Below are positions 1-64,000 of a DNA stretch of 64,000 bases, piece after piece; the stretch's first letter is position 1, and each line of letters starts with the position of its first letter. The stretch covers positions 4,305-68,304 of the forward strand of contig JAPLDP010000068.1 of assembly GCA_026391695.1 (NCBI GenBank). Reading direction: 5' to 3'. The position numbers and the translations under genes are program-made. The notes beneath the pieces were generated by a model. That model worked only from the letters and a program-made list of their open reading frames with translations. It made no database searches and was not told the DNA's origin. The stretch comes from Bacteroidota bacterium (GTDB lineage: Bacteria; Bacteroidota; Bacteroidia; Bacteroidales; JAGONC01).

Positions 1-75
1 ACTTGTAAAACAAACATAATCAATGGGATTGAAATTTTTTTTATTTAAAACTTGCATTCGTATATATTTTTATTA

Positions 76-83
76 TAACTTTG
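76..83 (+). promoter_or_regulatory. Bacteroidota-type -7 promoter box TAACTTTG (consensus TAnnTTTG)
   Basis: Exact TAnnTTTG match 43 nt upstream of the ATG at 127. An AGGAGG Shine-Dalgarno lies at 117-122. Confidence 0.5.
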
Positions 84-126
84 TTGTGCGTCTGGAAAGA
101 GTCGCATAGCGTCTCAAGGAGGGGAC

Positions 127-1110
127 ATGTTCCCCATCACCAGTCGCTTTTTTTATTTCTGCAAATTCCTTTTTATGTATTTCTGTTACATTGATGAGGC
201 GGGGACTCCTGATATGAGTGACGCCTCAACTCATTTTGTATTAACCGGATTTACTATTCCTGTTTGGAAATGGAAAACGTGTGAAATCGATATTAACAGA
301 ATTAAAAAGAAGTATAGCTTAGAAAACACGGAGATACATACTTCATGGATATTAAGAAATTATCATGAGCAAGAATTAATAAAGGATTTTGAGAAACTTC
401 CCAATTTTCAAAGGAAAAGCGAAGTTGAAAAATATAGAAATATCTATTTGCATAAATTACAATCAAATCCTAAATATAATAAAGCTTATAAACAAACAAA
501 AAAGAATTATATACACACTCGTGATTATATTCATTTGACTTTAAAAGAAAGGAAGGAATACATAACAGAACTTGTGACATGTATTGGTAAATGGGGATTC
601 GCAAGATTGTTTGCTGAATGTATTGACAAATTATACTGGAACCCTTCAGTCGCCAAACAATCAATTGATGAACAAGCGTTTGATCAGATTGTTTCCAGAT
701 TTGAACATTTTTTACAAATATTGGATGCCAGTCAAAAAACAGAACTCAGTTCTCCAAAGAGAGACATCTTAAATTATGGATTAATTATTCATGATAATAA
801 CGAAACAATAGCCAAAAAGCATACGCAATTAATGAAAGAATTTCATAAAAAGGGAACTTTATGGACAAAAATTAAAAACATAATTGAGACACCATTGTTT
901 GTAAATTCTCAATTGACAAGCATGGTTCAAATAGCTGATCTATGTTGTTATTTACTTAGACGATATGTTGAAAAGGGTGAGGAAGAATTATTCAAAGAAA
1001 TATATAAAAGGGCTGACAGGAAAGATGATGCTGTGGTTGGTATTAGGCATTATTCTGTACCCACATGTAAATGTATTATCTGTAAACATCATTCAAAAAT
1101 CGAAGAATAA
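127..1110 (+). CDS. DUF3800 family protein
   Basis: N-terminal CYIDEAGTP matches the YIDESG-type DUF3800 signature. The 327-aa ORF has a strong SD (AGGAGG) before the ATG at 127. An alternative start at 175 (MYFCYIDEAG) would put the motif at the extreme N-terminus, as is typical. Confidence 0.75.
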   Translation: MFPITSRFFYFCKFLFMYFCYIDEAGTPDMSDASTHFVLTGFTIPVWKWKTCEIDINRIKKKYSLENTEIHTSWILRNYHEQELIKDFEKLPNFQRKSEVEKYRNIYLHKLQSNPKYNKAYKQTKKNYIHTRDYIHLTLKERKEYITELVTCIGKWGFARLFAECIDKLYWNPSVAKQSIDEQAFDQIVSRFEHFLQILDASQKTELSSPKRDILNYGLIIHDNNETIAKKHTQLMKEFHKKGTLWTKIKNIIETPLFVNSQLTSMVQIADLCCYLLRRYVEKGEEELFKEIYKRADRKDDAVVGIRHYSVPTCKCIICKHHSKIEE

Positions 1111-1345
1111 ATTATTTATATATTTTTATTGATCCTCAAAAATATCTCCCTGATATTTTTCCCCATCATCCTTTTAATATTAGCTTCAAACCTTCTTTTG
1201 TTTGATGATGACTTTAATATATATTTCTCAATTAATGCATCAACCTCATCTTTCTTCAGAAATTTGATAAATGGGCAATATATGCGCCATAAACAAGCAT
1301 ATTTCTTATAGGGGAATATTCATTGAACACACTGACCTAACCAGG

Positions 1346-1610
1346 CTAAACAAAATAAATTACATCTGAAGCGTCTTTTACCTGTCCCCCATCAAAACGT
1401 TTCTTATGTTCAGGAATAATATCACACCCGTTTATCCGTAGGGCTTTTCCTGGCCGCGGCCTTGCTATCCATCCTGATAGCATTGGGTACCGTGAGTTTT
1501 CAGACCCTCCGGGTATCAACACGCAACCCCCTGAATGCACTCAAATACGAATGAAGAATGAGGTCGAATGGCTGAAGATCATGATCCGTAACAGATAATA
1601 TACTTCCCAT
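1346..1610 (-). pseudogene. possible frameshifted small ORF (unknown family)
   Basis: Two overlapping minus-strand reading frames: ATG at 1610 running to a stop at 1497, and a second frame from 1540 to 1346. They would fuse into a ~90-aa product by a 1-nt slip in the C5/G5 run at 1528-1532. The patch is locally GC-rich. Confidence 0.25.
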
Positions 1611-1696
1611 ATTTGTCGTTGGATGACTTTTCTCAAGATTATTTACATTTTATAAAAGCAAAGGGCATTTGAGTCGTTTGGTAATGACAATTGGCT

Positions 1697-1704
1697 TAAT
1701 TTTG
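1697..1704 (+). promoter_or_regulatory. -7 promoter box TAATTTTG
   Basis: Exact TAnnTTTG match 43 nt upstream of the ATG at 1748. Confidence 0.5.
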
Positions 1705-1747
1705 AAGTCAATTAAATTAGCAGAAAGGAAATTCTTTTATATATCCC

Positions 1748-4435
1748 ATGATCAAACATTTACTGTTCCTGTTACTGACTTTATTTATTTCGAGCTGCCT
1801 TGTCGCCGGTTATGAAGATTTCAAAGCCCTGACCAGGTATAATTATTATACAACCGAAAAAGCCGGACAGGTTCTTGTCTTGGTCCCCGAGGATTTGCTC
1901 AATAAAGAGATAAAGATCGACCTGGCATATAAATACCGTTATTTGGTCAGAGGTGTTCCGGTGGAAAAGGGAAAGACCAGAGGATTAATAAATTTTCCAC
2001 TCGATGCCTTCCCGGTTGGTACCGATACGATAGTTTGCTCATTTTATGTGGATAATATGTGGGTGAATTCAGCTTATGTTATTGTAATTAAGCTGCCTCC
2101 ACATCCTAATGAAGTAAAGATTGATCATTACAGCGGAGGTTTGATTGTTGATGACCTCCCTTTTTTCCCTTTTGGATTTTATTGTGGATCACCTGTTTAT
2201 CCTACATTTCCGGAAGAAGAATATGTGAAGGGATTCAACATGATGTCACCCTATCAGAAAATTGACAGGAAAACCCTTAAAGAGCGTAAGGCATACATGG
2301 ATCGCTGTGCTGAAATTGGAATGAAAGTGCATTATAATGTTCTGAGTGTATGTGGCGGCGGGGGAGAGAGTGAAGGCAGGAAATCCTATAAATCACAGCA
2401 GGAAAAACAAAAGTTATTAAGGAAAGAAATAGAATTGTTCCGCGACCATCCGGCTTTACTGGCATGGTATATCAGCGATGAACCTGACGGACAGGGTGTT
2501 CAGGCCGACTCACTTCGTGCAGCATATAATCTGATAAAAGAATTAGATCCCTATCATCCTGTTAGTATAGTATTCGTCACACCTTCTTCAGCCAAAGCTT
2601 ATAAAAATGTGATGGATATTGTGATGGCTGACCCATATCCCATTCCAAATGGTCCTGTGACAGAAGCTGACCAGGCGGCTAAGACACTTTTCAAGGATTT
2701 TTATCCTGAAAAACCCGTCTGGATCGTTCCACAGGCTTTCGGAGGCAACGAATGGTGGACACGTGAACCGACACCTCAGGAAGTGCGTACAATGACGTAC
2801 CTGGCGATCCTCAATAATGTTTCAGGGATTCAATATTTCATAAGGACAGGGCTTAATGCATTTCCAAAATCCACAATTATGTGGAGTGAATGCAGCACAG
2901 TTGCTCTTGAGACGGCTGAACTCACACCTTTCTTATTATCCTTTGAGGATCAACCTGAGGTTTCTTCATCGTCAGGGGATATAAGGACCAAAGCATGGGA
3001 AAAGGATGGTTCGACACTCATCATTGCCGTAAATACAAAAAACCAACCCGGACAATTTACAATTCGTATTGCTGACAGTGTTTACTCCGGTAAGGCCGAT
3101 GTTCTTTTTGAGAATAGAAAGATTGCCGTGAAAGAAGGCAGGATTGAGGATATAATTGATGGCCTTGGGACCAGGCTATATATATTAAGTATCCTTGACG
3201 AGCCCGATAAAATGCCTGTCAATCCACACAATTTGATTGTCGATCCAGGGTTTGAGAACAGTCCTGTACCCGGTATCCCATCAGCATGTTATGCAAAACC
3301 CGGGAAAGACAGAGGGGCAACCTATTTCACCGATTCCCGTGTTTCATTACAAGGCAGCCATTCAATCCGGCTTACCACACCAGTAAAAGAAAAAGGTGTC
3401 AGCCTCTCTTTTTATCCCATGCTTTTAAAAAATAAACGTTCCTATTCCTTATCAATATGGGCAAAAGCAAAACAAAGCCAGGATTATGCGATTTGGAAAG
3501 GGACAAATTTTATTTACAGGTTGTTTCACAGGAAACAGGCACCTGATAAGCAATTGCAATTTACTTTATCCCTGGGAAATAAATCGGGAAACTTCACTTT
3601 GAACTATGATTGGGAAAAGTATATTTTGAATTCCTGGGATATTCAGCCCGGGAAAGGAAACATCCATCTGTGTCCGGGGTTGGAATTGATCAGTAAGGGA
3701 ACAGCATGGTTTGACCTGATGGAACTCGTTCCGGACATTGAAATGACAGTGGAACCAGGCTTGGACACAGAGGGTATCAGGATCAACTTAAGCACGATCC
3801 ATCAGGGTGCATCCATCAGGTATACATTGGACGCAACAAATCCCGGTTTAAATTCTCCTTTATATTCAGAGCCAATACGCATAAGTAATTCTGCATTGCT
3901 TAAGGCTGCTGTTTTCTCAGAAAATCAGAAAATAGGATTTGCAGAACAGCATTTCCTGGTCAATAAGGCAACGGGAAAGAAAGTAAACTATATCAGCTCC
4001 TGTTCAAAACTTTATGATGGCAATGGCGATATAACACTTGTAGATGGCGTACTTGCCTCAGATAATTACAAAGATGGTCTATGGCAGGGATTCCTCCAGG
4101 ATGCCGACCTGATCATTGATCTTGGTGATGAAAAACAAATCAGTAAGATTTCTTCCGGTTACCTGCAGGATATTAATGTATGGATATGGCTCCCGACTTC
4201 AGTTGAATATTCTATTTCGTTGGATGGTTTGACTTACAGCATCGTAAAAAACTTACCCGATACTATTTCCGAAAGAAAGGGCGGCAGCTTCAGGCAGGAA
4301 TTTACTTCTTCTTTTGAACCTGTAAATGCAAAATATATAAGTATAAAAGCAAAAAGCATCGGTGTTTGTCCCGACTGGCATAAGGGCAGGGGCGGTAAAG
4401 CGTGGGTATTTATAGATGAATTAACCGTGGAATAG
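1748..4435 (+). CDS. secreted lipoprotein glycoside hydrolase with carbohydrate-binding and discoidin-like modules
   Basis: Lipoprotein signal (LFISSC). WYISDEPDG-type (beta/alpha)8 glycosidase signature. A CBM-like module starts at NLIVDPGFEN. IRYTLDATNPG...LLKAAVF resembles the chitobiase/hexosaminidase C-terminal module. The C-terminal F5/8-type-C-like module ends WVFIDELTVE. Confidence 0.7.
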   Translation: MIKHLLFLLLTLFISSCLVAGYEDFKALTRYNYYTTEKAGQVLVLVPEDLLNKEIKIDLAYKYRYLVRGVPVEKGKTRGLINFPLDAFPVGTDTIVCSFYVDNMWVNSAYVIVIKLPPHPNEVKIDHYSGGLIVDDLPFFPFGFYCGSPVYPTFPEEEYVKGFNMMSPYQKIDRKTLKERKAYMDRCAEIGMKVHYNVLSVCGGGGESEGRKSYKSQQEKQKLLRKEIELFRDHPALLAWYISDEPDGQGVQADSLRAAYNLIKELDPYHPVSIVFVTPSSAKAYKNVMDIVMADPYPIPNGPVTEADQAAKTLFKDFYPEKPVWIVPQAFGGNEWWTREPTPQEVRTMTYLAILNNVSGIQYFIRTGLNAFPKSTIMWSECSTVALETAELTPFLLSFEDQPEVSSSSGDIRTKAWEKDGSTLIIAVNTKNQPGQFTIRIADSVYSGKADVLFENRKIAVKEGRIEDIIDGLGTRLYILSILDEPDKMPVNPHNLIVDPGFENSPVPGIPSACYAKPGKDRGATYFTDSRVSLQGSHSIRLTTPVKEKGVSLSFYPMLLKNKRSYSLSIWAKAKQSQDYAIWKGTNFIYRLFHRKQAPDKQLQFTLSLGNKSGNFTLNYDWEKYILNSWDIQPGKGNIHLCPGLELISKGTAWFDLMELVPDIEMTVEPGLDTEGIRINLSTIHQGASIRYTLDATNPGLNSPLYSEPIRISNSALLKAAVFSENQKIGFAEQHFLVNKATGKKVNYISSCSKLYDGNGDITLVDGVLASDNYKDGLWQGFLQDADLIIDLGDEKQISKISSGYLQDINVWIWLPTSVEYSISLDGLTYSIVKNLPDTISERKGGSFRQEFTSSFEPVNAKYISIKAKSIGVCPDWHKGRGGKAWVFIDELTVE

Positions 4436-4440
4436 CCTCA

Positions 4441-4475
4441 AGCTGGAAGCTTGCAGCTTGTAGCTTGCAGCTTAT
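4441..4475. repeat. heptanucleotide tandem array, 5 units (AGCTGGA AGCTTGC AGCTTGT AGCTTGC AGCTTAT)
   Basis: Read directly from the sequence. It lies between the glycosidase stop (4435) and the symporter ATG (4489). Confidence 0.9.
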
Positions 4476-4488
4476 AAATATCATCCAT

Positions 4489-6282
4489 ATGATTCTAAAC
4501 CTTGCGGATTGGTCAATAATTGTTGCCTATTTCATACTCTCGTTGATTATTGGTATTATAGCTTCAAAGAAATCGGGGAAAAGCTATACCGAATTTTTTC
4601 TGTCAGGACGCAACATGCCCTGGTGGTTACTGGGTGTGTCGATGGTAGCAACAACATTCTCCTGTGATACACCGAACCTGGTCACTGACATTGTCCGTCA
4701 AAATGGTGTTGCCGGTAACTGGGCATGGTGGGCTTTCCTATTAACCGGAATGCTGACGGTGTTTATTTATGCCAAGCTATGGCGACGTTCAAAGGTGCTT
4801 ACTGACCTGGAGTTTTATGAGATACGTTACAGCGGTAAAATGGCTGCTTTTGTCCGTGGATTCAGGGCATTATACCTGGGTTTTTTCTTTAATATCCTTA
4901 TCATGGCCCTTGTGTCGCTGGCCCTTATTAAGATTGGGGCAGTGATGATGGGCTGGCCTCCAGCCTTGACAATGATCATCGCATTGGTCATAACTGCCCT
5001 TTACAGCACTCTTGGTGGATTGCGAGGAGTTTTATTCACGGATTTCTTCCAGTTTCTTCTTGCTATGGCAGGCGCTATTGGTGCTGCTTTAATTGTAGTA
5101 AGGTTACCTCAGGTCAATGGCATCCATGGATTGATCACAAATGTCGCTGTCATGCCGAAACTTAACCTGTTACCTGATTTTTCGAATAGAGATGCGCTTA
5201 TTACACTTTTAATACTCCCTCTGGCTGTTCAATGGTGGAGTGTATGGTATCCTGGTTCCGAGCCGGGTGGCGGAGGCTATATAGCCCAGCGTATGTTATC
5301 GGCCCGGTCGGAAAAAGGCGCTATAAAGGCTACATTAATTTTTAATGCAATGCATTACGCTCTTCGACCCTGGCCATGGATCATTGTAGCTCTGGCTTCA
5401 CTCATCGTATTCCCTGACATCGCATCGCTTCAGTCTGCTTTTCCTAATGCTGATCCTCATTTTGTTAAAAATGACTTTGCCTATCCGGCAATGCTAAGTC
5501 TTTTACCGAACGGATTTATCGGCATCGTTGTTGCATCTTTACTGGCAGCCTACATGTCTACTATTTCGACACATCTGAACTGGGGATCGTCATACATAGT
5601 CAACGATTTTTATAAGCGATTTATCAACCCTGCTGCTGGTGAAAAACGTCTGGTTCTGGTTGGACGGCTATCTATTGTATTTCTCATGATCATGACTGTA
5701 ATCTTCGCCCTGTTACTAAGCAATGCACTGCAGGCATTTAACATCGTTCTTCAGATCGGAGCAGGAACAGGACTTATCTTTATCCTTCGCTGGTTCTGGT
5801 GGCGTGTGAATGCATATAGCGAGATCACGGCCATGATCGTTTCCTTCGTAATCGCATTATATTTTCAGTTTATCCATCCCTTAACCGGATTACCAATACT
5901 CAGCACTGCAATGCAACTGGTTGTGGGCGTCGGTGTCACATCCTTTTCCTGGATATTGGTCGCTCTGACGACTAAACCAGCAGATACTAAAACACTTAGA
6001 AAGTTTTACCGACTTATCCAGCCAGGAGGACCAGGATGGAAAAAAGTGGTAAAACAGGCCAGAGCAGATAATGATCCTGTCGATACAAGTGACAAAGGCG
6101 GGTGGGATGTGCCAATTGGAATTCTTTGCATGGTGCTGGGATCCGTGTTCATCTACAGTATGTTATTTTCAATCGGAAACTGGATATATGAAGAATATAT
6201 GCTTGCAATAATACTAACAGCAATCGTTATAATCTCAGGATTTTTTTTGTTCCGGGTATGGAGGAAGCTTAAAATGGATTAA
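4489..6282 (+). CDS. sodium:solute symporter (SSS) family transporter
   Basis: Polytopic membrane protein with an SSS-type GGLRGVLFTDFFQF motif. The ORF-track start at 4465 is a TTG inside the heptamer array, so the ATG at 4489 (MILNLADWS) is preferred. Confidence 0.85.
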   Translation: MILNLADWSIIVAYFILSLIIGIIASKKSGKSYTEFFLSGRNMPWWLLGVSMVATTFSCDTPNLVTDIVRQNGVAGNWAWWAFLLTGMLTVFIYAKLWRRSKVLTDLEFYEIRYSGKMAAFVRGFRALYLGFFFNILIMALVSLALIKIGAVMMGWPPALTMIIALVITALYSTLGGLRGVLFTDFFQFLLAMAGAIGAALIVVRLPQVNGIHGLITNVAVMPKLNLLPDFSNRDALITLLILPLAVQWWSVWYPGSEPGGGGYIAQRMLSARSEKGAIKATLIFNAMHYALRPWPWIIVALASLIVFPDIASLQSAFPNADPHFVKNDFAYPAMLSLLPNGFIGIVVASLLAAYMSTISTHLNWGSSYIVNDFYKRFINPAAGEKRLVLVGRLSIVFLMIMTVIFALLLSNALQAFNIVLQIGAGTGLIFILRWFWWRVNAYSEITAMIVSFVIALYFQFIHPLTGLPILSTAMQLVVGVGVTSFSWILVALTTKPADTKTLRKFYRLIQPGGPGWKKVVKQARADNDPVDTSDKGGWDVPIGILCMVLGSVFIYSMLFSIGNWIYEEYMLAIILTAIVIISGFFLFRVWRKLKMD

Positions 6283-6285
6283 TAT

Positions 6286-7194
6286 ATGAAACCAGCATTA
6301 TTGATTATGGCTGCCGGTATCGGTAGCAGGTATGGAACTCTGAAACAGATGGATAGAGTTGGTCCATCAGGCGAAACCATCATCGACTATTCTGTCTTCG
6401 ATGCCATAAGAGCTGGATTTGAAAAGGTAGTTTTTATTATCCGGAGGGATATAGAAAATGATTTCAAAGAGGTTGTTTTGAGGAAACTTGAAGGCAAAGT
6501 CAATCTTGATTATGTATTTCAGGAACTTTCCAGTATCCCTCCAGGTTCCTTGGTTCCTGCTGATCGCCTGAAGCCATGGGGCACGGGGCATGCTGTGTTA
6601 ATGGCAGCTGATAAAATAAAAACACCATTTGCTGTTATCAATTCCGACGATTATTATGGCTATAGTTCTTTTGATATGACCGCAAAATTTCTTTCCGGTC
6701 TACAAATGGATGACACAAATACATACTGTCTTGCCGGCTACCACATAAAAAATACCTTGTCGGAACATGGTTTTGTTTCCAGGGGAATATGTCAGATTTC
6801 TGCTGATGGTTATCTGAAAACTATCGTCGAAAGAACCCATGTTTCAAAAACAAAAAAGGATATCAGGTATCAGGATGAGGATGGGAATTTCAAATTACTA
6901 GATGAAAAAACCATTGTGTCGATGAATATATGGGGTTTTACACCATTATTATTTGTTTATCTCAAAAAATACTTTAATGAATTTATCAGGATAAATGCAG
7001 GGAGCATCAGCGCTGAGTTTTTATTGCCATCTGTCATTGGCGACCTTGTCAGTAAGGAAATAATCCAGGTTAAAGTCCTGGACAGTCATGAAAAATGGTT
7101 TGGAATGACCTATCAGGAAGACAGGGAAAAGGTTATTCACAATATCAGGAATCTTGTCGCAAAAGGGCGTTATCCTGAAAACCTCTGGAACTAA
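6286..7194 (+). CDS. sugar-phosphate (or LicC-like) nucleotidyltransferase
   Basis: N-terminal LIMAAGIGSRYG..K nucleotide-binding loop of the NTP-transferase fold, and KPWGTGHAV. It starts 4 nt after the symporter stop. Confidence 0.75.
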   Translation: MKPALLIMAAGIGSRYGTLKQMDRVGPSGETIIDYSVFDAIRAGFEKVVFIIRRDIENDFKEVVLRKLEGKVNLDYVFQELSSIPPGSLVPADRLKPWGTGHAVLMAADKIKTPFAVINSDDYYGYSSFDMTAKFLSGLQMDDTNTYCLAGYHIKNTLSEHGFVSRGICQISADGYLKTIVERTHVSKTKKDIRYQDEDGNFKLLDEKTIVSMNIWGFTPLLFVYLKKYFNEFIRINAGSISAEFLLPSVIGDLVSKEIIQVKVLDSHEKWFGMTYQEDREKVIHNIRNLVAKGRYPENLWN

Positions 7195-8270
7195 TGCAAA
7201 GTGACTTACTTTACAGAATACCATCAATTATCAGTTATTTTCTGATCAAGGGGAATTATTCAGGTTGCGAACCCTATGGTTCGGGACATATACATGATAC
7301 ATTTCTTATCAGGACTGGTCAAAAGGAGATGCCGGATTATATCCTTCAGAAGATCAACAATCATATTTTCAGGGACATTCCTGCTCTGATGGAAAATATC
7401 CAAATAGTGACCTCTCATATACGTAAACGCCTGATTTCTATACCTGGCAGTAATCCCGACAGGGAAACACTTATGTGTATCCCGGCAAATAATGGTCAAT
7501 TATATTATCAGGATTCTCAATCGGATTACTGGAGAGTTTATCAATATATTAATGATAGTTATACTTATCAAAAGGTAAGCGATGTGCACCAGGCTTTTGA
7601 GGCAGGCAGAATTATCGGCAGATTTCAGGCTTTGCTTTCTGACCTGGATGCCAACTTACATGAAACCATTCCAGGTTTCCATGATCTATTTAAACGTGAA
7701 ATGGAATTTGATAAGGCTGTTATGGATGATCCATTAAACAGGTTATTGAATATCAGGGAAGAATACACGTTTGTTAAAGCGCAGTGCGATAAGTTAAGAG
7801 AGATGAGTGATGAGTTACATACATTGGGAATACCTGTGAGAGTGACACATAATGATACCAAGTTCAATAATATCCTGTTTGATTCTGATGGACGTGCATT
7901 ATGTTTAATTGATCTTGATACTGTGATGCATGGATATATCCATTATGATTATGGTGATGCCATCAGGACCCTTGCCAATTCGGCTTCAGAAGATGAAGAG
8001 GATATTGAGAATGTACATTTTAATCATATATTCTATGAAGCCTTTAACAGGAGTTATTTACAGGAAGTTGAATCATTTTTTACCCCCGAAGAAAGAAAAT
8101 GGCTTCCTTTCTCACCAAACTATATGACTTTTATTATCGGACTGAGGTTTCTGACTGACTATTTAAATGGTGATAAGTATTTTAAGATCCATCGCCCAGA
8201 GCACAATTTAAAGAGAGCCAGGGTACAGTTCAGATTGATCCGGTGTATTGAAGAATACCAATCATCTTAA
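7194..8270 (+). CDS. APH/choline-kinase-fold small-molecule kinase (anomeric sugar kinase-like)
   Basis: Brenner catalytic motif VTHNDTKFNNILFD followed by LIDLD. The start overlaps the upstream stop as TAATG (7192-7196), suggesting translational coupling. Confidence 0.75.
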   Translation: MQSDLLYRIPSIISYFLIKGNYSGCEPYGSGHIHDTFLIRTGQKEMPDYILQKINNHIFRDIPALMENIQIVTSHIRKRLISIPGSNPDRETLMCIPANNGQLYYQDSQSDYWRVYQYINDSYTYQKVSDVHQAFEAGRIIGRFQALLSDLDANLHETIPGFHDLFKREMEFDKAVMDDPLNRLLNIREEYTFVKAQCDKLREMSDELHTLGIPVRVTHNDTKFNNILFDSDGRALCLIDLDTVMHGYIHYDYGDAIRTLANSASEDEEDIENVHFNHIFYEAFNRSYLQEVESFFTPEERKWLPFSPNYMTFIIGLRFLTDYLNGDKYFKIHRPEHNLKRARVQFRLIRCIEEYQSS

Positions 8271-8492
8271 CATTATAACTTTTCTGGTTTCCTGAAGCTC
8301 TCCAGCAATAAACCTATAATAATAGATTACGTTTCATTGTCTTCTTATTATATGAAGATGATTTTGGTATTTCAGACTAAGTTACGAAATATTAAGGGTA
8401 ACTCTTATTTTGATGTGCTGGAGATTGAGTAGTGTAGTTCTGAAATTAAAGATTTTATTCATAGATGCAGACTTTTTCATTATTTTTCTCTT

Positions 8493-8872
8493 CTTCTTTC
8501 TTTGTCTGCCACACAAAGAAAGAAGGAAATAAAAGTCACCGCTGCATAAAAATTACTAAAAATTGAGCACTCAGGCTAAAATTTATGAACTCCCCCGATT
8601 AAAATCGGGGTCAAACAGCATAAATTTTTTAACGCCTTCGTGCTCAATTTTTTTCACGTGATTTTTATGAGCGGAGTCCTTAAAATGCCTTAGGGTTTGC
8701 AGGCGGGGTACCCACTGGGCGAAGATTCCGTTAAAGCCAGACGGAGAAGTGAGGGAACGAAGTGACCGAACGGCTTGGCTGGCTTAGGAATCGAGCCCTA
8801 AGTGGGTCGCCGAAAACCCAGGCTGTCTTTTTCTTTTCGTACTTTTCTTTTGGACACGCAAAAGAAAAGTAC
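8493..8872. other. composite nested-hairpin element (candidate structured RNA or miniature element)
   Basis: Four components: a perfect 13-bp hairpin at 8493-8525 (loop CTGCCAC); a three-tier rod at 8558-8652 (13 + 10 + 6 bp); an imperfect ~127-nt rod at 8693-8819; and a perfect 14-bp hairpin at 8839-8872 (loop GACACG). The two bounding hairpins share a polypyrimidine/polypurine stem design. Confidence 0.5.
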
Positions 8873-9069
8873 ATCAAAAGAAAAACATTCTCAATCCAAT
8901 TCTCTTTTTCAATGAACATCACCTCTGTTCGCATTAAAACATACGAGAAAACATAACAATAAAAAAATAAATATATTCGAATTCAATTCTGCAAATTACT
9001 TTACCTGGCGCATCAAAATAGTATTTAGCCTCAAGAGATACTGATAACCACCAGGATCATGTTCGCTAG

Positions 9070-9117
9070 TGTACATTTTCGTATGAAAATGGACACAAAC
9101 CTATCAGAAAATGTACA
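9070..9117. promoter_or_regulatory. operator-like triple motif GAAAATGKACA
   Basis: TGTACATTTTC (9070-9080) and GAAAATGGACA (9085-9095) form an inverted pair 4 bp apart. A third copy, GAAAATGTACA, lies at 9107-9117, 22 bp (start to start) from the second copy. The site is 60-115 bp upstream of the -7 box at 9178. Confidence 0.4.
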
Positions 9118-9177
9118 TTATGTTATTATGTAAGAAACATAAAATCAGTACAATACATACTATGGCACAGTATTGGC

Positions 9178-9185
9178 TATATTTG
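9178..9185 (+). promoter_or_regulatory. -7 promoter box TATATTTG
   Basis: Exact TAnnTTTG match 37 nt upstream of the ATG at 9223. Confidence 0.5.
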
Positions 9186-9222
9186 GAAACACATTATTTC
9201 ACAATAAAAATTTACATGTCAA

Positions 9223-9531
9223 ATGAAAGCAACCAACCTTATAATGATTCTTGGATTCCTCATGATTGTTAACCTGAGTTATTCGGACATACCACCAGCG
9301 ACCTTTATCCTTGAAGAAGAAGCTTATATCGATGATATCCCTTTTAATACTGAACTGATCGCAAAGAAGGTAATGTCTAAGCCAGGTGCGGATAAATTTA
9401 CTCTCGAAGAAGAAGTTTATATTGACGATATTCCTTTTGATACTGAAAAAATCGTTAAAGAATTGTACAGGGAAGAAAACCTGGTAAAATGTTCACCTAT
9501 AGATAAAAAATGTTATTATATGCTTCATTAG
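9223..9531 (+). CDS. small secreted protein with internal duplication (unknown function)
   Basis: Signal peptide, then two copies of L-EEE-x-YIDDIPF-[ND]-TE-x-I (LEEEAYIDDIPFNTELI and LEEEVYIDDIPFDTEKI). The gene is bracketed by its own -7 box and a terminator. Confidence 0.6.
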   Translation: MKATNLIMILGFLMIVNLSYSDIPPATFILEEEAYIDDIPFNTELIAKKVMSKPGADKFTLEEEVYIDDIPFDTEKIVKELYREENLVKCSPIDKKCYYMLH

Positions 9532-9584
9532 AAGACACCTTGTCGCTTTTCTCATAGTTTCAGTTTAGGTTAGTTTGGAAAGAA

Positions 9585-9616
9585 GAGTCCTGTAATTACA
9601 GGGCTCTTTTCTTTTT
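9585..9616 (+). terminator. intrinsic terminator
   Basis: Stem GAGTCCTG/CAGGGCTC (one G-U pair), loop TAATTA, followed by TTTTCTTTTT. Confidence 0.7.
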
Positions 9617-9658
9617 ACCCAATTGAAATTGAAGTTCATCTGACAGGTGAATTTCTTC

Positions 9659-9666
9659 TATCTTTG
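9659..9666 (+). promoter_or_regulatory. -7 promoter box TATCTTTG
   Basis: Exact TAnnTTTG match 23 nt upstream of the ATG at 9690. Confidence 0.5.
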
Positions 9667-9689
9667 CTTTTCGTTTAAAATCAATTTCT

Positions 9690-10214
9690 ATGAAAAGAAT
9701 AGTTTTGATGGTCCTATCTTTCTCCACTTTTTTTGTTCTTGAGGCGCAGGAAAAGAATAAGATCATTATGGATTCCATACTGCAAAAAGAAGTTCTTGTT
9801 GGATATTGCACCCGTGAAGGATTGCAAACCGGGGAATTTGCCAAATCATATACTACTGAATATAGATATTATAATCCCAATCCTAAAATTTGTGCCACCC
9901 TTGGAAAGTACATCAACAAATACAAAATAACTGTGGTGTTGGGTTCATGGTGCAGTGATACCAAGGAACAAGTTCCACGGTTTTTCAAAGTAATGGATCA
10001 ACTGAAATATAAAGAAAGAAAACTGACGTTAATATGTGTAGATCGTGCCAAAACGGCACGTACAATGGATATCAGCGGACTGAAGATAGAAAAAGTACCT
10101 ACATTCATCATTTACAAACGTAAATGCGAAATAGGCCGGATTATTGAAACGCCTCTAATAAGCCTGGAAGACGATTTGCTGGATATTATTTTAAAATCAT
10201 CTGCAAAGAAATAG
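9690..10214 (+). CDS. thioredoxin-fold protein (monothiol WCSDT site)
   Basis: Signal peptide. VVLGSWCSDTKEQVPRF occupies the position of the thioredoxin WCxxC motif but has only one Cys. VPTFIIY matches the cis-Pro region. Confidence 0.55.
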   Translation: MKRIVLMVLSFSTFFVLEAQEKNKIIMDSILQKEVLVGYCTREGLQTGEFAKSYTTEYRYYNPNPKICATLGKYINKYKITVVLGSWCSDTKEQVPRFFKVMDQLKYKERKLTLICVDRAKTARTMDISGLKIEKVPTFIIYKRKCEIGRIIETPLISLEDDLLDIILKSSAKK

Positions 10215-10236
10215 GTCGTATTCGAATTCCTATCCT

Positions 10237-11082
10237 ATGATCATCAGTAAACGCATTAATGAGACAAAAGTCACCCTTGATTTATGCCGGAAGCGGGGCA
10301 TGACAATTGGATTTGTTCCCACAATGGGTGCCTTACACCAAGGCCATCTGGAATTGGTAAAAAGAGCCAAAAGGGAAAATGATTATATGATGTGCAGTAT
10401 TTTTGTCAATCCAATACAATTCAATAACAAATCGGACCTTGAAAAATATCCCAGAGAAACTGAATCGGACCTTGAAAAACTCAAAAAAAATGGTTGTGAT
10501 TTATTATTCATGCCGTCTGAGGAAGAGATGTACCCTGAACCTGTGACCACTGTTTTTGATTTTGGTCAACTCGACAAATTGATGGAAGGTCAATACCGGC
10601 CGGGACATTTTAACGGAGTAGCCATTGTCGTAAAGAAATTATTTGAAATCATTGAACCTGATAGGGCTTATTTTGGCGAGAAAGATTTTCAGCAGCTGGC
10701 CATCGTAAGGCATATGAATAAAACACTGGACAAGCCTGTTCAAATTGTCGCCTGTCCAACAGTCAGGGAACAGGATGGTCTGGCTATGAGTTCAAGAAAT
10801 ACTCGCCTGACCCCTGGAGAAAGAGCATTGGCTCCATTTATTTATCAGGTTCTGCAAGGCGTAAAAAATAATGCAGGCAAACAATCAGTTGCAGAACTTA
10901 AAAGTTGGGTCAGCAATCAGTTTGACAAATATCCGGCTATGAGGCTTGAATATTTTGCGATAGTTGAGATGCAAACTCTAACTCCCATTGAAAAATGGGA
11001 CAACAGCCCGAATATTATTGCCTGTATAGCTGTTTATCTCGGTAATGTCAGACTTATAGATAATATCGTTTTATTTTCGTAA
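10237..11082 (+). CDS. panC: pantoate--beta-alanine ligase
   Basis: GFVPTMGALHQGHLELV signature and FGEKDFQQ motif. Confidence 0.95.
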   Translation: MIISKRINETKVTLDLCRKRGMTIGFVPTMGALHQGHLELVKRAKRENDYMMCSIFVNPIQFNNKSDLEKYPRETESDLEKLKKNGCDLLFMPSEEEMYPEPVTTVFDFGQLDKLMEGQYRPGHFNGVAIVVKKLFEIIEPDRAYFGEKDFQQLAIVRHMNKTLDKPVQIVACPTVREQDGLAMSSRNTRLTPGERALAPFIYQVLQGVKNNAGKQSVAELKSWVSNQFDKYPAMRLEYFAIVEMQTLTPIEKWDNSPNIIACIAVYLGNVRLIDNIVLFS

Positions 11083-11087
11083 TTTTG
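11080..11087 (+). promoter_or_regulatory. -7 box TAATTTTG overlapping the panC stop codon
   Basis: Exact TAnnTTTG match ending 7 nt before the panD ATG (11095). It may be an internal promoter or a chance match. Confidence 0.3.
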
Positions 11088-11094
11088 CAGTGCT

Positions 11095-11442
11095 ATGAGG
11101 ATTGATATTTTAAAATCAAAAATACACCGGGCCACTATTACCGGTGCTGACCTGAATTATGCTGGCAGCATCGCCATTGATGAAGATCTCATGGATGCAG
11201 CGAATCTCATTGAAAATGAAAAAGTAGAGGTATATAATCTTAACAACGGAGAACGGTTGGAAACATATATTATTAAAGAGGGACGGGGAACAGGAATTGT
11301 TGCAATCAACGGTGCGGCGGCACGTAAAGCCATGGTTGGAGATATGGTAATTATAGCTTCCTATGCCAGCATGGATTTTGATGAAGCCAGGCAATTTACT
11401 CCTACCATCATATATCCAAATAATCGGAATAAATTAATCTGA
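11095..11442 (+). CDS. panD: aspartate 1-decarboxylase (pyruvoyl-dependent)
   Basis: MRIDILKSKIHRATIT...NYAGSIAID, including the Gly-Ser self-cleavage site. Confidence 0.95.
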   Translation: MRIDILKSKIHRATITGADLNYAGSIAIDEDLMDAANLIENEKVEVYNLNNGERLETYIIKEGRGTGIVAINGAAARKAMVGDMVIIASYASMDFDEARQFTPTIIYPNNRNKLI

Positions 11443-11448
11443 TCCCCA

Positions 11449-12465
11449 GTGAAGAAGACTATCATCACTGTTGGAAAATTTCTTTTTTTCCTTGCCATAG
11501 GATTATTTTTCATATGGATTTTTATGCGTAATCTGACAGCAGAGGAGAAAAAAGAAATCCTGCAATCTTTCCGTCAGGCCAACTATTGGTGGATCTTCCT
11601 TTCGATGGGTTTGGGTATTCTCAGTCACATAGGCCGGACTCTGCGATGGAAAATGCTCATAGAACCCATGGGGTATAATCCCAGATTCCGAAATGTTTTT
11701 TTTTCTGTTTTTATAGGATATTTTGCCAACCTGGCCCTGCCCCGCCTTGGAGAGATCAGCCGCTGCGGAGTATTGACAAAATATGAAAAAATACCATTTC
11801 AAAAATCCTTCGGAACAGTGGTCACTGAGCGCGCTGTTGACCTTCTGACCTTTATAATTCTTTTCTTTATCAACCTTGCCCTCCAATTCAACAAGGTGCA
11901 CCTTTATATAGAAGAGAAGATATATCGGCCATTATCTGAAAAATTCAGCAATTCTCTTGTGGATAATTATTTCCTGATAGGTTTTTTGGCCATTCTTTTA
12001 TTTGGCATTTTTTTTCTTTTTTTCTTCAGAAGAAAAGTTGCACACGCGAAAGTTTATTTGAAAATCAAAGAGTTCATCTTCGGATTTATTGAGGGATTGA
12101 AATCTCTCACCAAAATAAAACGCCCATGGTTATTTGTGTTTTATAGTATTTTTATCTGGCTGTTATACTTTGTAATGACCTATGTTGTTTTCTCATGCCT
12201 GCCTGAAACAAAGTCACTCAGCCTCATTGCCGGATTTGCCGTTTTTATCTTTGCCAGTATCGGCATCATTGTCGTCCAGGGAGGTATCGGCATATATCCG
12301 GCTATCGTTGCTGAAACGTTGTTTATATATAACATCGCTGAACCCAAAGGATATGCTATGGGATGGTTACTTTGGACGGGACAGACGGTCATGATCATTG
12401 TTGCAGGACTAATTTCTTTAACTTTATTGCCAATGCTAAACAGAACAAACAATGGTAAAACGTGA
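11449..12465 (+). CDS. flippase-like (lysylphosphatidylglycerol synthase TM region family) membrane protein
   Basis: GTG start. About 8 TM helices, with a RTLRWKML motif after TM2 that is typical of the UPF0104/LPG_synthase_TM family. Confidence 0.6.
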   Translation: MKKTIITVGKFLFFLAIGLFFIWIFMRNLTAEEKKEILQSFRQANYWWIFLSMGLGILSHIGRTLRWKMLIEPMGYNPRFRNVFFSVFIGYFANLALPRLGEISRCGVLTKYEKIPFQKSFGTVVTERAVDLLTFIILFFINLALQFNKVHLYIEEKIYRPLSEKFSNSLVDNYFLIGFLAILLFGIFFLFFFRRKVAHAKVYLKIKEFIFGFIEGLKSLTKIKRPWLFVFYSIFIWLLYFVMTYVVFSCLPETKSLSLIAGFAVFIFASIGIIVVQGGIGIYPAIVAETLFIYNIAEPKGYAMGWLLWTGQTVMIIVAGLISLTLLPMLNRTNNGKT

Positions 12466-12943
12466 AGTAATAGATTCGAAAATTCTGGGTGCACAAGCTC
12501 TTGAAAGACAATTAGCTATCTGGCGCTTCAAAAGTAAACGGATTGTTTTCACAAATGGATGTTTCGACATCATTCACCTTGGTCATATCGATTACCTGTC
12601 AAAAGCTGCAGACCTCGGCGAGGTGCTTATCGTAGGATTAAACTCAGATGCTTCGGTACGGCGGATAAAAGGCCCGAACCGGCCATTGAATGATCAAATT
12701 GGGAGGGCAACAGTATTGGCATCTTTATACTTCGTAGATGCGGTTGTTTTGTTTGATGAAGATACTCCCTATCAGTTGATACAGACTGTTCAACCCGATA
12801 TTTTAGTAAAAGGCGGTGATTACCGGCTCACGGATATAGTAGGTTACGATGTTGTCAAAGCTAAGGGCGGTGAGGTCTTCCTCATCGATTTTCTCCATGG
12901 TTATTCATCATCTTCTTTGCTGGAAAAAATCAAATTCATTTGA
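12452..12943 (+). CDS. D-glycero-beta-D-manno-heptose 1-phosphate adenylyltransferase-like cytidylyltransferase (RfaE domain II type)
   Basis: FTNGCFDIIHLGHIDYL (HxGH nucleotidyltransferase motif) and LNSDASVRRIKGPNRP. It overlaps the upstream gene by 14 nt. Confidence 0.85.
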   Translation: MVKREVIDSKILGAQALERQLAIWRFKSKRIVFTNGCFDIIHLGHIDYLSKAADLGEVLIVGLNSDASVRRIKGPNRPLNDQIGRATVLASLYFVDAVVLFDEDTPYQLIQTVQPDILVKGGDYRLTDIVGYDVVKAKGGEVFLIDFLHGYSSSSLLEKIKFI

Positions 12944-14313
12944 TGAACAAGACTAAAACAGCTTTTTTTTGCCAGAATTGTGGTGCCCAATCGACCCGTT
13001 GGATCGGAAAATGTCCATCATGCAACGAATGGAACACTTATGTGGAGGAAATTATACACCGGGATGACAGCATGGGAAGCACCCATAATATTCTGCTGTC
13101 AGGTAAACCGGAAAAACCACAATTGATTTCAGATATTAACTGGTCAGATAATCCTCGCATCAATACACATGATGAGGAATTCAACCGTGTACTTGGCGGT
13201 GGTCTTGTGAACGGATCTCTTGTTCTTATTGGAGGTGAACCTGGTATTGGTAAATCTACACTGATGCTTCAGATAGCATTGAACATGAAAGGGACCAGAA
13301 TACTTTTCGTATCAGGAGAAGAAAGTAACCAGCAAATACGTTTACGGGCTGATCGTTTAGGAATAATGAACAAGGAATGTTTTATATTGAATGTGACATC
13401 GACACAGGAGATATTTAAACATATTGATGAGATAAAACCAGGACTGGTCATCATTGATTCAATCCAGACATTGCATACTGATGTCATTGATTCATCGGCC
13501 GGAAGCATATCTCAAATCCGCGAGAGTGCTGCTGAAATGCAACATTTTGCCAAGGCGAGCGGTATACCTGTCATTCTTATAGGTCATGTCACAAAGGAAG
13601 GTCTTCTGGCCGGACCGAAAATCCTTGAGCATATGGTTGATACGGTCCTTCAATTCGAAGGTGATCATAATTATGTATATCGTATTCTCAGGGCTGCCAA
13701 GAATCGATTTGGATCAACCTCTGAATTGGGGATATACGAAATGCATGACAATGGACTCAGGGAGGTGCCGGATCCTTCGGAAATTCTTATTGCACAACGC
13801 GATGAAGAACTTAGCGGTATTGCTATTGCGGCGACCATTGAAGGCTTGCGTCCCATGCTGATAGAAATTCAGGCTTTGGTAAGTTCAGCTGCGTTTGGTA
13901 CACCTCAGCGTTCATCTACGGGCTTCGATGTTAGACGTTTAAATATGTTACTGGCTGTACTGGAGAAAAGAAGCGGATTCAAGCTGGGATATAAAGATGT
14001 ATTTTTAAACATCGCCGGTGGTATTCAGGTTGATGACCCGGCTATCGATCTGGCTGTAGTCACTGCTATACTATCTTCAAATGCTGATATACCTGTTGGC
14101 CAAAAGGTCACTTTCGCCGGCGAGATCGGACTCTCAGGTGAAATCAGATCCGTTAACCGCATCGAACAACGGATAACTGAAGCTGAAAGATTGGGTTTTG
14201 AAAGGATTCTTATTTCGAAATATAACCTGAAGGGTTTGAATAAACAGAAATTCACTATCAAGATCATTACCTGTACAAAAATTGAAGATCTGGTCAGGGA
14301 AATATTTTCCTAA
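12943..14313 (+). CDS. radA: DNA repair protein RadA
   Basis: Zinc ribbon CQNCGAQSTRWIGKCPSCNEWNT, Walker A GGEPGIGKST, KNRFG motif and a Lon-like C-terminal domain. The ATG overlaps the upstream stop as TGATG. Confidence 0.95.
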   Translation: MNKTKTAFFCQNCGAQSTRWIGKCPSCNEWNTYVEEIIHRDDSMGSTHNILLSGKPEKPQLISDINWSDNPRINTHDEEFNRVLGGGLVNGSLVLIGGEPGIGKSTLMLQIALNMKGTRILFVSGEESNQQIRLRADRLGIMNKECFILNVTSTQEIFKHIDEIKPGLVIIDSIQTLHTDVIDSSAGSISQIRESAAEMQHFAKASGIPVILIGHVTKEGLLAGPKILEHMVDTVLQFEGDHNYVYRILRAAKNRFGSTSELGIYEMHDNGLREVPDPSEILIAQRDEELSGIAIAATIEGLRPMLIEIQALVSSAAFGTPQRSSTGFDVRRLNMLLAVLEKRSGFKLGYKDVFLNIAGGIQVDDPAIDLAVVTAILSSNADIPVGQKVTFAGEIGLSGEIRSVNRIEQRITEAERLGFERILISKYNLKGLNKQKFTIKIITCTKIEDLVREIFS

Positions 14314-14327
14314 ATCCATTTACCGAA

Positions 14328-14888
14328 TCAGGAATACAGGAAAAGGAAGATTAGTGGGATGATAATACCAATAGCAGTAAGCCAGGCACCACGACCGGAA
14401 ATACCATTTTTCCCCCTGATGATGAAAAGGCCAGTTATTCCCAAAAGAATCAAGGCAGCTGCATAAATATCAGAAAAATATTTCCACCATTTTCCCGGAT
14501 TATAATGTAAAAAGTTAACCTGATTTAATAATGGTCTGCGTTTGATCTTCTCAATGACACCGGTACCATCGGTCAGACGGATTGTAGCTGATCCTCCGGT
14601 TAAAAAGATTTTGAGGGTATTTCCATCAGGAAAATAATGTTTCTTATAATTATCCACTTCACCGATTCCCTTTAGGAGTGAAGCTATTTGTTTGTCATTT
14701 AGGGTATATATATCAGGAGGAACTGTGATATTGAATCCCGTTACATGAATAATATAATTTGGATTCCAGTCTTTGACGTGGTTGAGAGCTATTCCGGAAA
14801 GGCCATAAATAAAAGTCATCCCAAAGAAGAAATACCCGAAATCACGGTGTAAAACCCTGTTCCATTTGCGCCAGTTGATTTTGGTCAT
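14328..14888 (-). CDS. PepSY-associated TM helix protein
   Basis: WRKWNRVLHRDFGYFFFGMTFIYGLSGIALNH signature. The start is trimmed to the ATG at 14888 (MTKINW), which removes the overlap with the upstream gene ending at 14899. Confidence 0.7.
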   Translation of the reverse strand: MTKINWRKWNRVLHRDFGYFFFGMTFIYGLSGIALNHVKDWNPNYIIHVTGFNITVPPDIYTLNDKQIASLLKGIGEVDNYKKHYFPDGNTLKIFLTGGSATIRLTDGTGVIEKIKRRPLLNQVNFLHYNPGKWWKYFSDIYAAALILLGITGLFIIRGKNGISGRGAWLTAIGIIIPLIFLFLYS

Positions 14889-14898
14889 GGCCCGAAGC

Positions 14899-15486
14899 TT
14901 ATTCTTTTTTTTCTTCGATTTTGTTGCAAACGATCGAATAAAAGGCAATAAATCCTTTACCGCTTGCGTCAACCTCTTGCCTGTACTGGTTAATTACATC
15001 ATAAGGACTCTGATGATTGCCCTGATCGATTTTTTCCCCTAAACCTGTATACATCCCCTGTCCTGATGAAGCTGTACTATCTTGTTGTACTTCAGATTCC
15101 TGCTTTTTAATCTCATCTTCCCATTGCAACAGGTAAGCTTCATCTATTTTAAGTTCATCAACGATGCCTTTAACAACAATATCACTGCCTTCAAGAGCGA
15201 TGTCAAAACTTGAAATATTACCTCCTACTGTGACTTTGACTCTTTTACTGGAATCACCGTCCATCAGGAACATCCGTTTTCCGCTTTCCCGGCAAACATG
15301 AACGACCGTCCCTGAGAGAACAACTTCCTTTCCTACATATTGCTGGACCAATGAATCAAAATCAGCCACACTCAGCATGATTTGTTCCTGTGCTTCCTTT
15401 GTAGTATTAGCTGTCTTATTTCCGCAAGAAATAATAATTAGCGAAAAAAATGAAAATAGAATGATAGTAAACAGAGATCTTAACAT
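14899..15486 (-). CDS. lipoprotein of unknown function
   Basis: Lipobox LIIISCGN. A canonical SD, AAGGAGGA, lies 5 nt before the ATG. Probably co-transcribed with the PepSY-TM gene. Confidence 0.7.
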   Translation of the reverse strand: MLRSLFTIILFSFFSLIIISCGNKTANTTKEAQEQIMLSVADFDSLVQQYVGKEVVLSGTVVHVCRESGKRMFLMDGDSSKRVKVTVGGNISSFDIALEGSDIVVKGIVDELKIDEAYLLQWEDEIKKQESEVQQDSTASSGQGMYTGLGEKIDQGNHQSPYDVINQYRQEVDASGKGFIAFYSIVCNKIEEKKE

Positions 15487-15557
15487 AATGTCCTCCTTTA
15501 AAATCAGGCTGCATAATTAATCATTTTTACTGACAACCGCAAATTACCTCTGTGAAA

Positions 15558-15699
15558 TCTTGTAATGATCACCTAAACGGATTTCTCAAAAAATCCGTGT
15601 TACCTGAAACTGAATATCGAAAAAATCAAACCATTGGTTCAGGATAGATTACAAGTATTGGGGTGCAAGTTGGGTTAAAAGTGAGGCACCCTCTTTTTT
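15558..15699 (+). ncRNA. candidate orphan structured small RNA
   Basis: Near-consensus -7 box TACCTCTG at 15545-15552. P1 CTTGTAAT/ATTACAAG (15559-66 / 15648-55) encloses the hairpins ACGGATTT/AAATCCGT (15577-98) and CCTGAA/TTCAGG (15603-43). A GGGTGC/GCACCC stem follows, then TCTTTTTT (15661-15699). There is no upstream plus-strand gene for this terminator to serve. Confidence 0.35.
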
Positions 15700-15915
15700 A
15701 ATTCCCATCTATCTACCTATTACTTAGATTTATTTTATTTGCTCCACGGCCGCGGGGACGAACCAACGCAACGCGACTGCGAGGCCTGGCAGCCAGAGCG
15801 TAAAAAAAAGAAACTGTCCCTGATTATGAGAGAGCCTCTATTATAATATTTTTCGATTTCAGACCAGTTTTTAAAGGAATAAAGAACTTTTTTACTGTGC
15901 AGGCTTTCAAATTTT

Positions 15916-15923
15916 TACCTTTG
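15916..15923 (+). promoter_or_regulatory. -7 promoter box TACCTTTG
   Basis: Exact TAnnTTTG match ending 7 nt before the ATG at 15931. Confidence 0.5.
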
Positions 15924-15930
15924 CAGGAAT

Positions 15931-17457
15931 ATGACAGATTTCAGCACATACAGGTTGAAGCTATTTGTTTTAGCGCATTTAATATTCCTGCTTTCACCAA
16001 TCTATCTTTTTTCTCAGGATACAACGCTTATCAGGCTCATCCAGGCCGATGAAATCAAATATAACAAATACATAATGAGTGATATACAGGTTCTGGCAGG
16101 CCAGGTTATCCTTGAGCATGACAGCATTTTCCTATATTGCGACAGTGCCTATCTGAATGAAAAGATAAATAATGTTGAAGCTTTTGGCAACGTACATTTC
16201 AAGGCCAGTGACACGCTCCATCTTTTTGGCGATCACTTGATTTATGATGGAAATACAAAGATCGCCGAGATACAAAATAATGTTAAATTAATTGATAAAG
16301 AGACAACACTCACTACCGAACATTTGTTTTATAACCGCTTATCCCGGACTGCACAGTATATTGCAGGAGGCAAGATTATTAATAAGGATAATGAGCTTTA
16401 CAGCGACATCGGATATTACTTTTCGGAAAAAAAAGAATTTCTCTTCAGGAAAAATGTTATTCTTGTCAATCCAAGGTATATCATGAATTCAGAGAATCTG
16501 AAATACAATACAGAGAGTGAAACAGCACATTTTCTTGGGCCTACAACGATTGAGAGTAGTGACACCTATATTTACTGTGAAAATGGCTGGTATGATACCA
16601 GAGATGATATCTCACAATATGACCGGAATGCCTATATCATTCATGGTGAGCAATCAATGAAGGGCGACAGTTTGTATTATGATCAGAAGATTGGATTCGG
16701 TAAAGCGTTCAATCATGTAGTTGTGACTGATACTGTACAGGATATTATCATTAAAGGGAATTATGCTGAATACAGGAAACCGGATGGCTATTCAATGATC
16801 ACCGACAGCGCTGTAGCAATTTTAATTTCTGAATTGGATTCCCTTTTTCTCCATGCTGACACTTTACGAGCAACCTTTGATTCGACTCAAAACATCAGAT
16901 CTCTTTATGCTTATAACCGGTCCAAGTTTTACAGAACTGATATACAGGGCATGTGTGATTCATTGTATTATAATTTTACCGATTCTGTCATCAGTCTATA
17001 TAAAGAGCCTGTCCTATGGTCAGAGCAATACCAATTAACAGCGGATTCCATTCAGATATGGATCAGAAATAAGCAATTGTCGAGGATGATCCTGCACAAT
17101 ACAGCATTTATTATTGGCCGGGATGCGGAGAATAAGTATAACCAGATTCGTGGGATCAATATGACGGGATATTTTACTGATAATGAATTGACAAAAATAA
17201 CTGTTGCATCCAATGCAGAGACCATTTATTTCGTCAGGGAGGATGACGGAGGGTTGATCGGCATCAACAAAGTATTCTCCGGAAATATGAAAATTCAATT
17301 ATCTAACAATAAGATACAGAAGATAACCTATATCGATCAACCCACGGCTACACTTTATCCGGAGAATGAAGTAAAACCGGAAGATCTCAGGTTAAAAGGA
17401 TTCAAATGGCTTGGAAACAGAAGGCCTTCTAATAAATTTGATATTTTCTTCGAGTGA
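15931..17457 (+). CDS. OstA-like (LptA/LptD N-terminal domain repeats) protein
   Basis: Signal peptide and repeated OstA-type beta-jellyroll segments (LIQADEIKY..., AFGNVHFKASD..., IQNNVKLIDKETTLTTEHLFYN). Confidence 0.7.
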   Translation: MTDFSTYRLKLFVLAHLIFLLSPIYLFSQDTTLIRLIQADEIKYNKYIMSDIQVLAGQVILEHDSIFLYCDSAYLNEKINNVEAFGNVHFKASDTLHLFGDHLIYDGNTKIAEIQNNVKLIDKETTLTTEHLFYNRLSRTAQYIAGGKIINKDNELYSDIGYYFSEKKEFLFRKNVILVNPRYIMNSENLKYNTESETAHFLGPTTIESSDTYIYCENGWYDTRDDISQYDRNAYIIHGEQSMKGDSLYYDQKIGFGKAFNHVVVTDTVQDIIIKGNYAEYRKPDGYSMITDSAVAILISELDSLFLHADTLRATFDSTQNIRSLYAYNRSKFYRTDIQGMCDSLYYNFTDSVISLYKEPVLWSEQYQLTADSIQIWIRNKQLSRMILHNTAFIIGRDAENKYNQIRGINMTGYFTDNELTKITVASNAETIYFVREDDGGLIGINKVFSGNMKIQLSNNKIQKITYIDQPTATLYPENEVKPEDLRLKGFKWLGNRRPSNKFDIFFE

Positions 17458-17489
17458 AAAGTGAAATACAGTGGGAAGCCAGGTGTATT

Positions 17490-18482
17490 TTATTTTTTTT
17501 CCTCTTTATTTTTTTTGCCGAACACTGAGAAGTGAATGTATCTGCCGGGATTCACGCGGAGATCTTCGATCAGCAGGTTTAGCTCCCTCGCCGATGCATT
17601 GAGATGTTTATACAGACTATCATCGCTGATTAGAAGGCCGATTGACCCCTGACCCTTTTCAATTTTTTCAAGAACTAACGAGAGATCATGGATTGTACGG
17701 TTGGTGTTCGCCAGTGTTTCCGATACCTTAGCCTTGGCCAGTGTATCGCTGATCGAAGAAAAGTTCTGAAGTATATTGGTAATGTTATTGTTATTGTTTT
17801 TCAGGTTACTGGTAATCGAATTGATATTGGCAATGATAGCTTCAAAGCGGGAATGCTGCGACTGCATAAGTGTATCAATTAACTGGCTGGTACTCTGCAG
17901 ATGGTCAATGGTTTTTTTGATGCTGGCTACACTGCCGATCAGGTTGGTTCTCATTTCAGCATTGAATACATACTGAATTATTGTAACCATTGAATCAATT
18001 GAAAGGAGAAGGTTCTCAGCTTTTCTTTTTATTGGCAGAACCTGTCTGTTCACTTCATCCTTGAGGCTTTCTTCAATTTCATTTGCAAGGGTATCTCCAT
18101 TTGTACAAAAAGTGCTGGAATTTCCAAGGACAATAGCCACAGCCTTTGCGCCCAAAAGGTCTTCGGAGTAAATTCTTGCAACGGAGTTGTCAGGTACGGG
18201 CAGGTCGGTATTGAGGGACAATTCAACAATGATTTTAGCGGTTGTTTTATCAGCAAAGCGCAGGCTTTTCACCTGGCCGACTTTCATTCCATTGATATTA
18301 ACAGGATTAGCAGCGACAAGACCATCAACCCTGTCATAAACGGCATAAAATATTCGATGGTGGGAGAATATGTCAGTGCCCTTCAGGAAATTTATCCCCC
18401 AAACGAAAAGAGCAATGGTTATAACGAAAATGATTCCGATTTTTACTTCTCTCGAAATCTTTATTTTCTTTAGTGTAAACAT
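17490..18482 (-). CDS. mlaD: MlaD/MCE family lipid-trafficking protein
   Basis: N-terminal TM anchor and MCE domain (VYDRVDGLVAANPVNINGMKVGQVKSLRF). The start is trimmed to the ATG at 18482 (MFTLKKIK). Confidence 0.8.
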   Translation of the reverse strand: MFTLKKIKISREVKIGIIFVITIALFVWGINFLKGTDIFSHHRIFYAVYDRVDGLVAANPVNINGMKVGQVKSLRFADKTTAKIIVELSLNTDLPVPDNSVARIYSEDLLGAKAVAIVLGNSSTFCTNGDTLANEIEESLKDEVNRQVLPIKRKAENLLLSIDSMVTIIQYVFNAEMRTNLIGSVASIKKTIDHLQSTSQLIDTLMQSQHSRFEAIIANINSITSNLKNNNNNITNILQNFSSISDTLAKAKVSETLANTNRTIHDLSLVLEKIEKGQGSIGLLISDDSLYKHLNASARELNLLIEDLRVNPGRYIHFSVFGKKNKEEKK

Positions 18483-18489
18483 GATTATA

Positions 18490-18497
18490 CAAAGATA
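18490..18497 (-). promoter_or_regulatory. -7 promoter box TATCTTTG (minus strand)
   Basis: Exact TAnnTTTG match on the minus strand, ending 7 nt before the ATG at 18482. Confidence 0.45.
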
Positions 18498-18585
18498 AAA
18501 ATATTTTGCTAAGTTGAAAAAACGCCTCCTCAAACTAAATCATAGCACTTTTTTTTCTGTCACAAAACATTTTAAAGGCAGTTTT

Positions 18586-19680
18586 TCAATCTGATTCCAT
18601 GAGGAGTTTTTGTGCTTCATCCAATGTGATACGGTTGCCGTTTAAAAATGGGACGATGAAGACATCTTTAAAACCTTTTTTAAGTAATTCCTCTTTTAAT
18701 TTATTGGCGCCTTCAAGTGTGGTATCATTCCCTGCTGTATATTTATAAAGTCCATCCTGACGGTATTCCCTGATATCTCTAATGTCTTTGAATTTTTTAT
18801 AACCAGGAGGTTTTGGTTTGGTGAATGTGGCAAACTGCACCCTGAAAAAAATTTCGGGATGTGGTTTGGGGGGTTCTTTTTTATCAATGGTCACTGGTGG
18901 TTTCTGATTGGTTTTTTCAAAATTCAGCTTATATTCTTTAAAAGCTCTGTATGTTGCTGAAGCTAAATAATCCTGACCCTGGTCTGACAGGAGAAATTTT
19001 TCTTCCTGTGCATTGCTCAGAAAGCCGGTTTCAATGAGAATCCCCGGCATTGTTGTCCGGTATAGTACCAGGAATCCGGCTTGTTTGACACCACGGTCAA
19101 TACGTTTCACATGCTCCCTGAATTGGTCCTGAACATGCATGGCCATATCGATGCTTTGTTCCTGAAATGCATGCTGGAAAAGTGAAAGTGTCACATAATC
19201 CTCATCAGAATTAGGATTGAAACCTTCATACATATCAGCATAGTCTTCCTCCTGAAAAATGGCAGAATTCTCTTTTTTAGCCACTTCAAGGTTATCCTGT
19301 GTCTTATGCAGACCCATAATAAAGGTTTCCGAACCGGAAGGTTCAGAAGAGCGGTTGGAATTGCAGTGAATAGAAATGAACAGATCAGCCCGGTTATCAT
19401 TAGCTATTTTAGCACGTCGGTAAAGTTCCACAAAAACGTCAGTCGACCTGGTATAAATTACCTTGACGTCATGGAGATTGTCTTTAATATATTTACCTGT
19501 TTTAAGAGCGATGGCAAGTGTAATGTCCTTTTCTCTGGAGTTTTTCCCTAATGCACCTGGATCATGACCTCCATGACCGGCATCGATAACGACAGTATTA
19601 ATGGTCATCTGGGCCGAGGCGATAGAATCAGACAACGCCAGAGCACAGAACATACCAAAAAATAAAATCAATCGTTTCAA
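18586..19680 (-). CDS. N-acetylmuramoyl-L-alanine amidase (Amidase_3) with C-terminal SPOR-like domain
   Basis: VVIDAGHGGHDPGA and ISIHCNS zinc-site motifs. The C-terminal segment FRVQFATF...YKYTAG resembles SPOR. Confidence 0.9.
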   Translation of the reverse strand: MKRLILFFGMFCALALSDSIASAQMTINTVVIDAGHGGHDPGALGKNSREKDITLAIALKTGKYIKDNLHDVKVIYTRSTDVFVELYRRAKIANDNRADLFISIHCNSNRSSEPSGSETFIMGLHKTQDNLEVAKKENSAIFQEEDYADMYEGFNPNSDEDYVTLSLFQHAFQEQSIDMAMHVQDQFREHVKRIDRGVKQAGFLVLYRTTMPGILIETGFLSNAQEEKFLLSDQGQDYLASATYRAFKEYKLNFEKTNQKPPVTIDKKEPPKPHPEIFFRVQFATFTKPKPPGYKKFKDIRDIREYRQDGLYKYTAGNDTTLEGANKLKEELLKKGFKDVFIVPFLNGNRITLDEAQKLLMESD

Positions 19681-19802
19681 TCAGGAAATAGATTTTAATT
19701 AGTTTTGAGGAAATTATGCTGTTTCCCGGCCCCGGCATACGACATTCTGGATACCTGTTTGTATCGTATAAACTAAAAAAATCCGGGACTATTGTATATT
19801 GA

Positions 19803-19810
19803 CAAAATTA
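19803..19810 (-). promoter_or_regulatory. -7 promoter box TAATTTTG (minus strand)
   Basis: Exact TAnnTTTG match on the minus strand, ~120 nt upstream of the amidase ATG (19680). Confidence 0.35.
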
Positions 19811-19855
19811 GTATAGATAGAAGCACGTAGTAACTTATCTGTTGTCAAATTGTTG

Positions 19856-22477
19856 ATGTTTTTTTTAACAAGACGCACAGTAGCTTTTTTTTTCACGGTG
19901 GTACTGGTTATGCTCCTTGATTATCAGGTAATCGGGCAGGATACGGTACCTATGAACCTTTCTGACACTTTAAAAGTATCTAGCGACTCGATAGTTGCCG
20001 ACACACTGGGTGTGGTGGGAAAGAAATATGCACTGGAGGCGAAAGTTGACTACAAGTCCGACGATTCCATCATTTTTGATATCCCAAACCAAAAGGCCTT
20101 CTTATATCAGAATGCCGCGTTAAACTATCAAAAAACCGACCTTAAAGCGGCTTATGTAGAAATAGATTTTTCAAAAAGTATGTTGTACGCTACCTTTCTT
20201 CTTGATTCACTGAACAAGGAGACCGGAGTGCCTGTATTTACTGATGGGGACCAGAGCTTTACATCAAAAGAGATGAAATACAATTTTGATACGAAGAAGG
20301 GATTGATCAAAAATGTTATTACCCAGGAGGGTGACGGATATCTTCATGGGACAACAATCAAAAAGCTCGAAAATAATATTATTGATGTAAAATCCGGTAG
20401 TTATACAACCTGCAATCTTCCTCATCCGCATTATGGGATGCATTTTAAAAAAGCCAAGATTATACCTGATGATAAGATCATAACTGGTCCGGCGTGGATG
20501 GTCATCGAAGATGTACCCATACCTCTTGCCCTTCCGTTTGGTCTGTTTCCGATCTTTAAGGGCCGGACATCAGGCATTATCGTTCCCACCTGGGGTGAGT
20601 CGCCAGACCGTGGCTTTTACCTTGAGAATGGCGGATATTACTGGGGGATAAGTGATTATTTCGATCTGACGGTCAAAGGAGATATTTATTCGAGGGGAAG
20701 TTGGGCTATCAAACCTCTGGTGAGTTATAAGAAGCGATATAAATTCAGTGGTACTTTTGGATTCAGCTACGCGATCAATAAATTTGGTGATGCAGGCACT
20801 CCTGGTTATCAGAAAAAAAGGGATTTTTCTATTCGATGGAGTCACACACAGGACCCTAAATCCATGCCCAACAGCACTTTCTCGGCAAGTGTCAATATTG
20901 TCAGCAGTTCGTTTAACAGGTATAATCCAGTGAGTACAAATGACTATTTATCCAATACTTTTCAATCCAGCATTTCTTATCAGAAGAGCTGGTCGGGCCT
21001 TTATCATCTTACAGTCAGCCTCAACCACTCTCAAAATACACAGCAAAAGAACGTCATTCTTTCCCTTCCCAATATCTCCTTCAGTGTAAACCGCTTTTAT
21101 CCATTCAGAAAAAAAGTGAGAGTGGGGAAGCTACGATGGTATGAAGATATCAGTGTGACTTATACCATGAATGCTCAGAATAACCTGAATACTTATGATT
21201 CATTATTGTTTACTAAGAGCATGATGAACCTGTTTAAGAATGGAATGAAGCATACTATTCCTGTTTCAAGCTCCCTGAAAGTTTTGAAATATTTCAACCT
21301 GACCAATTCGATCAGTTATACAGAGCGATGGTACACGCAGAGAGTTGAAAAAGCATGGGTAAATGATACAGTGATCACCTCCACTGATACGCTGCCAGGT
21401 TATGTGAAAAGTGATACGATCTATGGTTTTCAGACTGCACGGGATTTCAATTTCTCCTCATCACTGAGCACCAAATTGTATGGCATGGTACAATTCAGGA
21501 AGGGACCCCTGAGGGCTATACGGCACGTTATGACACCTTCGATAGGATTTACCCTCCGGCCTGATTTTGGCAGTGAAAAATTTGGTTATTGGAAATATTA
21601 TTATCTCGACGAAACGAAAACCGACAGTGTGCATTACTCGCTGTATCAGAATTCAATTTACGGCACTCCCCCGGATGGAAAATCTGGAAGTTTTTCTTTC
21701 AGTCTTAATAATAACCTGGAGATAAAGGTACGTTCAAAAAAGGATACCATAACCGGAACAAAAAAGGTTGTTCTGATTGATAATTTTTATATCTCCACAT
21801 CATATGATCTGGCCAGGGATTCGTTAAAATGGGCACCAATTAGCATGAGTGGACGAACAAAGCTTTTCCGTAACCTGAATGTCCAGTTTAACGGCCGATG
21901 GGACCTCTATGCCATTGATGATTCTACAGGCACAAGGATCAATACGTTCCAATGGGAAAAGAATCACAAGCTGTTGAGGTTTGATAATATGACATGGAAT
22001 TTCAGTTTGAACTGGAATCTGACTTCTAAGAACAAAAAAAATCCACCTTTGGGACAATCTCCATCTGCTGCCGGAACCCAGGACGAGATAGCCCAGATTA
22101 TGGCCGCACCTGACCAGTTTCTGGACTGGAATAATCCATGGCGGATAAATATTTCTTACAATCTGCAGTTGATCAGGCGATTTGATAAGGATTCATTTAG
22201 ACCGAAAAATAAAATTACTCAGACTCTCTCGTTTAACGGGGATGTAAACATAACACCGAAGTGGAAAATCGGATTCCGGTCGGGGTATGATTTTGAAGGC
22301 GGAGGATTTTCCTATACATCGTTCGATTTTTACCGCGATTTACATTGCTGGGAGATGAGATTTAACTGGATACCTATTGGCCCTCTTAAAAGCTGGAATT
22401 TCTCCATTAATGCAAAGGCACCTCTCTTACAAGATCTCAAACTGCAAAAAAAGAAAGATTTCAGGGATAGTTTTTGA
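19856..22477 (+). CDS. LptD-like large outer-membrane protein (Bacteroidota putative LPS-assembly protein)
   Basis: ~870-aa signal-peptide protein. It has an N-terminal OstA-like segment and then a long beta-rich region with alternating aromatic patterns. The ATG at 19856 is preferred over the TTG at 19850. Confidence 0.6.
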   Translation: MFFLTRRTVAFFFTVVLVMLLDYQVIGQDTVPMNLSDTLKVSSDSIVADTLGVVGKKYALEAKVDYKSDDSIIFDIPNQKAFLYQNAALNYQKTDLKAAYVEIDFSKSMLYATFLLDSLNKETGVPVFTDGDQSFTSKEMKYNFDTKKGLIKNVITQEGDGYLHGTTIKKLENNIIDVKSGSYTTCNLPHPHYGMHFKKAKIIPDDKIITGPAWMVIEDVPIPLALPFGLFPIFKGRTSGIIVPTWGESPDRGFYLENGGYYWGISDYFDLTVKGDIYSRGSWAIKPLVSYKKRYKFSGTFGFSYAINKFGDAGTPGYQKKRDFSIRWSHTQDPKSMPNSTFSASVNIVSSSFNRYNPVSTNDYLSNTFQSSISYQKSWSGLYHLTVSLNHSQNTQQKNVILSLPNISFSVNRFYPFRKKVRVGKLRWYEDISVTYTMNAQNNLNTYDSLLFTKSMMNLFKNGMKHTIPVSSSLKVLKYFNLTNSISYTERWYTQRVEKAWVNDTVITSTDTLPGYVKSDTIYGFQTARDFNFSSSLSTKLYGMVQFRKGPLRAIRHVMTPSIGFTLRPDFGSEKFGYWKYYYLDETKTDSVHYSLYQNSIYGTPPDGKSGSFSFSLNNNLEIKVRSKKDTITGTKKVVLIDNFYISTSYDLARDSLKWAPISMSGRTKLFRNLNVQFNGRWDLYAIDDSTGTRINTFQWEKNHKLLRFDNMTWNFSLNWNLTSKNKKNPPLGQSPSAAGTQDEIAQIMAAPDQFLDWNNPWRINISYNLQLIRRFDKDSFRPKNKITQTLSFNGDVNITPKWKIGFRSGYDFEGGGFSYTSFDFYRDLHCWEMRFNWIPIGPLKSWNFSINAKAPLLQDLKLQKKKDFRDSF

Positions 22478-22554
22478 GTTCGGCAGCCAGCCGTAAAACT
22501 TTGCAGGTCAAAGAAAAATCGTAAGCTTATCTGTCTGGATAACCGTTCGTCAGT

Positions 22555-23532
22555 TTAAATAGAGATATTGATTCCGATCCCTGCTGCTTTGGCCTTATCA
22601 TATACCAGCTTGGCAGTAGCTGTATCCTGAATAGCAAGTCCGTTGGACTTGAAAAGAGTGATTTCACCTGAAGTTATCCGGCCTATTTTTTTACCGGTTA
22701 TAATTTCACCCAGTTCGGCATAGAAGTGCGATTCATCAATGATGCCTTCCTTAACAGGTATGATGATATCACCTGCTTCGCTGAAACATGCTTCACGGGA
22801 GTCACCAATAAATTTTGAGCGTCTAATGATATCGCTATCCAGTTCCCTGGCATTTGGTGAGTGGCTTCCGATACCATTGATATGTGTACCAGGTCTGATC
22901 TTCTTGCCATTAAAAATAGGCACGGCTGAAGAGGTGGCTGTACAAATGATATCTGCTGTTACCATATCATCAGCATTTTTCGCTTTCATGATCGGGAAAT
23001 TCACTTTATTCTGAATGTCAGAAATGAACTTGTCCATTGCACTATCTGCAATATCAAAGATGAAGGCTTTTGAAAGTTTTCTGGCTTCTGCAATTGCCAG
23101 TAATTGTTGCCGTGCCTGTACACCTGTTCCAAATATGCCGGCAATTTGTTCATCATCTTTTCTGGCCAGGTATTTTGTCGCCACACCGCTGGCAGCTCCG
23201 GTTCTGACAGCTGTGAGGTAGCCGCCATCCATGATGCATAATACATCACCCGACTCCGGGTCCTGCAGCAGGACTTTACCGATCACTACCGGTAAGTTGA
23301 ACCGGGCCGGATTATTCTTGTATACGGTGACAACTTTGCACGCCAATGCTTTCATCTGTTTAAGGTATGCAGGCATATACAGCGACACCCCATCCGGTGG
23401 AGAGATGTTCGTTCTGAGAGGCAGAACAGCCGTACCATTTGTCAGTTCGGCAAAAGCCTGTTCGACAGCATCCATGCAATCTTTCATGGTAAGCACTGAC
23501 ATGACGTCGTTACGATTTAAAATAAGAGTCAT
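22555..23532 (-). CDS. ornithine cyclodeaminase / mu-crystallin family NAD-dependent enzyme
   Basis: Full-length family architecture with a GTGVQARQQ Rossmann loop and a GGYLTAVRTGAAS motif. GGAGG lies 4 nt before the ATG. Confidence 0.85.
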   Translation of the reverse strand: MTLILNRNDVMSVLTMKDCMDAVEQAFAELTNGTAVLPLRTNISPPDGVSLYMPAYLKQMKALACKVVTVYKNNPARFNLPVVIGKVLLQDPESGDVLCIMDGGYLTAVRTGAASGVATKYLARKDDEQIAGIFGTGVQARQQLLAIAEARKLSKAFIFDIADSAMDKFISDIQNKVNFPIMKAKNADDMVTADIICTATSSAVPIFNGKKIRPGTHINGIGSHSPNARELDSDIIRRSKFIGDSREACFSEAGDIIIPVKEGIIDESHFYAELGEIITGKKIGRITSGEITLFKSNGLAIQDTATAKLVYDKAKAAGIGINISI

Positions 23533-23554
23533 AGTACCTCCGGTTTATAACAAA

Positions 23555-23589
23555 GAATGAAGAATGAAAAATGAAAAATGAAAGATGAA
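23555..23589. repeat. heptanucleotide tandem array, 5 units (GAATGAA GAATGAA AAATGAA AAATGAA AGATGAA)
   Basis: Read directly. It lies in the divergent gap between the OCD-family gene and ridA and contains 5 ATGs spaced 7 nt apart. Confidence 0.9.
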
Positions 23590-23698
23590 AAAATACATTT
23601 TAACTCGATAATGTTTATTTGATTATAAAGATAAACATAAGTTTGGATTTATAAATACCCAGGTTTCAATCTGCCGCAAAGTTTGAATGATTTTCTTT

Positions 23699-23706
23699 TA
23701 TATTTG
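23699..23706 (+). promoter_or_regulatory. -7 promoter box TATATTTG
   Basis: Exact TAnnTTTG match 21 nt upstream of the ATG at 23728. This supports the shorter RidA start. Confidence 0.5.
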
Positions 23707-23727
23707 CTAAAACAACAGATTTATCCC

Positions 23728-24108
23728 ATGAAAACACTTGTTAATATTTCCGGTGCACCAAAGCCGATTGCGCCATACAGTCAGGCAATCCTGGCTGATC
23801 ATACACTGTATATTTCCGGTCAAATTTCCATTAATCCATATACCGGTGAACTGGTCAGAGATAGTGTTCAGGCACAGACAAAACAGATAATGGAAAATAT
23901 CACGGCCATTCTGAAGGAAGTTGGCATGAATCTGTCGCATGTAGTAAAGGTCACCATTTTCCTTAGCGATATGGCTATTTATAAGGATGTAAACGAAGTA
24001 TATGGAGGCTATTTTAAGGAAGCTCCACCGGCTCGTGAAGCCCTTCAGGCTGCCGGATTACCGATGAACGTGGATGTGGAAATTTCATGTATTGCTGTTG
24101 GAAGTTAA
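23728..24108 (+). CDS. ridA: RidA (YjgF/L-PSP) family enamine/imine deaminase
   Basis: GAPKPIAPYSQA...LYISGQI...AREALQAAGLP...VEI, typical of RidA. Confidence 0.9.
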   Translation: MKTLVNISGAPKPIAPYSQAILADHTLYISGQISINPYTGELVRDSVQAQTKQIMENITAILKEVGMNLSHVVKVTIFLSDMAIYKDVNEVYGGYFKEAPPAREALQAAGLPMNVDVEISCIAVGS

Positions 24109-24206
24109 TCTGTACCTTCAAGAAAAGGTCGAATGTTACATTATCATATTTTGTTGTTTAATCGAATAGAGAATATATTATGTGCCTGATTATAAATATA
24201 CCTGAT

Positions 24207-26378
24207 ATGAAATGCCACTTTATCCGCTTAATGGTTCTCTCTTTTCTTCTATCTCCGTTCTCCGTTCTTCTGGCCAATGAGGGTATGTGGATACCGATGC
24301 TTTTGAGTTTGCTTAATGAGAAGGAGATGCAAAGCATGGGGCTGAAGCTTACAGCCGAAGATATTTACAGCATAAACCAGTCGTGTTTGAAGGATGCCAT
24401 AGTCATATTTGGCGGTGGATGTACAGGAGAGATCATTTCCGCGGAGGGTCTTTTGCTCACTAACCATCACTGTGGATATGGTTCAATACAGAGGCACAGC
24501 ACATTGGAAAAGGATTATCTGACCGATGGTTTCTGGGCAGCCAGCCATGACGAAGAGCTATCAAACCCTGGTTTGACCTGCACTATGCTTGTGAGGATGG
24601 AAGATGTTACCGCTAAAGTGCTTTCTGGCGTCACAGGTGATCTTTCAGAAGCCAGCCGGAAGAAAATCATTGAAGAGAACTCATTAAAAATTTCAGAAGC
24701 GGCTGTAAAGGGAACCCCCTATGAAGCGGAGATAATTCCATTTTATTATGGGAATGAATTCTATATGCTTATCTATGAAGTATTCAGGGATATCCGACTG
24801 GTTGGCGCACCACCATCGAATATTGGTAATTTCGGTGGAGATACCGATAACTGGATGTGGCCCCGGCATACAGGTGATTTTTCCATTTTCAGAATTTATG
24901 TCAATAAGGATAACCAGCCTGCCGAGTATTCTCCCGACAATGTACCATATACGCCGAAAAAGCATTTGACAATCACGCTGAAAGGATATGAAAGAGGCGA
25001 TTTCACTTTTGTTTTCGGATATCCTGCTTTCACGCAGGAATATCTTCCTTCGTATGCCATTGAGATGATCACTTTTGCCGAGAATCCTATACGGATTGAC
25101 CTGCGGACCAAATCGCTTAATATCATTCTTGATGCCATGCGACAAAATGATCTGATCCGATTACAGTATGCTTCCAAACATGTGGGAATAGCCAACTCCT
25201 GGAAGAAATGGATGGGAGAGAAGCGGGGTATCATGTTGTATGATGTGGTCGATAAAAAGCGGGCATATGAAGATCGGTTTCAGCTTTGGGTTGATGGCGA
25301 TCCTGACAGGAAAGCGCATTATGGCGAACTTCTTCCTTCTTTAAAAACTGTTTATGATCAGTTGACACCCTATCGTGAAGCCCAGGCCTATTATTCTGAG
25401 GCCGGTATGCGTGTCGAGGTTCTAAGATTTGCCAATACTTACAAAACCCTTGTAACTTTAAGTAAAGAAAAATTGCCCGATATGAAGAAGATAAGTGAAG
25501 AAACTGAAAAACTCAAACGGGGGTCGGAAGCATTTTTCAAAAACTATAATGCTGATGTCGATAAGAAATTGTTCCTCTCTCTTTTCACATCTTATATGAA
25601 TGTGACTGATATCAGCTATCAACCGGATGTCTTTGAAGATATCAGAGTGAAGTATAAGGGCAATATCACAAAGTACGCTGATGAATTATTTTGCAGATCG
25701 TTTTTTGTTTGCCCCGTCCGCCTGAATGCATTGCTTGATAATTACAAACCATCTCATTATAAAAGACTTTTAAAAGACCAAGCCTATCAACTGGCATCCG
25801 GTTTATCAGAATACTACCTGAAATCCATACAACCCTATACCAGGAAGATGAGTATTACTATTGACAGCCTTATGCGTATCTATATGAAAGCGCAGATAGA
25901 GATGGAGCCTGACTGGAGGTTTTATCCTGATGCCAATTCTACCCTCAGGGTGGCTTATGGAAAAGTGGATGATTACACGCCAAGAGATGCTGTCGGATAT
26001 GACTATTATACTACCTTGACAGGTATCATGGAAAAGGAAGATTCAACAGTGTATGATTATGTTGTTGATAAAAGGCTGAAGGAATTATATATTAATGAGG
26101 ATTATGGACGATACGCTGACAAGGATGGCACCATGCGGGTCTGCTTTACTGCCTCCAATCATACAACAGGGGGTAATTCCGGCAGCCCGGTCTTTAATGG
26201 CGATGGCTATTTAATCGGCATTAACTTTGACCGAAACTGGGAAGGGACAATGAGCGATCTTATGTATGATCCTTTTCACTGTCGTAACATTTGCCTTGAT
26301 ATCAGGTATTGCCTTTTTGTGATCGATAAAGTTGCCGGAGCAAGTCATCTGATTGATGAGATGACTATTGTGGAATAG
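24207..26378 (+). CDS. S46 family dipeptidyl-peptidase (DPP7/DPP11 type)
   Basis: Signal peptide followed by NEGMWIP. LLTNHHCG (catalytic His) and GGNSGSPV (catalytic Ser). The start could instead be 24180. Confidence 0.9.
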   Translation: MKCHFIRLMVLSFLLSPFSVLLANEGMWIPMLLSLLNEKEMQSMGLKLTAEDIYSINQSCLKDAIVIFGGGCTGEIISAEGLLLTNHHCGYGSIQRHSTLEKDYLTDGFWAASHDEELSNPGLTCTMLVRMEDVTAKVLSGVTGDLSEASRKKIIEENSLKISEAAVKGTPYEAEIIPFYYGNEFYMLIYEVFRDIRLVGAPPSNIGNFGGDTDNWMWPRHTGDFSIFRIYVNKDNQPAEYSPDNVPYTPKKHLTITLKGYERGDFTFVFGYPAFTQEYLPSYAIEMITFAENPIRIDLRTKSLNIILDAMRQNDLIRLQYASKHVGIANSWKKWMGEKRGIMLYDVVDKKRAYEDRFQLWVDGDPDRKAHYGELLPSLKTVYDQLTPYREAQAYYSEAGMRVEVLRFANTYKTLVTLSKEKLPDMKKISEETEKLKRGSEAFFKNYNADVDKKLFLSLFTSYMNVTDISYQPDVFEDIRVKYKGNITKYADELFCRSFFVCPVRLNALLDNYKPSHYKRLLKDQAYQLASGLSEYYLKSIQPYTRKMSITIDSLMRIYMKAQIEMEPDWRFYPDANSTLRVAYGKVDDYTPRDAVGYDYYTTLTGIMEKEDSTVYDYVVDKRLKELYINEDYGRYADKDGTMRVCFTASNHTTGGNSGSPVFNGDGYLIGINFDRNWEGTMSDLMYDPFHCRNICLDIRYCLFVIDKVAGASHLIDEMTIVE

Positions 26379-26381
26379 TAA

Positions 26382-26416
26382 AGTATCAGGTTGCAGGTTA
26401 CAAGTTTCAATTCAAC
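26382..26416. repeat. heptanucleotide tandem array, 5 degenerate units (AGTATCA GGTTGCA GGTTACA AGTTTCA ATTCAAC)
   Basis: Read directly. It starts immediately 3' of the S46 peptidase stop. Confidence 0.8.
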
Positions 26417-26502
26417 CGCTGATAAACTGGAATCTGATTTTTTTCATTTTTGATTTGTATCTTTACATTTTGATTTTCCATTTTTAATTTAAATTATCCG
26501 CC

Positions 26503-26976
26503 ATGTCACATTGGTTAGAAGAAGAACTGAACCGTATAAAGGGAAATGAGCTTAAACTTGACAGGGATAAAATCCTTGCCAATTATCAGATTAATAAAGA
26601 AACCATAGACTGTTTTCTTAGTACCCTGATAACATCATTTGATGACCTGCAAAAAGTGATGACTGAGGATTATAAGTTCTCCTACAGGACATTGTCAAAT
26701 GTTGGTGTATCTGAATATGAACTGTCGGAGTTTTCAGCTGTCAATTTCACACAAAAGCCGGTATTTCTCAGGCGGTTGCGGTTTATTCTTTCCGAAGATA
26801 AGGGCAAAATGCATATCACATTGTTCAGGGGGAAGCACCACAATCCGGATGAACCATGGAAATTCCATGATGAACAGGAATTTCATTTTGATATTGATAG
26901 GATGAATGAAGAACTAAGATACGAATTGGTCGACTGGTTTGCGTGGAAGAGTTTCAGCCCAAGGAGCCTGAGGTAG
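26503..26976 (+). CDS. hypothetical protein
   Basis: 157-aa ORF with ordinary composition and no motif I recognise. Confidence 0.5.
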   Translation: MSHWLEEELNRIKGNELKLDRDKILANYQINKETIDCFLSTLITSFDDLQKVMTEDYKFSYRTLSNVGVSEYELSEFSAVNFTQKPVFLRRLRFILSEDKGKMHITLFRGKHHNPDEPWKFHDEQEFHFDIDRMNEELRYELVDWFAWKSFSPRSLR

Positions 26977-27002
26977 AATTATTGCCATAGTCAATTGGAT
27001 TA

Positions 27003-27010
27003 TAATTTTG
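27003..27010 (+). promoter_or_regulatory. -7 promoter box TAATTTTG
   Basis: Exact TAnnTTTG match 22 nt upstream of the mutA ATG (27033). Confidence 0.5.
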
Positions 27011-27032
27011 ATCAGGAATTAATCAGGTTATA

Positions 27033-28928
27033 ATGGATCAAAGAGAAATCTCAAAACCGGATAAAAAGTATTTTGATGAATTCCCACCTGTTACAAGGGA
27101 GGAATGGGAAGCTGCGATATATCAGGATTTGAAAGGACAGGACTATCAAAAGAAACTGGTCTGGAAAACATATGAGGGATTTGATATCATGCCCTATTAT
27201 ATGCAGGAAGATCTTGAATCACTTGTTCATTTAACAGCGTGTCCTGGTGAATTTCCTTTTATCAGAGGTAACGGGAAAGAAAGCAACATCTGGAAAGTCA
27301 GGCAGGATATAAAGGTTGATGATCCTCAGAAAGCAGATATAAAGGCTGCTGATTTACTGCGAAAAGGTATAACCTCCTTAGGACTGGTTTTTAATGAAAA
27401 AAAAGATTATACACAGGAGGATATTGAGGTATTTTTCAAAAATGTACTATTGGGCTTTGCCGAAGTGAATGTATTGGCTGGCATGAATTTCATAGATTTT
27501 CTGAAGATCATTCTCACTGTGGTGGATAAATATAATCTGCGCAGGGATAATATTTTCGGGTCATTGAATTATGATCCTCTTGGCAACCTGGCGATAAAAG
27601 GTAATTTCTTCATTTCGGAAGAAGAGGACTTCAATGTGGGTAAAAAGCTGATCCTGATGGCTAAAGATGTGCCGGGTTTCAGGATGATTTCCATAAACGG
27701 ACAACATTTTCATAACGCTGGTGCATCAATAGTTGAAGAACTGGCCTTTAGTCTGACGGCCGGTACCGAATACATTCATAGACTGACCGACAGGGGTTTA
27801 TCTGTTAATCAGATTTCTCCGCGGCTTTCATTCACATTTGGTGTGGGATCGGATTATTTCCTGGAAATAGCCAAACTACGTGCAGCTCGGATGCTTTGGG
27901 CCCATATTATGCGTGCATTCGGCCCTGAGAATGAAAACCTGACACAAATGAATATTCATGTAGAAACGTCGAGATGGAATATGACATTATACGACCCATA
28001 CGTGAATGTTCTCCGCTCCACAACGGAGTCTATGTCGGCTATTATCGGTGGAGCAGACTCTCTGACTGTTTTACCTTTCGACAGTGCTTATGCCGAGTCA
28101 TCCGAGTTTTCGGAACGTCTTGCGAGAAATCAGCAACTGCTGCTTAAGGAAGAGGCTTATCTGCAAAAGGTTATCGACCCTGCAGCCGGATCCTATTATA
28201 TTGAAAACCTGACCAGTTCCATTGCTGATGAAGTTTGGAAATTATTTTTGCATATCGAAGAAAAGGGCGGATATCTGCAAGCATTTAAGGAAGGTTATGT
28301 CCAGTCAAAGATCAAAGAAACTGCCAGTACAAGAGATATTGCGATTGCACAGAGAAGGGACATCCTTCTGGGATCAAATCAATATCCGGATTTTACTGAA
28401 CATATTGATGCAGAGTTGCCTGCAGAAGTCACGAATCCGGTCAGCCAGCATCCCGATAATATCCTTGCTGAGCCCCTTAAACCATACCGGGGAGCTATGG
28501 CATTTGAGAGATTAAGGTACAGAACTGATAGGTTTGCCATTGCAAACAAACGACCTGAGGTATTCATGCTTACTTATGGAAATCTTGCCATGCGTCGTGC
28601 CCGCAGCCAGTTTGCAGGTAATTTTTTTGGTTGTGCAGGATTCGGGATCATAGATAATCCAGGTTTTGACACTGTGAAGGAAGGTATTGAAGCCGCTCTG
28701 GCGAGCCATGCTGAAATTGTCGTTATCTGTAGTTCTGATGAGGAATATTCATCCCTCATTCCAGAGGTATTCCCTCAACTGCGAAATGATAAAATTATCG
28801 TTTTGGCAGGATATCCTAAAGATTATGCTGAGCGTTTTAAGATGATTGGATTAAAACATTTTATTCATGTCAGATCGAATATTCTTGAGACTCTGGAAGG
28901 GTTTCAGAAAGAGTTAAATATATTCTAA
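27033..28928 (+). CDS. mutA: methylmalonyl-CoA mutase small (beta) subunit
   Basis: Mutase-fold N-terminal domain lacking the B12 DxHxxG loop. The gene lies directly upstream of the large subunit. Confidence 0.85.
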   Translation: MDQREISKPDKKYFDEFPPVTREEWEAAIYQDLKGQDYQKKLVWKTYEGFDIMPYYMQEDLESLVHLTACPGEFPFIRGNGKESNIWKVRQDIKVDDPQKADIKAADLLRKGITSLGLVFNEKKDYTQEDIEVFFKNVLLGFAEVNVLAGMNFIDFLKIILTVVDKYNLRRDNIFGSLNYDPLGNLAIKGNFFISEEEDFNVGKKLILMAKDVPGFRMISINGQHFHNAGASIVEELAFSLTAGTEYIHRLTDRGLSVNQISPRLSFTFGVGSDYFLEIAKLRAARMLWAHIMRAFGPENENLTQMNIHVETSRWNMTLYDPYVNVLRSTTESMSAIIGGADSLTVLPFDSAYAESSEFSERLARNQQLLLKEEAYLQKVIDPAAGSYYIENLTSSIADEVWKLFLHIEEKGGYLQAFKEGYVQSKIKETASTRDIAIAQRRDILLGSNQYPDFTEHIDAELPAEVTNPVSQHPDNILAEPLKPYRGAMAFERLRYRTDRFAIANKRPEVFMLTYGNLAMRRARSQFAGNFFGCAGFGIIDNPGFDTVKEGIEAALASHAEIVVICSSDEEYSSLIPEVFPQLRNDKIIVLAGYPKDYAERFKMIGLKHFIHVRSNILETLEGFQKELNIF

Positions 28929-28946
28929 AGGTAGAAAATCTGCAAA

Positions 28947-31130
28947 ATGAAACCCGATTTTTCTCAGATAAACATAGCTTCGCAAAAAGAGCCGGCCATA
29001 TCCAGCAAAGAATGGTGCGAAAAGCTTGGGATCAGGGAAGAGTGGAAAACTCCTGAACGGATACCTGTTAAAAGTGTTTATTTAAAAGATGATCTTCAGG
29101 GAATGGAGCACCTGCATTACGCTGCCGGATTGCCTCCTTTTCTAAGAGGCCCTTATTCCACCATGTATGTCATGCATCCCTGGACCATAAGGCAATATGC
29201 CGGATTTTCAACGGCTGAGGAGTCGAATGCATTTTACCGCCGTAATCTGGCCTCAGGTCAGAAAGGTCTTTCTGTTGCCTTTGACCTGGCCACCCACAGG
29301 GGTTATGACTCTGACCATCACAGGGTTATTGGTGATGTCGGCAAAGCCGGCGTAGCCATTGATTCGATTCTGGATATGAAGATTCTATTTGATCATATTC
29401 CACTGAGCCAAATGTCGGTTTCGATGACCATGAATGGCGCTGTGTTGCCAATACTTGCCTTTTATATTGTCGCGGCACTTGAACAGGGTGTACGCTATGA
29501 TCAGATGAGCGGAACCATTCAGAATGATATTCTAAAGGAGTTCATGGTGCGGAACACATACATTTATCCACCCCAGCCTTCTCTCCGTATTATTGCCGAT
29601 ATTTTCAGATTCACGGCCCAAAATATGCCGCGGTTTAACTCGATCAGCATCAGCGGATATCACATGCAGGAAGCAGGAGCCACGGCCGACATTGAACTGG
29701 CTTATACCCTTGCCGATGGACTGGAATACCTCAGGACTGGTATTAAGGCGGGATTGGACATTGATGATTTTGCACCCCGGATCTCCTTCTTCTGGGGTAT
29801 AGGCATGAATCACTTTATGGAGATTGCCAAGATGCGCGCAGCGCGAATGATCTGGGCAAAGATCGTCAAAGGATTCAATCCAAAAAATCCCAGGTCGATG
29901 GCATTAAGGACACATTGCCAGACCTCAGGCTGGAGCCTGACTGAGCAGGACCCGTTTAATAATATCACAAGAACCTGTGTTGAGGCCCTGGCCGCGGCCC
30001 TGGGGCATACCCAGTCGTTACACACAAATGCCCTTGATGAGGCTATAGCCCTTCCGACCGACTTCTCAGCTCGCATCGCACGTAATACTCAGATATATCT
30101 GCAGGAAGAAACGAATATCTGCAGAACAGTCGATCCATGGGCAGGATCTTATTATGTGGAATACCTCACGCATAATATAATCCGGCGGGCCTGGGATCTT
30201 ATTGAAGAGATTGAAGATTTGGGTGGCATGGCTAAAGCTATTGAAACAGGCCTTCCCAAGATGCGTATTGAAGAAGCTGCTGCCCGTAAGCAGGCACGCA
30301 TCGACTCGAATCAGGACATCATCGTTGGTGTAAATCAGTACCGCCCTGAAAAGGAAGAGCCCTTTGATACTCTTGAAGTAGATAATACTGCCGTCAGGGA
30401 ATCTCAGATAAAGCGGTTGCAGAAGCTAAAAGACGAACGACATGATGAAGAAGTGCAATTGGCGCTTGATGCTATTACAAAGGCTTGCGAAACCGGCGAA
30501 GGCAATCTCCTTGAACTGTCGGTTATTGCTGCTCAGAAGAGGGCAACACTTGGTGAAATATCTTATGCCTGTGAAAAGATCTTTGGAAGGTACAAGGCTG
30601 TGATACGTTCAATTTCAGGTGTTTATTCTGCAGAAGTGAAGGGTCATAAATTTTTTGGCAAAGCCTCCGAAATGGCCGATAAATTCGCAGAGTTAGAGGG
30701 CCGACGTCCTCGTATTATGGTGGCAAAAATCGGTCAGGACGGGCATGACCGTGGTGCCAAGGTAGTTGCTACCGGCTTTGCCGATTTAGGCTTTGATGTG
30801 GACATCGGACCTTTATTTCAAACCCCCGAGGAAGCTGCCCGCCAGGCAGTTGAAAACGATGTCCATATCATCGGCATCTCAAGTCTTGCCGCTGGACATA
30901 AAACCCTTGTGCCTAAAGTTATAGATGCCCTGAAAGATCAGGGACGCGAAGATATCATGGTCATTGTCGGTGGTGTAATACCACCGCAGGATTATGAATA
31001 TCTCTATAAAAAAGGTGTCGTGGCTATTTTCGGACCCGGCACAGTTATCTCGGAAAGTGGAATCAGGTTGCTTGAAATACTGATTGATGCGAAAAGGGAT
31101 CAGAATGATCAGTTAATGTCTGAAGTTTGA
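28947..31130 (+). CDS. mutB: methylmalonyl-CoA mutase large (alpha) subunit, B12-dependent
   Basis: [17 protein letters not shown] and [15 protein letters not shown] signatures. C-terminal B12-binding [11 protein letters not shown]. Confidence 0.95.
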
Positions 31131-31150
31131 TTCTAGATTTATCTTAAGAT

Positions 31151-32920
31151 ATGAAATGGTTAGGATTTGGATTATTGTTTAGCGTGTTACAAACCCTGGC
31201 TCAGGAAGTAGACTGGTTTACTTTTTATGAGAAATCAGGTTATCTTGAAACACCCAGGTATATTGAAACCATTGATTACTGCAGGCGACTTGCAGATGCA
31301 TCGCCATGGATCGAATACACCAGCTTTGGTATCAGCCCGCAGGGAAGAGAACTGCCATTGCTGATAGCAGATAAAAACTCCCATTTTAATCCTAAGGAAG
31401 TAAGGAAATCAGGAAATATAATATTGCTCGTCCAGGCTTGCATACATCCGGGTGAGTCTGATGGTAAGGATGCCGGGTTGATGTTCTTCAGAGATATGGC
31501 TATCAATAAAAAACTTGCCGGACTACTCGACCACGTTACCATCCTGTTCATTCCGATTTTCAATGTTGACGGTCATGAACGTTTTAGCCATTATAATCGC
31601 ATTAACCAAAATGGCCCTGAAGAGATTGGCTGGCGGACAACAGCGCAGAACCTCAACCTTAACAGGGATTATCTGAAGGCTGATTCACCTGAGATGAAAG
31701 CCTGGCTTGACCTGTTCCAGCAATGGCTGCCCGACTTTTTTGTGGATATTCATGTGACAGATGGTGCGGATTATCAGTATGTTATGACATATGATGTGGA
31801 AACATCAGGAAATATGGATGTTGCTTTGACAGAATGGACTAAAAAGTCATTCATTCCTGCTTTTGAAGAGGGAATGGATAAATCCGGATATCTGGCATTT
31901 CCTTATGTCGCCTTCCGTAAATGGCACGATCCACGCAGCGGCATTATTGACAATGCAGGTTCCCCCAGATTTTCGCAGGGCTATACTGCCGTTCAGAACC
32001 GAATCGGCCTGCTGATCGAAAATCATATGCTTAAGAATTATAAAACAAGGGTATCCGGTTCATATGAGGCACTAAAGATTATTTGTGATATACTGAACAG
32101 GAATTATATTGAGGTGAAGAGGATGAATTTGCTGGCTGATCAGGCAGTAGCAAATCCTGAATTCCGTGAACAGGAATTTCCTGTCGATTTTAAAACAACG
32201 AATGATAGCATTATGGTCGAGTTCAGGGGACTGGAATATGAGGTGGTCAAAAGTGACCTGACTGGCGGTGACTGGTTTAAATACAGCAATATTCCAAAGA
32301 CATTCCTGATACCCTATTTTAATAGTCATAAGCCAAAAGTCACTGTAAAACTTCCGGAAGCTTATATCATCCCACCTGAATGGAAAGATGTCATCGAGCG
32401 GCTGGCATGGCATGGTATATCCTATTCTGTATTAAAAGATGATGCCACCATCAGGATACAATCCTATAAATTTACTGACATTAAATGGAGTAAATCATCT
32501 TATGAAGGGAGGTTATCTGTTCAGGTTAAGCCAGTTATCATTGACGATGTGAGGAGCTTTCCTGCCGGATCGGCAATAATTGATATGAATCAGCGTACAG
32601 CCAGAGTCATCGCGTATTTGCTGGAACCATCCTCACCTGATTCTTATGTATACTGGGGATTCTTTAATGCCATCTTCGAACAGAAGGAGTATTTTGAAAC
32701 TTATGTGATGGAAGAGATGGCCCGTAAGATGATAGAAGAAAATCCAGAGTTGAAGGCTGAATTTGATCAGAAAAAGGCCACAGATCCGGATTTTGCCCGA
32801 AGCCAGTGGGATATGCTCAATTGGTTTTACAGTAAAACACCTTACTGGGATCAGAAACTAAATATGTATCCGGTGGGAAGAATTGTCGATCGGACTGAGC
32901 TTGAGCAATTACTTAAATAA
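31151..32920 (+). CDS. M14 family metallocarboxypeptidase
   Basis: Signal peptide, zinc motif HPGESDG, and FIPIFNVDGHER. Confidence 0.8.
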   Translation: MKWLGFGLLFSVLQTLAQEVDWFTFYEKSGYLETPRYIETIDYCRRLADASPWIEYTSFGISPQGRELPLLIADKNSHFNPKEVRKSGNIILLVQACIHPGESDGKDAGLMFFRDMAINKKLAGLLDHVTILFIPIFNVDGHERFSHYNRINQNGPEEIGWRTTAQNLNLNRDYLKADSPEMKAWLDLFQQWLPDFFVDIHVTDGADYQYVMTYDVETSGNMDVALTEWTKKSFIPAFEEGMDKSGYLAFPYVAFRKWHDPRSGIIDNAGSPRFSQGYTAVQNRIGLLIENHMLKNYKTRVSGSYEALKIICDILNRNYIEVKRMNLLADQAVANPEFREQEFPVDFKTTNDSIMVEFRGLEYEVVKSDLTGGDWFKYSNIPKTFLIPYFNSHKPKVTVKLPEAYIIPPEWKDVIERLAWHGISYSVLKDDATIRIQSYKFTDIKWSKSSYEGRLSVQVKPVIIDDVRSFPAGSAIIDMNQRTARVIAYLLEPSSPDSYVYWGFFNAIFEQKEYFETYVMEEMARKMIEENPELKAEFDQKKATDPDFARSQWDMLNWFYSKTPYWDQKLNMYPVGRIVDRTELEQLLK

Positions 32921-33386
32921 GGGATGTCATTCCTTGTTCAAATTCCAGCAGCCACTTTTTCCTCCATAAACCTCCTCCATAGCCTGTTAAACTGCCATCG
33001 CTGCCAATCACACGATGGCAGGGGATGATGATGCTGACCGGATTCTTTCCGTTGGCTGAACCAACTGCACGAATGGATTTTATATCCCCAAGCTGTTTAG
33101 CCAGATCCATATAGGAGACGGTCTTACCAAACGGAATTTTCTGAAGTTCCTTCCAGACTTTTAGTTGAAAGGGTGTGCCGGTTAAATTCAGAGGTAATTC
33201 AAAGATCTTTCGCTTTCTGGTGAAGTACTCATCAATCTGGTGCATACATATTCTTAAAGCATCAGGTACAGGTTCATTCTTCTTCACTACATCTACAAAG
33301 TACAATGAACGTATACCTTTCTGATTACCTGATATTTCGACCATGCCAACAGGGGATTGATAATATGCAGTTAAATACTCATTCAT
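32913..33386 (-). CDS. ogt: methylated-DNA--protein-cysteine methyltransferase
   Basis: Active-site IIIPCHRVIGSDGSLTGYGGG. Confidence 0.95.
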   Translation of the reverse strand: MNEYLTAYYQSPVGMVEISGNQKGIRSLYFVDVVKKNEPVPDALRICMHQIDEYFTRKRKIFELPLNLTGTPFQLKVWKELQKIPFGKTVSYMDLAKQLGDIKSIRAVGSANGKNPVSIIIPCHRVIGSDGSLTGYGGGLWRKKWLLEFEQGMTSLI

Positions 33387-33403
33387 AATACATCTTAATT
33401 AAA

Positions 33404-34558
33404 TCAGGTTTTCAATATTTTCAATTTTATACTAAGAATTTCAGGCCTGTTACCGGTCCTTACCTGAGGCCCCCATGTGCCGACACCACATGACACATAG
33501 CAATGTGTGTCACCCTTTTTTTTATAACCCCAGCTGAGTTCGTAAATCATTCTTGTGATATAATTCAGCGGCCACATCTGGCCATGATGTGTATGGCCGG
33601 AAATGGACAGGTCGGCGCCACAGGTTGCTGCCTGGTCCAATTCAAAAGGTTGGTGATCGAGCAGGATGACTGGGAATGTTTTATCAACGCCCATCATGAT
33701 CTCGCTTAACTGTCGTCGTGTCTCCCCTGTAAAACGGGATTTATCCCGGTCATCACGACCTACAATATACAACCCGTTTTCGAGCTGGATCCACTCATCC
33801 CTCAATACCCTGATGCCATGTTCCTGTAGGTATTGGCATGCAGAGGTCACACCACCTATGTACTCGTGATTACCGGTGATTGCATAGATGCCCAGAGGTG
33901 CTTTCAGTTGCTTCAGGCATTCTCCAAGGTCGAACCTGATTACCGGTGCCAGATCCTCATCAACTACATCTCCGGCAAGAAGGATAATATCAGGATTTAG
34001 CCTATTGATGCTTTTAACAATTTTTTTTGCCATTCTGCCGGCAACTATATTTCCAAGGTGAATATCGGAGGCAACAGCAATAGTAAGAGATGATAAACCA
34101 ATAATAGGCTTATTGATAGAAATATCAAGTTTTCTTACACGCGGAATTCTTGCATTTATAAAGCCATAAATAATTATTACCAGAGAGGATGCTGCCGTAC
34201 CAACAAGAAAATTCCGTTCAAACGACAGGTCATAAGCAAAAGTGTAAGGTACAAATGTCGCCAGGTTCATCAGTTTAATCAGCTTGAGAAGGATTATCCC
34301 AAGGAATAAATAGAGCATAACAGCAAACCAGAAAGATCCGATGACCGTTAAAACATCACTGCATTTTGAACACCATAGTCTTCCAAGAATACGGGCAACA
34401 GGGTATATAAAAGCCAATGTCCAGAATATCAGTACATAAACCAGATAGACAGTCGTATTTGTGTCAAAAAATCCCTTACCTTGTGCAAAGAGGAAATAAT
34501 TGATCAGGGTGTAAAGGGCAATGATGAATGCAATAAATATAAGAAATTGTTTGCGCAT
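33404..34558 (-). CDS. membrane-anchored metallophosphoesterase
   Basis: Four N-terminal TM helices followed by the calcineurin-like motifs SDIHLG, GDVVDE, GNHEY and GHTHHGQ. Confidence 0.85.
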   Translation of the reverse strand: MRKQFLIFIAFIIALYTLINYFLFAQGKGFFDTNTTVYLVYVLIFWTLAFIYPVARILGRLWCSKCSDVLTVIGSFWFAVMLYLFLGIILLKLIKLMNLATFVPYTFAYDLSFERNFLVGTAASSLVIIIYGFINARIPRVRKLDISINKPIIGLSSLTIAVASDIHLGNIVAGRMAKKIVKSINRLNPDIILLAGDVVDEDLAPVIRFDLGECLKQLKAPLGIYAITGNHEYIGGVTSACQYLQEHGIRVLRDEWIQLENGLYIVGRDDRDKSRFTGETRRQLSEIMMGVDKTFPVILLDHQPFELDQAATCGADLSISGHTHHGQMWPLNYITRMIYELSWGYKKKGDTHCYVSCGVGTWGPQVRTGNRPEILSIKLKILKT

Positions 34559-34698
34559 CTCAACCGGATAATCAGAAACAATCTATCCTATGTATGTCGA
34601 ATTAATTAATCCTGGGCAACAGTAAGGCATTGAACAATAGTTTATAACTCCCCTGAGATAATCTGTAATCCAGAATTCATAGTGTATATATAATGTTA

Positions 34699-36297
34699 TT
34701 AAAATTTCTCATCATATTTGGTCCATAAAAAATCACCTGTTTCCCATGCTTTTTTGACTACCTTATTTCCCCAATCATTGGTATAACCGGTTAAGAAATT
34801 TTTTGTTTTCCCCGGATTATTTTGATCATATAAGTCCAGGGCCTGTTGTTCGATTTTTTTCTGGTTGTCGAATAGTTCTTTTTGCCAGGGGTCCCAGGCA
34901 GCTTCTACATCATGCCGCATGTCTCCCCATCGTTGTGCGGTGAGGGTTCCAAGATAATTAAATGCCCACCAGGCCGATTCTCTGGTAAAGCCCCTTGCTC
35001 TTCCGGGAGTTTTATAGGATTGTGGCAAATCGGTCACACCACAATAAATCGGAATATAAATGGATGTAGCCACATTATCAAGAGCGATCCATGCGACGCC
35101 ACCTATTTCATCGGGCAGCCAGTCCCTGCACTGTATAATGGTCGCATACATTGTGTACCAGCGGGCTATGGTGCGCTCACCCAGCCAGCCCCAACCACCA
35201 TTAATTTTAAGCATTTTATTCATGTCATAGGGCATGAAAGGATTAGCCAGTGGAGAAATAACGGTCATTCCTTTTTCATTGGTCACTGTGATATCTTTAG
35301 TCATATCGAAGGGTGTGCCTTCGTAATAGTCTTTGAAAATGGTGACGAGTTTCTCAAGGGATACAAGCTGGTCGGGTTTTATTGAGAAGGGAAAGTTTTC
35401 GGCATTGGGATCGAGTTTGAGAGAAGGGGCGAGCAGGTCGAAAACGCGCCATTCCCTTCGGCGTGAGGCGAAAGATGTGCGGCTTTCGGGCGCATAGGCA
35501 TAGCAGAATTCAAACTCCTTTTTTGATGTGCACCATCCGGAGTCTATGGCCATCGTAAAGATGTTTGCTGATGCCATATAATAATCCGGATCATTCAGAT
35601 TAATCATCCTGATCCTGCTGGCATTGGCATTAACGGCGATATGATCATCCGGAACACGTTGCGCGGCCCATATAGATCCTTTTTTTCCCTTTCCCGGGCC
35701 GACAATCTCAAAATGCCATACTTCCTTCTTATCGGCAATTGTAAGATACTCACCGGCGTCGATCCAGCCATATACTGCGGTCAATTCATCTGCCAGTTTT
35801 ATCGCTTCTCTTGCTGTCGAGCACCGCTCTAACATGATCTGGCACAAGTATTCGCAATCAATAAGGCCATTATCGGATTGTAAAACCTCCCTTCCTCCAA
35901 AAGTCGACTCACCTAGGGCAAGCTGATGATCATTAAGGCAGGGATATGCGGTATTGATGAATCCGTTGGTATGTGCTATCTGAGGTATGTCACCGTTTTT
36001 GATATACATATAGACCGGCATAGCCATGGTATCGCAGGGAGTACGCTTATAAACAGGGCACAGGCTTCCAGTGCCGTAATTTTTTGCCGGAATGATATCA
36101 ATCGAAGACTCAGTACGATGGCTATCATCAGTATGAGAAGTAATAACCGAGCCATCAATAGTAGCTGATCTTCCCACTGTAATTGATGTACAGCCATCCG
36201 GAAAACCATTCAACCAGTCAGATTTATCAACCTGAGCCTTTAATGGCAGATAATATACAAGAATCAATGATAAAAGACTACAAAAATTTTTTTTCAT
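34699..36297 (-). CDS. C69 family dipeptidase
   Basis: Signal peptide and N-terminal nucleophile region DGCTSITVGRSATIDGSV. The start is trimmed to the ATG at 36297 because the longer ORF would run into its own -7 box. Confidence 0.85.
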   Translation of the reverse strand: MKKNFCSLLSLILVYYLPLKAQVDKSDWLNGFPDGCTSITVGRSATIDGSVITSHTDDSHRTESSIDIIPAKNYGTGSLCPVYKRTPCDTMAMPVYMYIKNGDIPQIAHTNGFINTAYPCLNDHQLALGESTFGGREVLQSDNGLIDCEYLCQIMLERCSTAREAIKLADELTAVYGWIDAGEYLTIADKKEVWHFEIVGPGKGKKGSIWAAQRVPDDHIAVNANASRIRMINLNDPDYYMASANIFTMAIDSGWCTSKKEFEFCYAYAPESRTSFASRRREWRVFDLLAPSLKLDPNAENFPFSIKPDQLVSLEKLVTIFKDYYEGTPFDMTKDITVTNEKGMTVISPLANPFMPYDMNKMLKINGGWGWLGERTIARWYTMYATIIQCRDWLPDEIGGVAWIALDNVATSIYIPIYCGVTDLPQSYKTPGRARGFTRESAWWAFNYLGTLTAQRWGDMRHDVEAAWDPWQKELFDNQKKIEQQALDLYDQNNPGKTKNFLTGYTNDWGNKVVKKAWETGDFLWTKYDEKF

Positions 36298-36339
36298 ATT
36301 ATTATGGATTTTATTTTCTGAGTATTTCCAGTCGAAAAA

Positions 36340-36347
36340 CAAATATA
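36340..36347 (-). promoter_or_regulatory. -7 promoter box TATATTTG (minus strand)
   Basis: Exact TAnnTTTG match on the minus strand, 42 nt upstream of the ATG at 36297. Confidence 0.5.
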
Positions 36348-36424
36348 ATTAAATTAACATGTTTATGGTTTATCCTTTAAAAAATCACTCAAAATGCAAG
36401 CATTTCCAGTTTGATTATTTCATT

Positions 36425-36432
36425 TAACTTTG
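36425..36432 (+). promoter_or_regulatory. -7 promoter box TAACTTTG
   Basis: Exact TAnnTTTG match 22 nt upstream of the purF ATG (36455). Confidence 0.5.
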
Positions 36433-36454
36433 CAAAGTTCATAACCATCCTTCC

Positions 36455-38356
36455 ATGAGTGATCAGATCAAACATGAATGCGGTATTGCACTGATCCGTC
36501 TTCTTAAACCTCTTGAATTCTACCTGGCCAAGTATGGAACAACCTTATATGGATTTAACATGTTACACCTGCTTATGGAGAAACAACATAACCGTGGACA
36601 GGATGGTGCTGGCGTAGCTTGTGTTAAATTTGACCCTGAACCCGGCAATAAATATATCGACAGGATTCGTTCTAATACCGACAGTGCAGTTGATGATATC
36701 TTTAAAGAGTTCTATGATAAACTAAACTCAATTAATGAAAAGAACCCTAACCGGTTAAAGGATACTAACTGGTTAAAAAAGAATGTAGAATTTACGGGAG
36801 AATTATTATTGGGGCATCTTCGCTATGGAACCTATGGCATGCACAGCATTAAAAACCTGCATCCGGTTCAGCGTTATAATAACTGGATGACAAAAAACCT
36901 GGTGCTGGCCGGCAATTTTAACCTGACTAACGTCGATGAGCTCTTTGAAAAGCTGATCAGCTATGGGCAATATCCTATCGAAACCTCTGATACCATCACG
37001 ATTCTTGAAAAGATCGGTCATAATTTGGATGAAGAAAATGAACATCTCTACCGGAAATTCAAAAGGCAGGGGTATGATAAAAAAGATATCACTGAACAGA
37101 TTATTAAACAACTGAATATTCAAAAGATACTTAAGAAGGCCTGTGTTACTTGGGATGGGGGCTATGTAATTGCCGGTATGTTCGGGCATGGCGATGCTTT
37201 TGTTTTAAGAGATCCTGCGGGAATTCGGCCGGCATACTATTATTATGATGATGAGGTTGCAGTGGTTACATCTGAGCGGCCTGCTATTCAGACCACTTTC
37301 AATGTATCTTATGACAAGGTGCAGGAAATCCAACCCGGGCATGCACTGATTATCAAAAAGGGCGGGCAGATAGGTGAATTTCAGTGCATCACACCTGTAC
37401 GCAAGTCATCCTGCTCATTTGAGCGCATTTATTTCTCACGTGGTACCGATGCGGAGATATATCAGGAACGTAAGAATCTCGGTAAAGCACTATCCCCGGC
37501 CATTTTAAAAGCCATCGATTATGATCTGAAAAACACCGTTTTTTCTTACATTCCGAATACTGCCATTGATGCTTTTATTGGCCTGATTGAAGAATTGAAC
37601 GGGTTTTGTAACCAGGTAAAGAAAGATCAGATTCTCTTGCTCGGACAGAATACTTCATCCGAAAAGCTGGATGAAATTCTTAAACTCAGCCCTCGTATTG
37701 AAAAAGTGGCTGTAAAAGATATTAAACTTCGGACCTTTATCACCCAGGATCAGCGAAGAGATGATCTGGTAACCCATGTGTATGATATCACCTATGGTAC
37801 TGTTAAAAAGAATATTGATAACCTTGTGGTTATCGATGATTCAATTGTTCGCGGGACGACACTAAAACAAAGTATTATACGTATTTTAGATCGCCTGGGG
37901 CCTAAAAAGATTATCATAGCTTCTTCAGCACCTCAGATCAGGTACCCGGATTGTTATGGCATCGACATGGCGAAGATCAGTGATTTCATTGCTTTTAATG
38001 CAGCCATTGAACTTCTCAAGGAGAAAAATATGTCAAACATTATCAATATGGTATATAAAAAGTCAAAGGAGCAGGAGAAGCTGCCAAAAGAACAGATAGT
38101 AAATTATGTCAAGGAAATCTACAAACAATTTTCTGCTGAACAAATTGCTGATAAAATATCGGGAATGCTTACCACACCGGGGCTGAATGCCAAAGTGCAA
38201 ATCATATATCAAACCATCGATGATCTTCACCATGCTTGTCCAAATCACACAGGTGACTGGTATTTTACAGGTAATTATCCGACACCTGGAGGAAATAAAG
38301 TGGTCAATACAGCCTTTATCAATTATATAGAGGGGCGGAATGTCAGGGCTTATTAA
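36455..38356 (+). CDS. purF: amidophosphoribosyltransferase (long Bacteroidota-type)
   Basis: N-terminal nucleophile Cys in MSDQIKHECGI (class-II amidotransferase) and PRPP-binding loop VVIDDSIVRGTT. Confidence 0.9.
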   Translation: MSDQIKHECGIALIRLLKPLEFYLAKYGTTLYGFNMLHLLMEKQHNRGQDGAGVACVKFDPEPGNKYIDRIRSNTDSAVDDIFKEFYDKLNSINEKNPNRLKDTNWLKKNVEFTGELLLGHLRYGTYGMHSIKNLHPVQRYNNWMTKNLVLAGNFNLTNVDELFEKLISYGQYPIETSDTITILEKIGHNLDEENEHLYRKFKRQGYDKKDITEQIIKQLNIQKILKKACVTWDGGYVIAGMFGHGDAFVLRDPAGIRPAYYYYDDEVAVVTSERPAIQTTFNVSYDKVQEIQPGHALIIKKGGQIGEFQCITPVRKSSCSFERIYFSRGTDAEIYQERKNLGKALSPAILKAIDYDLKNTVFSYIPNTAIDAFIGLIEELNGFCNQVKKDQILLLGQNTSSEKLDEILKLSPRIEKVAVKDIKLRTFITQDQRRDDLVTHVYDITYGTVKKNIDNLVVIDDSIVRGTTLKQSIIRILDRLGPKKIIIASSAPQIRYPDCYGIDMAKISDFIAFNAAIELLKEKNMSNIINMVYKKSKEQEKLPKEQIVNYVKEIYKQFSAEQIADKISGMLTTPGLNAKVQIIYQTIDDLHHACPNHTGDWYFTGNYPTPGGNKVVNTAFINYIEGRNVRAY

Positions 38357-38379
38357 AACCTGTTGTCCTGAAGATGAGA

Positions 38380-38784
38380 TTAAACTAATTCTTCAAACGC
38401 CTGGTTGATCTGTGCGGCAATAACGATAAATTCTTCTTTTGACAGTTGTAAGGGTTGACGTTTAAAGTCCATATCATCCATGCTATTTAAAGGTATAAGA
38501 TGGATATGAGCATGAGGTATTTCCAAACCGACAACAGCCATCCCGACTCTTTGACAATCAATAACCTTTTCAAGTGATTTGGCTAGACGTTTTGAAAAGA
38601 CGAGCATTTTTTTGTAAAGTTCGTCATTGAGATCAAAGAGGTAGTCTATTTCAGTTTTGGTTACTATCAGCGTGTGCCCTTTTGCCAGGGGATGAATATC
38701 GAGGAATGCAAAAAAATAGTCATCCTCAGCAACTTTATAGGAAGGGATTTCGCCATTTACGATTTTAGAAAATATGGTTGCCAT
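38380..38784 (-). CDS. HIT family nucleotide hydrolase/transferase
   Basis: Histidine triad HAHIHLIP. Confidence 0.9.
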   Translation of the reverse strand: MATIFSKIVNGEIPSYKVAEDDYFFAFLDIHPLAKGHTLIVTKTEIDYLFDLNDELYKKMLVFSKRLAKSLEKVIDCQRVGMAVVGLEIPHAHIHLIPLNSMDDMDFKRQPLQLSKEEFIVIAAQINQAFEELV

Positions 38785-38808
38785 ATATCATCCGATTTAA
38801 TGTACATC

Positions 38809-38816
38809 CAAATATA
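38809..38816 (-). promoter_or_regulatory. -7 promoter box TATATTTG (minus strand)
   Basis: Exact TAnnTTTG match on the minus strand, 24 nt upstream of the HIT ATG (38784). Confidence 0.45.
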
Positions 38817-38822
38817 ATGAAA

Positions 38823-39296
38823 TTATCGTGAGATTTCGATGATCTCGAAAATGATTTTACCGGCAGGCACGATGATTTCAACTTTATCTCCCACTGTTTT
38901 CCCCAATAATCCCCTTGCAATTGGTGAATTTATAGAAATTTTACCTGTTTTAACATCAGCTTCATTTTCAGGTACCAGGGTATAGGTCATGATGGCATTG
39001 TTTTTCAGGTTCTTTAGTTTGATTTTTGATAAGATAAGCACTTTGGAATCATCCATTTTAGATTCATCAATAATTCTGGCGTTCAGTAGCACTTCTTTAA
39101 GTTTGGCTATCTTCATTTCCAGCATCTCCTGAGCATTTTTAGCTGCATCATATTCAGCGTTTTCGCTGAGATCGCCTTTATCTCTTGCCTCAGCGATAAG
39201 TTTGGAAATAGCAGGGCGTTCAACAGTGACCAGGTGTTCCAGTTCATCCTTCAGTTTTTTTAATCCCTGGGTGGTATAGTATTTAATTTCAGCCAT
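38823..39296 (-). CDS. greA: transcription elongation factor GreA
   Basis: Coiled-coil N-terminal domain with DLSENAEYDAAK and a C-terminal SPIARGLLGKTVGD motif. Confidence 0.95.
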   Translation of the reverse strand: MAEIKYYTTQGLKKLKDELEHLVTVERPAISKLIAEARDKGDLSENAEYDAAKNAQEMLEMKIAKLKEVLLNARIIDESKMDDSKVLILSKIKLKNLKNNAIMTYTLVPENEADVKTGKISINSPIARGLLGKTVGDKVEIIVPAGKIIFEIIEISR

Positions 39297-39328
39297 TTTA
39301 AAATGAATTATTTTTAAGTAAACGGATA

Positions 39329-39356
39329 AAACAACAAAAAGACCCAGAAAGGGTCT
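39329..39356 (-). terminator. intrinsic terminator closing the outer-membrane operon
   Basis: Stem AGACCC/GGGTCT (39340-39356) followed on the minus strand by TTTTGTTGTTTT. Confidence 0.65.
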
Positions 39357-39403
39357 TTTAAAAAGTTCAGAAAAAATATCCGGATTTTAAAGAATCTTTT
39401 TCA

Positions 39404-40462
39404 CTATAAATTGAGTCGGATTCCGATTCTATGGACTCCCTCGAAGGGTTCCGTATCCGTATATGAATAGTCAACAGCGAAATTTGTTCCTTTTTCTTTG
39501 TTAAAAGGTACCTGAACAGAAAAACCAGCGCTGGGACCTGTAAAAACCGTGTCTCTGTTTGCGTCCTCGGTTATCCCGTCTTCATATGTGTAAGCACCTC
39601 TGAGCATCAGATACGATTTGAGCGAAAATTCCATTCCAAGGGTAACCTGATCTTTTGTAAAGGCATTGGATATAAAGTTACCGGCAAAAGTCAGGCGGTA
39701 GTCACCTGCAAAGTTTATATCATAAGCCGCACCAATATTGAGTTGGGATGGCAACTGGTATTTTGCTGCACGCTGTTCTACTGTAAACTGGCTTTCCTGG
39801 CCAGGGAGAAGTGTTCGGATCGATAGGCCATCACCCGAATATTTCATCGTAGGTCCCCAGTTTTTTAATGTAATACCGAAGTGAACATTTTCGGTCTCTC
39901 CTGTAACATACTGTATGCCAGCATCAATGGCAATTCCCTGGGCTGACATGTCGGAAATACTTTCGGAGATAATTTTGATCTGCATTCCGCCATATATGCT
40001 GTTTGAGAAAATCCTGGCATATGACAGGGAAATGTTCATCAGGCTGGGAGAGAAATTTCCAATGCCACCTTCAGGCAAATCAACAGTTGTGATAGGAATA
40101 TCTCCAAACATCATCGACATTACAGCAAGGCCCAGAACACCTGATTCACCGATCTTCTGGTTTAATCCAAATGCAAAGACATTGATTTCCGAACCTTTGA
40201 GCCATTGAGTATGGTTGAAGGCGATTTCGGTTCTTTGTGTAAATGCTGTTCCAGCCACATTGATAAACATGGATTCCACACCACGGACATTAGACGTGCT
40301 TGCATTGCCCCATCCAGCGCTTCGTCCCCATGGGTTAATCAATAATTCTGATGCACCAGCCTCTCCTGACCTGTCTTTATTCCCTGCAAACAGATCAGGG
40401 TCGGTGGAGGCAAAAAACCCAATCAACAGAACCACTGCGAGACATTTGATATATTTTTTCAT
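39404..40462 (-). CDS. PorV/PorQ-family-like outer-membrane beta-barrel
   Basis: Signal peptide. GASELLINPWGRSAGWGNAS...SMFINVAGTAF parallels the PorV signature ...LLIxPDARxxGMGD...NPAxLAF. Alternating beta-strand pattern ending in IRLNL. Confidence 0.65.
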   Translation of the reverse strand: MKKYIKCLAVVLLIGFFASTDPDLFAGNKDRSGEAGASELLINPWGRSAGWGNASTSNVRGVESMFINVAGTAFTQRTEIAFNHTQWLKGSEINVFAFGLNQKIGESGVLGLAVMSMMFGDIPITTVDLPEGGIGNFSPSLMNISLSYARIFSNSIYGGMQIKIISESISDMSAQGIAIDAGIQYVTGETENVHFGITLKNWGPTMKYSGDGLSIRTLLPGQESQFTVEQRAAKYQLPSQLNIGAAYDINFAGDYRLTFAGNFISNAFTKDQVTLGMEFSLKSYLMLRGAYTYEDGITEDANRDTVFTGPSAGFSVQVPFNKEKGTNFAVDYSYTDTEPFEGVHRIGIRLNL

Positions 40463-40527
40463 CGTATAACGGTTTATAATTTTATAATCGAATTCTTTAC
40501 GTTTTATAATGATATATTAGTCTTTTA

Positions 40528-43500
40528 TCAGAATGCATTAAAGTCGGGAGCCCTTAATGAACCAAACCACTTGATCACCCGTTCACCCACACCATTAGCC
40601 TTTATATGAATCAAATAAATCCCGCTGGCAATAGGAATACCCGCATGATTCTTCAAATCCCAGTCAATAGAAGTCTTCGTTTCATCCTTAGTGAATTGCC
40701 GTATCAGCGTTCCACTCATATTGTAAATGGTAACCGTACATTTCTGTGGTAAATTGACAATTTTAATGCGGTTATCCAGCTGGTCGGTTTCATATGGTGC
40801 ATACCCATAGTAAGGATTCGGAACTACATTGATCAGGTCAAGATCACTTTTAGCTTTTTCCATATTGTTGGCTGTAGTAGCAATTCCTTCAGTACTAAAA
40901 GAATAGGCCGGATAATAGCGGTTATACTTGATGTCGTCCGGGAGAATGTATGTGGAAGAATCCGGCATATATAATGTGTCCTGAAGATCGGTTGAGAAGT
41001 ATCTGAAATAGGGCTTAGCTACCAATATGCGGATCGTCACATCATTCGACAGCCATTCCTGACCTTCTATAGCCAAAGGTATATTAACCCACATGCAACT
41101 CGAGTAAATGAAATCCCTTTTGAATAGTGTGGTGATAGGTATAGCTTCCCTGAGTCTTCTGCCTGCATCATAGGCAGGAACATCATAGCTTGGATCGGTT
41201 TGTCCACTGAATGAAAACTTGCCTTTGGTATGGGCAAATACATAAATATAATGTTTACCTCCGAAGATCGCCTTGAGGTTCAAAGGATCAGTGAAGTCCC
41301 ACATGCGTGAGGAAGGATTCCATTTCATGTCGCGGCCATTGTTACCAACGAGCCATGAATCTTCGCTGAATACAATATTCAAACGTTCGCCGGTTTCCAG
41401 GTTAATGGCATATCCCGGGAACCATCCCATACCTGTTGGGCAAATGTAATTAGGATCATCCGGATTATTACTTGTATCAGCAAGTGCTGTCGGAGGAACA
41501 GGATTGCCATCTTTATCAACCGATGGAGCTGACCTGATATCGAATTGTCTGGCATTATTTTCTGACAGGGTAGGATCAGGGCACATCTCAATGACAGGGC
41601 TACGTGACCATTTGGATTTATCGGATGTAATAACAAGTTGGATGCTGGCCAGATCAGCCATTCTCATGTTATCCTTCGACCTGTTATTATCACCACCATA
41701 GGCAGGACCGGCAGAATTCTGGATATGGGATGCACACAGGTTATAGGGTGCCCAGGTACCCATTAATATGGTTTCATAGGCGCCGTCCGGGTCAAATGCT
41801 TGTCCGATCGGTGTGCCACTGCTTCCGACCTGAAGTCTCCAGTCATTATAGGCGGAGTTGTCAGGGTCGGTGAACGCACCGGCACGTATCCAGTTAGAAG
41901 CATACGGATAATCATCATCAGGAACGCCGGCTAACCAGCGCCGTGAACTATCTGCGTAAATCATACTGGCTTCAATCAAGCCATTGTTTGTTTCCAAAGG
42001 AACATATATGGGAGATTGCGTGTTCCCACTTGTCGTCTGCCCGACCTGGTACGTTCCGGGGTAATATACCTGGCTTAAGGTCACTGAAAGTCCCAGATCA
42101 AGGAAAAGCTGTTCATTTGGATATGAAATAACTGTATCTGATTTATAAACTTTTCCGGATGATTCGTCAACCAGCATCCAGCGGCAGATCCATTTGCTTG
42201 CTGTATCACCATCGGTATTCGGGACGCCGGTAATATTATAGAACCTGACAAGGTATAACGAATCAAATAAAATTTTAAAAGTGCCGGTTTTCACATTCAA
42301 TGGGTCAATAACACGCACTTCAACAGGACCTGAACCCGCTTCATATTCGGGTGTATAATTAATCGGATAATCACTTTTACCATATACATTGGGATTTATC
42401 GTATCGGTGATATCATATGGTGGCTGAGCAAGTATCTTCTCGATGCTGGCCTGGGTCATGATCAGTCTGTTGCCTCCATTACCCTGGCCGGCAAGACGTG
42501 TAACCTTCGGGATGTCACCATATTGTGAGTTGGCCTTGATATCGCCGACCTGAATGTGTGGAATAGCGGTATACATTTTAATATTTTTACGTCCTGCAAG
42601 ATAAGGTTCTTTTTGCCCATCAAGGCCGCTGACAGGTGGATCCTGTGCTCCCGGATCCTGGGAGTACTTCATAAATTGATTATAGCCATATGCCAAAGCT
42701 ATATAATAATATTGTTTATGATTAACCAAAGCTTCGCCGGTAAAGGCATCCTCGGTGATAGTGAAAGAATGAACAATGCCTCCGTCAGCGCCATTGACCT
42801 CCTCAACCGGAACGTTTGCTCCCAGGGCCTGGTCAAAATGAAAATTAACAAGTTGAGTAACGCTATTTTGCACATCACACTGAAAAACCTGACGGGCCAA
42901 TATGGGATCGAAGAGATCTGCAACAGAAACACTGGCATTGGCCAGTTGAAACACCTGATATCCTTCGAATCTGTATGTCGAGTCATACCTTTCGTCAGGA
43001 CCGAGCGAATCCGGGCTCTTGATGTTAGGATCGATCTCTTTATAGGATTCGTTGAAGTTGTTACCAACATCATTGGTTTTCCGGTTGGTGATATAGAATA
43101 TCAATGACTTGTCGACTTCACGGATAGTCAGGTCTGGTGCATTCGGACCACTGACGACCTGGAAACAGTTATCAAACAGAGACTGGCATTGATCATCGAC
43201 GACTCGTAATAATTCCACGGAAGCCCAGGGTCCTCCGGAGCCTGCTCTGGCCCAGGGGATCCCGACTGTGATATAATTGACCGCTCCGGGTTCAAGGCGG
43301 AATGGGCCTGCCGATTGCATAAAACGGCGGTCCTGGGGATTATTATTTGCAGTTACCTCAGTCCAGTATACAGGTCCATTGGGTGGATTTCCGGCGGTGC
43401 TCCAGAAGCAGGGATCCGAATCACCAGGGAACATGAAGTCACATTGGGGACCATAAGCACCTGCTGTCCTATGGGCATTGCCGCCATATTCCATTCGGGT

Positions 43501-44847
43501 GCCATCTCTCCATATGCCTCTGAGGAAATTATAGTACTCAGGAGCATAGGCTGGGTCAAACATATAAGGGGGAACACCGGAGTTGCTGTTATTGTGATAC
43601 ACAAACCTCCGCATACCAAAACGTTCATTGTCGACAATACCATCGCCAAAGTTCACCCCGTTAATAGCCATTTGGTCAAGAGTGTCAGGGCTTTTAATAA
43701 TTTCGCAATTGCTGCCTGTAAATTTTGGATTGTCTTTTCCATCCGGGTCCATATAAGGTCCCTGGAAAAAGTCAACGCCGATAGCCGGGGGCTGGTTTCC
43801 ATAAGCCCAGGCTTGTCCTGTGCCATCAGCAGCACGGCCATTGTAACAATAACCCAATCCCCGTAATACGTCGCAACCAACATAGTCGTCATTTGCATAA
43901 CCCAGGTCGGTGTCAACCCATTGGCTGAAATATGTATCCCTTAAAACAAAAGTGGACCTATTGATGATTTCATAGCTATAGAACGACATGTTATTGATTT
44001 GATCGTTGGTGGCGAATGCAAAAGCTTGTCCACGGATTTCAACACCAATAGGATCCCCTTCCGTTTCAGTATGAATATTTCCTTTATCATTAAAGACCCA
44101 CCACAAGGTCTGGTCGCCTTTGATGACCTGGTCAGCGAGGATACCTATACCTTCCATAGGTCTAATATCGCTTTTACACAAAGCGTTGGTAACGTCATAA
44201 TATGGGTAGTCTCCCTGGTTAGGATCATATTCTCCATTCTGATCACGGTCGAAAAAGGGAGCAAGATAGTAGCTCTGGTTTCTGGATACATCACCATGTG
44301 CAGGCCAATCCTTGATTTCGGGAGGGATTGTATAATTTGGATAGTCTTTTTTATTATCCCACCAGGCAAGGTATTCATCTATCATTTTGCGTGTCATTGG
44401 GAATAATTTATCCCATTTGGAGCATTCGTCGGCTGTAATAGCTGCTGTACCATCCACTGTAAGTGGTCCGGGCCAATAATCGTTACCTCCACCGAAGTTA
44501 GGTCCCTGGCGATACCGGAGAGCAGCCAGTTTCAACTGGTCGTTAACGTCGATACCACCCAGCCAGAGTGAAGCCGAGAACATGGACATTTTACCGGATC
44601 CTTTGGGTATCTCATAATCAGCCACTTCAAAATTCCACCACATGTCGCCACCGGTATTAATACGTGTTCTGATATTATTAATGTCCATATATTTAAAACC
44701 GGCCCCAGGTAAACATCCCGAAGCTGTAGACTTCAGTTGTGCTGTACGTTTTTGGCCTGATGGGACAGGCACTTTATCAGCATAACAAGTACCGTAAATG
44801 AGGATACCGGCCAAACATATCAGAAGATAACGGAGTATGCTTTTCAT
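40528..44847 (-). CDS. 1439-aa secreted orphan protein with T9SS-type C-terminal sorting-like domain
   Basis: Signal peptide. Long D/N/G/P/Y/W-rich body with no motif I can assign. The last ~100 aa (VVPNPYY...VTIYNMSGTLIRQF...ASGIYLIHIKANG...RVIKW) resemble a Por secretion tail, with an extra FGSLRAPDFNAF extension. Confidence 0.8.
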   Translation of the reverse strand: MKSILRYLLICLAGILIYGTCYADKVPVPSGQKRTAQLKSTASGCLPGAGFKYMDINNIRTRINTGGDMWWNFEVADYEIPKGSGKMSMFSASLWLGGIDVNDQLKLAALRYRQGPNFGGGNDYWPGPLTVDGTAAITADECSKWDKLFPMTRKMIDEYLAWWDNKKDYPNYTIPPEIKDWPAHGDVSRNQSYYLAPFFDRDQNGEYDPNQGDYPYYDVTNALCKSDIRPMEGIGILADQVIKGDQTLWWVFNDKGNIHTETEGDPIGVEIRGQAFAFATNDQINNMSFYSYEIINRSTFVLRDTYFSQWVDTDLGYANDDYVGCDVLRGLGYCYNGRAADGTGQAWAYGNQPPAIGVDFFQGPYMDPDGKDNPKFTGSNCEIIKSPDTLDQMAINGVNFGDGIVDNERFGMRRFVYHNNSNSGVPPYMFDPAYAPEYYNFLRGIWRDGTRMEYGGNAHRTAGAYGPQCDFMFPGDSDPCFWSTAGNPPNGPVYWTEVTANNNPQDRRFMQSAGPFRLEPGAVNYITVGIPWARAGSGGPWASVELLRVVDDQCQSLFDNCFQVVSGPNAPDLTIREVDKSLIFYITNRKTNDVGNNFNESYKEIDPNIKSPDSLGPDERYDSTYRFEGYQVFQLANASVSVADLFDPILARQVFQCDVQNSVTQLVNFHFDQALGANVPVEEVNGADGGIVHSFTITEDAFTGEALVNHKQYYYIALAYGYNQFMKYSQDPGAQDPPVSGLDGQKEPYLAGRKNIKMYTAIPHIQVGDIKANSQYGDIPKVTRLAGQGNGGNRLIMTQASIEKILAQPPYDITDTINPNVYGKSDYPINYTPEYEAGSGPVEVRVIDPLNVKTGTFKILFDSLYLVRFYNITGVPNTDGDTASKWICRWMLVDESSGKVYKSDTVISYPNEQLFLDLGLSVTLSQVYYPGTYQVGQTTSGNTQSPIYVPLETNNGLIEASMIYADSSRRWLAGVPDDDYPYASNWIRAGAFTDPDNSAYNDWRLQVGSSGTPIGQAFDPDGAYETILMGTWAPYNLCASHIQNSAGPAYGGDNNRSKDNMRMADLASIQLVITSDKSKWSRSPVIEMCPDPTLSENNARQFDIRSAPSVDKDGNPVPPTALADTSNNPDDPNYICPTGMGWFPGYAINLETGERLNIVFSEDSWLVGNNGRDMKWNPSSRMWDFTDPLNLKAIFGGKHYIYVFAHTKGKFSFSGQTDPSYDVPAYDAGRRLREAIPITTLFKRDFIYSSCMWVNIPLAIEGQEWLSNDVTIRILVAKPYFRYFSTDLQDTLYMPDSSTYILPDDIKYNRYYPAYSFSTEGIATTANNMEKAKSDLDLINVVPNPYYGYAPYETDQLDNRIKIVNLPQKCTVTIYNMSGTLIRQFTKDETKTSIDWDLKNHAGIPIASGIYLIHIKANGVGERVIKWFGSLRAPDFNAF

Positions 44848-44882
44848 ATCTATATATTTTATGATTTTCGTGTTATTATCGA

Positions 44883-47800
44883 TTAAAAGTTGAAGCTAAT
44901 GCCAAACCGTATCTGGCGGGGTGAACTATAATTATAAGGATTTGCTACAGCCATGGAGTACATATCCCGGTATGATTCAGCATTCAATTGCTGGTTGATC
45001 TGTGTTTGCCATTCAGCTGCAGAGAGATAGCCATCATCATCAGGATTTCCAGTAGCAGCGTATACACCCATTACATTCTTCGAATTCAGGACATTCAGAA
45101 TCTGGAAGAAGACATTCAGGTAGGCATTTTTAGCGTTGTCACCTTTACCCATTGCAAAGCCAAAGTCTCTGTCGATTCTCATATCAATCCTGAATTGCCA
45201 GGGAAGACGTGAGCCATTGATAGAGCCTTTGATGGCTCTGCCGGCAGTACTGATCAATGACGGATAAATAGTAGCTGATCTGGTATAGGGTGTGCCGGAT
45301 CCGCCAAACATAGTAACATTAATTCCTGTATTCTGGAGCCAGTAAATATTCTTGGTTTTACCGGTCTTTTTTGAAGTTTTGGATGTCACAGGCCCGTTAT
45401 ATTCGTTCCCTTCACCCCAGCGGTAGTCGAGAGAAATATTAATCCTGTGTCTCTGGTCAATATCTAATGGATTGAGAGTTCTGAGATTTGGCTGTCCGGA
45501 ACGGATAAAAGCGGCAGCTGTATTTGGGTCGGAACCGGTGCCATCTGCAAACTGCAAGGTATAGCTGGCCCTCAACCTGGCATTGGCTGTGCGTCTGAGA
45601 TCATACGTTACCGTCAATCCCTTGATTGTACCGAAGTCAAGATTATTCCAGGAATAATAAGTCTTCGGGTAAGCGCCTGTGAATCGATAACTCTGTATCT
45701 GGTCTCTGACTTCACGGTAAAATGCCGAGAGGTTAATGGATGAAGAGGCACTCAGCTTCTGCTGGAATCCAAGTTCATAATCAATGGTTTTTTCAGGCTT
45801 GAGATTAGGATTATTAATGGTTGGATTACTCCGCACGGGCCAGAAATAATAGTCGGTGGGAGTGGAAAAAAAGTTACTGGTTGGCCGCTGTGTTAAAATA
45901 TCATAGTGAGCATAGAACAATGCCTCATCTGAAATAGGGAAAGAGAAAGCAATTCTGGGCATCACATTGATTGACGGATCATAGTCGGCAAATGCCCCTC
46001 CGCTGACAACCTGATTGTCGGGATTTACAAGGTAAGGCGATATGCCGTTGCCGACGTCAAGGGATTCCTCAGGGTCAACAACAACAGCTCCCTGGGCATT
46101 ATACCACACATTACCATTTCTGTATCCCGTTATAGTCGTCGGGTTATTCACATTGTCGACATATACGATATAGTCGGAACCCATATTTGACGGGTGTAAT
46201 CCCAAGTCATTGACTTCTTTCACCGTTTTGGCTTCATAAAGCAGATAAGGATCCTTTAACACTTTCTGGTTGGCATCGAAACGGTCAACACGGACGCCAA
46301 CATTGAAAATCAGATCCTTGAATGCAAAGACATCCTGCAGATATCCAGCCATATAAATCGGTTCATAGGCACCGATATCCCTGGAATAATTCCCATTGGC
46401 GTCTTTTTTAGTAAAGAAATCTTCAAAACTGGGACGGGTAGTCAGTTTATTACCATAAGCATCGTAACCATAATAGGCGACAATCTGATCGCCGTCATTA
46501 AGTAGTTCATCCGGGCTGAACATGTTGATATTCAGGCCACCATCAATATATGCCAACCGGTGGTTTCCTTCTTTATCATAGTAATAAATTGAATTGGTAT
46601 TCGGATCATAAGAATCAACGTCAATCCAATCAGTGCCGTCGACAGCCAATCCCATTTTAGCCCGGATGCTTTTATCGAAGTAGTATTGGGTTTGTGGGTC
46701 ATATCTGCGGTAATAATTTATAGTATCCTGGAACACTCCCTCAAGGTAAACGGGCATAGGATTAGCGAGGTCAAGCTCCCTGATGTGCCAGTTGGTGAAA
46801 CCGCGCATCACTGTCCATAAGCCTGTAGGGCCGATATTCCAGCCACTGTAGCTTCTTTGCTGATATTGAATGCCGAATTGAAGGGCATGGTTGCCGATGT
46901 CGGCCGATCCTAACACATCAATACCTATCTGTGCTGATTCATTTTTTCCGAATCCTGTCTGGAGGGTACCGACATTTGCATAAAGTCCATAAATGTTATC
47001 GGGTCCGCGGCCATTGATCAGGCCACCCTCACCGGTGACCACTGCTTCCTGGTTATAGATATTCTGATGCATTTCATAATACTGTGTAGTATAATTTGCC
47101 AGAATAGAGTTGATTTCCGACCTTTCAAAAGCAAACAGGGTATCCTGGAAATTATTCATCAGGTGGGCGTAAAGACCCGCGACAGAGTCGTATTCAAGGG
47201 TAGGTGTATAGGACTTGATTTTGTATGTTGTAAATTTCCCTATGTAACCGTAATTAAAGAAATTCTCCAGATGGTCGGCATCTTCGCTTTTTCCAGTGAC
47301 TTTAGAGTAGTCGGCCTGAATAGTATAAAAGACATTCTTGATTTTGGATTTACTGTCGCTTTCGGTTGGGAAGCGTTGTGTGAATTTTCCAAAGACCCTC
47401 CAGGTCATATTTTGGTATGACCCATTTCTGTCGTAATTGGTGAGGGAATGATAATAATTGAAGCCATGGCCGCTGTTATAGCTCAATGTGCCTCCGAATG
47501 ACAGGTTGATATTTGGTCCTGTCCTGACGTCCAGTTTTGCAGTTACATTGGCGCCGAGATTGGAGGAATTGAGGGTTGTATTAATATGTGTTAAATCAGA
47601 TTTAGTAAGAAAGAGTGATTCATAATATGTTCCATAACCTAAACCTGTAGGGCGGAGAGGCCTGGTTTCAAGCTGGGCCTGTTTGTCATCGTTAACCTTA
47701 TAAAGGCCTTCGGTTGATGGAGCGCCGTCCTTATTATATATGACGTCACCGGCGATAAAATAACCCAGAAGGGAAACGGGATTTTTTGGGTCTTTACTTT

Positions 47801-48578
47801 TAATGAGAGGTCCGTTAAGATTCAATCCGACACGGTTAGATCCATAATAGTCGAGGTATTGTGAAGTCTGCGCCTCGATGCCCATGCCGAAAATTCTGGA
47901 GGGTCCCTTGGTTGTAACATTGATAATACCTCCTGTAGCATCACCATATTGTGCCGAGATACCGCCAAGGACAACCGATACCTGGTCGATAGCAGATTCG
48001 GGGAGTGCAGATGAACCAGTTACACGGATACCGTCAATATAGGTGACAGTATTATCGGAACGCTGACCACGGATACTTCCGACTTCTCCGTCTCTGGAGA
48101 AGACACCACCCACCGTGGTAGCAACAGCGGCTGCAGAACGGTTGGGCATTTTGGCAATTTCTTCGGACGTCACCGTGGCCCCTGATGAAGTCTGGTCCTT
48201 GTTGATAAGAGGGACTTTGTAATCGACAACTTCAAATGTCTCAAGGGTAGTCGCAGTTACTTCCATCTCAATGTCATTGAATGTGATTTTATCAGCCCTG
48301 ACATTGACACCAGTGATCTTCATGGGTCTAAATCCGACATAGGTGGCTTTGACATCATAAGTGCCGGGGATAATGGGCTTAATCGTGTAATTCCCTTCAA
48401 AGTCGGATGTTGCACCCCCCTTCTGTGCGCCTGCAACTTCAATAATAATATTGCAAAAAGGAATAGGTTCTTTAGTGTCTCTGTTGATAACCTTTCCCTT
48501 TAGTGTCCCTGATTGTGAAAAGGCTAACAGGCTCGCACCTAATAAAAAGCAAAAAGTAAAGAGTAAATTTCTCATCAT
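44883..48578 (-). CDS. 1231-aa TonB-dependent receptor-like outer-membrane barrel with carboxypeptidase-regulatory-like N-domain
   Basis: Signal peptide. CarboxypepD_reg-like GTLKGKVINRDTKEPIPF...GTYDVKATYVGF. Plug-like SIRGQRSDNTVTYIDGIRV...GGIINVTTKGP. Terminal OMP signature RQIRFGISFNF. Confidence 0.85.
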   Translation of the reverse strand: MMRNLLFTFCFLLGASLLAFSQSGTLKGKVINRDTKEPIPFCNIIIEVAGAQKGGATSDFEGNYTIKPIIPGTYDVKATYVGFRPMKITGVNVRADKITFNDIEMEVTATTLETFEVVDYKVPLINKDQTSSGATVTSEEIAKMPNRSAAAVATTVGGVFSRDGEVGSIRGQRSDNTVTYIDGIRVTGSSALPESAIDQVSVVLGGISAQYGDATGGIINVTTKGPSRIFGMGIEAQTSQYLDYYGSNRVGLNLNGPLIKSKDPKNPVSLLGYFIAGDVIYNKDGAPSTEGLYKVNDDKQAQLETRPLRPTGLGYGTYYESLFLTKSDLTHINTTLNSSNLGANVTAKLDVRTGPNINLSFGGTLSYNSGHGFNYYHSLTNYDRNGSYQNMTWRVFGKFTQRFPTESDSKSKIKNVFYTIQADYSKVTGKSEDADHLENFFNYGYIGKFTTYKIKSYTPTLEYDSVAGLYAHLMNNFQDTLFAFERSEINSILANYTTQYYEMHQNIYNQEAVVTGEGGLINGRGPDNIYGLYANVGTLQTGFGKNESAQIGIDVLGSADIGNHALQFGIQYQQRSYSGWNIGPTGLWTVMRGFTNWHIRELDLANPMPVYLEGVFQDTINYYRRYDPQTQYYFDKSIRAKMGLAVDGTDWIDVDSYDPNTNSIYYYDKEGNHRLAYIDGGLNINMFSPDELLNDGDQIVAYYGYDAYGNKLTTRPSFEDFFTKKDANGNYSRDIGAYEPIYMAGYLQDVFAFKDLIFNVGVRVDRFDANQKVLKDPYLLYEAKTVKEVNDLGLHPSNMGSDYIVYVDNVNNPTTITGYRNGNVWYNAQGAVVVDPEESLDVGNGISPYLVNPDNQVVSGGAFADYDPSINVMPRIAFSFPISDEALFYAHYDILTQRPTSNFFSTPTDYYFWPVRSNPTINNPNLKPEKTIDYELGFQQKLSASSSINLSAFYREVRDQIQSYRFTGAYPKTYYSWNNLDFGTIKGLTVTYDLRRTANARLRASYTLQFADGTGSDPNTAAAFIRSGQPNLRTLNPLDIDQRHRINISLDYRWGEGNEYNGPVTSKTSKKTGKTKNIYWLQNTGINVTMFGGSGTPYTRSATIYPSLISTAGRAIKGSINGSRLPWQFRIDMRIDRDFGFAMGKGDNAKNAYLNVFFQILNVLNSKNVMGVYAATGNPDDDGYLSAAEWQTQINQQLNAESYRDMYSMAVANPYNYSSPRQIRFGISFNF

Positions 48579-48888
48579 ATCAGTTGGTATTATTTTTTAT
48601 GCAAAAATTTTGGAACCATTGAGAGCCGGTAAAGTTAATAATAAAAATATTTTTCAACCAAAATATTTTAGTCACGAGTTTCAAAAAACCACCAAATTGT
48701 CTGAAAAATATATTCGTTTCACCTGCTATATTCAGCTGGTGAGGACTTGAACACTTCATGTTTAGGTTTGTTTAGATCCGTTCAAATAGCGGGTAAAGAT
48801 ATGATAAATGCAAAATAAATAAAAGGATTAACAAGTTTTCGGTTGGAGCAGGTCAGTTACCGGCTACTATCGGAATATCTTGAACAGC

Positions 48889-49638
48889 TTATAGATGACT
48901 GATGACTTTCATGATTTGTTCCCTTTTTCTTCGCGATACAGGTATTTTAGCACCATCCGACATTTGTATATAACCTCCGTCATGTTTAAAATAAGTGGAA
49001 ATATATTTTGTATTGACGAGGTGAGATTTATGAGTACGGATAAAATTGTGATCACGCAGCAGTTCCTCATTTTCTTTAAGCGTTTTGGATATCAGGAGTG
49101 ACTTGCCGTCGGTGAAATAAAAGCGTGTATAATAATTATCCGATTCGCAACGGAGTATATGATCAACTTCCACAACATGAATCTTGTCGGCTGTTGACAA
49201 AACAATCTTGTGTGGTTTTTCACCCGGAGCCCGGATGTTTTCAAGCAGTACCTGTATGTTTTTATTGATCTGGGCTGTTATTTTCTTTTTCTCAGCCTTC
49301 TCAACCGAATTAATGAGTTCTTCAGGGATAACCGGTTTCAACAGGTAATCAAGTGCACTGTATTTTATAGCCTGAATGGCATACTGATCAAAAGCGGTCA
49401 CAAAGATGATCTCAAAATCAATCTTTTTAAGTCCTTCCAGCAATTTAAATCCACTGCCGTCGGGCATCTGTATATCCAGGAAAACGATGTCAGGATGCTC
49501 CATATATATAGCTTCCAGGCCGGTTTGTACGCCATCAGCCTCCGAAATGACCTCGACTTGATGGCAATATCGTGATAACAGGGCTTTCAGCGTATCACGT
49601 GATGTCTTTTCGTCCTCGATAATAATTGCTTTTAACAT
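48889..49638 (-). CDS. LytTR-family response regulator
   Basis: Receiver domain (DIVFLDIQMPDGSG) plus a C-terminal LytTR DNA-binding domain (FIRTHKSHLVN). Confidence 0.9.
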   Translation of the reverse strand: MLKAIIIEDEKTSRDTLKALLSRYCHQVEVISEADGVQTGLEAIYMEHPDIVFLDIQMPDGSGFKLLEGLKKIDFEIIFVTAFDQYAIQAIKYSALDYLLKPVIPEELINSVEKAEKKKITAQINKNIQVLLENIRAPGEKPHKIVLSTADKIHVVEVDHILRCESDNYYTRFYFTDGKSLLISKTLKENEELLRDHNFIRTHKSHLVNTKYISTYFKHDGGYIQMSDGAKIPVSRRKREQIMKVISHL

Positions 49639-49721
49639 GAAGATGTGTCTTATCGTGTAAAAGTAAATATTTTTTAATAAAGCATAGCAATGTTTTGAAG
49701 ACCTGGCCAGACAATGATCAA

Positions 49722-52700
49722 TTAACTTTCTCTATAAGCCATGCGTAATTCGACTCTGGTGCCGGTCGGATGATCATTCTCATCCTTCAGATCGATGACT
49801 TCAATCGAGAAGTTCTCATTATTTTTCCTGTGAAGAACCTCAAGACGTTCCATGGTGATCAGCATGCCTCTTGATTTGCGCTGCAAACCTGATTCCTTCT
49901 GGATCTGCATCGCTCTCTCCCTTCCTATTCCATTATCCTCAATGATCCATAGGATCGAGTTATCCTCTAATTTCAGTGCAATCTTTATATGTCGGTCACC
50001 TTTCTTATGCATAAGGCCATGAATGATAGCGTTCTCAACATAAGGCTGAACAATCATCGGTGGAACCTCTGTGAATTCTTCATCTATTGCAGGATCGACA
50101 TGAATTGTATAGGTGAATTTATGCTCAAATCGTAACATCTCGATATCCAGATAATATCGTAAGGCCTTAAGTTCTTCTTCTATAGAAATGGTAGCTTCTG
50201 TGGAATGGGTGAGGATCAGCCTCATCAGCTGTGAGAATTTTCCAAGATAATTCACAGCCATATCAGTATTTTTTGTGAGAATGAAGCTCTGTATTGAATT
50301 TAATGTGTTGAAAATGAAATGAGGGTTCATTTGCAGGCGCAAGGCCTGTAATTCTGTATCATATAATTGTTTTTCGATAGCCAGAACTTTTTTCTCAACT
50401 TCATGACGATTGCGTATGATTCTGATTCGCCTGTTGATCAGATACCAGAGGGTGAATATGGCAACTAATAAAACCGGGATTAGGAAAAACCATGTATGAT
50501 ACCAGTGTGGTTTGATGATGATGGTCAGAGTAACACCTCTATCATCCCAAATCCCATCATTATTTGATCCCATGACCCGGAAGTAATAGATCCCGGGCCT
50601 GACATTTGTGTAATCGGCAAATCGTTTATCCGAGGTAACACTAGTCCACATCTTATCGTAATTTTCAAGGATGAACTGGTATTTGTTTTTAGCAGGATTA
50701 GTAAAATCCAGGGCTGAAAATTCGATGGTGAAAAAGTTGTTGTTGGCTGAAAGCCTGATCCTTTGTCCATCATTGAATTCACCTTCAATTTCGCGGTTGA
50801 AAACCTTGAAAGATGTGATAACGGTTTTAGGTTTCAAAGGGTTTGTTTTTATTTTTGAGGGTTGAAAGAGATTAAAACCGTTCATTCCTCCCACATACAT
50901 TTCACCCTGGTCATTCTTATAGTAGGCACCCAGATTAAACTCATTACTTTGGAGTCCATCCTGAATGTCATAATTGATAAAGGTTTCTTTGCGAGGATCG
51001 AATTTGGATAATCCCCAATTGGTGGTCAGCCATAAGAAGCCATTTTCATCCTCCATGATGCTATATATGACATTATTGGGCAAACCATCTTTTTCGGTAA
51101 AGTATGAAAATTTACCCGATTCTTTATCAAAACGGTTTAATCCCCCGCCTTTGGTCCCTACCCAGAAAATTCCCCCTGAATCCTGGCACATGCAGAAAAC
51201 CTCCCTGGCATTTGGTCCGTTAGGATGACCCTGTTCATAACGGAAAGAAACGAATTCATGAGTGTCCCTTTTATACAGGTTAAGCCCGTCGCCAGTTCCT
51301 AACCATAAGTTCTTTTCCCTGTCTTCATAAATAGTCCATATCAGGTTACTGCTAAGGCTTGTGGGATCTTCTGGATTATTTTTAAAGGAAATGAATTTGT
51401 TTGTTGCCCGGTCGAACAAGTTCAAACCACCATGTCCTGTGCCTATCCAGAGCAAACCAAAGCTGTCTTCATAGATCGACAGCACATTATTACTGCTAAG
51501 ACTATGTTTATCCTTGAGATTATGTTGGTAGTGGGTAAATTTGCTTTTCAGCGGATCATAACATTCAAGACCATCATTTTGAGTGCCTATCCAGAGCAAA
51601 CCCGATTTATCCCCGGTGATTACCCGGAGATTATCACTGACAAGGCTTTTGATATCGCCGGGGATGTGCATAATATGCCTGAACAGACCGGTCTTACGAT
51701 CCAGTATATTAATACCGTTGTTTGTAGCAATCCAGACTTTCTGGTTTTTATCCTCATAAAGCGACATGATATAATTGCTGTTCAGGGAGTTATCATCATT
51801 GGAAATATTCCGGTACACCGAAAACTTACTGGCATGCCTGTTGAATTTATTAATGCCAATAAATGTACCGATCCATATAGTTCCAACGCGGTCTTCATAA
51901 ATGCATAAAACTCGATTATCGCTCAAACTGTTCACATCATAACCCTGGCGGTCATATTGAACGGATTCGCCAGTTGAAGGATTAAAAATTTTCAATCCCT
52001 TACCATCTGTTCCTAACCATAAGAAGTGCTGACTGTCTTCATAGAGGGTGTTAATAACAAAAACATTTTGGTTTTCCGCGATTTCTGCCGGCTGAAAATA
52101 GTTATCAAAGGAAAAGTCGGTCAGATTAAGCTTTCCTAACCCTCTGTTGGTGCCAGTCCATAGGTTTCCATTATGATCGCATAAGATAGATTTTACAAAA
52201 TTATCCGGTAAACTGTGATTATCATCCTGTTTATTATAGAGGCGGGTCACTATCAAGGTTTGTGTATCAAGCCGGATAAGGCCAATGCGAGTGGCAATCC
52301 AAAGAAACCCCTGACGGTCAAAGCATAGGCTGTTGATATAATTACTTTTAAGTGGCGTGTTATCTATCGGTTTATTCAAATAGGATTCAAACAGTCCGGT
52401 CTTCTTGTCGAATTTACTTAATCCACTCTGAGTACCAATCCAAAGGCAGCCTGTGCTGTCTTCGATGATAGCTGTGATGAAATCATTAACAAGGCTCCCT
52501 GGGTCGGATGGATTATGTTTGAATTCAGTGAAATCATTAATGGTTCTATCGTATTTGTCTAAACCTTCATCGGTGCCAATCCATAGATAGCCTTCACTAT
52601 CCTCGATCATACAATTAACTGTCTGTCCGCTGATTTTATTTTCCTTGTCGAAAATAATGAACCTGTAGCCGTCATATTTATTTAAACCGTCCCATGTGCC

Positions 52701-52910
52701 AAACCACATGTATCCTGTTTTATCCTGGAGTATACACTGAATGGAATTTTGGGAAAGTCCCTTTTCAATTTTAATGTTTTCAGATGTTATTCTTTCGAAT
52801 TTAATATTTTCAAGATCCTGGATCTGTGCTAAACCGGCAGGGACAGTGAGCAAAAAAATCCCAATCAGAGTAACTGATAAAGCGATTTTAATTATCCACC
52901 ACCGTATCAT
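49722..52910 (-). CDS. sensor histidine kinase with double beta-propeller + Y_Y_Y periplasmic sensor and LytS/YehU-type kinase core
   Basis: 14 repeats of the two-component-regulator propeller motif (G.LWIGT..GL..[FY]D), a Y_Y_Y segment (YYFRVMGSNNDGIWD), one TM helix, the His_kinase box LQMNPHFIFNTLNSI and an HATPase region IIEDNGIG. Confidence 0.9.
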   Translation of the reverse strand: MIRWWIIKIALSVTLIGIFLLTVPAGLAQIQDLENIKFERITSENIKIEKGLSQNSIQCILQDKTGYMWFGTWDGLNKYDGYRFIIFDKENKISGQTVNCMIEDSEGYLWIGTDEGLDKYDRTINDFTEFKHNPSDPGSLVNDFITAIIEDSTGCLWIGTQSGLSKFDKKTGLFESYLNKPIDNTPLKSNYINSLCFDRQGFLWIATRIGLIRLDTQTLIVTRLYNKQDDNHSLPDNFVKSILCDHNGNLWTGTNRGLGKLNLTDFSFDNYFQPAEIAENQNVFVINTLYEDSQHFLWLGTDGKGLKIFNPSTGESVQYDRQGYDVNSLSDNRVLCIYEDRVGTIWIGTFIGINKFNRHASKFSVYRNISNDDNSLNSNYIMSLYEDKNQKVWIATNNGINILDRKTGLFRHIMHIPGDIKSLVSDNLRVITGDKSGLLWIGTQNDGLECYDPLKSKFTHYQHNLKDKHSLSSNNVLSIYEDSFGLLWIGTGHGGLNLFDRATNKFISFKNNPEDPTSLSSNLIWTIYEDREKNLWLGTGDGLNLYKRDTHEFVSFRYEQGHPNGPNAREVFCMCQDSGGIFWVGTKGGGLNRFDKESGKFSYFTEKDGLPNNVIYSIMEDENGFLWLTTNWGLSKFDPRKETFINYDIQDGLQSNEFNLGAYYKNDQGEMYVGGMNGFNLFQPSKIKTNPLKPKTVITSFKVFNREIEGEFNDGQRIRLSANNNFFTIEFSALDFTNPAKNKYQFILENYDKMWTSVTSDKRFADYTNVRPGIYYFRVMGSNNDGIWDDRGVTLTIIIKPHWYHTWFFLIPVLLVAIFTLWYLINRRIRIIRNRHEVEKKVLAIEKQLYDTELQALRLQMNPHFIFNTLNSIQSFILTKNTDMAVNYLGKFSQLMRLILTHSTEATISIEEELKALRYYLDIEMLRFEHKFTYTIHVDPAIDEEFTEVPPMIVQPYVENAIIHGLMHKKGDRHIKIALKLEDNSILWIIEDNGIGRERAMQIQKESGLQRKSRGMLITMERLEVLHRKNNENFSIEVIDLKDENDHPTGTRVELRMAYRES

Positions 52911-53060
52911 AGCTGAAGTTTACGGGAATCTTAACATAAATTTATTCACAGCTAAATTACGATACGTAACTGAATGCGCTGCAAACCAGGTAAAAATTGC
53001 AGGAAAAAAACTGTTTTCGATTGGAGGACCTGACAAATGAATAATATCATTTCAATATAT

Positions 53061-53068
53061 TACTTTTG
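53061..53068 (+). promoter_or_regulatory. -7 promoter box TACTTTTG
   Basis: Exact TAnnTTTG match 18 nt upstream of the ATG at 53087. The ORF-track TTG start at 53066 lies inside the box. Confidence 0.5.
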
Positions 53069-53086
53069 CAGTTGACAAATAAATAC

Positions 53087-53566
53087 ATGTTAAAATCCAT
53101 TTTCATTATTTCGCAAAGGATAATTACGGGAGGCGTGCTGTTATCCATTGTTCTGATATTACTTGTGATGCCTTTTTGTCATAAGAATAGCGGACCTGAT
53201 ATCCCTACAGCGTATGTGAATATCTATCTGCGTCCCAATAGCATGGATTATATTGAGGATGGAGGATGGGTATATGTTACAGCAAATACTCCCAGTCGCG
53301 GTATTATAGTTTACAGGTTATTTCATGAGAGTTTTAAAGCTTATGAACGAACTTGTACTTATGATCCGGACGGCTGTTGCACATCCTCGCCTGTTTATAC
53401 CTGCTCCAGGCTTATTGTCGAACCATCCGGGCTCACAATCCTTGACACATGCTGCAATTCACAATTCCTGATCACCGATGGAACACCCTTTAACGGACCA
53501 GCAACCTATTCGCTGAAAGAATACAATACTGAATATGACGGTGAGGTGCTGCACATTTTTAATTAA
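53087..53566 (+). CDS. membrane-anchored Rieske-fold-like protein lacking the histidine ligands (Cys-rich)
   Basis: GGWVYV...RGIIVYRL...FKAYERTCTYDPDGCC...LDTCCNSQFLITDGTPFNGPATYSLKEY follows the Rieske domain template, but CxH is CTY and CPxH is TCCN. Confidence 0.6.
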   Translation: MLKSIFIISQRIITGGVLLSIVLILLVMPFCHKNSGPDIPTAYVNIYLRPNSMDYIEDGGWVYVTANTPSRGIIVYRLFHESFKAYERTCTYDPDGCCTSSPVYTCSRLIVEPSGLTILDTCCNSQFLITDGTPFNGPATYSLKEYNTEYDGEVLHIFN

Positions 53567-53573
53567 AGTAAAT

Positions 53574-53615
53574 AGTCGGCAGTCGGCAGTCAGCAGTAGA
53601 CAGTCAGCAGTAGTC
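53574..53615. repeat. heptanucleotide tandem array, 6 units (AGTCGGC AGTCGGC AGTCAGC AGTAGAC AGTCAGC AGTAGTC)
   Basis: Read directly. It lies between the convergent stops at 53566 and 53679. An inverted partner array sits at 55223-55243. Confidence 0.9.
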
Positions 53616-53678
53616 AATCACTTAAGAAGTAAAATACAATCCTGAGAAAAGTCAGTATCGGGGATCATCATTTGCCAA

Positions 53679-55100
53679 TCAGTACCTGTAATGTTCCGGC
53701 TTATAGGGTCCCTCCTGAGGTACACCAATGTAATCAGCCTGTTCTTTAGTAAGTTTTGTGAGTTTAATCCCCAGTTGGTCAAGATGTAAACGGGCAACTT
53801 CTTCATCGAGATGTTTGGGTAACCGGTAAACGCCAATAGCATATTTATTCTTCCATAGCTCAATCTGTGCGAGGACCTGGTTTGAGAACGAATTACTCAT
53901 GACAAAGGAAGGATGTCCCTGAGCGCAGCCCAGGTTCACAAGCCTACCTTCAGCCAGTAAGTATATGGCGTGGCCATCAGGAAACAGGTATTTGTCGACC
54001 TGAGGTTTGATGTTTATGATCTTTATACCGGGATAACTATTCAGTTCAGAAACCTGGATCTCATTGTCAAAATGACCGATGTTGCAAACGATCGATTGAT
54101 CTTTCATTCTGAGCATGTGACTAAGGGTGATGACATCACGATTTCCTGTAGCGGTCACAAAGATATTTCCTACCTTTAAGGTTTCCTCAACTGTAGTGAC
54201 TTCAAATCCTTCCATGGCAGCCTGCAGTGCGCAGATTGGATCGATCTCGGTTATCATCACCCGGGCGCCATAGGATCTCATCGATTTAGCCGAGCCTTTG
54301 CCAACATCACCATAACCGCATACCACAACCACTTTCCCTGCTATCATCACATCAGTAGCTCTTTTAATGCCATCGGCAAGCGATTCGCGACATCCGTAAA
54401 GGTTATCAAACTTTGACTTTGTCACCGAATCATTGACATTGATGGCAGGTGCCAGAAGAGTACCATTTTCCATCATTTGGTAAAGGCGGTGAACACCGGT
54501 GGTTGTTTCCTCAGATATCCCTGCTAATTCTTTAACGGCTCTGTGCCATCTGAGAGGATTTTCAATATATATCTCCTGCAACTGTTTAATAATGGCTGTT
54601 TCTTCTGCATTTTCAGGATCTTTTTTCAGCAGCTCAGGATTTTCCTCAGCAGCATAACCGCGATGCACCAAGAGGGTAGCATCACCACCGTCATCAACAA
54701 TAAGGGTAGGACCTTTTCCTCCGGGGAAAGACAAAGCCTGGGCTGTACACCACCAGTAATCTTCAAGGCTTTCACCTTTCCAGGCAAATACCGGGATACC
54801 TTTGACTGCAACGGCTGCGGCGGCATGATCCTGTGTGGAGAAAATGTTACAGCTGGCCCATCTGACTTCGGCACCAAGTTCAGCAAGGGTTTCAATTAGT
54901 ACTGCCGTCTCAATGGTCATGTGTAACGAACCTGATATTCTGGCACTTTTCAGCGGTTTTTCCTGTGAATAACGATTTCGTAAGGTCATCAGACCCGGCA
55001 TTTCCTTCTCGGCCATCTCCATTTCTTTCCTGCCCCAGTCAGCCAGGGTGATATCTTTCACTCGATAATTTAATTTCTTTCCTTCCATTACGTGTTCCAT
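53679..55100 (-). CDS. ahcY: adenosylhomocysteinase
   Basis: [25 protein letters not shown] and the NAD-binding loop [10 protein letters not shown]. Confidence 0.95.
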
Positions 55101-55134
55101 AGCCCCGGTTTATTTATAATAAGTTTAAATTACA

Positions 55135-55142
55135 TATCTTTG
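55135..55142 (+). promoter_or_regulatory. -7 promoter box TATCTTTG (towards metH)
   Basis: Exact TAnnTTTG match ~116 nt upstream of the metH ATG. It forms the left half of the palindrome TATCTTTG-CCGCTG-CAAAGGTA. Confidence 0.45.
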
Positions 55143-55148
55143 CCGCTG

Positions 55149-55156
55149 CAAAGGTA
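55149..55156 (-). promoter_or_regulatory. -7 promoter box TACCTTTG (minus strand, towards ahcY)
   Basis: Exact TAnnTTTG match on the minus strand, 48 nt upstream of the ahcY ATG (55100). It forms the right half of the same palindrome. Confidence 0.45.
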
Positions 55157-55222
55157 ATAATATACGGAGAAAAGAAAAAATTTACCGGATATAAGTAAGG
55201 AACGGTGAGAATGGCACTTGCA

Positions 55223-55243
55223 GACTGCCGACTGCTGACTGTT
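55223..55243. repeat. heptanucleotide tandem array, 3 units (GACTGCC GACTGCT GACTGTT), inverted relative to 53574-53615
   Basis: The reverse complement CAGTCAGCAGTCGGCAGTC shares 11-nt blocks (AGTCGGCAGTC, CAGTCAGCAGT) with the array 3' of ahcY. Confidence 0.85.
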
Positions 55244-55258
55244 TCCAGACCGCAATAA

Positions 55259-58200
55259 ATGATCAATAGGAGTATATATAGTGAATTAACCCACCGCATC
55301 CTGGTTCTTGATGGTGCCATGGGAACGATGATACAACGGTATCGCTTGACTGAGGAGGATTTCCGTGGTGTGCGGTTTGCAGGTCATCACAAAGCACTCA
55401 AGGGATGCAATGATCTCCTTAGTCTCACTGAACCGGAAATTATAAGGGAAATTCACCGACAGTACCTTGAAGCAGGAGCAGATATTATCGAAACGAATAC
55501 GTTCAATGCGACACGGATATCCATGGCCGAATACGGGATGGAACCACATGTTTATGAGATGAACGTAGCTGCAGCCCGGCTGGCAATAGAAACTGCTCAT
55601 GAATTCACACTTAAAGATCCATTAAAGCCGCGTTTTGTGGCAGGCTCCATCGGACCAACCAGCAAAACGGCATCGATGTCTCCCGACGTAAACAATCCAG
55701 GCTACCGGGCTGTCACTTTTGATGATTTTGTCATAAGTTATGCCGAACAGGTCAGAGGTCTATTGGATGAGGGTGTGGATATGCTTCTTGTGGAAACCAT
55801 TTTTGATACATTGAATGCCAAAGCGGCATTGTTTGCCATTAATGAAGTAGCCAGGGAAAAAAGTGTACATGTGCCGGTGATGATCTCAGGCACCATCACT
55901 GATGCAAGCGGCAGGACACTGTCAGGTCAGACAGTGGAGGCATTCCTGTACTCCATGTCGCACATCGAATTATTATCCATTGGATTGAACTGTTCTCTTG
56001 GGGCCAAAGAAATGCGGCCTTACCTTGAGGTTTTATCACAGATAGCTCCCTTTCCTGTCAGCGCATATCCTAATGCCGGATTACCGAATCAATTCGGGGA
56101 ATATGATGAAACTCCAGAGCAGATGTCCGGTTATTTAAGGGATTTTGCACAGAACCGTTTCGTCAATATCATTGGTGGCTGTTGTGGAACTACCCCTGAT
56201 CACATTCGGGAACTTTCACGCATAGCCGGAGAATATAAGCCCAGGGAGATACCTTCTGTAGCAAAAGCTCTTCATCTCAGCGGGCTGGAGCCACTGCTGA
56301 TCTATAAGGGCAGCAATTTTATCAACATAGGAGAGCGGACAAATGTGAGTGGATCGCGTAAGTTTGCCCGGCTGATACAGGAAAAGAACTATGAAGAGGC
56401 ATTATCTGTTGCCCGTCAGCAGGTAGAAAGCGGGGCACAAATTCTGGATGTGAACCTTGACGATGCCATGCTGAATACAGAACACGAAATGATCAAATTT
56501 CTGAATATGCTGGCCTCTGAACCCGATATAGCAAAGGTTCCTGTTATGATTGACTCCTCCAAATGGTCGGTTCTTGAAGCTGGGCTGAAATGCCTGCAGG
56601 GTAAAGGAATTGTCAACTCGCTCAGCCTGAAGGACGGTGAAACGGTCTTTAAAGACAGAGCGGAAAAAATCAGGAATTATGGCGCTGCTGCTATCATAAT
56701 GGCTTTTGATGAACAGGGGCAGGCCACTTCCTATCAGCAAAAAATCGACATCTGTAAAAGAGCGTACGACATTCTTGTCAAAGATGTCAAATTTCCTCCC
56801 CAGGATATTATCTTCGATCCCAATATCTTGACCATTGCCACTGGCATGGAAGAACATAATAACTATGCTGTCGATTTCATCAAAGCTGTCCGCTGGATCA
56901 AAGAAAACCTTCCCTATGCCAAGGTAAGCGGCGGTGTCAGTAACCTGTCATTTTCCTTCCGTGGCAACGATACTGTGCGTGAGACCATGCATGCTGTATT
57001 TCTTTACCATGCTATCCAGGCCGGACTGGATATGGGCATCGTCAATGCAGGCAACCTGCCGGTTTATGATGATATTTCTCCCGATCTTTTGACACTTATG
57101 GAGGATGTGATTCTCAACCGCCGTAAAGACGCTACAGAAAGGCTGATTCTTTTTGCTGAAAAAATCCGTGGGAAGCATATCGGAACGGATAAAGTGGATA
57201 AGTGGCGACAGGATACAGTAGAGGAACGGCTGAAATATGCTCTGATAAAGGGTATTGTTGATCATATTGAAGCTGACGTTGAAGAGGCGCGCATGCATTA
57301 TCCCAGGGCTCTTGATGTCATAGAAGGCCCGCTGATGGACGGCATGAATACTGTCGGTGACCTGTTTGGCTCTGGTAAGATGTTCCTGCCGCAGGTGGTT
57401 AAAAGCGCCAGGGTGATGAAAAAGGCGGTCGCTGTTCTCGCCCCATATATTGAAGCTGAAAAAATCGCCGGCGAGAGACAATCATCAGCAGGCAAGATCG
57501 TGCTGGCAACGGTGAAAGGTGATGTGCATGACATCGGTAAAAATATTGTGGGCGTGGTATTGGGGTGTAATAATTATGAGATCATTGACCTGGGTGTGAT
57601 GGTGCCGTGTGAAAAGATACTTCAGTCCGCTGTAGATGAGGATGCAGACATCATTGGACTAAGCGGGCTTATAACGCCTTCCCTCGATGAGATGGTGCAC
57701 GTGGCAAAGGAGATGGAAAGACTTGGTTTTACTGTCCCTCTTCTGATCGGAGGTGCAACAACATCGGAGCTGCACGCTGCAGTGAAGATTGCACCAAATT
57801 ATTCCGGTCCTGTCATCCATGTACGCGATGCCTCAAAAAGCGTCGGAGTTTTGTATGGACTGATGTCGAAGCAACAGCATTCTGTTTTCGCCAACACTTA
57901 CAGGGAACGTTATCATGCCCTTAGAATACGATACGAAGCCGGCAAAGCGGATGAGAAATATGTCACCCTGCAACAGGCAAGGGCTAATAAAATCAGGATC
58001 ACATGGGGAAAAGCATCTGTTGTTAAACCATCATTTACAGGTGTCAGGGCATTCCGGAATTTTTCACTTGAAGAACTCAGCCGGTATATTGACTGGACCT
58101 TCTTTTTTCATACCTGGAAACTGACAGGGAAATACCCTTCCATTTTTAATGATCCGGTAAAAGGTGAGGAAGCGCGGAAACTATATGATGATGCACAGGA

Positions 58201-58933
58201 GGTTCTGAGAGAAATGATCAGTAAAAAGATGGTCATTGCGAATGGGGTCATTGGCTTTTATCCGGCTAATTCCACAGGTGATGATATCGAAGTTTATAAG
58301 GATGAGGATCGTTCTGAAATTCTCACAGTTTTCCATTTTTTACGCAACCAGCAGTTTAAAGAGAATGCATCGGCTAATCTCTGCCTTGCCGATTTCATTG
58401 CACCTAAAGAATCAGGTTTGACCGATTATATTGGCGGTTTTGGAGTGACTGCTGGCATCGGGATTGAAAAATGGGTGAAATATTACGAAGGCCAGAATAA
58501 TGATTACCGGAGCATCATGCTTAAAATCCTTGCCGACAGGCTGGCCGAAGCTTTTGCTGAACGTATGCATGAGATGGTGCGAAAAGATATATGGGGTTAT
58601 GCCAGGGATGAAGACCTCAGCCTGAATGGCATGCTTAAAGAAGAATATAAAGGTATCAGACCGGCGCCGGGCTATCCGGCTTGTCCGGAACATTCGGAGA
58701 AGCGTATTTTATTCGACCTCCTGGAAACAGAGAAAATAGCCGGGATACAGCTTACAGAGAACTTTATGATGATCCCTGGAGCAGCGTTGAGCGGATTCTA
58801 TTTTGCGCATACACAGGCTCATTATTTTAACCTTGGTAAAATAGGCAGGGACCAGGTTGAAGATTATGCCCGCCGGAAAAATGTCACCATTGAACAGGCT
58901 GAGAAATGGTTATCGTCAAATTTATATTATTGA
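55259..58933 (+). CDS. metH: cobalamin-dependent methionine synthase
   Basis: All modules are present: Hcy-binding ([11 protein letters not shown]), pterin-binding, B12 cap plus DxHxxG (GDVHDIGKN), and the reactivation domain. Confidence 0.97.
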
Positions 58934-58936
58934 AGC

Positions 58937-59881
58937 ATGAAGGTAATCGAACATTTGAAAAAGACTGGTAAGATCCTTTTCAGTTTTGAGATCATTCCTC
59001 CTGCACGTGGCAGCAGTTTTAAGGATATCACAGATATTGTGGAGAAGCTGCAGCCTTTTGACCCTCCCTTTATTGATGTCACCAGCCATTCTGCCGAAGC
59101 AATCTATGAGGAAATGGATGATGGCTCCATCAAACGGAGGATAAGGAGGAAAAGACCAGGCACCATTGGTATTTCAGGAGTTATTCAATACCGCTACAAC
59201 ATCGACTCTGTTGCACACTTGTTATGTCAGGGTTTTACCAAGGAAGAAACCGAGGACGCCCTGATTGAACTGAATTACCTGGGTATCCGGAATGTATTTG
59301 CCCTGAGGGGCGATGAGACCAACTTTATTAAACCTATCAACAAGGAAAAGAATTATAACGATCATGCCTCCGACCTGGTTGAACAGATCAGCAATCTACG
59401 TGAAGGTCAGTATCTGGAGGATATTTTAAATTCCCACTCTATAGATTTCTGCATCGGAGTTGCCGGTTATCCTGAAAAGCACTATGAAGCGCCGAACATC
59501 AAGACCGATATACTTTACCTGAAGAAGAAGATCGATGCCGGAGCTGATTACGTGGTAACACAGATGTTTTTCGATAACAGGCTCTATTTCAATTTCATTA
59601 AGAGATGCCGCGAAGCCGGTATCACCGTTCCCATCCTTCCCGGTTTGAAGATATTAAACAGTACAAAACAGCTAACCACCATCCCCCGGAAATTTCATGT
59701 GAACTTTCCTGACGAGCTTGTGGATCTACTCCTGAAGAATCCGGATAATGCCAGGGAAATCGGCATCGAATGGGGCATCAGGCAATCGAAAGACCTCATC
59801 AAAAATGGTGTTAATCATTTGCATTATTATGTAATGAATGATGCCGAGGCTATAAGCCAGGTTATCGATAGTGTCAGGTAA
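58937..59881 (+). CDS. metF: 5,10-methylenetetrahydrofolate reductase
   Basis: FSFEIIPP start and the RGD...GYPE...TQMFFD pattern. It starts 4 nt after metH. Confidence 0.9.
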
Positions 59882-59922
59882 GTTGCGGGACACAGGTTGA
59901 GCGAAGAGTAACTGAGCGAAAT

Positions 59923-59948
59923 CCCGCCAAAGGCGGGGTTGTTGGTTG
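59923..59948 (+). terminator. candidate intrinsic terminator after metF
   Basis: Stem CCCGCC/GGCGGG with an AAA triloop, then GTTGTTGGTTG, which is a weak U-tract. Confidence 0.4.
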
Positions 59949-59965
59949 CAGAAAACATGGTAACC

Positions 59966-60000
59966 ATAAATCTGTAATCTTTATTTCCAAATCATAAATC
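59966..60000. repeat. heptanucleotide-periodic array, 5 units (ATAAATC TGTAATC TTTATTT CCAAATC ATAAATC)
   Basis: Read directly, upstream of the DPP4 gene. The 12-mer AAATCATAAATC (59989-60000) recurs at 62249-62260. Confidence 0.7.
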
Positions 60001-60040
60001 TTCCTATTTTTATTCCCAAATACCCCAAAATAAGTTTATC

Positions 60041-62191
60041 ATGAAACCTTTTACCAGAATTATCATTTTAGTTTTTGTACTATTCGTTCAACAAACTCTT
60101 TATGCGCAGGATAAACTGTTCACCATTGAGGATGCCAGTGGCATGAACGAGGCCTTGAGGCCTAAAACACTGCAAAACCTGCAGTGGAGAGCCAACAGCG
60201 ACCTGTTTGCATGGATTGCCGCCAACAGTCTTCTATCAGGAAATGTCATGGATGAAAAACGGGACACTCTTCTTAAGCTTGAAGTTCTCAATCCATTGGT
60301 CATTAATGCAGGAGGAGATACATTAAAACGGTTTCCTTCAGTGACATGGATTGAAGCTGACAAATTCATGTTTATTACTAAGAATAAACTATTTGTTTTT
60401 GATCTTATCACAAAAGAGATCAAAAAAGTCAATGACTATGATGAAAAAGGGGAGAACAGGGATATTGATCCCACCACCTTTGCTGTGGCCTTTACCAGGG
60501 AGAATAATCTGTTTATAGCTCTAAACGGTGAGGAGATAAGGGTTACAGGTGATGAAAATAAGGGCATCGTAAATGGCCTGACAGTACATCGAAATGAATT
60601 TGGCATTTATAAGGGCACATTTTGGTCGCCGAAAGGCAACTATCTGGCCTTTTACAGGATGGATGAAACCATGGTCACCGATTACCCGCTTGTTGATATT
60701 GAATCCCGACCTGCTGAGGTTAAAAGCACAAAATACCCCATGGCCGGGATGACCAGCCACCAGGTTACCGTTGGCGTCTTAAATCCTCAAACAAATGAAA
60801 AGATATTCCTGAAGACCGGTGAACCTGTCGACCAATATTTGACCAACATTACATGGAGCCCGGATGAAAAATTTATCTATATCGCCGTCCTGAACCGCGA
60901 CCAGAATCATTTGAAACTGAACAGGTACAATGTTGTCACTGGTGATTTGGATAAAACCCTTTTTGAGGAGAGTGATAAGGAATATGTAGAGCCCTTGCAC
61001 GGACTTTATTTCCTGCAAAGTAATCCCGGTCAGTTCCTGTGGTTCAGCCAGAGAGACGGTCACAATCAGCTTTTCCTTTACGACACGGATGGTAACTTGA
61101 TAAAGCAGGTCACACAGGGTGCATGGGATGTGAGCGAGTTACTCGGAACAGATCCAAAAGGCCAGAAGGTCTTTTATATTTCGAATCAGGAAAATCCTGT
61201 TGAGCAACACATCTATTCTGTCGATCTTAACACCAGTCGTTCTTCCAGGCTTTCCTCTGTTAAAGGCACACATAACGCACAGCTCAGCAGTGATGGCAAA
61301 TATGTCATCGATACATACAGCAGCCTGAGCAGCAAGATTTCCCTGGAATATGCGCTTATTGATGAAAAGGGCAAGGTCAAGCAGATATTACTTCAGAATT
61401 CTAATCCGCTTAAGGAGTATAAGTTGGGAGAAACGACCATTTTCACAATAAAAAGTAAAGGTGGCGATGATCTGTATTGCCGGATGATCAAACCTGTTGA
61501 TTTTGATCCGGCTAAAAAGTACCCTGTTATCGTTTATGTTTACGGAGGGCCTCATTCACAGCTTGTGACTGATTCATGGCTCGGCGCTGCCGGATTATTT
61601 TTAAATTACCTGGCGCAGCAGGGATTTGTGGTGTTCACGCTGGATAACAGGGGCACTACGAACCGTGGAATTGATTTCGAGCAGGCCACTTTCCGGCAGT
61701 TGGGTGTGGTGGAAGCTGACGACCAGATGCAGGGCATCATTTATCTGAAGACACTTTCGTTTGTGGATTCCGATCGTATTGGTGTAACGGGTTGGAGTTA
61801 TGGTGGATTTATGACCATTAACTTGATGTTGCGATATCCGGATGTCTTCAGGGCAGGCTGTTGCGGTGGGCCTGTTACCGACTGGAAATACTACGAGGTG
61901 ATGTATGGCGAACGGTATATGGACACCCCTCTGGATAACCCGAAAGGGTATGAGGAAACCTCACTTCTGAATAAAGCCGGTAATCTGAAAGGCAAGTTGT
62001 TGATCATCCACGGTACAATAGACCCCACTGTTGTCTGGCAAAATAGCCTGCAATTTCTGAAAAGCTGCATTGATGCCGGTGTACAGGTGGATTATTTCGT
62101 TTATCCCGGTCATGAGCATGGAGTTGGTGGGAAAGATAGGGTACACTTAAATAAGAAAATGGCTGAATATTTAATTGAAAACCTCAAATAA
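60041..62191 (+). CDS. S9B family dipeptidyl-peptidase IV
   Basis: Signal peptide, DPPIV N-terminal propeller region, catalytic GWSYGG, and C-terminal HGTIDPTV / GHEHG. Confidence 0.9.
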   Translation: MKPFTRIIILVFVLFVQQTLYAQDKLFTIEDASGMNEALRPKTLQNLQWRANSDLFAWIAANSLLSGNVMDEKRDTLLKLEVLNPLVINAGGDTLKRFPSVTWIEADKFMFITKNKLFVFDLITKEIKKVNDYDEKGENRDIDPTTFAVAFTRENNLFIALNGEEIRVTGDENKGIVNGLTVHRNEFGIYKGTFWSPKGNYLAFYRMDETMVTDYPLVDIESRPAEVKSTKYPMAGMTSHQVTVGVLNPQTNEKIFLKTGEPVDQYLTNITWSPDEKFIYIAVLNRDQNHLKLNRYNVVTGDLDKTLFEESDKEYVEPLHGLYFLQSNPGQFLWFSQRDGHNQLFLYDTDGNLIKQVTQGAWDVSELLGTDPKGQKVFYISNQENPVEQHIYSVDLNTSRSSRLSSVKGTHNAQLSSDGKYVIDTYSSLSSKISLEYALIDEKGKVKQILLQNSNPLKEYKLGETTIFTIKSKGGDDLYCRMIKPVDFDPAKKYPVIVYVYGGPHSQLVTDSWLGAAGLFLNYLAQQGFVVFTLDNRGTTNRGIDFEQATFRQLGVVEADDQMQGIIYLKTLSFVDSDRIGVTGWSYGGFMTINLMLRYPDVFRAGCCGGPVTDWKYYEVMYGERYMDTPLDNPKGYEETSLLNKAGNLKGKLLIIHGTIDPTVVWQNSLQFLKSCIDAGVQVDYFVYPGHEHGVGGKDRVHLNKKMAEYLIENLK

Positions 62192-62213
62192 GCTGGATGA
62201 TTTCTGATAAATG

Positions 62214-62280
62214 ATTAACGATATTTGATTTTTGATTTTTTACAATATAAATCATAAATCAAATATCAGCTATCGTTAAT
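62214..62280. terminator. long AT-rich hairpin (possible bidirectional terminator)
   Basis: ATTAACGA-TATTTGATTTTTGATT pairs with AATCATAAATCAAATA-(bulge)-TCGTTAAT. The inner stem is 16 bp with one mismatch and the outer stem is 8 bp. It lies between the convergent DPP4 gene and tRNA-Thr. Confidence 0.45.
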
Positions 62281-62294
62281 CTTAAATGAAGAAT

Positions 62295-62310
62295 CCCGGC
62301 TTTAGCCGGG
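62295..62310 (-). terminator. hairpin immediately 3' of tRNA-Thr
   Basis: CCCGGC-TAAA-GCCGGG on the minus strand, followed by ATTCTTCATTT. Confidence 0.5.
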
Positions 62311-62318
62311 ATTCGCCG

Positions 62319-62391
62319 AGCCACTCAAGGGATTCGAACCCTCGACCTATTCATTACGAGTGAATTGCTCTACCAGCTGAGCTAAAGTGGC
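62319..62391 (-). tRNA. tRNA-Thr (anticodon CGU)
   Basis: Manual cloverleaf fold of a 73-nt sequence: acceptor GCCACTT/GAGTGGC, D arm GCTC-AGCTGGTA-GAGC, anticodon arm ATTCA-CTCGTAA-TGAAT, and T arm GAGGG-TTCGAAT-CCCTT. CCA is not encoded. Confidence 0.9.
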
Positions 62392-62401
62392 ATAGGTGGT
62401 G

Positions 62402-62409
62402 CAAAAATA
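62402..62409 (-). promoter_or_regulatory. -7 promoter box TATTTTTG (minus strand) for tRNA-Thr
   Basis: Exact TAnnTTTG match on the minus strand, ending 10 nt before the mature tRNA 5' end. Confidence 0.5.
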
Positions 62410-62515
62410 CGATTTATTTCATAAAATAATAAAGGATGCCATTTTTGGGAAAGATGGTATCCTTTCGTTCTGGATGGCATCTCTTCAGAGAGATGACATC
62501 CGTGAATGACAAGTT

Positions 62516-63673
62516 TTAATGAGTCTTTTTCTCCAGAAGTTGCCAATTGAGGTTGGAACCGATGTTGGGATTGAAACTCGGATCTTCTGCAACAATATAT
62601 TCGCCGAGCGGATTGCTCCATGCGTTGTCATAACCTGATGGCAGTTCTACCGGTTTACCTGCTACAGGGTCATAATATTCATCCACGCCACGTATATACT
62701 GGCTGAAGTTCTCAGAGATCCTGTCACCTATGGCATCACGTTCATAATACTGCTGCATGTTTTCCTCCCTGATCTGATCGCTGGTTTGTGCCAGCATACG
62801 GCTCAGTTCACCAATGCTGTGGATTTGCTTGATCTGTTGCTGAATAAGGAACTCGGTGAACTGAACATATTTATTGTACCAGTTCGGATTCACATGAAAT
62901 GAATTGGTGATGGTTTCAAATATCTTAGCCACATTGGCACCCTGGCCTTTTTCAGCTTTATAGGAAAAAATATAATCCACCGTCCAGTTGGTATTATATA
63001 CGATTTGTCCCCATGACTGAATGGGGAAGCTGTAGGATTCGACAACCGCATAAATCTCCTCTTCCATGGTTTTGCCATTCTCGGTATATTCAATCCTGAT
63101 TTTACCGGCCTCAGCATTCGCAATTATGCCTCCCTGGGATTGCTGTGTGGCTTTGATGGCATTGCCCAGTTCAGGGACTGCCTGTTCGCTGATGACCGTC
63201 ATATTAACTTTATTTCCGCGGAAACGTGGTATTACGACCTGACGTAATGCCTGTGCGGCAGTCATCTGAGGACGGACTTCCATTCCAAAATACTTTGATC
63301 CAATCGGGAACATGGAAAGAACGGTCTGGTTTGTACCCCAAAAGAAGGATTGGTTGGGGAAAACCTCAAATTCCTCGGAGCCTTTGGGATTGCTGACCTT
63401 TAAAGCAGCTGTTGCCGGCATACCCGGATTATCAAGCATCCAAATAATGCCGCCGTCACATACCCAGTCTACAGGCATCAGGAAGCTGAAAGCCTCCGTA
63501 CCTGTTCCCTGCTGGTCAACCATGCTGTACCGTTTAAATTTATAGATTTTACCCTCCTTTTGAGGAGATTCATCTCCGGCAGCACCTTTGGGTACCTGGC
63601 CGGCTTTACTGTTGCACATCATAAAAGAAATGGTAAAAACAAGAAGCGATAAAAAAAAGGACGTTCGTTTCAT
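62516..63673 (-). CDS. lipoprotein of unknown function
   Basis: Signal peptide with lipobox FMMC. The start at 63673 is supported by GGAGGA 6 nt upstream and by the -7 box at 63719-63726, which lies inside the longer ORF. Confidence 0.7.
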   Translation of the reverse strand: MKRTSFFLSLLVFTISFMMCNSKAGQVPKGAAGDESPQKEGKIYKFKRYSMVDQQGTGTEAFSFLMPVDWVCDGGIIWMLDNPGMPATAALKVSNPKGSEEFEVFPNQSFFWGTNQTVLSMFPIGSKYFGMEVRPQMTAAQALRQVVIPRFRGNKVNMTVISEQAVPELGNAIKATQQSQGGIIANAEAGKIRIEYTENGKTMEEEIYAVVESYSFPIQSWGQIVYNTNWTVDYIFSYKAEKGQGANVAKIFETITNSFHVNPNWYNKYVQFTEFLIQQQIKQIHSIGELSRMLAQTSDQIREENMQQYYERDAIGDRISENFSQYIRGVDEYYDPVAGKPVELPSGYDNAWSNPLGEYIVAEDPSFNPNIGSNLNWQLLEKKTH

Positions 63674-63718
63674 GATTTGATCCTCCGGATATTGTTTGAA
63701 TGGAACTGATGAGTCAAA

Positions 63719-63726
63719 CAAATATA
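63719..63726 (-). promoter_or_regulatory. -7 promoter box TATATTTG (minus strand)
   Basis: Exact TAnnTTTG match on the minus strand, 45 nt upstream of the ATG at 63673. Confidence 0.5.
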
Positions 63727-63814
63727 CTAAGTTTCGAAAAGGAATTCAAGAAAAAATTATTTAGCCCGGAAGGACTTTGTTAAAGTGCTGTTTCAGATAA
63801 CAGTAAACTTTCCT

Positions 63815-64000
63815 TTATAAATTTCCCTGTTCCCAATGATAAGCCTGTAAAAATAGAATCCCGGATGGAATTCTTCCCTGATAATTGAGCCATTCGTCAA
63901 AAAGTACCTGAAGGGAGTCAATGGGATCAACACCTGGGACAGTAGATGGAACGATGAGTTCGCAATAGATTGTAGGTAAAAGCCGAATATCAGGTAGCTG
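63815..64000 (-). CDS. C-terminal fragment of an unidentified gene running off the window
   Basis: Minus-strand frame open from the window edge for 61 codons (...FDEWLNYQGRIPSGILFLQAYHWEQGNL) to a TAA at 63815-63817. No family recognised. Confidence 0.35.
   Translation of the reverse strand, partial: QLPDIRLLPTIYCELIVPSTVPGVDPIDSLQVLFDEWLNYQGRIPSGILFLQAYHWEQGNL

Follow-up and report, generated by a model that had tools for sequence, protein, structure and literature searches.

In SusC/SusD PUL systems, a CarboxypepD_reg TonB-dependent barrel is encoded together with a surface-exposed partner, and the hybrid sensors of these loci carry a Reg_prop/Y_Y_Y periplasmic domain of the Bacteroides glycan-sensor type. 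In T9SS pairs such as PorU-PorV, PorZ-PorQ, and SprB-SprF (type B cargo), a large CTD protein goes with a dedicated barrel of the PorV, PorQ, or PorP family. That a protein which keeps its CTD can be tethered by a cognate PorV-like barrel has been established with PorU-PorV and PorZ-PorQ, in which the retained CTD acts as the anchor (PMC10202324). Oar of Myxococcus xanthus is described as a long CarboxypepD_reg TonB-dependent barrel (TBDT) without a SusD partner, tied to a secreted protein, the protease PopC, whose secretion requires it (PMC6434023). In the alginate locus of Rhodothermus marinus, a TBDT, a T9SS type A protein, and a PorV/PorQ-family protein are annotated consecutively (tonB-hypA-hypB), in a paper that lists these annotations without discussing the triad (PMC9530828).

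We analyzed a locus lying on the minus strand of a 64-kb window (the whole stretch of DNA studied, 64,000 nucleotides, from a Bacteroidota bacterium), with the following features:

49722..52910, minus: sensor histidine kinase, 1062 aa, with Reg_prop, Y_Y_Y, His_kinase (PF06580), and ATPase domains
48889..49638, minus: LytTR-type response regulator, 249 aa (Response_reg 75.2 bits, LytTR 69.5 bits)
48833..48863, minus: putative LytTR operator, two direct repeats with starts 21 bp apart
48794..48801, minus: -7-like promoter element TATCTTTA, about 37 nt past the start of box 2
44883..48578, minus: TBDT-like outer-membrane barrel, 1231 aa, with signal peptide, CarboxypepD_reg domain, plug, and long barrel
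40528..44847, minus: BIG, a 1439-aa signal-peptide protein, multi-domain beta-sandwich with a T9SS type A CTD
39404..40462, minus: PorV/PorQ-family outer-membrane barrel, 352 aa (NF033709 PorV_fam)
39337..39359, minus: intrinsic-terminator hairpin at the end of the unit, 9-bp stem with four GC pairs, then a T-run

The locus shares with SusC/SusD PULs a CarboxypepD_reg barrel co-encoded with a probably surface-exposed partner, and a Reg_prop/Y_Y_Y sensor. However, its barrel is not SusC/RagA by HMM, the partner is a T9SS cargo with its own PorV-like barrel rather than a SusD-like lipoprotein, a classical kinase and LytTR pair replaces the hybrid sensor with AraC output, and degradative enzymes are absent. 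Like the T9SS attachment pairs, the locus joins a large CTD protein to a dedicated barrel, but the barrel fits no PorV, PorQ, or PorV2 equivalog, BIG is neither PorU nor PorZ, and the two genes share an apparent operon with a TonB-dependent barrel under a two-component system (TCS). The R. marinus triad has by annotation the same three-gene pattern, with a PorV/PorQ-family gene of 1,056 nt against 1,059 nt in the window; its middle gene, at 2,181 nt, is half as long as that for BIG, and the triad sits among alginate lyases, unlike the trio studied here. The initial annotation, to which no described system of this make-up was known, thus overstated the novelty of the locus.

Gene Content and Family Membership

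An ORF check returned exactly the coordinates first given for the five minus-strand genes, and with them the gaps of 310 bp (regulator to TBDT), 35 bp (TBDT to BIG), and 65 bp (BIG to PorV-like barrel); every detail of the initial annotation that was checked, whether ORFs, gaps, domains, or terminator, was correct. The TBDT matches the Pfam models CarboxypepD_reg (45.6), Plug (37.5), and TonB_dep_Rec_b-barrel (37.0), all above cut-offs, and ends in ...RFGISFNF, as had been read from the sequence. Only its N-domain matches solved structures by sequence. An NCBIfam profile search gave no match to the SusC/RagA model (TIGR04056), and assignment to the SusC type was rejected; because the barrel is not of this type, the earlier expectation of a SusD partner does not apply.

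The 352-aa protein had been described as PorV/PorQ-like, with FadL/OmpP1 as the alternative. It scores 141.7 bits against NF033709 PorV_fam (cut-off 90) and has no FadL/Toluene_X match in profile searches, so that the FadL alternative was rejected. Because it reaches the cut-off of none of the equivalog models (PorQ 70.7 against 220, PorV 55 against 250, PorV2 48.4 against 325), we regard it, on profile scores, as a paralogue distinct from all three.

The CTD of BIG is recognized by TIGR04183 (29.6 bits, cut-off 23) and scores 20.8 bits with PF18962, under the cut-off of 27; the HMM match spans 40591-40770, and some 10 residues at the tail are conserved. As initially noted, Pfam and NCBIfam searches assign no other domain to BIG, and neither these nor Foldseek place it in a characterized family. 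BIG is not the orphan it was taken for: with residues 1-1200 as query, its family comprises 7,396 clusters at 50% identity (E<=1e-3), or 2,179 at E<=1e-30, and has neither a name nor a Pfam model. The AlphaFold model (pLDDT 83.4, pTM 0.66), which carried out the structure prediction first proposed, is almost entirely beta, and its Foldseek matches are weak (TM 0.16-0.22), the best of these weak matches being to domains of GH15-like, GH94, GH116, GH63, and GH65 enzymes and of polysaccharide lyases. The model thus makes BIG a beta-sandwich protein throughout that only weakly resembles accessory domains of glycoside-active enzymes, and neither the model nor the fold matches revealed a catalytic site or a defined binding site.

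The general build of the TBDT, long, with CarboxypepD_reg, non-SusC, and without a SusD partner, recalls Oar, whose role in secretion is documented (PMC6434023). An outward-working TBDT that exports or releases BIG or another product, with no nutrient import, is nevertheless very improbable: Oar is implicated in PopC export in a non-T9SS organism, BIG has a T9SS export signal of its own that makes another exporter unneeded, and the plug and barrel resemble those of an ordinary importer.

Conservation and Boundaries of the Unit

Flanking sequence was analyzed for 81 related loci, trio adjacency being scored where the contig reaches far enough. In every such locus the order TBDT-BIG-PorV-like is kept, and so is the spacing: the TBDT gene (49-74% identity) lies directly 5' of BIG at 19-107 bp, and the PorV-like gene lies 28-121 bp 3' of it. 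Identity to the three structural proteins is about 48-78%, and mean residue conservation 0.56-0.61, against 0.71 for GreA. A search of about 2 Mb of these loci gave no second PorV-like paralogue. The recurrence of this order in every related locus fetched indicates that the arrangement is more than chance, and the synteny check proposed at the outset therefore bore out the trio as a conserved neighborhood. Most relatives have a fourth gene, which encodes a small membrane protein and is placed between promoter and TBDT; the window has lost it.

A hairpin, AAAAGACCC-TTTCT-GGGTCTTTT, was confirmed at 39359-39337, agreeing with the terminator first placed after the PorV-like gene, and 69 of 72 PorV-like-to-greA gaps contain an equivalent (dG <= -6 with a T-run), with dG between -13 and -24 kcal/mol among the 25 of these gaps listed. 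A terminator search of the unit found no convincing internal terminator inside the trio. The three genes thus form a co-oriented, tightly spaced, conserved unit closed by a conserved terminator, and they are probably co-transcribed.

Since greA, HIT, ahcY, and ORF166 are almost as syntenic as the trio, conserved order alone does not prove shared function, and the genes might be neighbors merely because a core region is seldom rearranged. We consider this improbable: the trio lies on one strand with short gaps, is preceded by a promoter, and has a conserved terminator behind its third gene and nowhere else; the TCS and operator are inserted precisely upstream of it; and a similar triad turns up at an unrelated locus in a different phylum-level lineage.

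Two-Component System, Putative Operator, and Promoter

The sensor of the kinase is a periplasmic region of about 770 aa, a Reg_prop beta-propeller (240 bits over 10 stretches) and Y_Y_Y (47.7), flanked by two transmembrane helices (residues 1-31 and 803-827) and followed by His_kinase (81.1) and the ATPase. Its orthologs precede the module in 31 related loci. The regulator, whose nearest NCBIfam models, BtsR and LytR, are under their cut-offs, is 52-76% identical in TCS-bearing loci. AgrA/ComE/BtsR-type systems share with this pair the REC and LytTR architecture, a PF06580-type kinase (as in LytS, BtsS, and YpdA), and two direct repeats phased by 21 bp just upstream of a promoter. Unlike theirs, this kinase has a huge beta-propeller periplasmic sensor in place of a polytopic membrane sensor, the box is CCGnnAACTGATT, and the target would be a Bacteroidota outer-membrane module.

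Two such boxes, CCGGTAACTG at 48863-48854 and CCGAAAACTT at 48842-48833, lie in 21-bp phase between the regulator gene and the module, and in the aligned TCS-bearing loci a conserved TAnnTTTAC follows box 2 at a constant distance. This -7-like element resembles the Bacteroidetes -7 consensus, TAnnTTTG. The 21-bp phase is that of the ComE (PMC4005675) and AgrA (PMC4227749) promoters, ComE-type promoters having a pair of 9-bp repeats with a 12-mer between (PMC4005675). If the operator pair is defined as two boxes CCGnnAACT(G/T) with at most one mismatch each and starts 21 bp apart, 21 of 32 intergenic regions of TCS loci contain it, versus none of 32 upstream regions of loci without the TCS. The stricter CCGnnAACT-N12-CCGnnAACT has a single match in the window, even with two mismatches allowed, and one match per locus, at the same place each time, in 16 loci.

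These data support a TCS wired to the module through a predicted direct-repeat operator and promoter. The dedicated LytTR control first proposed holds to this extent, but not throughout the family: the TCS is present in 31 related loci and absent from 30, a pattern requiring at least seven gains or losses, and because only about half of the related loci have it, it is an optional accessory, not a defining part of the module.

BIG Paralogues in a Second Architecture

BIG paralogues also occur without an adjoining TBDT or PorV-like gene, in two loci (L082 and L083), which indicates that BIG does not strictly depend on these genes in cis. In L083, a full-length orthologous kinase (35% identity) adjoins tandem BIG paralogues; the neighbors in this second architecture are SSF, GH97, GH172, and GtaA-like genes. 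The kinase-BIG pairing therefore recurs across two architectures.

Tannerella has tandem S-layer genes, TfsA and TfsB, whose products are secreted by the T9SS, and the BIG tandems, which occur without a TBDT, recall them. Together with the multi-domain beta-sandwich or FN3-like build of BIG and its lack of a recognizable catalytic domain, this would fit a structural surface protein (adhesin or S-layer-like coat) anchored by the PorV-like barrel, the TBDT being tied to it by synteny or shared regulation only, with no direct hand-over of substrate. However, a TBDT adjoins BIG in every sufficiently extended related locus, the kinase sensor type suggests a soluble periplasmic ligand, and BIG, 48-78% identical over its whole length with more than 100 invariant residues, lacks the rapid evolution usual in adhesins and S-layer proteins; we therefore find such a coat rather unlikely.

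BIG and its barrel could instead form an accessory of T9SS or outer-membrane biogenesis or attachment, analogous to PorU-PorV or PorZ-PorQ and serving, for example, cargo processing, glycan/LPS handling, or surface-layer assembly, with the TBDT-like barrel as a structural platform and not an importer. The pair mirrors the attachment complex (PMC10202324), an extracellular subunit of the BAM complex in Bacteroidota is held by BamG, a FadL-like barrel of 14 strands (PMC12578637), and the module is single-copy and unusually well conserved at a core-genome site between ahcY and greA. The NCBIfam PorZ model picks up BIG, but at the CTD region only, and profile searches found no PorU (C25 peptidase) signal. 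Ligand-sensing TCS control and tandem paralogues beside glycoside hydrolases are more typical of substrate-specific systems, and the strongly conserved TBDT plug argues for a working TonB-gated channel. This role is in our view unlikely.

A Proposed Inducible Capture-and-Uptake Module

The best of the available readings, which we hold tentatively and rate somewhat short of an even chance, is by analogy an inducible Sus-like uptake module, whose T9SS-exported surface partner would be anchored on a PorV paralogue of its own, in the way that PorZ is held by PorQ. The beta-propeller/Y_Y_Y sensor would detect a periplasmic ligand, in all likelihood released by degradation of the polymer handled by the module, probably a glycan, and the kinase would phosphorylate the regulator, which would bind the two boxes as a tandem dimer and activate the promoter just downstream. 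A single transcript would encode the three proteins. BIG would cross the inner membrane via Sec and the outer membrane via the T9SS using its type A CTD; neither released nor sorted to A-LPS, it would be kept by the uncleaved CTD on its PorV/PorQ paralogue, in parallel with PorZ on PorQ and PorU on PorV. Displayed beside the TBDT, in a presumed complex of the three proteins, its beta-sandwich domains may bind and possibly process the substrate, which would pass to the TonB-energized barrel for import.

This uptake reading is favored by the order and spacing of the trio in all 81 loci, contig permitting; by the strong constraint on its three proteins and the conserved terminator behind it; by an operator pair found only in TCS loci, at a constant distance from the -7-like box and in the phase of ComE and AgrA promoters; by the periplasmic kinase sensor and the orthologous kinase adjoining tandem BIG paralogues near glycoside hydrolase genes; by fold matches of BIG which, though weak, point in the model to glycoside-enzyme and polysaccharide-lyase domains; and by two precedents, CTD retention on cognate PorV-like barrels and the annotated R. 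marinus triad. Against it stand BIG paralogues lacking a neighboring TBDT or PorV-like gene, the weakness of those fold matches and the lack of a site in the model, a poorly conserved candidate TonB box, the absence of kinase and regulator from half of the relatives, a very high level of BIG conservation, seldom seen in surface proteins that bind a substrate, and, in Bacteroidales, housekeeping surroundings (ahcY, metH, greA, HIT) with no degradative enzymes among them.

This highly conserved, apparent operon of Bacteroidales links a TonB barrel, a 1439-residue protein of a very large unnamed family, and that protein's own PorV-like barrel, here with a dedicated TCS, and it looks like an undescribed way to build a cell-surface capture-and-uptake machine.

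Gene Organization and Conservation of the Module

The six-frame ORF list contains the five minus-strand genes described in the initial annotation, separated by gaps of 83, 310, 35, and 65 bp, and Pfam and NCBIfam searches recovered every domain claimed for them. The observation itself was thus confirmed, whereas the interpretation attached to it found only partial support.

49722-52910 (-), sensor kinase of the two-component system (TCS), 1062 aa
48889-49638 (-), LytTR regulator of the TCS, 249 aa
44883-48578 (-), TonB-dependent transporter (TBDT), 1231 aa
40528-44847 (-), type A sorting-domain protein (here called BIG), 1439 aa
39404-40462 (-), PorV-like barrel, 352 aa
53066-53566 (+), ORF166, 166 aa, divergent; N-terminal TM segment, Cys-rich C-terminal half

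The module is flanked on its 3' side by two housekeeping genes, greA and a HIT gene, and on its 5' side by the conserved ORF166, ahcY, metH, and metF. Elsewhere the window holds a group of genes that may form a small sugar-salvage cluster, and its sole RNA gene (Rfam, ARAGORN):

1748-6282 (+), gene for an 895-aa protein (domains CHB_HEX_C, Fn3_assoc, and F5/8 type C), then a sodium:solute symporter gene and genes for a nucleotidyl transferase and an APH-family kinase
62318-62391 (-), tRNA-Thr (CGT)

When one genome per species was scanned, at least 591 loci proved to encode a BIG relative, and 80 of them were fetched for comparison. All of these come from MAGs of Bacteroidales type, Lentimicrobiaceae and Prolixibacteraceae among them; the closest BIG relative among the loci listed is 78% identical, and the window is accordingly assigned to a Lentimicrobiaceae-like bacterium. 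When the window proteins were used as tblastn queries, TBDT, BIG, and the PorV-like barrel followed one another in this order and were co-stranded wherever the contig was long enough, which bears out the trio as a conserved neighborhood, and the same order was also seen in L001, one of the related loci, and in three remoter ones. Across related loci the TBDT-BIG gap is 19-107 bp and the gap from BIG to the PorV-like gene 28-121 bp. Mean conservation of the window residues is 0.58 for TBDT, 0.56 for BIG, and 0.61 for the PorV-like barrel, next to 0.71 for GreA; on sequence comparison, this is strong constraint for proteins of the cell surface. The shared order could also reflect synteny alone, with no function in common, a reading that we consider quite improbable beside the short gaps and the shared strand of the trio. 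Two contigs labelled "Omnitrophica WOR_2" (L012) and "Chlorobi bacterium" (L084) carry ahcY...TBDT-BIG-PorV-like-greA-HIT in Bacteroidales-type synteny, at about 50-59% identity, and are probably mis-binned or mislabelled MAG contigs.

The stem-loop terminator proposed to close the unit was recovered as a hairpin at 39359-39337 (-). Of 72 loci, 69 have a hairpin with a T-run 3' of the PorV-like gene, and greA is therefore a separate unit. In the gaps between the PorV-like gene and greA (L001-L081), the hairpin is kept in sequence and not in structure alone, as AAAGGACCCTT-loop-AAGGGTCTTTT, among relatives whose proteins are merely about 50-60% identical. Because it stands about 40 nt 5' of greA, it might double as a greA leader or regulatory element.

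The TonB-Dependent Transporter and the PorV-Like Barrel

The TBDT exceeds the Pfam cut-offs for Plug (37.5 bits; cut-off 23.9), TonB_dep_Rec_b-barrel (37.0 bits; cut-off 27), and CarboxypepD_reg, and its aromatic C-terminus, RFGISFNF, is likewise that of a general TonB-dependent transporter. Between CarboxypepD_reg and the plug there is a candidate TonB box, LETFEVVDY, that is poorly conserved among 65 orthologues. The trio differs from the SusC/SusD pair, the PUL hallmark, in that the TBDT did not match the SusC/RagA model (NCBIfam, E ≤ 0.01) and no SusD Pfam match was found downstream of it, where the genes are those of BIG and the PorV-like barrel. Oar, a long TBDT built on similar general lines, shows that such barrels can take part in protein secretion (PMC6434023), and the window TBDT might by the same token serve export; the likeness to Oar is one of general domain build alone (PMC6434023), and we hold such a role to be very improbable. 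Since metH lies nearby, a cobalamin or other riboswitch 5' of the TBDT gene was considered, and Rfam found none in the window.

Residues 37-352 of the PorV-like barrel match NF033709 with 141.7 bits (cut-off 90), which places the protein in the PorV/PorQ family. Its scores fall far under the equivalog cut-offs for PorV (55 of 250 bits), PorQ (70.7 of 220), and PorV2 (48.4 of 325), so that it belongs to a separate paralogue clade. The PorP/SprF model TIGR03519 gave 20.7 bits against a cut-off of 90.55, and Pfam PF11751 a weak 28.8 bits (cut-off 22.3), far under the PorV_fam score. The proposed assignment to the PorV family rather than to FadL/OmpP1 held, with no FadL/Toluene_X Pfam match at E ≤ 0.01. 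Sequence searches found no relative in the PDB, the homologue search returned only orthologues (62-97% identity), and no second PorV-like paralogue was present in the window or the related loci.

BIG Belongs to a Large Family and Carries a Type A Sorting Domain

Residues 1360-1419 of BIG match TIGR04183 with 29.6 bits (cut-off 23), the type A C-terminal domain (CTD) of T9SS cargo, and residues 1-23 form a hydrophobic N-terminus, giving the CTD and Sec signal peptide expected of type A cargo. Pfam PF18962 scored this CTD at 20.8 bits, under its cut-off of 27, and the NCBIfam type B sorting model gave no match. Neither Pfam nor NCBIfam assigned any domain outside the CTD, in agreement with the initial annotation. 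The description of BIG as an orphan had to be abandoned: with residues 1-1200 as query, CTD left out, 7,396 clusters were found at E ≤ 1e-3 and 2,179 at E ≤ 1e-30 among 50%-identity representatives, with members as far off as Chitinophagaceae. In an alignment of 138 sequences, over 100 positions do not vary, and most of them fall in the N-terminal 800 residues. The family is common in Bacteroidales of anaerobic digesters and sediments.

The CTD has a conserved extra tail, ...KWFGxLRxxD(F/L)NxF, which may determine specificity towards the private PorV-like barrel:

40531-40560 (-), tail xLRxxD(F/L)NxF, last 10 residues of BIG, after the final canonical CTD strand (...VIKWFG); aromatic end

PorU retains its CTD on PorV, and PorZ retains its own to bind PorQ (PMC10202324). 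By analogy with these pairs, BIG and its barrel might have a biogenesis or attachment-type role, which we regard as unlikely. BIG is neither PorU nor PorZ, both having been ruled out by HMM results: PorU and peptidase models gave no match (Pfam, NCBIfam), and the PorZ model matched the CTD region only (32.4 bits vs a cut-off of 260). The PorZ CTD was also the sole match in sequence and profile searches of the PDB, where PorZ (5m11) aligned with the BIG CTD only (profile search, E = 0.17).

A first AlphaFold model of residues 1-1200, built from 37 close homologues, was discarded (pLDDT 56.7; the fold search returned antibody-like noise). The second, built from 56 sequences of greater diversity, had a pLDDT of 83.4 and a pTM of 0.66 and predicts a nearly all-beta protein of several sandwich domains with hardly any helices. 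Foldseek matches of this model in the PDB are weak (best E = 8e-4, TM about 0.2) and comprise dextran dextrinase, GH94 phosphorylases, GH116, GH63, and GH65 enzymes, arabinanase, and polysaccharide lyases. Because the model is hardly helical, it lacks the (alpha/alpha)6 catalytic barrel of the matched enzymes, and the likeness presumably concerns their beta-sandwich accessory domain, the matches being considered as a whole. These matches give no more than a mild hint of carbohydrate binding. A beta-rich protein of this kind could also be a structural adhesin or coat, and the only matches among viral structures were FN3-like phage proteins; we think that such a role, one as an S-layer protein included, is rather unlikely.

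A Two-Component System Linked to the Module by a Putative Operator

The kinase combines ten stretches of Reg_prop with Y_Y_Y and His_kinase (PF06580; 81.1 bits) domains. Judged by hydropathy, its TM helices are residues 1-31 and 803-827, which puts about 770 sensor residues in the periplasm. The regulator combines Response_reg (75.2 bits) and LytTR (69.5 bits) domains, as in LytTR two-component systems. The Reg_prop/Y_Y_Y sensor is common to this TCS and to the Bacteroides HTCS; the latter is a single protein with a receiver and an AraC-type output, whereas here receiver and output reside on the separate LytTR protein, and no AraC/HTH domain was matched.

In 31 related loci the TCS lies directly 5' of the module; 30 others lack it, and there ORF166 and ahcY abut the module. 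Mapped on a tree of BIG, this pattern requires at least 7 changes. A k-mer comparison found AACTGAT in 19 of 32 TCS intergenic regions and in none of the 32 TCS-less ones. The motif derives from two copies of CCGnnAACT(G/T), usually with ATT next, whose spacing is exactly 21 bp in 21 of 32 TCS loci, including the window; TCS-less loci have no such pair. Even with two mismatches allowed, the 64 kb contain no second copy of the paired pattern, and in 16 loci it occurs once each, always in the same place. A conserved TAnnTTTAC element follows, which we take to resemble the Bacteroidetes -7 element; a sigma-70 promoter scan was uninformative (50 sites vs 42 expected).

48863-48854 and 48842-48833 (-), putative LytTR operator boxes, paired CCGnnAACT(G/T) copies
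48801-48794 (-), TAnnTTTAC element, in the window TATCTTTA, about 37 nt past the start of box 2

The layout recalls that of ComE promoters, in which a 12-mer links two direct repeats of 9 bp (PMC4005675), and of AgrA, which binds two direct repeats directly 5' of its promoters (PMC4227749). Given this likeness and the restriction of the paired boxes to TCS loci, a regulator dedicated to the module through the putative operator is well supported for the window. The claim of a dedicated system therefore stands for the window on comparative evidence and has to be relaxed for the family, the TCS being optional in view of the 30 related loci that lack it.

Additional Genes Associated with the Module

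In most relatives, the gap between regulator and TBDT is 640-940 bp and holds a same-strand ORF of 140-190 aa. A dedicated HMM placed this gene between the promoter and TBDT, immediately 5' of the latter, in 65 loci, TCS and TCS-less ones alike. Its product spans the membrane once, by an N-terminal TM helix, and also has a lysine-rich stretch, a middle part that is acidic and of low complexity, and a conserved C-terminal motif, F(D/N)LRKAVIYSEILNRPY (also given as RKAVIYSEILNRPY); it belongs to no Pfam family.

L024:4162-4641 and L003:5693-6169, examples of the small membrane protein gene in two related loci
48579-48888 of the window, gap from which the gene is missing

The window and its closest relative, L002, both lack the gene, a distribution that indicates loss from these two; a pseudogene remnant was sought in the 310-bp gap of the window and none was found. 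ORF166, which has no Pfam match, keeps its synteny with the module in nearly all loci, at 35-78% identity, in those with the TCS as in those without it.

A Second Architecture Pairs the Kinase with BIG Paralogues

BIG paralogues also occur apart from the trio. In a complete 5.4-Mb genome and another assembly, we found an SSF transporter, a stand-alone receiver, a Reg_prop/His_kinase kinase, and two BIG genes in succession, adjoining GH97, GH172, or GtaA-like genes:

L083:4460-16166, BIG tandem with kinase, no TBDT or PorV-like gene
L082:8001-16403, two tandem BIG paralogues in a remoter genome, no TBDT or PorV-like gene

Aligned along its full length, the kinase of this second architecture shows 35% identity to that of the window. 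Kinase orthologues in the first architecture span 32-60% identity, a range that takes in this value, and the pairing of kinase and BIG therefore predates both arrangements. The glycoside hydrolase neighbors of the BIG paralogues point towards glycans.

A Proposed Capture-and-Uptake Mechanism

Building on the gene anatomy, its conservation, the operator-promoter arrangement, the terminator, the family memberships, and the recurrent kinase-BIG link, we propose the following sequence of events. The propeller kinase would sense a periplasmic ligand, and the LytTR regulator would then bind the two boxes and fire the promoter. The resulting transcript, probably a single one, would encode TBDT, BIG, and the PorV paralogue. 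The T9SS would export BIG, whose CTD, retained together with its special tail, would dock it on the private barrel beside TBDT in a predicted physical complex. BIG would capture a polymer, probably a glycan, for TonB-powered import by TBDT, inward transport and glycan substrate both being putative. As a whole, we consider this the most likely account, and put it forward tentatively.

Parts of the scheme have precedents. Protection of CTDs by cognate PorV-like barrels has been proposed (PMC10202324), and in the Bacteroidota BAM complex an extracellular subunit is held by a 14-stranded FadL-like barrel (PMC12578637). A literature search found no paper on the mechanism of the trio or on the BIG family. 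The statement in the initial annotation that no described system of this composition is known goes too far: at the alginate locus of R. marinus, genes for a TonB-dependent receptor, a type A T9SS protein, and a PorV/PorQ-family member (1,056 nt) are annotated consecutively and left undiscussed (PMC9530828). The parts are thus all of known kinds, and the combination and the BIG family are undescribed save for that one uncommented annotation.

It is possible, though we would not call it probable, that the module represents a widespread and unrecognised class of outer-membrane uptake machines in Bacteroidota and Rhodothermota, in which the partner of the TBDT is a T9SS-exported protein, not a SusD-type lipoprotein, docked by its uncleaved CTD on a private PorV/PorQ paralogue, with the unnamed BIG family (>7,000 clusters) as its most conserved cargo. 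If so, the T9SS would assemble fixed partners of TBDTs, beyond secreting enzymes and adhesins, and Bacteroidota would gain a second route to Sus-like machines besides surface lipoproteins. The idea of cognate PorV-like barrels would extend from PorQ-PorZ and SprF-SprB to type A cargo, and one among the many unassigned PorV/PorQ paralogues would acquire a role. The putative operator and promoter, being defined, can serve directly as a switch in experiments to identify the inducing substrate, and a very large, highly conserved family without a Pfam model would receive its first functional handle.
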